Below the pieces are notes generated by a model. That model was not told where the DNA came from and made no database searches. It was given only the letters and a program-made list of their open reading frames with translations. A stretch of DNA of 21,607 bases, taken from assembly GCA_964525635.1 (NCBI GenBank), contig CAZGJX010000077.1, positions 1 to 21,607 of the forward strand. Reading direction: 5' to 3'. Both the position numbers and the translations under genes were made by a program. Of the stretch, positions 1-21,607 are shown piece by piece; position 1 is the stretch's first letter, and each line of letters begins with the position of its first letter. Origin of the DNA: an uncultured archaeon. GTDB lineage: Archaea > Asgardarchaeota > Lokiarchaeia > Sigyniarchaeales > SOKP01.

Positions 1-2073
1 TTTTGAAATTATATCATACCCACGAGTAAGAGAGAAGCGAGGGAAATAGGATTTTAAATTATCAATTATTTCTTGAGATTGAATCGTATCTCTGATGGTT
101 AATGATATATGATATTTTGCGAAATGTGTTGTGGGAATTGTGTTAATTAATATAGGTTTAATTAGTGGAGCTTCAATTTGAATATATTTTTCAATTATTT
201 CCTCTATTTTTTCATTTGTTAATTCTTGAATTTTATAGGATTCATACAAATCACTTAATTTTTCTTGTTTTTTAGAATAGATGATTTCTGCTGTATCTTG
301 ATGTTTGGCTATTTTTTTAATAGCTTTAAGACTAAATATTTTTAAATTAAAACAAAACTTTAAGATTGAGGAAAAAAATTCATATTTTTCAATTTCTTTG
401 ATAAATTCTGATTTATCATTAAAATATAATGGTATTAATTTATGAATGAATGTTTTTGTTATTTTTTCTTGAAATATATATTGAGAAAATAATGATATAT
501 CATATTTTTTTAAGAAATTTTGAAAAGAATAAAGATTGTATATTTCTGAATGGTTTGAAATTAGATCTTGAATTTGTTCACCTAATAATATGATATTTTC
601 TAAAAACTCTTTAAGATAAAATGAACTTGAACTCTTAAATAAATCTAATAAATTAAGAAAATGGTCTTTAAGACTTAGATTATTGTGTAAGAATTTAAAC
701 TTTTTTTTAAGATTCTTAATTGAGGCGGCTTGACTAAGGATTTCGTTCATTAAATCAGATTTTAATTGTTTAATTGATTCTCTATTCGGTTCAAATCCAA
801 AACCAGTAATGGAATAATATCTAATTCTATCTAAAATTAAAAAATCTAAAAGAGTTAAGGTAATTGAATCCTTTTTTTTTCCTAAATGATGAGTAAAATT
901 AATTTCATATTGTTTATTATAATTTCTATGATTCTTGTTAATAAAGAGATTCTGATTATGATATTCTCTGAAATAATTTAAGTTCAAATTATTTTCAATA
1001 TAATTACATTCAATACAAGCTATTTGTGTAATATAACCATTTTCTTGGAATTTTAGCAATAATGAAGCAAAATCATTTAAATATGGTTCTGGGAGGATTT
1101 CATATCCTATAATCTGGATTGAAAATCCGTTTTCTGAAATTCTGACATTTTGAAGAAAGGGTAATAGTTCTATTATTTTCCTTACTTTATAGTTTGTGAG
1201 ATTTGGATGGAATTCTAATTTAAGTATATATGGAATTACCCCCATTTGAAAATGATTAATTTTATATGAGGGGGATATATATGTAAAGTTTTTTATCCAT
1301 CGAAAGTTTTGTGTAAATTTCCTTAAACTTAGACCAGTCTCAATTGTACCATCATCCTTAAATTTTGAAAAATATTCCTTATATTCGTAGAGAGCTCGAT
1401 ATGATTTGAGTCGATAAAAAATTTCAATTAAAATTCGGATAGTTTCTATTATATCTTCATCTCTCATTGATTTCGAGGTCTTAAAAATGAATTGGTTAAA
1501 TAAATCATCATAAAAATCAGTAGTATTATCTTCTAAGATATTAAGATTTTTTCTTACATAATTAAAAAAAAAATTAATTGGACCTTCATGATCTTTTGTC
1601 TGGGATTGTAAAAATTTTCCAAGACGATCAAATTGAGCATCTAAAAAGTCATGATCAACTATATTCTCTTTAATTAATTTACTCCATTCGGAATATGTTA
1701 CATGTTTTTTTAGTTTAATTTCAACAATTTGATTAATAAATATTTTAATTGCTTTATTTTCATATATTTCTATAGGTAAGAAACAATAATAGATCTCCCT
1801 CAATAAGATAAAAGGATAAAACTTTTGATATTTAGTAGATAGCTTAAGAGTCAGAGATGCATTTTGATATTGTCGTTGAACACCAAATGAAAAAATATCA
1901 ATATTATTGAATATATCCTTTGTTTTATTGATATATACGTTATCTATTATTGGATCTATATCTAATTTTTCACTAAGTTGTTCTAGTAGAACTTTAAAAA
2001 GATCTTCTAATTTTTCCTCTGTAATATTATTTTCATCCAAGGCCTTTACATATTCGAGGAAAATCTTAGTCAT
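1..2073 (-). CDS. Large hypothetical protein, 3'-truncated by the window edge (>=691 aa); possible degenerate zincin-like N-terminal motif and Lrp/AsnC-like modules
   Basis: Manual translation from ATG at 2073 (MTKIFLEYVKALDENNITEEKLEDLF...KYQKFYPFILLREIYYCFLP...YISPSYKINHFQMG...LTLLDFLILDRIRYYSITGFGFE...YFPRFSLTRGYDIISK) shows no stop in 691 codons down to position 1. Absent from the ORF track, presumably because it has no stop in the window. Confidence 0.93.
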   Translation of the reverse strand, partial: MTKIFLEYVKALDENNITEEKLEDLFKVLLEQLSEKLDIDPIIDNVYINKTKDIFNNIDIFSFGVQRQYQNASLTLKLSTKYQKFYPFILLREIYYCFLPIEIYENKAIKIFINQIVEIKLKKHVTYSEWSKLIKENIVDHDFLDAQFDRLGKFLQSQTKDHEGPINFFFNYVRKNLNILEDNTTDFYDDLFNQFIFKTSKSMRDEDIIETIRILIEIFYRLKSYRALYEYKEYFSKFKDDGTIETGLSLRKFTQNFRWIKNFTYISPSYKINHFQMGVIPYILKLEFHPNLTNYKVRKIIELLPFLQNVRISENGFSIQIIGYEILPEPYLNDFASLLLKFQENGYITQIACIECNYIENNLNLNYFREYHNQNLFINKNHRNYNKQYEINFTHHLGKKKDSITLTLLDFLILDRIRYYSITGFGFEPNRESIKQLKSDLMNEILSQAASIKNLKKKFKFLHNNLSLKDHFLNLLDLFKSSSSFYLKEFLENIILLGEQIQDLISNHSEIYNLYSFQNFLKKYDISLFSQYIFQEKITKTFIHKLIPLYFNDKSEFIKEIEKYEFFSSILKFCFNLKIFSLKAIKKIAKHQDTAEIIYSKKQEKLSDLYESYKIQELTNEKIEEIIEKYIQIEAPLIKPILINTIPTTHFAKYHISLTIRDTIQSQEIIDNLKSYFPRFSLTRGYDIISK

Positions 2074-2312
2074 AAGTGTCTTTAAATTCTTTTTTAAACC
2101 CGTTATTAGAAATAATGAGGTTTTTATAAATATTTAAAATTTTCGTTTCAATATTTCTATTTATATATAAGATGGGAATTTATAAAATTAATAGAGTCAT
2201 TTAATTTTCAAATTGGGATAAATTTAAGATATCAAAAAATTATAAGAGGATTCCTTTTTATTTTTTATTAATGTAAATTTTGAAAGAATTATCTGCAAAA
2301 CTGATAAAAACC

Positions 2313-2642
2313 ATGAAATTAACCATAAAAGAATTATTAGAATTGATTAAGAATATAGATAAAGAGGGAAAGATATATGTTAAAATAATTAAAAATACTA
2401 AAGAAGAACAGTATAATGTAGTAAATTCTTCTCCAAATCCTATTAAGTTAACCCTTAGATTTGAGAAAGATTCAGAAAAAATAATGGAAATTTCGGAATT
2501 ATTTGATACAATTGACCTTTATGATGATAATAGTAATATTGAACTAATACAAACGCAATCAAGTATTTTTATTACGGAAATTTATGATGCAGATGAGGGA
2601 TATTTAATAGATAATGATCTTTACTTCATAGTGAAAAAATAA
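2313..2642 (+). CDS. Small acidic hypothetical protein (~109 aa)
   Basis: The ORF track starts at TTG 2280. ATG 2313 (MKLTIKELLELIKNIDKEGKIYV) is the more plausible start. It fills the gap between flanking genes and has protein-like composition. Confidence 0.7.
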   Translation: MKLTIKELLELIKNIDKEGKIYVKIIKNTKEEQYNVVNSSPNPIKLTLRFEKDSEKIMEISELFDTIDLYDDNSNIELIQTQSSIFITEIYDADEGYLIDNDLYFIVKK

Positions 2643-2710
2643 GAAGATAAATATTATAAAATCAGGATTCTAATAAGATTTTATTATTCATTATTATATT
2701 ATAGAGTATT

Positions 2711-2722
2711 AAAAAAAAAAAA
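2711..2722 (-). terminator. Oligo-T (T12) archaeal-type terminator candidate for ilvE
   Basis: A12 run on the + strand, about 30 nt downstream of the ilvE stop, between convergent genes. Confidence 0.5.
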
Positions 2723-2750
2723 GAAATTTAGTTTTACAAATATAAAATAT

Positions 2751-3785
2751 TTATTCCAATATCTCAACCCAGCCAAATTCATCTTTAATGTCTAATCTTT
2801 GAATACCAATGAGAAGTTTATATAATTTCTTAGTTATATCTCCTGGTTGCTTATTATTGTAGATTTTAGTTTTTCCTTCACATGTAATTGAACCAATTGG
2901 AGTTATAACTGCTGCAGTCCCAGTACAGAAGGTTTCTGTGCAATTTTCTTTAAAAATTTCTTGATATGAAATATTTCTTTCCTCAACTTTCATATTTAAT
3001 TTTTCTCTTGCTAATTCAAGGACAGACTTTAGTGTGATTCCTTCTAGTATTGTTCCATCCATTTTTGGAGTAACAAGTGTATCATCAATTATAGCACAAA
3101 AATTAGCAGCACCAACTTCATTTATATATTTCATATTAATAGAATCTAAATAGATAACTTGATCGTATCCTTGTTTTTTTGCTTCAATTGCAGGTTTCAT
3201 TGTTCCTGCATAATTACCACACATCTTTGAAAATCCTGTACCTCCTTGACTGGAACGGGTATATTTTTTTGAAATTAAAAGTTCGATTCCATTAAATCCA
3301 TTTGAAAAATAAGAGCCAACGGGTGAACAAAAAATTATGACTTTAAACTCCTTCGCTGGACACACTCCAAGCATAGGACCACTTCCAATCATTATTGGTC
3401 TAATATATAAAGATCCACCAGTATTGTAAGGAGGAATAAATTCTTTATTAGATAAAATGACTCTCTTAACTGCCTCAGTATACTTATCTTCGTCAAAACA
3501 AGGCATTGCAATTCTAGAAGCACTCTTATTAAATCTCTTAGCATTTTCAACAGGACGGAATAAAACAATTTTATTATCCTTCGTTTTTAATGCTTTCATT
3601 CCCTCAAAAATTCCTTGGCCATAACTGAAAACATTTGCTGCTGGAGATATTTCTATATTATCAAAAGGAATTAGCTTACCTTCATCCCATTTACTATCTT
3701 TATAGTCTGAGATAAACATAAATTCCGTTTGGGTTAGTTCAAATCCTAAATTATTAAAATCTATATCTAAATTCTTTGATTGCAT
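2751..3785 (-). CDS. ilvE: Branched-chain amino acid aminotransferase (PLP fold IV, bacterial ilvE_II-like type)
   Basis: Motifs YGQGIFEGMKA, LFRP, SLYIRP, GGTGFSK(187)MCGNYA (PLP lysine), EVGAAN, ILEGIT, GTAAVITPIG. Confidence 0.96.
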   Translation of the reverse strand: MQSKNLDIDFNNLGFELTQTEFMFISDYKDSKWDEGKLIPFDNIEISPAANVFSYGQGIFEGMKALKTKDNKIVLFRPVENAKRFNKSASRIAMPCFDEDKYTEAVKRVILSNKEFIPPYNTGGSLYIRPIMIGSGPMLGVCPAKEFKVIIFCSPVGSYFSNGFNGIELLISKKYTRSSQGGTGFSKMCGNYAGTMKPAIEAKKQGYDQVIYLDSINMKYINEVGAANFCAIIDDTLVTPKMDGTILEGITLKSVLELAREKLNMKVEERNISYQEIFKENCTETFCTGTAAVITPIGSITCEGKTKIYNNKQPGDITKKLYKLLIGIQRLDIKDEFGWVEILE

Positions 3786-3840
3786 TTTTTTTCACTTTTT
3801 CTTTTTGAATTTAGACCTTATTATCTAAGTGCTTTTTAAA

Positions 3841-3934
3841 CTGACCCTCTCTAAAACAATTTGATCCCTAAATCAAGATATCATATCCTTAAGAATAAAT
3901 AGAAGAAAAAGTCAGGAAAAGCTATCTTGACTTA
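3841..3934 (-). promoter_or_regulatory. Attenuator-like RNA leader: hairpin + U-tract with alternative 12-bp helices
   Basis: Hairpin AAGUCAAGA/UCCUGACUU (3933-3909) runs into UUUUUCUUCUAUUUAUUCUU. Alternative pairings: 3934-3923 with 3880-3869, and 3915-3904 with 3852-3841. Confidence 0.65.
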
Positions 3935-4018
3935 TAATACTACTACGTTAGCAGCAGCTAGAGCTACAGCTAAATAATTAATAACTATATTTTCCATATT
4001 AGTATTATTTAAGGTCAT
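3932..4018 (-). CDS. Putative ilvE leader peptide MTLNNTNMENIVINYLAVALAAANVVVL (28 aa; alternative start 3997, 21 aa)
   Basis: ATG 4018 to TAA 3932, co-oriented with ilvE and ending 146 nt upstream of it. The last 18 codons contain 10 Ile/Leu/Val and 5 Ala, ending GTA GTA GTA TTA TAA. Confidence 0.75.
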   Translation of the reverse strand: MTLNNTNMENIVINYLAVALAAANVVVL

Positions 4019-4040
4019 TAAAAAAAGAAATTAATTTAAT

Positions 4041-4048
4041 TATTTAAG
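4041..4048 (-). promoter_or_regulatory. Candidate TATA box for the leader-ilvE transcript
   Basis: CTTAAATA ends about 22 nt upstream of leader ATG 4018, compatible with a near-leaderless start. The AT-rich background limits specificity. Confidence 0.35.
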
Positions 4049-4180
4049 ATTTATGTTCTTTTTGGTGTTTTTAGTGGGAAAATAAACCCAAATATATCAG
4101 AATTATTGAGAATATTACTATATGTAGATTTTGGTAAGTAACTTATTTTTTATATAAATTTATAAATTTAAAGAAATAAT

Positions 4181-4193
4181 GGGAATTTAAAAA
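4181..4193 (+). promoter_or_regulatory. Candidate BRE/TATA promoter of TPR-longin gene 1
   Basis: GGGAA-TTTAAAAA, with the TATA element starting 38 nt before ATG 4224. An equivalent element lies at the same spacing before the paralog. Confidence 0.5.
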
Positions 4194-4223
4194 TACTATT
4201 TATCTTATATATATTTAGCTAAT

Positions 4224-6416
4224 ATGCCTGATGATAAAAAAATCTCACAAGTAAATGAATATATATCTCATGGGAAATTTCAGTCTGCTTTAGAGACTAT
4301 AAAACTAATCGAAGAAGAGAGGAAATTATCTGATGATGAATCTTTAATAAAGAAATATGCAAGAATTTTTCTTTATCTTGATAAAGGTAAGTTTCAACTA
4401 GGAAGAACCCTTGCTGATGAAATGATTAAAGAATCAAGGAAACAAAATAATATTTTAAGGGAAATAGATGCATTCATTGGAAAGATTGAAAATACAATTT
4501 GTTTAGGAGTAATTGAAAAGTCCTTAGATTTAATTAAGAGAGGAAAGACAGTTTTAGAGAAATTTCAGGATAAAAATAGTCGAGAATTCATAAGAAGAAA
4601 AGCGTATTTAAAATTTTTAAAGGGACGTGTTTTTGCTGAGAAAACAGAAATGCATAAATCCATAAAACTAATCGAAGATAGTTATTATCTTAGGAAGGAA
4701 ATTAATGATAAATATGGAATGTTATGGTCTTTATTAAATTCTGGTTCATTAATAATGTCCATTGGAGAGTTCCAAAAAGGTAAAGAATACTTAGAAAAAA
4801 GTTTGAGAATAGCAGAAGAACTTAATTGTGAAGTTGGAATTGTATGGGCTTCAATCCATTTAGGAGGTATTGAATATCAACTTAGCAATTTAGATGTCGC
4901 AATGTCATATGCAGAAAGATGTCTTTTAATTACCGAAAAACAAGAATATAAACACTCAAGTTCTAGTTGTTATGATATTATTGGACATTGTCTAAATAAA
5001 AAAGGAAAGTTAGATAAAGCTCTATATTATTTCCAAAAAAGTTTGGTAAATAGAATAGAGTCAGGTTATAAATATTTAATCGCACAATCCTTTTATACAA
5101 TTGGAAATATTTATATTCAGAAAGGTCAACTTAAAGAAGCTTTAGATTATTTTAATCAAATATTAGAAATGCCAGAGGTTCAAGAAGACGACGTTTCTAA
5201 ACCAGCATATCTCACAACAATTGGAAGAATACATGGAGAACTCGGAGATTTCTCTACCGCAAAAAAATATTTAACACAAGCAATTGAACTATTAAAAAAT
5301 AAAGAAGGATATATATTTCATTATCAAAATTTTTCTTTATCAATAACGACAACTCTTCATGGTTTAATTGTTATTTTAGCAGAAGGTAAAGAATTTAATA
5401 TGGTTGATTTTTATTTAGAGGAATTATATAAATTAAGCCAAAAATATCCTGAAATAAAACAATTTGAACAATTATATCGATTAGATAAAGCAATTGTTTT
5501 AAAATCAAGTGATCGATTAATGGATAAGATGGAAGCTGGAGCAATTCTTAAAAGAATTACAGAAGAAGATATTATTGATTATGAAATAACTACCGAAGCA
5601 ATGACAAATTTATGTGAGGTGTTAATTAATGAATTAGAATTAACTGGCGATAACAAGATTTTTCATGAAATAGTATCACTTTCAGATATATTACTTGTAA
5701 TTGCACAACATCAAAATTTATTTGATTTATTAGCAAAAACATATTTCTTTAAGGCTAAAATTTCACTACTACAATTAAATATTAATAATGCAAGATTATT
5801 ATTAATAAAAGGTCAAAACACTGCATATAAACATGGATTAAAACGATTAGCAAATAAAATATCAAATGAACACGATTCTCTATTAGAAAATTTAGATAAA
5901 TGGGAAGAGAGGAAAAAGAATAAAATTTCTTTGCAAGAAAGAATAAATGAATCCAGAAATGAATTATTATTCTCTAAAATGGTTAGGTCTAGAATATCAG
6001 ATAGTATAATAGAAAGAGATACTTCAATTTATCTGGTAATTCTAAGTAGCGAAAAAGGAGATAGTATATATAGCAAAGCATTCGAAGAAATTAAAATTGA
6101 TGATAATCTTATAGCAGGTTTTATTTCAGCTATTAACATGTTTGGAAAAGAAGCATTTTCTTCTTCAGGATCGATTGATCGGATAAAACATGGAGAATAT
6201 CTAATAATTCTCCATTCTCATAAGGAGCTTATATTTGGATATGTGTTTAAGGGTCAATCCTATTCAGCAATAACTAAATTAGAAAATTTAATTGAAGAAT
6301 TATCAAACTCAGAGAAATTAATTAATTCTTTAAAATGGGCAATTAGAGGTTACACAGAAATTCCTGATGATATTCACAATCAGATAGATATGTTAGTTGA
6401 ACAAATTTTCTTATAA
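4224..6416 (+). CDS. Tetratricopeptide-repeat protein with C-terminal longin-like domain (paralog 1)
   Basis: Repeated TPR patterns (e.g. YDIIGHCLNKKGKLDKALYYFQKSL, FYTIGNIYIQKGQLKEALDYFNQIL). The C-terminus YLVILSSEKGDSIYSKAF...NLIAGFISAINMFGKEAF...IDRIKHGEYLIILH...FGYVF has the beta-beta-alpha-beta-beta-beta-alpha pattern of longin domains. Confidence 0.85.
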   Translation: MPDDKKISQVNEYISHGKFQSALETIKLIEEERKLSDDESLIKKYARIFLYLDKGKFQLGRTLADEMIKESRKQNNILREIDAFIGKIENTICLGVIEKSLDLIKRGKTVLEKFQDKNSREFIRRKAYLKFLKGRVFAEKTEMHKSIKLIEDSYYLRKEINDKYGMLWSLLNSGSLIMSIGEFQKGKEYLEKSLRIAEELNCEVGIVWASIHLGGIEYQLSNLDVAMSYAERCLLITEKQEYKHSSSSCYDIIGHCLNKKGKLDKALYYFQKSLVNRIESGYKYLIAQSFYTIGNIYIQKGQLKEALDYFNQILEMPEVQEDDVSKPAYLTTIGRIHGELGDFSTAKKYLTQAIELLKNKEGYIFHYQNFSLSITTTLHGLIVILAEGKEFNMVDFYLEELYKLSQKYPEIKQFEQLYRLDKAIVLKSSDRLMDKMEAGAILKRITEEDIIDYEITTEAMTNLCEVLINELELTGDNKIFHEIVSLSDILLVIAQHQNLFDLLAKTYFFKAKISLLQLNINNARLLLIKGQNTAYKHGLKRLANKISNEHDSLLENLDKWEERKKNKISLQERINESRNELLFSKMVRSRISDSIIERDTSIYLVILSSEKGDSIYSKAFEEIKIDDNLIAGFISAINMFGKEAFSSSGSIDRIKHGEYLIILHSHKELIFGYVFKGQSYSAITKLENLIEELSNSEKLINSLKWAIRGYTEIPDDIHNQIDMLVEQIFL

Positions 6417-6588
6417 TAAGCTTAGAAAGAATATCTTTAGAAAAAGAGATATGGTTAAATAGCTATTTCTGTAAAATATATTAGATTTAACATTTTTTAA
6501 AGATTAAATAATTGATTTTTTTTTTTCAAAAATATTAGAAAGTAAAGTTATTATAAATTTGAATTTATATAGTTTATAGAATAATAAA

Positions 6589-6601
6589 GTGAATTTATAA
6601 T
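6589..6601 (+). promoter_or_regulatory. Candidate BRE/TATA promoter of TPR-longin gene 2
   Basis: GTGAA-TTTATAAT, with the TATA element starting 37 nt before ATG 6631, mirroring the element at 4181-4193. Confidence 0.5.
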
Positions 6602-6630
6602 ATATTTTATGTTTTGTACGATACTAAAAA

Positions 6631-8832
6631 ATGTCAGAAAAACGAAATTTACAATTTAATGAATTCTTATCACAAGGAAAATATGTAAAAGCTTTGCAAC
6701 AACTAAATCTAATTAAGAAAAAAAGATCTTTATCTGAGGATGAAATTTTAGTCAAAAAATATATTCAAATTTTTATACATCTCGATAAAGGTGAATTTCA
6801 AAAAGGACGAAGTCTTGCTGAAGAATTGATCAAGGATTCGAAGAAAAAAAAGAATGTGATACGAGAGATTGACGGAATAATCGGGAAAACTGAAAATACT
6901 ATTTGTTTAGGATTATTTGATGAAGCAATGGAATCAATTAAAAAAGGAATTACTCTATTAAAAAAAATTGAAAATAAAGATAATAACCTTTACTTAGAAA
7001 GAAAAGCTTATTTAATATTTCTAAAGGGTCGTGCTTTTGCTGAAAAATTTAAGATGTTTGAGGCAATTAAATCATTTCAAAAAAGCTATGAACTTAGAAA
7101 ACAAGCTGATAATAAATATGGTATGTTATGGTCCTTATTGAATTGGGGATCTTTAGCAATGGGCGTAGGTAAATTTAGGGAAGGTGAAAATTACTTAGAA
7201 AAAAGCCTTAAAATTGCTGAAGAACTAGATTGTGAAGTTGGAATTATATGGAACTTAATTAATTTAGGAGGAATTGAATATCAACTTAGAAATTTAGATA
7301 AAGCAATATCATATGCAGAAAGATGTCTTTCAATTTCAGAACCGAGAGATTATAAACATTCAAGTTCAATGTGTTATGATATTATGGGTCATTGTCTATT
7401 TAAAAAAGGATTTCTTGATAAAGCATTAGTGTATTTTCAAAAAAGTCTAGAGAAGAGATTAGAAACAGGTTATAAAAATTTAATAGCACAGTCTTATTAT
7501 AGCATTGGAAATATATATACTCAGAAAGGTGAACTTAAAGATGGTTTAGCTTATTATGAAAAAATATTAAAAATGCCTGAAGTTAAAGAAGATAATGTTT
7601 CTAAACCTGCATATTTAACTACAATTGGAAAAATATATGGAGAACTAGGAGATTTTCATACCGCAAAAAAATATTTAATAGAAGCATTTGAACTATTAAA
7701 CAATAATGAACAATATCTATTTCATTATCTAAATTTTAGTGTATCAATAATAAAAACTCTTCATTATATAATAGTTCTTTTGGTTGAAAATAATGAATGT
7801 AAGGACATAGAGTATTACCTTGATGAATTATATAAATTAAGCCAAAAATATCCAGAAATGAGACAATATGAAATGATGTATCGTTTGGATAAAGCAATTG
7901 TATTAAAATCAAGCAGTCGATTAATGGATAAGATGAAAGCAGGAACAGTTCTTAAAAAAATCACCAAGGAAGATATTATTGATCATGAAATAACTATCGA
8001 AGCAATGACAAATTTATGTGAAGTATTAATAAATGAATTAGAATTAACAGGAGATACAACAATTATTCAAGAAATTGTAATTCTTTCTGATAAATTACTT
8101 GAAATTGCACAATCTCAATATTTTTATGATTTATTAGCAGAAACATACTTCTTTAAAGCAAAAATATCATTACTACAATTAGATATTAATAATACGCGAT
8201 TATTTTTAATGAAAGCTCAAAATACCGCAAATGACCATGGATTAAAACGACTAGCAAATAAAATATCAAATGAACATGACTCATTATTAGAAAACTTAAA
8301 TGATTTAGAAGAAAAAATTAAAAAAAATACACCTTTACAACAAAGAATAAATGAATCAAGAAATGATTTTTTATTCTCTAAAATGGTTAGGTCTAAAATA
8401 TCTGATCAAGTAAGAGTTATAGATACTCCAATATATCTAGTTATATTAAATAGTAACAAAGGAGATTGTATTTACAGTAAAGCATTCGAAGAAATTAAAA
8501 TTGATGAAAATCTTATAGCAGGTTTTATTTCAGCTATTAATATGTTTGGAAAAGAAGCATTCTCTTCTTCAGGATCTATTGATCGTATAAAGCACGGTGA
8601 ATATATGATAATTCTACATTCTTATAAAGAATTTATATTTGGATATGTGTTTAAAGGGCAATCCTATCCAGCCTTATCTAAATTAGAAAGTCTTATCGAA
8701 CAATTATCACAATCCAAGGAATTAATTAAGTCTTTAGATTATTCAATTCACAGTTATATGGAAATTTCTGATGAAACACAATTGGAAATAGATACTCTGA
8801 TCGACCAAATTTTTTCTTATAAAAGTAAATAG
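6631..8832 (+). CDS. Tetratricopeptide-repeat protein with C-terminal longin-like domain (paralog 2)
   Basis: Colinear along its full length with 4224..6416, with long identical blocks (VSKPAYLTTIG, EAMTNLCEVLINELELTGD, HGLKRLANKISNEHDSLLENL, NLIAGFISAINMFGKEAFSSSGSIDRIKHGEY). Confidence 0.85.
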   Translation: MSEKRNLQFNEFLSQGKYVKALQQLNLIKKKRSLSEDEILVKKYIQIFIHLDKGEFQKGRSLAEELIKDSKKKKNVIREIDGIIGKTENTICLGLFDEAMESIKKGITLLKKIENKDNNLYLERKAYLIFLKGRAFAEKFKMFEAIKSFQKSYELRKQADNKYGMLWSLLNWGSLAMGVGKFREGENYLEKSLKIAEELDCEVGIIWNLINLGGIEYQLRNLDKAISYAERCLSISEPRDYKHSSSMCYDIMGHCLFKKGFLDKALVYFQKSLEKRLETGYKNLIAQSYYSIGNIYTQKGELKDGLAYYEKILKMPEVKEDNVSKPAYLTTIGKIYGELGDFHTAKKYLIEAFELLNNNEQYLFHYLNFSVSIIKTLHYIIVLLVENNECKDIEYYLDELYKLSQKYPEMRQYEMMYRLDKAIVLKSSSRLMDKMKAGTVLKKITKEDIIDHEITIEAMTNLCEVLINELELTGDTTIIQEIVILSDKLLEIAQSQYFYDLLAETYFFKAKISLLQLDINNTRLFLMKAQNTANDHGLKRLANKISNEHDSLLENLNDLEEKIKKNTPLQQRINESRNDFLFSKMVRSKISDQVRVIDTPIYLVILNSNKGDCIYSKAFEEIKIDENLIAGFISAINMFGKEAFSSSGSIDRIKHGEYMIILHSYKEFIFGYVFKGQSYPALSKLESLIEQLSQSKELIKSLDYSIHSYMEISDETQLEIDTLIDQIFSYKSK

Positions 8833-8955
8833 AAATATATTTACAACAAACCTACATTATATAGATTGGGTGTTTTTACAATTTTATAGCAATTTTAATA
8901 ATTGAATATAGAATTAAATTGAATAGATCCTAAAATAAGGGTAGGTTTCAACTAT

Positions 8956-9213
8956 ATGGAAATTAAGTCCTGTTCTGATTATTTTCACATCTGTAATGAA
9001 TTCATCAAAAATAGTATTAGACAAGATGAAATGAGATTGAATGAAAGTTTTTGCAGGATAGAAAAAATATCAATTAATAAATTTAAAATACAATTTCAGT
9101 CAAATTTATTGAAAAAATCCTTTAAAAATTTGTTGAAAGTAATGTTTAATGAAATGGGTTTCGATGTGAATATTATTAAGAAATATAGAACTCTTGAAAT
9201 TTCAATAAGTTAA
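8956..9213 (+). CDS. Small hypothetical protein (85 aa)
   Basis: ATG-started ORF with no overlap, co-oriented with its neighbours, with an amphipathic helix/strand pattern. Confidence 0.6.
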   Translation: MEIKSCSDYFHICNEFIKNSIRQDEMRLNESFCRIEKISINKFKIQFQSNLLKKSFKNLLKVMFNEMGFDVNIIKKYRTLEISIS

Positions 9214-9553
9214 ATTTATCTATCCTTAATAAGAAGATTTTAATATTTTCAATAGTATTAATTAAAGTTCTTGTAAATTCTAAGTTTATAATTATGAGAT
9301 TATTATCATCAACAACTAATCATCTAATTATATTTTCAAAAACAATTATTTGTAGAGATACAATATAAATTTCAGTTTTTATTATAAATGTTTTTTAATA
9401 TTGAGAAATTAAGTGATATAAATTGAATATTTATACTAAGAATTTAGCATAGAAAATTAAAAATAAATAAATTTAATTACATATTATTATATTTATCCAA
9501 ATATATCATCAAAATCTTTTCGATTTATTATCCTTTTGTATAGAGCTTTACCA

Positions 9554-12310
9554 ATGAATAAAAATAAATTTAAGCAACATTTTATCATAATTTTTTTAAT
9601 TCTTTTTATATCAATTAATATTTATATCATACAGAGCAATAATATTTCAAGTGATATTGATAAGAATAATAGAGAAGCTTTACCCATTAACTTAAAGAGT
9701 TCTTTATATAATTATACAACAACAGAAGTAGTGTCATCTGAAAGTACTGAAGCTTCTCTGTGGCCTTCCATTGCTATAGATTCTTTAGGAAATATACATG
9801 TCGTATGGGCAGATAAAACGAATTATACAGGATGTAGTGAAATATCTGATGATTTTGATATATTTTATAAACAGTGGAATAATAGTTTAAAAGATTGGAC
9901 GAATACTGAGGTGGTCTCTACTGAGAGTACAAGTGATTCACTTTATCCTTCAATTGCCATTGATAGTTTAAATAATATTCATATAGCTTGGAATGATAAT
10001 ACAAATTATACTGGATGTAAAAGTGTAGGGGAAGATTATGATATATTTTATAAGGTGTGGAATAGTACTATAAAAAATTGGACGAATACTGAGGTGGTCT
10101 CTTCTGAAAGTACAAATAGTTCAGAAATCCCTTCAATTGCTATTGATAGTTTAAATAATATTCATATAGCTTGGGAAGATAAAACAAATTATACTGGATG
10201 TAAAAGTGTAGGGGAAGATTATGATATATTTTATAAACAGTGGAATAGTACTATAAAAGATTGGACGAATACAGAGGTAGTCTCTACTGAGAGTACTGAT
10301 TATTCTACTTGTCCTTCAATTGCTATAGATTCTTTAGGAAATATACATGTAGCATGGTATGACCAAACAAATTATTCTGCATGTAAAAGTGCAGGGGAAG
10401 ATTATGATATATTTTATAAACAGTGGAATAATACTATAAAAGATTGGACGAATACAGAGGTGGTCTCTACTGAAAGTTATAAAAATTCTTATAATCCCTC
10501 AATTACTACTAATGTGCTAGGAAATGTACATATAACTTGGGAAGATATAACGCCCCTAAATAGTTCTGGAGATGAATCTGATATATTTTATAAACAGTGG
10601 AATAATACTATAAAAGATTGGACGATTACTGAGGTAGTCTCTACTGAGAGTACTGATTATTCTACTTGTCCTTCAATTGCTATAGATTCTTTAGGAAATA
10701 TACATATAGCATGGTATGACCAAACAAATTATTCTGCATGTAAAAGTGCAGGGGAGAATTATGATATTTTTTATAAACAATGGAATAATACTATAAAAGA
10801 TTGGACATTGACAGATATAATATCTACTGAAAGTGATGCAGAATCATCTTGGCCTAAAATTGCTATAGATGGTTCAAATAATGTTCATGTAGTATGGAAT
10901 GATAGAACAGATTATAATGGATGTAAAAACTCAGTAAGTGATTTTTATGATATATTTTATAAATGTAGAATTACTCATAATATACCTTCTGTGAATTATC
11001 CAACTGATATTGAAACAACCAAGTTTGGGACCGAGACTATTGATTGGATCATCACTGATGATGTAGGAGCAGGAATGTATCGTGTTTTTATAAATGATAT
11101 AATTCTTGAGAGAGATTGGACTCCATGGGACAATAATACTATTATTCATATGCCAATTAATCGTAATTCTCCAGGAACATTTTACTATACAATTGAATAT
11201 TATGATACCTTTAAAGTATATGGAATTAATGACACTGTGACAGTTGTAATAGAAGATGGTAATCCGATAATTAATCATCCTATTGATCATAAAATAGAAA
11301 AAGGTCAATCATTAGTAATTGAATGGATTATTACTGATGATTTTGGTGACGGGTTTTACAGAATCTTTTTAAATGATATTTCTAGCGGCTGGGATACCTG
11401 GGAAAGTGATGCAACAATACAATATTCTTTAAAGACTTCTGTTATTGGTGTGTTTAATATTACTATTCAATATCAAACCTCTACAGGACAAATAGGATAT
11501 GATACAGTAATGGTTGAAATTACTCCTTCAGGAATACAAATATTTTTTGATTTCTTGCCATATCTTATTGTTATAATCAGTTCTATATTAGTAATAGCAT
11601 CTTCTGTTATTATACTAAAAAGAAGAAAACATAAACAAATAGTAATGTGGAAAGAAAAGACGAAAATATTTTCTGATATTTTAAATATTGACTTAATCTT
11701 AATTATTCATAAAGAAACTGGTTCTGCAATAGTCTCACATAATTTTAGTGAACAAACTATGGATGGAGATCTTATAGGTGGATTTCTACAAGCTATGACT
11801 TCTTTTAAATATGAAATTAAAAAATTCGATACAACTCAAACTTCGAAAGGCTCAACTTTATTGGATTATGAACATTATAAAATCCTTATTAAGGATGGGG
11901 AGTTTATTCGCGTTGCTATAATATTAAATTCAGATCCATCAAATCTCCTAGAAAATGCATTTTATGGCTTTATTGAAGAATTTGAAACAAGATTTAATAC
12001 CGAATTAAAACAATTTCATGGTAAAATCACAACATTTCAAAATTCCATAGATTTGATCAACAAATATTTCAATATCTCTCTAATTTATCCTCACTGTACT
12101 AGTAAAAAGGCATCGTTAAAAGAATTGAACTCCTTTCAAGAATATATAATAAAAATGGCAAAGAACTTAGAAAGTAAAACAGGAATGTTTCATATGAGTC
12201 AATTGATAAATTATATAATAGCTGATAAACCAAATGAACTAAAAGAGAAAATAATCGCGAATATTATTGATTTAAGACAACTTGGATTTCTAGAATTAGC
12301 TAATCCTTAA
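9554..12310 (+). CDS. Membrane-anchored surface protein: N-terminal signal/anchor, 7-repeat beta-propeller, two Ig-like domains, TM helix, cytoplasmic longin-like domain plus helical (wHTH-like) tail
   Basis: ATG 9554 is preferred over TTG 9536. Hydrophobic HFIIIFLILFISINIYII; seven PSIAIDSLxNIHxAW...DIFYK repeats; two P..P.D...I.WIITDD.G.G.YR.F.ND units; TM FLPYLIVIISSILVIASSVIIL followed by KRRKHK; LILIIHKETGSAIVS...DGDLIGGFLQAMTSF longin-like segment; many N-x-S/T sequons in the ectodomain. Confidence 0.85.
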   Translation: MNKNKFKQHFIIIFLILFISINIYIIQSNNISSDIDKNNREALPINLKSSLYNYTTTEVVSSESTEASLWPSIAIDSLGNIHVVWADKTNYTGCSEISDDFDIFYKQWNNSLKDWTNTEVVSTESTSDSLYPSIAIDSLNNIHIAWNDNTNYTGCKSVGEDYDIFYKVWNSTIKNWTNTEVVSSESTNSSEIPSIAIDSLNNIHIAWEDKTNYTGCKSVGEDYDIFYKQWNSTIKDWTNTEVVSTESTDYSTCPSIAIDSLGNIHVAWYDQTNYSACKSAGEDYDIFYKQWNNTIKDWTNTEVVSTESYKNSYNPSITTNVLGNVHITWEDITPLNSSGDESDIFYKQWNNTIKDWTITEVVSTESTDYSTCPSIAIDSLGNIHIAWYDQTNYSACKSAGENYDIFYKQWNNTIKDWTLTDIISTESDAESSWPKIAIDGSNNVHVVWNDRTDYNGCKNSVSDFYDIFYKCRITHNIPSVNYPTDIETTKFGTETIDWIITDDVGAGMYRVFINDIILERDWTPWDNNTIIHMPINRNSPGTFYYTIEYYDTFKVYGINDTVTVVIEDGNPIINHPIDHKIEKGQSLVIEWIITDDFGDGFYRIFLNDISSGWDTWESDATIQYSLKTSVIGVFNITIQYQTSTGQIGYDTVMVEITPSGIQIFFDFLPYLIVIISSILVIASSVIILKRRKHKQIVMWKEKTKIFSDILNIDLILIIHKETGSAIVSHNFSEQTMDGDLIGGFLQAMTSFKYEIKKFDTTQTSKGSTLLDYEHYKILIKDGEFIRVAIILNSDPSNLLENAFYGFIEEFETRFNTELKQFHGKITTFQNSIDLINKYFNISLIYPHCTSKKASLKELNSFQEYIIKMAKNLESKTGMFHMSQLINYIIADKPNELKEKIIANIIDLRQLGFLELANP
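9722..10966 (+). repeat. Seven intragenic tandem repeats of 183 nt (61 aa; unit 5 is 174 nt, unit 7 partial)
   Basis: Units start at 9722, 9905, 10088, 10271, 10454, 10628 and 10811. Units 4 and 6, and units 2 and 3, are near-identical at DNA level. Confidence 0.95.
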
Positions 12311-12388
12311 TATTTATTTTTCTAAAATTAATTCAATTATTATCTATTTGAGATTAATAATCAATAAAAATTATAAATAATTTTAAAA

Positions 12389-15300
12389 TTACCAATAAAT
12401 CTCTTTTAAAGTTTCATGGTATTCATTTAGAGATTTTACTGATATTTCTCTTGTTCTTACTTTTTCTATTGCATTTACAAGTGCTTCTGCTAACTGTAAA
12501 TCGATTATAACGGGTATATTATAATCAACTGCCATTCTTCTAATTTGATATTCATCTTCTATTATTTGACGGAATTTCTTTTCTATGGTAGTTGGTAAAG
12601 GTATGTTAATGACCATATTAATATTTCCAGTTTGAAGACATTCTTTGATATTAGGTTCCATTCCACGTTCACTAACTTTATACAATCTAACAGCTGGAAT
12701 TCCATTTTTTTTAAGAGATTCTGCTGTATGTTTTGTGGAAAAAATCGTAAATCCTAAATTTATTAATTTTTTAGCAATTGGTATGATTTGTTCTTTTAAT
12801 TTATCACCACCAACAGAGATTAATACATTACCACCTTCAATAGGAATAAATTGTTCTGCGGCTTCAAGAGCTTTCATTAAAGCGCTTGGTAGATCTTCAC
12901 TAATTACAGCAACTTCACCAGTACTATTCATTTCTACTGAGAGGATTGGGTCTGCATTATCCAATCTCATAAAAGAAAACATAGGAGATTTAACAGCAAC
13001 AAAATCACCATAGGGTAAATTTAATAATCTTTCGGGTATTTTTTGTCCCATAACAACTTCTGCAGCTAATTTCATTAAATTAATACCACGCGTTTTAGAT
13101 ACATAAGGCATACTTCTACTAGAACGTAAATTACATTCTATAACAAATACTTCTCCATTTTTAACTAAATATTGAATATTAAATGGTCCTTGAATCTTCA
13201 ATGCTAAAGCTATATCTTTTGTATATTTTTCAATTGTCTGAATAACTTCATTTGAAACGGTTTGAGGTGGAATTGACATTGTAGCATCACCAGAATGAAC
13301 ACCTGCATTTTCAATATGTTCTACTACTGCACCAATAAGTACTTTTTCACCATCACATATTCCATCACATTCTAATTCTCGTGAATCTGTGAAGAATTTT
13401 GTTATTACTACAGGATACTCTTGGGAGACTGCTGCTGCTAAATCCAATGTATCTATCAATGTTTTTTCATTATAAGAAACTCTCATAGCCGCACCACTTA
13501 ACACATAAGAAGGTCTTACAAGAACAGGATAACCAACTTTATTGGCAAAATGAAGTGCTTCATCCTTTTTTATTAATATACTCCATTCAGGTTGTTTTAT
13601 ATTCAATTGATCTAATAAATTACTAAATTTTGAGCGATCTTCTGCCATATCAACCCGTGAACCATGAGTACCTAAAATATTTATACCAGCTTTACGATAA
13701 AATTCGGAATATTTAGAAAATTTAGCAGCAAGATTTTGAGCTATTTGTCCACCTGCATTTAAAACAATTCCATAAGATTTTTCGAGCTCACAAATATCTA
13801 AAACTCTTTCCCCAGATAATTCTTCGAAATATAATCTATCAACTAAATCATAATCTGTTGAAACCGTTTCAGGATTATAATTAATCATTATTGCTTTGTC
13901 TATTCCTAATTTTTGAAGCCCCCATAAACAATTAACACTTCCCCAATCAAATTCACAACTACTTCCAATTCTATAAGTTCCACATCCTAAAACAATAACT
14001 TTTTTTAAATTATCCCTTTCTTCTTGTTTATAGTCAATATCATGTTTATTTCCCCAATAGGTTAAATATAAATATTGCCTTTTAGGGACGCATTGTCCTG
14101 CTAATGTATCAATCTGTTTTACATATGGTAAAATATTATATCTTTTACGTAATCTCCTTATAGTAGGAGTGTCAACACCAATTATTTTTGCTATTTGCCC
14201 ATCTGAAAATCCATATCTTTTAGCTTTTCTGAATAAATATTGTTTTTCATCATCATTTGATTTTAGAAAATCTAATTCTTTAATATCTTTTTCAATATCT
14301 ATTATATTTTTTAATTTATAAAGAAACCACTTGTCTATTTTTGATCTTTCATAAATTACATCAATAGAGATTCCTCGCTTAATTGCCTCTCCTATTCTCA
14401 AGAATCTTAAATCTGTAGGATTTCTTAATTCATATTTTAATTCATTAATATCTTCTATAGGTTCAAGGTTATTTCCAACAAAACCTTTTAAACCAATATC
14501 TAACATACGGATAGCTTTCTGACATACTTCTTCAAAGCTTCGCCCAATACTCATACATTCCCCAACGCCTTTCATTTGAGGGCCTATACGTCGATCTACT
14601 CTTTCAAATTTTGTTAAATCCCACCGAGGATATTTCAGAACCATATAATCAGTTGCAGGTTCAAAATTAGCGGTAGTTTTAAGTGTAATTTGGTTTAATA
14701 ACTCAGGTAATTTATATCCAATTGCAATTTTAGCGGCTATATAAGCTAATGGATATCCAGTTGCTTTTGAAGCCAAAGCTGATGATCTTGATAATCTTGC
14801 GTTTATTTCAATAGCTCTAAATTTTTTGCTAAAAGGATCTAATGCCCATTGTATATTACATTCTCCACATACACCTACACCTTTAGTTGCTCGGATTGAA
14901 GCAGATCTTAACATTTGAAGTTCTTCATCAGTTAGAGTTTGAGCAGGAGCTACCACTATAGAATCACCAGTATGTATACCACATGGATCTACATTCTCCA
15001 TACTACAATTAATAAAACAATTATCATCCGCATCTCTAAGTATTTCAAATTCAATTTCCTTCCAACCCCAAACACTTTCCTCAATTAAAATCTGGTTAAT
15101 ACGTGATTGTGCCAATCCTCGTTTAGCTAATCTTTCAAATTGATCCCAATTATTAATAAAAGCAGAACCTCTACCCCCTAACACATATCCAACTCTAAGC
15201 ATTATTGGAAATCCGATTTCTTTAGCAGCTTTTACAGCATCTTTATAGTTATTAACGGCAACACTCTTACAAACAGGGCAATTTGCTTCATTCATAGCTT

Positions 15301-15700
15301 TAACAAATAATTCTCTATCCTCTGTAGCTTCAATTGCTTTAATAGGTGTTCCGCATACCTTAACGTTATATTTTTCCAGAATTCCTGCTTCATATAGCTC
15401 TACACCTACATTAAGTCCTGTTTGTCCTCCGAAGGCTAGACAAATTCCATCAGGTCGTTCTTTTTTAATAATTTCCTCAACATATTTAATTGTGATAGGC
15501 TCTAAATATACCCTGTAGGACATTTGAGGATCTGTTTGGATTGTTGCTATATTAGGATTAATTAAAATCGTCTTAATTCCTTCCTCATTCAATGCTTTTA
15601 AAACTTGGCTTCCACTGTAATCAAATTCTCCAGCTTGACCTATTCTTACAGCACCAGATCCTAAAATTACTACTTTTTTTAAAGTTTTGTCCAATGGCAT
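12389..15700 (-). CDS. carB: Carbamoyl-phosphate synthase large subunit, divergent copy
   Basis: GSGAVRIGQAGEFDYSGSQ, LGGRGS, GIHTGDS, IEINARLSRSSALASKATGYP, RPSYVLSGAAM, AGVHSGDA, VIECNLRSSRS, C-terminal MGS-like domain. Confidence 0.96.
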   Translation of the reverse strand: MPLDKTLKKVVILGSGAVRIGQAGEFDYSGSQVLKALNEEGIKTILINPNIATIQTDPQMSYRVYLEPITIKYVEEIIKKERPDGICLAFGGQTGLNVGVELYEAGILEKYNVKVCGTPIKAIEATEDRELFVKAMNEANCPVCKSVAVNNYKDAVKAAKEIGFPIMLRVGYVLGGRGSAFINNWDQFERLAKRGLAQSRINQILIEESVWGWKEIEFEILRDADDNCFINCSMENVDPCGIHTGDSIVVAPAQTLTDEELQMLRSASIRATKGVGVCGECNIQWALDPFSKKFRAIEINARLSRSSALASKATGYPLAYIAAKIAIGYKLPELLNQITLKTTANFEPATDYMVLKYPRWDLTKFERVDRRIGPQMKGVGECMSIGRSFEEVCQKAIRMLDIGLKGFVGNNLEPIEDINELKYELRNPTDLRFLRIGEAIKRGISIDVIYERSKIDKWFLYKLKNIIDIEKDIKELDFLKSNDDEKQYLFRKAKRYGFSDGQIAKIIGVDTPTIRRLRKRYNILPYVKQIDTLAGQCVPKRQYLYLTYWGNKHDIDYKQEERDNLKKVIVLGCGTYRIGSSCEFDWGSVNCLWGLQKLGIDKAIMINYNPETVSTDYDLVDRLYFEELSGERVLDICELEKSYGIVLNAGGQIAQNLAAKFSKYSEFYRKAGINILGTHGSRVDMAEDRSKFSNLLDQLNIKQPEWSILIKKDEALHFANKVGYPVLVRPSYVLSGAAMRVSYNEKTLIDTLDLAAAVSQEYPVVITKFFTDSRELECDGICDGEKVLIGAVVEHIENAGVHSGDATMSIPPQTVSNEVIQTIEKYTKDIALALKIQGPFNIQYLVKNGEVFVIECNLRSSRSMPYVSKTRGINLMKLAAEVVMGQKIPERLLNLPYGDFVAVKSPMFSFMRLDNADPILSVEMNSTGEVAVISEDLPSALMKALEAAEQFIPIEGGNVLISVGGDKLKEQIIPIAKKLINLGFTIFSTKHTAESLKKNGIPAVRLYKVSERGMEPNIKECLQTGNINMVINIPLPTTIEKKFRQIIEDEYQIRRMAVDYNIPVIIDLQLAEALVNAIEKVRTREISVKSLNEYHETLKEIYW

Positions 15701-15704
15701 CGAG

Positions 15705-16838
15705 TTATACCTCCATTAATTTTATAAATTTGTTAAAAATGATATCTCTCATATCTAATGCTCCAGGAGAGGCATCTGGATTGAATGCTACAGAAAATAT
15801 TGGTTTAGATTCATGATAAAGCCCCTCATTGGTTTTATCATCTTTATCATGATATAATTCCTTAAAACCATTCTTTTCAAAATTTTTTAAACAATAACCA
15901 TGATTCTGAAAAGTAATATAGCAATGATTGCTAGCATTATCTACAGTTGTTCGACCACCTCTATGCTCAGAAATCATTCTACAGCATTCACCCCCAGCAG
16001 CAAGTCCTATAATCATATTTCCTAAGCCAATTCCAATTGTTGGGATATTATTATTGATTAATTCTTTGACAAACTGTATTTGTTCTATTAATAAATTGGG
16101 ATTCCCTGGACCATTTGATAATAATACTCCATTAAGTTCTAATTCTTTTAAATTTCTATAGGGATACGTATGGGGAATCAAAATTACGTTAAATCCTTTA
16201 TTTAATAAAATCCTTAAAATATTATTTTTTATTCCAAGATCTAAGACTGCTACTGTTCCCTTTGGGTCAGAAATCATAAATTTTTTAATCTCTTTAGTAG
16301 AAACTCTTGAAATTATCTCCTTATTAAGAGGATCCTCAATAACTTTCACATCTTCTTTTAATTGTTCAATATTAGGTTTTTGACCAATATCAAAGACTTG
16401 AACCAATCCTAATTGAGATCCTTTTTCAACAATCCTTTGAGTTAACATTCTAGTATCAATCCATTGAATGCCAGGGATATCTTCTTGAATAAGCCAATCC
16501 TCTAATGACATTATACTTTCATAATGACTTGGTTTTTTACAATATTCATTAACTATAATTCCCTTTAATTTGATGGAATCTGATTCAAAATGTTTAGGAA
16601 TTCCATATTTATCTATTATCTTATCTGGTACACCATAGTTTCCTATTAGAGGATACGTGAAAATGATAATTTGATCTTTATATGTACTATCTGTAAGTAC
16701 TTCTATATAACCTGATCCCGGAACTGTTGAAAATGTTATTTCACCAGTGACTTTTTTAGGAGCTCCTATTCCTATACCTTCAAAATAAGTCCCATCTTGT
16801 AACATCAAGATAGCTGGCTTCTCAGTTTTGTAAATCAT
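15705..16838 (-). CDS. carA: Carbamoyl-phosphate synthase small subunit, glutaminase-inactive variant
   Basis: CarA motifs (TYPLIGNYG, IDTRMLT, LSNGPGNP, QNHGY), but GIGLGNM replaces GICLGxQ and FNPD replaces FHPE. Confidence 0.93.
   Translation of the reverse strand: MIYKTEKPAILMLQDGTYFEGIGIGAPKKVTGEITFSTVPGSGYIEVLTDSTYKDQIIIFTYPLIGNYGVPDKIIDKYGIPKHFESDSIKLKGIIVNEYCKKPSHYESIMSLEDWLIQEDIPGIQWIDTRMLTQRIVEKGSQLGLVQVFDIGQKPNIEQLKEDVKVIEDPLNKEIISRVSTKEIKKFMISDPKGTVAVLDLGIKNNILRILLNKGFNVILIPHTYPYRNLKELELNGVLLSNGPGNPNLLIEQIQFVKELINNNIPTIGIGLGNMIIGLAAGGECCRMISEHRGGRTTVDNASNHCYITFQNHGYCLKNFEKNGFKELYHDKDDKTNEGLYHESKPIFSVAFNPDASPGALDMRDIIFNKFIKLMEV
15709..15714 (-). promoter_or_regulatory. Shine-Dalgarno GGAGGT for carB, embedded in the end of carA
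   Basis: ATGGAGGTATAACTCGATG, 8 nt before ATG 15700. The equivalent GGAGA at 20400-20396 precedes the other carB. Confidence 0.65.
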
Positions 16839-17060
16839 GGTAATTATTATTTTCTTTTTTTTTTTATATAATAAATATAGCTAATTAAACTATTTTATTT
16901 AATATAATAATCATTCAATAATATTATTAAAATGAAAGAAGTAAATGAAGAGTTACCTCTGTTTAAAAATAAAAAATTTTCTTTTTAGTAAATAATTCAT
17001 CAATTATTCTCATTTAACTAATCCAGTTTTAAACTTTAATTAGAATTATTTGATAATACT

Positions 17061-17066
17061 AAAAAA
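17061..17066 (-). terminator. Oligo-T terminator candidate after the canonical carAB operon
   Basis: TAA-CCTCAGGA-TTTTTT directly after the carB stop at 17075. Confidence 0.4.
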
Positions 17067-17074
17067 TCCTGAGG

Positions 17075-20000
17075 TTACCAATATATTTCTTCTAAAGTTT
17101 CATGGTATTCATTAAGTGATTTAATTGATGGTTCCTTTCTTCTAATATTTTCGATAGCATTAATTAAAGCTTTTGCAAATTCTAAATTTATAATTACAGG
17201 AATATTATAATCCACAGCTATTCGTCTAATTTTATACTCATCTTCAATAATAGTCCTAAATTTTTCTTTAATTGTTGTAGCTTGTGGAATATTAACAACT
17301 AAATCTATTGCTGCATTTTGAAGACATCCAATAATATTAGGCTCTTGTCCATATTCATGAACTTTATAAAGTCGAACAGCATATATTCCATTTTCTCTGA
17401 GTACAGCTGCAGTATCTTCAGTTGCGAAGATAGTAAATCCTAACTCTTTTAATTTCAATGCTAAAGGTATAACTTGTTTTTTTAATTCTTCCCCACCAAC
17501 AGAAATAAGAACATTTCCACCCGATAAAGGAATTTTCTGCTCTGTAGCTTCTAAGGCTTTAACTAATGCATCAGAGAAATCATCTCCAATACATGCAACC
17601 TCTCCTGTGGAAGCCATTTCTACACCTAAGACAGGATCAGCTTTATCAAGCCTAGCGAATGAGAACATTGGAGTTTTTACAGATACATAATTCCCATAAG
17701 GTAAATTTAAAAGCTTTTCAGAAATCTTTTTTCCTAAAAATACTTCAGCAGCAAGTCTCATTAAATTAATACCCCTTGTCTTTGAGACATAGGGCATACT
17801 TCGACTTGATCTTAAATTACATTCTATTACAAAGACTTCTTTATCTTTTATTAAGTATTGAACATTAAAAGGACCTCTAATTTTTAATGCTAAAGCTATT
17901 TCTTTTGTATATTTCTCAATTATTTGTATGACTTCATTTGATATTGTTTGTGGGGGAATAACCATATTCGCATCTCCACTATGAATTCCAGCATTTTCAA
18001 TATGCTCAATAATTGCTCCAATAAAAACATCGGTTCCATCACAAACACCATCCGCTTCGATTTCTCTTGCATTAGTAAAGAATTTGGTAATTACAACAGG
18101 GTATTGAGTTGAGATAGAAGCTGCTAGATCAAGTGTATCTTTCAATGTCTTTTCATCATATGAAACTCTCATTGCAGCTCCACTTAGTACATATGAAGGT
18201 CTAACTAATACGGGATAACTTACTTTTTCTGCAAATTTTAGTGCGTCTTTTTCAGTAGTTAATGTAGCCCATTGAGGTTGTCTTATATTTAATTGATCTA
18301 ATAAATAACTAAACTTGGATCGGTCCTCTGCTATATCTATACGGCTTCCATGAGTACCCAATATATTAATATTTGTCTTCCTAAAAAATTCATTATATTT
18401 TGAAAATTTAGCGGCGAGGTTTTGGGCAATTTGTCCACCTACTGATACAACTACACCCTCAGCTTTTTCGAGTTCACATATGTCCAATACTCTTTCTCCA
18501 GAGAGTTCCTCGAAGTAGAGCTTATCACAAATATCATAATCTGTACTTAACGTCTCAGGATTATAATTTATCATAATAGCTTGATCAACACCTAAATTCT
18601 TTAATCCCCATAAACAATTAACTGATCCCCAATCAAATTCTACAGAAGCACCTATACGATATGTCCCAGAACCTAAAACAATGAATTTTCTTAGGTTTTC
18701 TTGATTTTCACGCTGGAAATCAATATCATGTTCAGAAGCGGCATATGTTAAATATAAATAATTAGTTATAGCAGGCCATTCTGCTGCTAGAGTATCAATC
18801 CTTTTTACAAAAGGTTTAATTTGATACTTTCTTTTTAATATTCTTCTGGTTGTTATAGCATCTATACTAATTATTTTAGCAATTTGTCCATCAGAAAATC
18901 CAAATCTTTTTGCCCTTTCGAATAAGTAATGTTTAATATCGTCATCTTCCTCTAAAAAGTTAATTTTTGATAATTGTTCTTCAATTTCAATAATATTATT
19001 AATTTTATATAGAAACCATTTATCAACTCGAGAGAGACGATATATTTCATCGATAGAAATCCCCCTTTTTATTGCTTCAACAATTCTAAATACTCTTAAA
19101 TCAGTAGGATTTTTAAGTTGATATTTTAATTCATTTAAATCTTCAATTGGATCTAAATTGTTAGCAACGACACCTTTCATTCCTATATCAAGCATTCTTA
19201 TTGCTTTTTGAAGAACTTCTTCAAAAGTCCTTCCTATTGCCATTACTTCTCCAACACTTTTCATTTGACTACTAATATGTCTATCAACACGTTGGAATTT
19301 TGTCATATCCCATCTTGGGATTTTTAAAACAAGATAATCCAGTGCTGGTTCAAAGCAAGCAGTTGTTATTCCAGTAATTTTATTTTTCAATTCTGGTAAA
19401 TTATAACCTATTGCTAATTTTGCCGCAATATATGCTAGTGGATACCCAGTTGCTTTAGAAGCTAAAGCAGATGATCTTGATAATCTTGCATTTACTTCAA
19501 TTACTCGAAATTCTTTAGATCTAGGATCCAGAGCATATTGTATATTACACTCTCCAATAATACCTAAATTTCGAATAACCCTAATTGAGGCAGAACGAAG
19601 CATATGATATTCTTCATTTGTTAGAGTTTGAGAAGGAGCAACAACTATACTTTCACCAGTATGAATTCCACAAGGATCAAAATTCTCCATATTACAATTT
19701 ATAAAACAATTGTCGGCAGCATCTCGAACAACTTCATATTCAATTTCTTTCCAACCCCAAACACTTTCCTCAATTAATATTTGATGAATTCTTGATTGAG
19801 CCAATCCTCGTCGTGCCATTTTTTCAAATTCATTAATATTATTTGCTATTCCAGATCCTCTTCCGCCTAAAGTGTAAGCTACTCGTATCATTAAAGGAAA
19901 TCCAAATTCATTAGCCGCCTTAATAGCTTCTTTATATGATGTGACCGCTTTACTTCTGCATACAGGAGCCTTAGAAGCGTCCATTGCTTGAACAAATAAA

Positions 20001-20389
20001 TTCCTATCTTCAGTAGCCTGAATTGCTTCAATTGGAGTCCCCAAAACACGAATATTATATTTATCTAAAATGCCTTCTTCAGCAAGTTCTACTCCAACAT
20101 TAAGTGCAGTTTGACCTCCAAATGCTAATAAAATTCCATCTGGTCGTTCCTTCGCAATAATTTTTTCAACATACTTCACATTAATAGGTAAAAGATATAC
20201 TCTATCGGATAATTCGGGATCAGTTTGAATTGTAGCGATATTTGGATTAATAAGAATTGTTTCAATACCTTCTTCCTTTAAGGCTTTAAGAACTTGAGAG
20301 CCAGAATAATCAAATTCTCCTGCTTGACCAATTCGAATACCTCCTGAACCCAAAACTAAAGCTTTTTTAATTGTCTTATCTAAGGGCAT
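17075..20389 (-). CDS. carB: Carbamoyl-phosphate synthase large subunit, canonical copy (1104 aa)
   Basis: Same motifs as the other copy, plus the canonical IDTLAAEWP and TTACFEPALDY. Start reassigned from 20422 to ATG 20389 (MPLDKT, matching the paralog; SD upstream; removes the overlap with carA). Confidence 0.96.
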   Translation of the reverse strand: MPLDKTIKKALVLGSGGIRIGQAGEFDYSGSQVLKALKEEGIETILINPNIATIQTDPELSDRVYLLPINVKYVEKIIAKERPDGILLAFGGQTALNVGVELAEEGILDKYNIRVLGTPIEAIQATEDRNLFVQAMDASKAPVCRSKAVTSYKEAIKAANEFGFPLMIRVAYTLGGRGSGIANNINEFEKMARRGLAQSRIHQILIEESVWGWKEIEYEVVRDAADNCFINCNMENFDPCGIHTGESIVVAPSQTLTNEEYHMLRSASIRVIRNLGIIGECNIQYALDPRSKEFRVIEVNARLSRSSALASKATGYPLAYIAAKLAIGYNLPELKNKITGITTACFEPALDYLVLKIPRWDMTKFQRVDRHISSQMKSVGEVMAIGRTFEEVLQKAIRMLDIGMKGVVANNLDPIEDLNELKYQLKNPTDLRVFRIVEAIKRGISIDEIYRLSRVDKWFLYKINNIIEIEEQLSKINFLEEDDDIKHYLFERAKRFGFSDGQIAKIISIDAITTRRILKRKYQIKPFVKRIDTLAAEWPAITNYLYLTYAASEHDIDFQRENQENLRKFIVLGSGTYRIGASVEFDWGSVNCLWGLKNLGVDQAIMINYNPETLSTDYDICDKLYFEELSGERVLDICELEKAEGVVVSVGGQIAQNLAAKFSKYNEFFRKTNINILGTHGSRIDIAEDRSKFSYLLDQLNIRQPQWATLTTEKDALKFAEKVSYPVLVRPSYVLSGAAMRVSYDEKTLKDTLDLAASISTQYPVVITKFFTNAREIEADGVCDGTDVFIGAIIEHIENAGIHSGDANMVIPPQTISNEVIQIIEKYTKEIALALKIRGPFNVQYLIKDKEVFVIECNLRSSRSMPYVSKTRGINLMRLAAEVFLGKKISEKLLNLPYGNYVSVKTPMFSFARLDKADPVLGVEMASTGEVACIGDDFSDALVKALEATEQKIPLSGGNVLISVGGEELKKQVIPLALKLKELGFTIFATEDTAAVLRENGIYAVRLYKVHEYGQEPNIIGCLQNAAIDLVVNIPQATTIKEKFRTIIEDEYKIRRIAVDYNIPVIINLEFAKALINAIENIRRKEPSIKSLNEYHETLEEIYW

Positions 20390-20390
20390 C

Positions 20391-21524
20391 TTAAATCTCC
20401 ATAAGTTGTATAAATTTATCAAATAAATATATAGAATCTATTGGACCAGGGGCTGCCTCTGGATGGAATTGAACTGCAAAAATAGGTTTTTTTTCATGAA
20501 TTATCCCTTCATTTGAATTATCATCTATATTTTTAAGGAATTCTTTAAATCCCCCTTTTTCAAAATCTTTGACACAGAAACCATGATTTTGAGGTGTAAT
20601 ATAACATTTATGAGTATCTATATTAATAACTGTTTTATTTCCCCCTCTATGTCCATATTTTAATTTATAAGACATACCTCCAGCTGCTAAGCCAATTATT
20701 TGATTTCCTAAACAAATTCCGAAAGTTGGAATGCTATTTTCAATTAATTGTTTGCAAACATTAATTGCATTTGTATATACTTTAGGATCTCCCGGACCAT
20801 TGGAAATAAATACCCCATTAGGATTCAAATCCATTATTTGGTTATAGGTATAATTATAAGGTACAAGAATTACCTCTAAATTTCTATTTAAAAAATTTCT
20901 TAAAATGTTATACTTTACACCTAAATCCAGAATAACTACTCTTCCTCTTGGATTAGAAGGAATATATTTTTTTATTCCTTTTGTTGAGACTTCACTAGCT
21001 AAATATCGAAGGTTAGGATCTTCAGCTTCCTTAACAATTTTTCTTAATTCTTCAATATTAGGTTTTTCACCTGAATTATAAACAGCTAACAATCCAACTT
21101 GAACTCCTTCTTCTCTTAAGATTTTCGTTATAGCTCGAGTATCTATCCATTCAATCCCAGGAATATCCTGTTCCAATAAAAATTCATCTAATGTTTTAAC
21201 ACTTTCATAATGACTGGGGTGTTTACAACATTCATTAACAACAAATCCACTTACTTTAATAGAATCAGATTCAAAATATTTAATAAGACCAAATTCATCT
21301 TTTTCCCATGGAGGAACTCCATAATTTCCAACAAGAGGATGAGTCATTACTACAATTTGTCCTTGATAGGATGGATCCGTTAAAGTTTCATTATAACCAG
21401 CACCTGTTATGGTATTAAAAACAAGTTCACCAGTAACAACTTTAGATGCTCCAAAACCAATTCCTTGGAAATATCTTCCATCTTGAAGCATTAATATAGC
21501 GGGTTTTTCGTTTTTATATTGCAT
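20391..21524 (-). CDS. carA: Carbamoyl-phosphate synthase small (glutaminase) subunit, intact
   Basis: LTDPSYQGQI, ISNGPGDP, FGIC(271)LGNQ, GHRGGN, QNHGF, QFH(354)PE(356): complete Cys-His-Glu triad. Confidence 0.96.
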   Translation of the reverse strand: MQYKNEKPAILMLQDGRYFQGIGFGASKVVTGELVFNTITGAGYNETLTDPSYQGQIVVMTHPLVGNYGVPPWEKDEFGLIKYFESDSIKVSGFVVNECCKHPSHYESVKTLDEFLLEQDIPGIEWIDTRAITKILREEGVQVGLLAVYNSGEKPNIEELRKIVKEAEDPNLRYLASEVSTKGIKKYIPSNPRGRVVILDLGVKYNILRNFLNRNLEVILVPYNYTYNQIMDLNPNGVFISNGPGDPKVYTNAINVCKQLIENSIPTFGICLGNQIIGLAAGGMSYKLKYGHRGGNKTVINIDTHKCYITPQNHGFCVKDFEKGGFKEFLKNIDDNSNEGIIHEKKPIFAVQFHPEAAPGPIDSIYLFDKFIQLMEI

Positions 21525-21607
21525 TTAAATTAAATAACTTTTATCTCTTATCACTTATATGGATTAAACAAAGATATCTAATATTTTTTTTTAAAATAAT
21601 TTATTAA

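Follow-up and report, generated by a model that had tools for sequence, protein, structure and literature searches.

Before one of the ilvE paralogs of an Asgard archaeon lies a short, alanine-rich reading frame which, judged by comparison across relatives, is almost certainly a conserved cis-element that would be translated. The codons of this leader, and those of its relatives before other genes, make it very probable that it senses tRNA charging. The whole model has a slightly better than even chance of being right: a tRNA-charging switch, answering chiefly to tRNA-Ala and possibly to tRNA-Val, would control transcription into ilvE paralog A, with the stalling of the ribosome, the termination factor, the direction of the response and the role of the enzyme all presumed.

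The window, by which we mean the whole stretch of 21,607 nucleotides that was analysed, comes from a 100%-complete genome of 4.45 Mb with 27% GC. The sequence-only reading had left the taxonomy of the contig to be confirmed, and it is archaeal, since a tree groups the ilvE of the window with sequences of Promethearchaeota and away from those of bacteria, and since aCPSF1/FttA, a homolog of the eukaryotic CPSF73 nuclease, is encoded in the genome (TIGR03675 match, 876 bits, over the cut-off). The gene behind the leader is a branched-chain aminotransferase, as had been stated; it is of type II, encodes 344 aa (2751..3785, minus strand), scores above the TIGR01123 and PRK13357 cut-offs and has its ATG 146 nt beyond the leader stop. 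The host genome holds two ilvE paralogs, A with the leader and B without. Divergent from the leader, on the plus strand (window 4224-8832), stand two tandem TPR proteins of about 730 aa with a longin/roadblock-like C-terminus, which we take to be typical of Lokiarchaeia. On the minus strand, window 12389-21524 encodes what the translations, judged by eye, show to be two carA-carB-like pairs in tandem, one of 377 + 1115 aa and the other of 377 + 1103 aa.

The leader reading frame and its conservation

The leader ORF of 28 codons (3932..4018, minus strand) translates into 28 aa with the composition and codons first described, and its last 18 codons do hold 10 branched-chain residues (5 Val, 3 Leu, 2 Ile) and 5 Ala. 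The three tandem GTA codons are also present, standing directly before the final Leu codon. The repetitive codon use holds for this copy, in which every Ala codon is GCT and four of the five Val codons are GTA, but is not conserved, as the homologs use all four Ala codons. No other of the 16,082 ORFs in the host genome that start with ATG and encode 20-45 aa has at least 9 Ala plus Val in its last 15 codons. A TATA-like box (4040..4047, minus strand) lies about 30 nt before the uORF ATG, a distance that nearly all homologs share; transcription would accordingly start at that ATG and the transcript would be leaderless. Some 60-70 nt upstream of the uORF there is a palindrome, GGGW-N6-WCCC (4076..4089), a candidate transcription-factor site that recurs at the same position in most ilvE-leader loci and at two other loci of the host genome. 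Genome-wide enrichment of the palindrome was looked for in the host genome and none was found, and NrpR was ruled out as its binder, being not found in that genome.

The leader precedes the same ilvE paralog in 17 genomes, namely this one and 16 relatives, which belong to five genera of one Promethearchaeota family. Eleven of these loci came from a first search, one from a pattern search, and five were held out and located by protein homology alone; the leader was present in all five of the latter, and was absent from the paralog-B loci examined, including seven in the same held-out test. The leader-bearing ilvE copies form a single clade with a support of 99/99, and every member of it carries the leader. 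The expectation of a conserved uORF before ilvE orthologs is thus borne out, with the frame kept and a TATA box in front. Beyond these loci, a sequence profile of the region after the stop was run over 151 genomes of the class and matched strongly nowhere outside this family, while among the 80 matches listed in a metagenome pattern scan all were due to chance and none combined region 3 (described below) with an Ala/Val uORF.

The homologs are 26-37 codons long, their length changes are all multiples of three, and every indel among them preserves the frame. GC dinucleotides fall in codon positions 1-2 in 87 of 91 cases, the other two frames are closed by 2-8 stops (mean about 4), and the Ala codons vary synonymously. 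RNA structure alone would not fix the codon phase; comparison of frame, phase and synonymous codons across the 17 genomes shows, at the level of sequence, a uORF under selection as a reading frame. The same evidence bears on the idea of an RNA-only element, a riboswitch or protein-binding leader in which the ORF would be incidental. Such an element would gain from the pairing constraints on the ATG segment and the terminal codons and from the self-complementarity of GCN repeats; the codon phase, the frame-keeping indels and the closed frames speak against it, as does Rfam, which gave no covariance-model match at E<=5 in window 1-9600, T-box and riboswitches included. We consider it most improbable.

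Alternative folds and the proposed switch

The leader region folds with a z of -4.2 and contains five recurrent helices (PA, 1:4a, 1:5, 2a:3 and the long 2:4), each with two-sided changes or better pairing with its own partner, although permutation p-values for the helices overstate their significance, as kin are not independent. Region 1 is the start-codon segment (4010..4018), which pairs with 4a or with 5, shows two-sided changes in three columns for 1:4 and five for 1:5, and for which its own partner is better than those of homologs. The helix PA is internal to the uORF; its 5' arm (4000..4008, codons 4-7) is supported by covariation and own-partner pairing. Just 3' of the stop, region 2a (3923..3931) pairs with 3 or with 4c and covaries, its seven core columns being paired in 13 of 13 leaders with two-sided changes in five columns. 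It is followed by region 2b (3902..3922), a U-rich segment with two U4 runs that pairs with region 4 and is the candidate aCPSF1/FttA site; no other U-rich segment is conserved, and one or more U4 runs occur in it in all of the 13 leaders counted, two or more in 7 of them. Region 3 (3872..3880) is the partner of 2a, as pairing and covariation counts indicate, and region 4a (3841..3852), which covaries, pairs with region 1 or with 2b. Region 4b/c (3823..3837) extends the long 2:4 helix, as its own-partner duplex energy indicates, and region 5 (3814..3820) is the second partner of region 1 by covariation and folding. All of these lie on the minus strand.

The mean 2:4 duplex reaches -22.8 kcal/mol with the own partner, -16.6 with the partners of homologs and -10.5 with shuffles, and these helices are also kept in 23 sibling leaders that are less closely related. 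The helices were counted on motif anchors, since indels misalign the other arms in a MAFFT alignment, on which RNAalifold recovered the 2a:3 core only. Comparison thus shows two predicted, mutually exclusive folds: state Y, made of PA, 1:4a and 2a:3 with the U-tract looped, and state X, made of 2:4 and 1:5 with the U-tract paired. The alternative RNA structures implied by the first proposal are therefore found, 2a:3 excluding 2:4 and 1:4a excluding 1:5, with covariation. The hairpin that overlaps the stop, with a U-tract after it, is likewise present in the window (-6.1 kcal/mol); as a conserved terminator it fails, being confined to the four genomes of this genus, and was rejected. A scan for a conserved intrinsic terminator of hairpin and U-run found none, with no conserved U-run after 2a:3 or 2:4. 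An anti-Shine-Dalgarno model, which looked good by eye in four loci, failed permutation and shuffle tests.

In the proposed switch, plentiful Ala-tRNA would let the ribosome run through the leader and leave, upon which PA would refold and region 1 would capture 4a. In the resulting state Y the U-tract would be open, and aCPSF1/FttA would cleave there and terminate transcription (OFF). When Ala-tRNA is scarce, a ribosome lingering on the Ala codons would melt PA and prevent region 1 from reaching 4a, possibly aided by another ribosome waiting at the start codon. Region 4 would then pair over the U-tract, the RNA polymerase would read through (ON), and region 5 would later lock region 1 and with it state X.

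Folding of partial transcripts at the emergence of 4a gave Y with a free 5' end and X with a blocked one: blocking raised 2b:4 from 1.8 to 6.9 bp and lowered 2a:3 from 6.1 to 1.5 bp. The unpaired fraction of the U-tract changed modestly, from 0.66 to 0.48, and this counts against the model, as do further results. A ribosome on the Ala codons alone produced no flip in equilibrium folding, and the flip appeared only with the 5' end occupied or with a ribosome at the last codons or the stop; this folding model ignores the bulk of the ribosome, which on the Ala codons would physically melt PA, the helix placing region 1 beside 4a. With a spacer of about 12-20 codons, and with ribosome footprints of 27 nt as in Haloferax (PMC7261190), another ribosome would fit on the start codon. 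Once region 4c has been made, state X dominates in folding regardless of the ribosome, and the switch must therefore be kinetic. It is known that aCPSF1 responds to U-tracts, that the Loki ortholog discriminates U4 tracts, and that the U-tracts known to serve aCPSF1 are no more than about 30 nt away from the 3' end (PMC8716108); the decision point here would fall about 70 nt beyond that spacing. Some sibling leaders also have no U4 run at all, which counts against termination on the U-tract.

In a related explanation the same codon-reading leader would act on mRNA stability, by post-transcriptional cleavage through aCPSF1 or an RNase, or on the translation of ilvE. Such an output would suit the long distance between the U-tract and the point where region 4 emerges, the strong covariation of fold X at full length and the lack of an intrinsic terminator. 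Pairing of regions 2b, 1 and 3 with the ribosome-binding region of ilvE, however, is not stronger than their pairing with shuffled or foreign partners, the accessibility of that region hardly changes (0.63-0.77), and a gap of 146-180 nt excludes simple termination-reinitiation. We regard an output on stability or translation as unlikely.

Codon content, sibling leaders and the role of paralog A

Compared with the proteome, the last 12 codons are enriched 10x in Ala and 5.5x in Val, with Leu at 1.2x and Ile at 0.9x. Positions -14 to -4 of 16 homologs hold 50% Ala, 16% Ile and 12% Val, in a proteome with 4% Ala; in the window the Ala-rich control codons are codons 17-23 (3950..3970, minus strand). 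The terminal Val-Val-Val-Leu codons (3934..3946, minus strand) are shared with leaders of other specificities. The last three leader codons are nearly always GTA or TTA and form the 3' arm of PA (3934-3942), which pairs with codons 4-7, so they are at least partly structural. On these codon counts, the signal specific to ilvE is Ala, not Ile or Leu, with Val weaker. The sequence-only reading had the leader respond to branched-chain amino acids and perhaps also to Ala; its Ala component stands, together with some Val, whereas Ile and Leu are at background, and the terminal Val codons, which lie in a conserved helix and recur in every sibling leader, do not support a signal specific to branched-chain amino acids.

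The same scaffold stands before leuS at three loci of the bacterial type and three of the archaeal type, with 62% Leu codons, before an acyl-CoA dehydrogenase/ETF operon at three loci, with 53% Val codons, and before an uncharacterised ORF of 45-68 aa at 24 loci, with Val/Leu codons. The Ala share is 43% before ilvE versus 0-3% in the leaders of these other targets, and the control codons in siblings are cognate to the regulated gene, as with Leu before leuS. By this comparison the codon content of a leader follows its downstream gene, which is the main argument for the sensing of tRNA charging. In an unbiased, independent host-genome scan for TATA-led uORFs rich in a single residue, the Leu-leuA, Ala-ilvE and Ile-cimA pairs were in the top seven of 843. 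The Leu-rich leader before leuA (L237, G000 C3:89524-89619) and the Ile-rich leader before cimA (L240, C20:47003-46950) have RNA folds other than the ilvE scaffold.

Codon content also bears on whether the peptide itself could be functional, either as a small hydrophobic membrane peptide or as an arrest peptide sensing a free ligand, of the TnaC or fungal AAP type. In 10 of 14 peptides the best Kyte-Doolittle mean over 19 residues is above 1.6, and the leaders on the ilvE scaffold are all aliphatic, as such a peptide would have it. Composition alone is kept, however, several homologs having the tract broken by charged or Pro residues; helices 1 and PA of the RNA account for the few fixed residues, and the content changes with the downstream gene. 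A functional peptide is very improbable.

Several further copies were seen. A second full leader in the host genome (L069:1417-1503; G000 C6:12104-12190, plus strand) has few Ala codons and carries a compensatory change in helix 1:5; behind it come an ORF of 30 codons and an ABCB-type exporter, and the copy may be decaying or re-tuned. A shortened third copy (G000 C6:9158, minus strand) has the same palindrome, TATA box and first nine codons, then unrelated sequence, and precedes a membrane protein that is DMT/EamA-like by eye. L280 (G007 C178:13776-13870) is an Ala-rich remnant without regions 4-5 and without a downstream gene, and a copy with Ala, Phe and Val codons (L082:724-831, minus strand, genome G069) precedes a group II PLP-dependent decarboxylase. 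The LeuRS of the host genome (G000 C1:50227-51525) is of the bacterial type and has no leader; close relatives have one. The conserved 45-68 aa protein lies with a strong Shine-Dalgarno sequence behind Val/Leu leaders (L275:435-569, L283:1297-1452, L308:547-750 and about 20 more); it had no NCBIfam or Atlas match and no tblastn homolog in the host genome, and its sequence context makes it a candidate small regulator.

As for the enzyme, ilvB (acetolactate synthase), ilvC and ilvD were searched for in the complete host genome and not found, and ilvD was not found in any of the four genomes of this genus or in the four searched genomes of genus g6. It follows that ilvE would not be the last step of de novo Val/Ile synthesis in the host. 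In an active-site comparison of the paralogs, paralog A departs at fixed positions, having lost the Arg of the GITR motif and replaced Phe230 with Cys; these changes fit a functional divergence and do not name a substrate. The archaeal alanine dehydrogenase family was not found in the five leader-bearing genomes searched, the host genome giving only a weak match below the cut-off. To our knowledge, Ala is not among the textbook products of IlvE, which counts against the Ala-sensing model. Most likely, paralog A would replenish Ala, or interconvert Val and keto acids, from imported branched-chain amino acids. In genus g6, Val-rich leaders (L294, L295, L297) precede acyl-CoA dehydrogenase and ETF; together with the Ile-leader cimA and the Leu-leader leuA of the host genome they hint, speculatively, at Val/Ile synthesis by reversed degradation, through acyl-CoA reduction and reductive carboxylation.

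The targets and the missing genes could also be read in the opposite direction, with X favoured once the leader has been fully translated, or while a ribosome waits at its stop, and amino-acid plenty turning a catabolic ilvE ON. The absence of ilvB/C/D from the finds in the host genome, sibling targets such as the acyl-CoA dehydrogenase/ETF, PLP decarboxylase and ABC exporter genes, and the loss of 2a:3 and gain in 2b:4 when folding is modelled with the ribosome on the stop are all in keeping with that logic. Against it, the same scaffold stands before leuS, where induction by excess Leu is implausible, and the leuA and cimA leaders of the host genome precede biosynthetic genes; we judge the inverted logic quite improbable. 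The direction of the starvation-ON model is taken from the leuS siblings, since a leuS leader makes sense only as starvation-ON.

Relation to known leaders and significance

Leader-peptide attenuation is a textbook mechanism of bacteria, and tnaC and mgtL are examples of leaders that depend on Rho. The ilvL (ilvGMEDA), ivbL (ilvBN) and corynebacterial ilvBNC attenuators (PMC11857589) likewise combine a short ORF, aliphatic control codons and a branched-chain gene with exclusive helices overlapping the ORF end. The archaeal leader differs from them in being TATA-led, apparently leaderless and Ala-specific, with its start codon as the switch strand (1:4a or 1:5), in having no conserved GC-rich terminator hairpin with U-run and no Rfam match, and in its target, a stand-alone ilvE paralog whose genome yielded no ilvBCD when searched. 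As the intrinsic-terminator test failed, it is not filed as a classical attenuator.

The leader appears closer in logic to Rho-dependent leaders such as that of Salmonella corA, which works by Rho-dependent attenuation (PMC13675443). In corA, tnaC and mgtL, as may be the case here, exclusive folds hide or expose a pyrimidine-rich termination-factor site under leader translation. The archaeal candidate factor would, however, be the nuclease aCPSF1/FttA on a U-tract instead of Rho on a C-rich rut site, and sensing would be by hungry codons instead of a peptide-bound ligand. The leader of pheM-pheST, representing the type found in aminoacyl-tRNA synthetase operons, likewise has cognate codons, as the siblings have Leu before leuS, on a different RNA scaffold and in a different domain of life. 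Within the archaea, Xie and Reeve reportedly proposed in 2005 that Trp codon 2 of Methanothermobacter trpY is a read-out of tRNA charging; that is a single codon in a repressor gene, with no leader ORF and no RNA switch. A literature search covering few subscription papers found no archaeal leader-peptide attenuator, and this type of control, familiar elsewhere, seems undescribed in the archaea.

Our fullest claim is tentative, and we place it a little short of an even chance: a portable leader-peptide scaffold of Asgards, re-coded for each gene (Leu, Val, Ala), would link the charging of tRNA to aCPSF1/FttA-dependent termination; a leaderless uORF would supply the switch strand with its start codon, and the ilvE copy would be an Ala-specific attenuator. 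The element is 200 nt long with defined helices and swappable codons, and the aCPSF1 of Loki works in Methanococcus (PMC8716108), which makes both the coupling and regulated aCPSF1 termination directly testable. For uncultured Asgards, leader codons offer a clue to gene function, Val for the acyl-CoA dehydrogenase/ETF operon and Ala for ilvE paralog A; if the model is true, the leader would mark paralog A as an Ala-supplying enzyme.

Follow-up and report, generated by a model that had tools for sequence, protein, structure and literature searches.

Ribosome-mediated attenuation is a textbook bacterial mechanism that needs coupled transcription and translation together with hairpin terminators, and it is exemplified by the leader-peptide transcription attenuators of enterobacteria, such as ilvL of ilvGMEDA, ivbL, leuL and trpL. 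Bacteria also have Rho-dependent attenuators controlled by upstream open reading frames (uORFs), among them mgtL/mgtA, corA and tnaC; to our knowledge, Rho is absent from Archaea. Archaea couple transcription and translation, yet they terminate differently. Leader-peptide attenuation is treated by Turnbough (2019) and Yanofsky (1981), as cited in 10.1101/834739. Additionally, leaderless short ORFs of mycobacteria that encode poly-Cys have been described as a 'Cys ribulon' (10.1101/834739). A full-text literature search found no published example of a leader-peptide attenuator in Archaea, and no published report of the Asgard ilvE leader that we describe here.

We analysed a stretch of 21,607 nt from an uncultured Asgard archaeon (hereafter, the window), whose genome comprises 4.45 Mb in 245 contigs with 27% G+C and is 100% complete by marker genes. 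On the minus strand, a TATA box is followed after 22 nt by the AUG of a frame of 28 codons, and a further 146 nt of non-coding leader separate this frame from ilvE (Table 1). On balance, we regard it as probable that this leader is a translation-sensing two-state RNA of the ilvE messenger. The assignment of ilvE is based on a score of 417 bits against the NCBIfam branched-chain aminotransferase (BCAT) equivalog, with a cut-off of 307, and the solved structures nearest to its product are all BCATs. Its closest named relatives belong to MAGs labelled 'Promethearchaeota archaeon' (Asgard), and the two closest named MAGs, with ilvE 60-63% identical, have no leader. No tRNA genes were found in the window. 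An Rfam 15 search returned nothing at gathering thresholds, and a permissive scan gave one chance match (E = 0.89).

Table 1. Features of the ilvE leader locus, listed in the direction of transcription
Feature	Position	Strand	Basis
14-bp palindrome GGG-N8-CCC, upstream of the TATA box	4076..4089	-	recurs before ilvE-type leaders
TATA box TTAAATA	4041..4047	-	22 nt before the leader ATG
Leader ORF, 28 codons and stop, MTLNNTNMENIVINYLAVALAAANVVVL	3932..4018	-	frame open across relatives
S, 5' transcript end UGACCUU with the start-codon UG; partner of D1 or D2	4011..4017	-	RNAalifold, covariation
P1a, 5' strand of P1, codons 4-8 of the ORF	3997..4008	-	pairs with the last codons
Hairpin inside the ORF, of Ala/Val/Leu codons	3948..3973	-	-11.9 kcal/mol, z = -3.0
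P1b, 3' strand of P1, last four codons and first stop nucleotide	3934..3945	-	RNAalifold, covariation
A, stop codon and 9 nt; 5' strand of A:C	3923..3934	-	covariation
Linker GCUUUUC; pairs with E, lengthens B:D	3916..3922	-	MFE fold
B, near-invariant pyrimidine segment; 5' strand of B:D	3904..3915	-	covariation
U5 tract within B	3910-3906	-	sequence
C, 3' strand of A:C	3869..3880	-	covariation
D (D1), GGUC box rich in purines; partner of B or S	3841..3852	-	MFE fold, RNAalifold, covariation
E, AAAAGC; linker partner, closing strand of the long hairpin 3922-3831	3831..3836	-	MFE fold
D2, second GGUC box UAAGGUC; partner of S in the MFE fold	3814..3820	-	MFE fold, covariation
SD-like GUGA of ilvE	3795-3792	-	seen upstream of the ilvE start
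ilvE, class II branched-chain aminotransferase (BCAT)	2751..3785	-	Pfam Aminotran_4 and NCBIfam equivalog

The leader is about 76% identical in three other genomes of the same genus and is more weakly conserved in another genus. A covariance model built from ten leaders and searched in 151 genomes of the order detected the element in 27 of them, all within one Asgard (Promethearchaeota) family; the other three families of the order gave no match to the model. By genus, it is present in 3/3, 7/7, 6/6, 2/2, 4/8 and 4/53 genomes. The 32 model matches are leaders from six genera; 23 leaders, 14 of ilvE type and 9 of a second type, were used in the detailed tests. Two types account for most of the matches. 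Type 1 leaders precede ilvE in at least 15 genomes. Type 2 leaders have tails such as VVVLVVVL and precede a strong GGAGG Shine-Dalgarno (SD) sequence with an acidic ORF of 41-46 codons that has a ...IAW end and, in most cases, double stops behind it; a Pfam search of these small ORFs gave no match. The source genome has two further partial copies on contig 6, the first preceding a pair of ABC exporter-type genes and the second an EamA permease. Also, a copy of the leader in genome G056 (genomes are given by our own numbers) precedes a PLP-dependent decarboxylase. No cognate leaders were seen before ileS, valS or leuS in the source genome, and when the whole genome was scanned for further leaderless short ORFs with single-amino-acid tails, the ilvE leader alone was convincing.

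A TATA-like box was recognised in 17 of the 23 leaders, and in 16 of these 17 it lies 22-28 nt before the AUG. In archaeal promoters, a spacing of this size means that transcription begins at the AUG or directly beside it, so that a leaderless or nearly leaderless transcript is implied. The GGG-N8-CCC palindrome is found in 9/14 ilvE-type leaders and in 0/9 type-2 leaders, at about 60 nt from the ATG in 8 ilvE-type leaders and at 71 nt in the window, and elements resembling it also precede both contig-6 copies. It is likely a transcription-factor site.

We found zero stops in frame 0 in 23/23 leaders, with 2-7 and 0-5 stops in the other two frames; the chance of frame 0 staying open is about 0.11 per leader. 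The length of the frame varies from 24 to 37 codons, and all the indels inside it are multiples of 3 in the ten-sequence alignment. Its stop codon is formed by the first three bases of segment A and always lies at the start of A. A leader frame with its stop in A had been proposed in a first-pass annotation of this DNA, and this proposal is upheld. The second half of the frame in the window consists almost wholly of Ala, Val, Leu and Ile codons. In the final 12 codons of ilvE-type leaders, Ala accounts for 45%, Val for 21%, Leu for 14%, Ile for 11% and Phe for 1%, against a background of 4.0% Ala, 4.3% Val, 9.9% Leu and 11.4% Ile; Ile and Leu are at background level. In type-2 tails, Val makes up 42% and Leu 40%, and Ile and Phe, with backgrounds of 11% and 5%, do not occur.

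The locus has a short upstream ORF rich in codons for the presumed regulating amino acids, and RNA pairing explains part of this enrichment. In G151, a Val codon GUA is replaced by an Ala codon GCA, and the change is matched by ACU to GCU in P1a. It was the pairing that was kept and not the amino acid, which means that part of the 'cognate codon' signal is structural. The hairpin inside the ORF has a mean z of -1.7 over the 23 leaders. In this sense, conserved 'regulatory codons' may also be constrained by RNA pairing, and this calls for caution when leaders are read by composition.

The first-pass annotation had named four segments, A to D, with two pairings of 12 bp, A:C (1 G-U) and B:D (3 G-U), in a layout other than the textbook 1:2/2:3/3:4. 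The coordinates and sequences of the four segments on the minus strand were exact, and the unusual layout stands. Both helices are present, above chance and co-varying, and the crossing A<B<C<D pseudoknot topology was correctly described. Beyond this set we found the helices S:D, P1 and linker:E. RNAalifold applied to ten full leaders gives a nested fold made of S:D1, P1 and A:C with B in a loop (State 1), and the minimum free energy (MFE) fold of the window consists of S:D2, linker:E and B:D1 (State 2).

Folding against shuffled controls was one of the checks that the annotation had suggested. With 200 dinucleotide shuffles, the whole leader reaches -54 kcal/mol (z = -3.3, 0/200 shuffles as good), the A-to-C stretch -16.4 kcal/mol (z = -2.4) and the stretch from the linker to E -24.8 kcal/mol (z = -2.9). 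A local hairpin in C, which the annotation had listed as a feature, has to be abandoned: at -4.3 kcal/mol (z = -0.9) it is indistinguishable from chance, and, as read from the sequences, its counterparts in other lineages are made of unrelated sequence.

In the ten-leader alignment, 93.2% of the cells of State 1 are paired vs 37-53% when the 3' partner is slid; 7 pairs are changed on both sides, and 0/500 shuffles match the observed score. For State 2, 83.8% of cells are paired vs 35-60% with the 3' partner slid, 5 pairs are changed on both sides, and again none of 500 shuffles reaches the observed score. Taken helix by helix, S:D1 is 98.6% paired, its last pair being UA in 5 genomes and CG in 4; P1 is 89% paired and has double-sided changes in 3 pairs; linker:E is 82.5% paired, with one pair that is GC in 4 genomes and AU in 3; and the core of B is 91% paired with D. 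S:D2 has compensatory changes as well, pairing as GACCUU:AAGGUC in the window vs GAUCUC:GAGAUC in G151. Over the 32 leaders, A:C is 88% paired and 10 of its 12 pairs are changed on both sides, in an alignment fitted to the covariance model, which favours the helix. A:C is present in every leader, at -8 to -21 kcal/mol, and its central pair (3930/3873) is U-A in the window, A-U in G018 and G-C in G054, G151 and G152.

MAFFT misplaces some of the helices, and for this reason we added an alignment-free test across 23 leaders: each strand was paired with the partner region of its own genome and with the corresponding regions of other genera, and the duplex energies were compared. A:C gave -14.8 kcal/mol with the own partner and -9.5 with foreign ones, an advantage of 5.3 with the own partner better in 22/23; B:D gave -18.7 and -13.6 kcal/mol (advantage 5.2; 21/23), and P1 -12.9 and -9.5 kcal/mol (advantage 3.5; 20/23). 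When narrow windows were used, the own partner was better in 23/23 leaders for the A core with C and in 22/23 for the B core with D1. For S:D it was better in 13 of the 14 ilvE-type leaders, and for linker:E in 17/23, a moderate covariation support. A pairing of the linker with the 5' flank of C was also considered as a general shared-strand element and was rejected (own better in 11/23). A:C and B:D are thus real, conserved and co-varying helices.

RNA made before D folds as A:C, with 8-16 pairs, in nearly all leaders with C correctly placed, and in most leaders, the window included, the minimum of the full-length RNA is the long hairpin. State 1 lies only 2-9 kcal/mol above this fold. B:D is not disturbed when A and the end of the frame are masked as by a ribosome. 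Furthermore, counting from the first stop base, the long hairpin begins with nucleotide 13 or 14 in 17/21 leaders, and with nucleotide 13 in the window. In toeprints, the leading edge of a ribosome with the stop codon in its A site lies at about the 13th-14th nucleotide from the stop. The long hairpin would therefore start at about the edge of such a ribosome, and A is the part that a terminating or late-stalled ribosome would hide. The annotation had proposed that the position of a ribosome over A picks the fold, and the geometry agrees with it in that such a ribosome would mask exactly A.

Based on these observations, we infer that the frame is translated and that the position of the ribosome selects the fold. 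The transcript would begin with the AUG of the 28-codon frame or a few nucleotides away from it. A:C could form first because C is transcribed before D, and State 1 would then combine P1, S:D1 as the closure of the 5' end and an A:C hairpin whose loop displays the pyrimidine tract B. Once the leader is complete, State 2 would be the more stable fold, in which the long hairpin (linker:E and B:D1) buries B and S:D2 closes the whole leader. A ribosome stalled at the last codons or at the stop would cover A and none of the long hairpin, leading to State 2; if the ribosome has left after finishing, or was never loaded, A:C would form. In this way, the speed at which Ala, Val, Leu and Ile codons are read would be converted into an RNA fold.

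The annotation had considered the pairings mutually exclusive, and this is true of the nested folds only. No nucleotide of A (3934-3923) belongs to the long hairpin (3922-3831) in the window, and consequently the two are alternatives in nested folding alone. They could form together, A:C and B:D then making a pseudoknot whose loops (7, 23 and 16 nt) look sterically sufficient by our own estimate. In type-2 leaders, about 5 nt, as read from the sequences, are common to both folds.

An unlikely explanation, although the least unlikely of the rivals, is that the frame is the gene of a small hydrophobic membrane peptide followed by a static structured 5' region of ilvE, with helices that serve stability and no sensing. 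A conserved and open frame would be expected of it, as would the hydrophobic C-terminal half that the peptide has in all leaders; S:D would sequester the 5' end, and access to the ilvE ribosome site is equal in both folds. The peptide sequence, however, is poorly conserved except in the RNA-paired stretches, and its tails avoid hydrophobic residues that are common in this AT-rich genome (Ile and Phe in type 2, Phe in the ilvE type) and favour the rare Val and Ala. Nor does it account for a stop fixed inside helix A, for a long hairpin that begins at the edge of the ribosome footprint, or for covariation that keeps both alternative folds.

Quite improbable, in our opinion, is an element that acts as RNA only, either a leader that binds a protein or a ligand or a static pseudoknot, with an untranslated frame that stays open through pairing constraint. 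The openness of the frame in 23/23 leaders at the chance given above, its in-frame indels and its 24-37 codons argue against it, as do the AUG at the TATA distance expected of a transcription start, the stop that is always at the start of A and the lack of any matching Rfam family. It would explain that P1, S:D, A:C and B:D all co-vary, that the Val-to-Ala change of G151 is tolerated with pairing kept and that B is more conserved than pairing alone needs, and it suits a possible coexistence of A:C and B:D as a pseudoknot. A translation-sensing two-state leader remains our preferred reading.

The annotation had also given weight to a terminator-like hairpin A:B followed by a U-tract as the competing state, with a ribosome over A removing the terminator. 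The hairpin exists in the window, at -6.1 kcal/mol (z = -2.1, 8/200 shuffles as good) with U5 directly after it, and it is kept in four genomes of the genus; as a regulatory state, we find it very improbable. It is confined to the genus. In the ten-leader alignment it is 72.5% paired vs 30-65% when slid, with 0 double changes and all 500 shuffles matching its score, and its two central pairs are broken in 6/10 genomes, none of them with a compensatory change. Where A has changed, the compensation is found in C and not in B, in which the position that would pair with the same central base of A never changes across genomes. In the alignment-free test, the own partner gave -5.0 kcal/mol and foreign ones -5.2, a difference of +0.2 kcal/mol, and it was better in only 8/23 leaders. 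The covariation analysis of related leaders that the annotation had recommended thus speaks for A:C and B:D and against A:B. A scan for bacterial-type terminators detected 0 sites, and archaeal termination has been reported to be hairpin-independent (PMC8716108). As a general terminator, we also considered a U-tract placed right after A:C or after the long hairpin, and rejected it: some genera have this arrangement, and the genus of the window does not.

Regarding the output of a two-state leader, a translational attenuator in which one fold hides the ilvE SD and start, like in the mycobacterial leaderless Cys uORFs, is hardly credible: in several leaders no segment pairs better with the ilvE ribosome-site region than B does (-11.3 kcal/mol in the window), and D1 resembles an SD sequence, but neither B nor S has an own-vs-foreign advantage at the ribosome site, which in the window is unpaired with a probability of 0.84-0.89 across states (0.88, 0.84 and 0.89; 0.86 and 0.89 in a second computation) and over 14 ilvE-type and 9 type-2 leaders shows no consistent change of access with state. 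We accordingly discarded the idea that B, S or another leader segment of any kind occludes the SD and start of ilvE, there being neither covariation nor state-dependent access.

The segment that does change its surroundings between the folds is the pyrimidine tract, which is looped in State 1 and duplexed in State 2. This 34-nt tract (3922-3889), which contains B, has a mean of 51% U, 23% C and 8% G over leaders, vs 32% U, 10% C and 20% G in the rest of the leader. U5 is present in nearly all of the 23 leaders, with shorter U-runs in G151 and G011_C61, and about 27-34 nt lie between the beginning of the stop codon and the end of the U-run. The termination factor FttA/aCPSF1 is reported to bind single-stranded, U-rich nascent RNA, and its terminator spans -1 to -36 with the U-rich part at -30 to -36 (PMC11616081). 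Also, the KH domains of aCPSF1 bind U-tracts (PMC8716108), and exclusion of FttA by a coupled ribosome is a hypothesis of the authors who studied it (PMC11616081). An involvement of FttA/aCPSF1, judged from the composition of the tract, is plausible.

Burial of the U-tract, as the annotation had it, is right in that B is duplexed in B:D. D is made about 60 nt after B, and for this reason burying B cannot act on termination at U5 itself; it could only affect the later access of a factor or a nuclease. The most economical output, we infer, is fold-dependent access of FttA or another nuclease. As a tentative proposal, the output may be premature termination or cleavage set by a single-stranded B, through FttA/aCPSF1 or another nuclease that prefers U-rich RNA. 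A more doubtful suggestion is that ribosome-read frames of Asgard archaea hide or expose a U-rich landing site for FttA/aCPSF1, a termination nuclease of the CPSF73 type, and in this way control the disposal or salvage of amino acids and not their biosynthesis.

The metabolic context bears on the direction of such a control. We found no KARI (IlvC) and no IlvD in the source genome, while 14/14 control genomes gave matches. IlvC is missing in G001 and G018 and present in G151, G048 and G011; since these three other genomes bear the leader and have IlvC, its absence was dropped as a guide to the regulatory direction. The ABC exporter, the EamA permease and the PLP decarboxylase behind related leaders look like disposal routes, which would suit a leader that is ON in surplus. 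With IlvC and IlvD missing from the source genome, and with an exporter, a permease, a decarboxylase and small ORFs as neighbours, the logic in which starvation turns on synthesis is not obviously applicable. We agree with the annotation that the ON state cannot be read from the sequence, and scarcity and surplus have roughly even chances of being the ON condition.

If the FttA reading is true, it would mean that transcription attenuation is regulated in Archaea on a termination machinery that is eukaryote-like, and not on a hairpin terminator. The leader is also a defined object for tests, its named helices each carrying compensatory changes and its hosts being related to the lineage nearest to eukaryotes, and it could serve to ask how an archaeal ribosome signals to RNA polymerase or to FttA.

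Compared with the enterobacterial attenuators, the Asgard leader is alike in having a short frame of relevant codons, a stop beside alternative helices and the position of the ribosome as the would-be signal, and in preceding a gene of branched-chain amino-acid metabolism. It differs in that its host is archaeal, its promoter has a TATA box and its transcript is leaderless, and in that the host genome lacks the biosynthetic pathway. No GC-rich hairpin with a U-run terminator serves as its OFF structure, and in the window its two folds share no strand, their topology being a crossing one. Also, its 5' AUG is paired in the finished RNA, where the first and last codons pair with each other. Because it lacks an intrinsic terminator and has an archaeal leaderless transcript, we do not file it as a member of the bacterial attenuators.

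The Rho-dependent attenuators resemble it in that a pyrimidine-rich, G-poor tract would be shown or hidden by translation of the uORF and a termination factor acts on naked nascent RNA; the candidate factor in the Asgard leader would instead be FttA/aCPSF1, a homologue of CPSF73 (PMC11616081). With H-type pseudoknots it has in common the A<B<C<D order, the crossing of A:C and B:D and covariation in both stems, unlike them in having stems of 12 bp or more and long loops, and in that nested folding treats the stems as alternatives. Finally, the mycobacterial Cys ORFs mask and unmask a ribosome site, unlike the Asgard leader, in which the site is accessible in either fold. In both, a leaderless short ORF is the first cistron and several loci carry related sensors, and codon-specific stalling is proposed to remodel the downstream RNA. 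Among the systems compared, these leaderless Cys short ORFs of mycobacteria are the closest in form to the Asgard leader.

Besides the leader of ilvE, the genome of the window (G000) carries two more leader-like modules on its contig 6, which have in common their promoter, an AUGRCCUUA at the 5' end and the sequence of P1a, the 5' strand of helix P1. One of them encodes the peptide MALYNTNSEKRKIKFPDVALATHIVIVL, carries segments A, B and C of its own and is followed by two ABC exporter-type genes. The other, with an EamA permease downstream, reaches a stop after 19 codons and gave no match to the covariance model built from ten leaders, and looks like a degenerate copy. A leader copy in G007 (L138) lacks both the D boxes and a same-strand downstream gene, and looks truncated or rearranged. 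In g11, a genus of the same family, three loci (L137, L141 and L142) match the model weakly and show a differing frame, MSFSHNTT...IRSIIKRE, which extends beyond the usual stop position; they may represent either a divergent subtype or loci where the frame is not the same one.

The type-2 leaders, with their Val/Leu-rich tails, are followed by a strong GGAGG SD and an acidic ORF of 41-46 codons, which ends in ...(I/L)AW in 8/9 loci; most loci have a double stop after it. In some of them another small ORF comes next, containing the motif PGEIEIEDE. The small ORFs behind these leaders had no match in Pfam.

Features in the window and in related loci (L numbers, local coordinates)
Feature	Position	Strand	Remarks
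Palindrome GGG-N8-CCC	window 4076-4089	minus	14 bp; 5' of leader TATA box
Palindrome-like element, G000 contig-6 leader copies	L002 about 1443-1456; L003 about 1576-1589		
Leader-like modules, G000 contig 6	L002 1501-1835; L003 about 1440-1530	+; -	
Leader copy, G007	L138 1406-1755		frame, A, B, C intact
Type-2 (Val/Leu) leaders	L133:1671-1805; L136:1678-1815; L147:1332-1466	+; +; -	and six other loci
Two adjoining TPR proteins	window 4224-8832	+	each about 730 aa
Two tandem carA-carB operons	window 12389-21524	minus	377 + 1103 aa and 377 + 1115 aa (Pfam)

Neither KARI (IlvC) nor IlvD domains were found in the whole genome G000, which is rated 100% complete; despite this, the genome has a class II BCAT, which is putatively regulated. 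KARI is also missing from G001 and G018; G151, G048 and G011 have it.

In the window, the TPR genes and the ilvE leader are divergently transcribed from a 438-nt intergenic region, which therefore holds two promoters. The GGG-N8-CCC palindrome lies ~60 nt 5' of the leader ATG in 8 of the 14 ilvE-type leaders and 71 nt 5' of it in the window, and is missing from the type-2 leaders (0/9). It probably represents a transcription-factor site, one that would act on top of the leader.

Follow-up and report, generated by a model that had tools for sequence, protein, structure and literature searches.

A duplicated carAB pair in one Asgard family probably encodes an ammonia-dependent carbamoyl phosphate synthetase with a pseudo-glutaminase subunit

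The 21,607-nucleotide stretch of DNA analysed here (the window) carries two carAB gene pairs, and the small subunit of the second pair, CarA2, has lost the residues needed for glutamine hydrolysis. We conclude that carA2-carB2 probably encodes an ammonia-dependent carbamoyl phosphate synthetase (CPS) in which a pseudo-glutaminase would serve as a scaffold subunit, and which would have arisen by operon duplication in one Asgard family and later been lost from many genomes. The observations that support this directly are the fixed changes in CarA2, purifying selection on it, its dedicated pairing with an intact CarB2, and the phyletic pattern of the pair.

Loss of the glutaminase triad in CarA2

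The source genome (4.45 Mb, completeness score 100%) holds, head to tail on the minus strand of the window, carA1, carB1, a spacer, carA2 and carB2. The closest database proteins bear names that assign the window to Asgard archaea (Lokiarchaeota/Promethearchaeota). The features are:

20391..21524, minus strand: carA1, intact CarA with the triad Cys271-His354-Glu356 (GICLGNQ, FHPE)
17075..20389, minus strand: carB1, large subunit of the glutamine-dependent CPS
16839..17074, minus strand: carB1-carA2 spacer, AT-rich, 236 nt
15705..16838, minus strand: carA2, glutaminase-dead CarA paralog, 377 aa (from translation, Pfam, alignments and an AF2 model)
16026-16028 (GGC), 15780-15782 (AAT) and 15774-15776: carA2 key codons, for Gly271, Asn353 and Asp355, respectively
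15909-15911, 15759-15761, 15966-15968 and 16719-16721: further carA2 codons, for Phe310, Ala360, Glu291 and Pro40, respectively
12389..15700, minus strand: carB2, intact large subunit dedicated to carA2, 1103 aa

The likely start of carB1 is the ATG at 20389 (MPLDK...), the mechanical open reading frame extending to a TTG at 20422, and carB2 starts 4 nt past the stop codon of carA2. Within the spacer, T-runs follow the carB1 stop and TATA-like stretches lie 20-40 nt ahead of the carA2 ATG; it possibly combines a terminator with a separate carA2 promoter.

As the first-pass annotation had stated, carA2 is full length, encoding an uninterrupted 377-aa protein, and every substitution and coordinate listed for it proved correct on translation and on alignment to carA1 and E. 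coli CarA. CarA2 is 56% identical to CarA1 and has the domains of a CarA in Pfam, CPSase_sm_chain (E 6.5e-40) followed by class-I GATase (E 1.1e-32). The Cys-His-Glu triad of an active class-I glutamine amidotransferase is absent: the nucleophile position (Ec C269, in E. coli numbering) is Gly271, Ec H353 is Asn353 and Ec E355 is Asp355. Gln273 is replaced by Met, TDPSY by TDSTY and GHRGGN by EHRGGR. Among active CarA representatives, C269, H353, E355 and S47 are invariant (109/109) and Q273 is found in 105/109; measured against this invariance in aligned sequences, the losses in CarA2 are far beyond chance.

The AF2 model of CarA2 (pLDDT 90) is confident except at residues 358-360 and resembles E. 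coli CarA (1A9X_B, 1JDB) with a TM score of 0.90. Residues Gly241, Gly243, Asn311 and His312 of the old pocket are kept. When a replacement nucleophile was sought, no conserved Cys or Ser specific to the dead clade described below was found, C100, C306 and C316 being common to the live copy. The current 'glutamine-hydrolyzing' annotation of the dead-clade genes is probably wrong.

Descent, selection and distribution of the dead pair

Searching 5.8 billion proteins with CarA2 brought up 98 clusters at 54-84% identity, which together with CarA2 form the dead-clade set of 99. All 98 clusters carry G-I/V/F-G-L/M/K-G and F-N-P-E/D, so that Gly at C269 and Asn at H353 are present in 99/99; the 22 next-best matches are live orthologues, all with Cys and His (GICLGNQ, FHPE). 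A check for relatives with the same CarA substitutions had been proposed in the first-pass annotation and, the changes being fixed in about 99 clusters, they are not private to the source genome. Several further changes approach fixation: Ec S35 to Pro (97/99), D244 to Asn (93/99), A309 to Phe (88/99), P360 to Ala (80/99) and G289 to Glu. The glutamine-binding residues Ser47 and Gln273 are missing throughout the clade, the former being Thr or Ala and the latter position drifting among M, N, V and I, and positions Ser47 and Gly313 are also variable. With the Gln273 position drifting and the new residues near-fixed, the glutamine site appears to be disused, yet constraint acts on the protein and on several of the residues it has newly acquired. 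The strictly fixed new residues (Pro40, Asn246, Glu291, Phe310 and Asn353 in CarA2) may mean that the subunit is more than a passive scaffold.

In a CarA tree of 169 sequences (FastTree), the dead CarAs are monophyletic (support 99) and sister to the live Asgard CarAs (98). In the CarB tree (FastTree), CarB2 forms one clade (support 100), sister to CarB1, and both CarB clades group the genomes alike, with L007 beside L009, L008 beside L011, and L012 and L027 basal; the root inside Asgard is fixed by neither tree. The simplest history would be one tandem carAB duplication, followed by triad loss in copy 2 and by vertical descent with losses.

Compared with a genome of the same genus (G158), dN/dS is 0.133 for carA2, 0.091 for carA1, 0.105 for carB2 and 0.074 for carB1, and for the GATase-like half it is 0.154 in carA2 and 0.089 in carA1, all these values being approximate because dS is 0.9-1.4. 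Over the 28 pairs among eight genomes with both CPS pairs, identity averages 0.61 in dead CarA, 0.77 in live CarA, 0.82 in CarB2 and 0.81 in CarB1. By these comparisons dead CarA is somewhat relaxed, whereas CarB2 is not.

A scan of 400 genomes of the phylum with a strict DNA pattern for K-P-x-F-x-V-x-F-N-P-D/E-x-x-P-G, which misses divergent forms, found dead carA in 19, all in the family of the source genome. Within the family it occurs in 18 of 134 other genomes and in 8 of 13 genera (in one genus, in 4 of 54 genomes), and outside the family 0/265 phylum genomes matched the strict pattern. A Helarchaeota CarA with Gly-Asn-Glu and its own CarB is a divergent form that this pattern missed. 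Twelve carriers have both CPS pairs, and in G175 (L014) the dead carA copy is internally deleted; the patchy distribution together with this deletion indicates that the dead pair is dispensable in many lineages.

In four genomes of one genus (92-99% complete), the sole CarA is dead and the sole CarB is of the B2 type, and five sister genomes (100% complete) have one CarA each, which is live. The dead pair is the only ATP-grasp CPS of these four genomes, but not provably their only carbamoyl-phosphate source. They carry 2-3 ATCase/OTCase-family (transcarbamoylase) genes, and an arcC carbamate kinase gene adjoins one of the OTCase-family genes; another source of carbamoyl phosphate is therefore possible, the argument from a sole source is weakened, and being the sole CPS is no proof of function. 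No arg or pyr genes lie beside the dead pair in the Asgard loci, the only one seen being pyrG, beside the live pair in L027, and pathway assignment via gene neighbourhood was dropped for this reason. Nor was a conserved third gene accompanying the dead pair found in the loci examined.

Integrity of CarB2 and its pairing with CarA2

In 18/18 Asgard loci, the gene after dead carA, on the same strand, is carB2, with a gap of 0-6 nt or an overlap in 17 and a gap of 55 nt in L009, and CarB2, where complete, has 1084-1119 aa. The order carA1-carB1-spacer-carA2-carB2 is found in ten loci, the spacer between live and dead pairs being 58-1657 nt in tandem loci; in L027 the two pairs are convergent.

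The partner CarB had been described as intact, and the closer look bears this out, both ATP-grasp halves being present and the checked catalytic and tunnel residues kept. CarB1 and CarB2, which are 74% identical, each have in Pfam the parts of a CarB: two ATP-grasp halves, an oligomerisation domain and an MGS-like domain. At the 29 E. coli ATP-site residues checked, CarB2 keeps each or has the same residue as CarB1; its ammonia tunnel (including the C232/A251/A314 gate and R265) and carbamate tunnel are those of CarB1 and mostly those of E. coli, and the nucleotide-effector-site positions checked are the same as in CarB1. The ATP-site, tunnel and effector positions compared are those of E. coli CarB. 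For C232/A251/A314 the role as ammonia-tunnel gate is confirmed (PMC4655335). Comparison of the paralog-fixed positions gave no fixed CarB1/CarB2 difference in the allosteric domain, and thus nothing points to control by N-acetylglutamate.

Of 38 paralog-fixed differences between CarB1 and CarB2, 27 fall in residues 1-406 and 6 in 528-547, and in E. coli the small subunit contacts CarB domains spanning these regions (PMC6245113). Prediction of CarB2(1-560) and CarA2 as a complex gave a score of 0.91, a mark reached by 58/80 solved complexes and 2/110 mismatched pairs, while the highest of 3 controls had 0.00; since structures of E. coli CPS and CPS1 are already solved, this may reflect likeness only. 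At least 94% of contacts are common to the runs, with a partner pLDDT of at least 91. The predicted CarA2-CarB2 interface holds more paralog-fixed positions than chance would place there (9/34, 3.5 expected, p = 0.005), and the same test on the other chain gave 8/20 (3.0 expected, p = 0.004). One predicted contact is altered on both sides, the live Lys134 and a CarB1 Glu being replaced by CarA2 Gln134 and CarB2 Gln536; in another, CarB2 Leu261 (Tyr in CarB1) lies by the Gly359-Ala360 loop of CarA2 (Pro360 in CarA1). In this model, the interface substitutions point to insulation of the dead pair from the live pair.

Proposed function, rival explanations and known CPS systems

According to a 1987 report by Rubino et al. 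(cited in PMC6245113), the large subunit of the E. coli enzyme forms carbamoyl phosphate in vivo with NH3 as the nitrogen source, and Huang and Raushel are said to have observed in 2000 (cited in PMC4655335) that tunnel-blocked E. coli variants lose glutamine use and keep ammonia use. In CarA, Cys269 and His353 are needed for glutamine hydrolysis (PMC6245113). Given that these two residues are essential, that E. coli can use NH3 and that CarB2 is intact, the best reading of the dead pair is an ammonia-dependent CPS with a scaffold small subunit; by analogy with the published E. coli results, a small subunit that lacks the nucleophile, on an intact CarB2, would likely be the structural part of an ammonia-utilising enzyme.

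We propose that an ancestral carAB operon was duplicated in tandem within one Asgard family, and that the small subunit of copy 2 would have lost its triad Cys and His via single-base changes (TGY to GGY, CAY to AAY). Pocket and tunnel mouth would have been remodelled through Ser47 to Thr, release of the Gln273 position, replacement of the small residue at Ec309 by Phe, Pro360 to Ala and Gly289 to Glu, and the dead subunit would have been retained as a scaffold that docks on its own CarB2, with which it co-evolved, at the carboxyphosphate domain and the oligomerisation domain. On this proposal carA2-carB2 would be a second self-contained CPS for which glutamine hydrolysis is impossible, and which would make carbamoyl phosphate from free ammonia, bicarbonate and 2 ATP. 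The benefit, in ammonium-rich and energy-poor sediment, would be to save the glutamine-synthetase ATP for each nitrogen and to free the carbamoyl-phosphate supply from the glutamine pool. We infer, in this scheme, ammonia as the substrate, a structural or allosteric role of the dead subunit, and the energy benefit.

At Ec309, S, T or A is found in 105/109 active enzymes, and a non-small residue in 8/29 other triad-less lineages. The tunnel mouth of CPS1 is plugged by Gln318 (PMC4655335), and the position of the Phe at Ec309 suggests that it plugs the old tunnel mouth in the same way. For the entry of ammonia, the features that may serve are a softened Pro360/Tyr261 wall and the new Glu291, both no more than candidates. 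A bolder reading, which we hold as tentative and less likely than not, is that ammonia-only CarA-CarB CPSs are not confined to animals and would be a recurrent prokaryotic adaptation, one that arose separately in a single Asgard family, in the pyr operons of Bacillota and in further lineages, with, in the Asgard enzyme, a re-purposed pseudo-glutaminase. Its pocket would be plugged by Phe, and the wall would be thinned where CarA2 Pro360 to Ala faces CarB2 Tyr261 to Leu, the site of an artificial perforation in E. coli; plugged pocket and thinned wall would work jointly and, with Glu291, form a side entrance or an NH4+ capture site feeding the conserved tunnel gate.

The constraint on the dead subunit could also reflect a new ligand or sensing role, in which the pocket would serve to bind a metabolite, or to trap NH4+ by means of Glu291 and Asn246, and CarA2, as a gate or activator of CarB2, would be a novel regulatory subunit of an ammonia-using CPS. 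This would fit the invariance or near-invariance of Gly271, Asn353, Pro40, Asn246, Glu291, Arg296 and Phe310 (88/99) in the set of 99, the dN/dS of 0.15 in the GATase-like domain and the retention of Gly241, Gly243, Asn311 and His312. However, the freedom of the Gln273 position and the variability at Ser47 and Gly313 are what a pocket no longer in use would show. Many of the fixed changes map to the predicted interface with CarB2 or next to it, which could by itself account for their conservation, and the gene neighbourhood offers no candidate ligand; we regard such a role as rather unlikely. Less probable again is that the pair obtains nitrogen from another donor or partner, whether a separate amidohydrolase on the dead subunit or a mixed oligomer with CarA1-CarB1. 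The two pairs are indeed adjacent in most carriers and convergent in L027, E. coli CPS forms higher oligomers via its oligomerisation domain (PMC6245113), and fixed changes in CarB2 cluster at residues 528-541; yet the dead pair occurs without any live pair in four near-complete genomes, no conserved third gene goes with it, and the interface substitutions suggest insulation from the live pair and not mixing.

A switch of CarB2 from carbamoyl phosphate to another ATP-grasp carboxylation or phosphorylation would suit an accessory, patchy pair that never lies beside arg or pyr genes in the Asgard loci. We consider it very improbable, since CarB2 has the same residue as CarB1 at each position checked in the two ATP sites and the two tunnels and is 74% identical to it overall, and since four genomes that keep ATCase/OTCase-family genes have no other CarB. 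Finally, carA2 might be an incipient pseudogene still open by chance, as the internally deleted copy in L014 (G175) and the faster evolution of the dead copy could suggest. This is scarcely credible and was rejected: about 99 clusters, with identities as low as 54%, keep the frame at full length and share replacement residues that do not vary, dN/dS is 0.13, and the model is confident and CarA-like in fold. The first-pass annotation had argued against decay, which it would have recognised by genome-unique substitutions and a dN/dS near 1; the substitutions are clearly not unique, being shared by about 99 clusters at a dN/dS of 0.13, and the distinct, conserved CarB2 and the four near-complete genomes with the dead pair only strengthen its argument.

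An ammonia-dependent CPS with a scaffold small subunit invites comparison with animal CPS I, the mitochondrial, ammonia-specific enzyme (PDB 5DOU, 5DOT), a parallel already drawn in the first reading of the window. Both keep a glutaminase-type domain without the nucleophile Cys, both keep the large-subunit tunnel gate Ec C232/A251/A314 (PMC4655335), and residues of the old tunnel or pocket are altered in both. The parallel holds for the presumed nitrogen source only. CPS I is a single 1500-aa polypeptide that has Ser at the nucleophile position, retains the His and needs N-acetylglutamate, whereas the archaeal enzyme consists of two polypeptides, has Gly and Asn, originated independently within Asgard, and has an allosteric domain unchanged from that of its glutamine-dependent paralog, with no sign of N-acetylglutamate control. 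Nor does the dead pair belong to the fused-chain lineage of metazoan CPS I/III: its genes are separate and its CarA forms a clade with live Asgard CarA, while the CPS I-like rows (Ser-His-Glu) stand in the eukaryote-type group of the CarA tree, away from the dead clade; on this separation, specific kinship with CPS I was rejected. Human CPS1 is a better match than E. coli CarA for live and dead Asgard CarA alike (296 and 263 bits), which, being common to both copies, is a lineage trait of Asgard CarA sequences and not a trait of the dead copy.

With E. coli CarAB (CPS II) the dead pair shares the heterodimer architecture, the fold (TM 0.90) and the CarB catalytic residues. Natural CarA2 would mimic the engineered E. 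coli variants (C269S in PDB 1C30; tunnel-blocked G359F in 1M6V), in which glutamine use is lost and ammonia use spared; unlike in these laboratory mutants, the loss has occurred in nature and become fixed, together with remodelling at Ec 35, 47, 244, 289, 309, 351 and 360, and is accompanied by a co-evolved CarB2. The arginine- and pyrimidine-specific CPS pairs of Bacillota and fungi likewise represent two complete carAB-type enzymes per genome by duplication, but there both small subunits are described as glutamine-hydrolysing (PMC6022934), whereas here one is dead, and the Asgard dead pair has neither a pathway-specific gene context nor divergence at the allosteric site. The small CPS of Methanobrevibacter smithii and the carbamate-kinase-like CPS of Pyrococcus are also archaeal ammonia routes without glutaminase (PMC6022934); those enzymes have no CarA-type subunit or a different fold, whereas the Asgard pair keeps the full CarA-CarB form with a pseudo-glutaminase.

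Reviews recognise, among the ATP-grasp CPSs, types II and III, which use glutamine, and the animal type I, which uses ammonia only (PMC6022934), and one states that glutamine is used by all CPS types but CPS1 (PMC4655335). In the literature searched, a search that was incomplete and leaves novelty unproven, no description of a prokaryotic triad-less CarA was found. A pseudo-glutaminase-bearing CPS conserved in archaea would extend this scheme by an ammonia-only type from prokaryotes, and the triad-less CarAs of bacterial pyr operons point in that direction too. The dead pair would also offer a natural, easily expressed two-subunit model for the access of free ammonia to the carboxyphosphate site, which is unsettled for CPS I, and a clean case of paralog insulation through interface co-evolution. 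It may further hint that energy-limited sediment archaea near the eukaryotic stem save glutamine-synthetase ATP where ammonium is plentiful.

Triad loss extends beyond this family. Among the 136 full-length CarA representatives nearest to CarA2, a sample biased towards sequences that resemble the dead query, 27 are triad-less; Gly is by far the commonest residue at their nucleophile position, and well-supported branches force at least 13 independent changes. Two of these changes concern CarAs that lie within complete bacterial pyrB-pyrC-carA-carB-pyrK-pyrD(-pyrF-pyrE) operons. In a Sporosarcina MAG the only CarA is triad-less, and Holdemanella hominis has one live and one dead CarA.

Human CPS1 likeness and the CarB2 motif

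When the two Asgard CarA paralogs were compared with PDB entries, human CPS1 scored 296 bits for the intact CarA1 (20391-21524, minus strand) and 263 bits for the glutaminase-dead CarA2 (15705-16838, minus strand), versus 235 and 168 bits, respectively, for E. coli CarA. That human CPS1 outscores E. coli CarA for both paralogs agrees with the eukaryote-like CPS signature that the first-pass annotation had described in the CarBs.

In CarB2, the partner of CarA2 (12389-15700, minus strand), residues 529-541 carry a motif in which IDTLAAEWP of CarB1 is replaced by IDTLAGQCVP in all CarB2 (R528Q, A534G, E535Q, T538P and T540R in E. coli numbering), and part of this motif falls within the predicted, model-based contact with CarA2.

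In one relative, a MAG that is 72% complete (G175), the dead carA is found in two pieces (L014:6502-7421, contig C62) covering residues 1-171 and 275-377, with approximately 100 codons absent; this split reflects either true decay or an assembly fault.

Triad-less CarA in other lineages

CarA homologues lacking the Cys-His-Glu triad were also found elsewhere:

L030:10001-14498, Helarchaeota contig, divergent triad-less CarA with its own CarB
L028:8001-9098, bacterial triad-less CarA
L029:6115-7218, bacterial triad-less CarA
L067:3001-4101, bacterial triad-less CarA
L120 and L119, bacterial triad-less CarA

The Helarchaeota protein (41% identical) has Gly-Asn-Glu at the triad positions and branches outside the live-plus-dead clade. 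Upstream of this CarA-CarB pair lie a cluster of ubiquitin, E1 (ThiF), E2 (UQ_con) and JAB genes and a small GTPase gene.

The bacterial homologues show Gly-Asn-Glu, Gly-Tyr-Glu or Gly-Tyr-Gln, and their genes are housed in classical pyrB-pyrC-carA-carB-pyrK-pyrD(-pyrF-pyrE) operons. The sole CarA of one uncultured Sporosarcina MAG is triad-less, and Holdemanella hominis L34 has two copies, one dead and one live.

A 909-aa CPS-like protein from a rotifer, listed by NCBI as Rotaria socialis (P0147), has Gly-Asn-Asp at these positions. It clusters with eukaryote-type multidomain CPSs and may represent a further independent loss among animals, outside vertebrate CPS I.

Carbamate kinase and neighboring genes

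In one relative, roughly 2 kb separates one OTCase-family gene from a carbamate kinase gene that scores above the NCBIfam cut-off:

G182:C14:7034-10370, arcC and OTCase-family gene

The arrangement is repeated in four other relatives (G177, G225, G228 and G184). It hints that this Asgard genus may either gain ATP by citrulline/arginine catabolism or have another source of carbamoyl phosphate.

The genes upstream of the CPS genes in the window (1-12310) have no relation to them:

2751-3785, class-IV aminotransferase
4224-8832, two TPR proteins of ~730 aa each
9536-12310, beta-propeller-repeat protein of 924 aa
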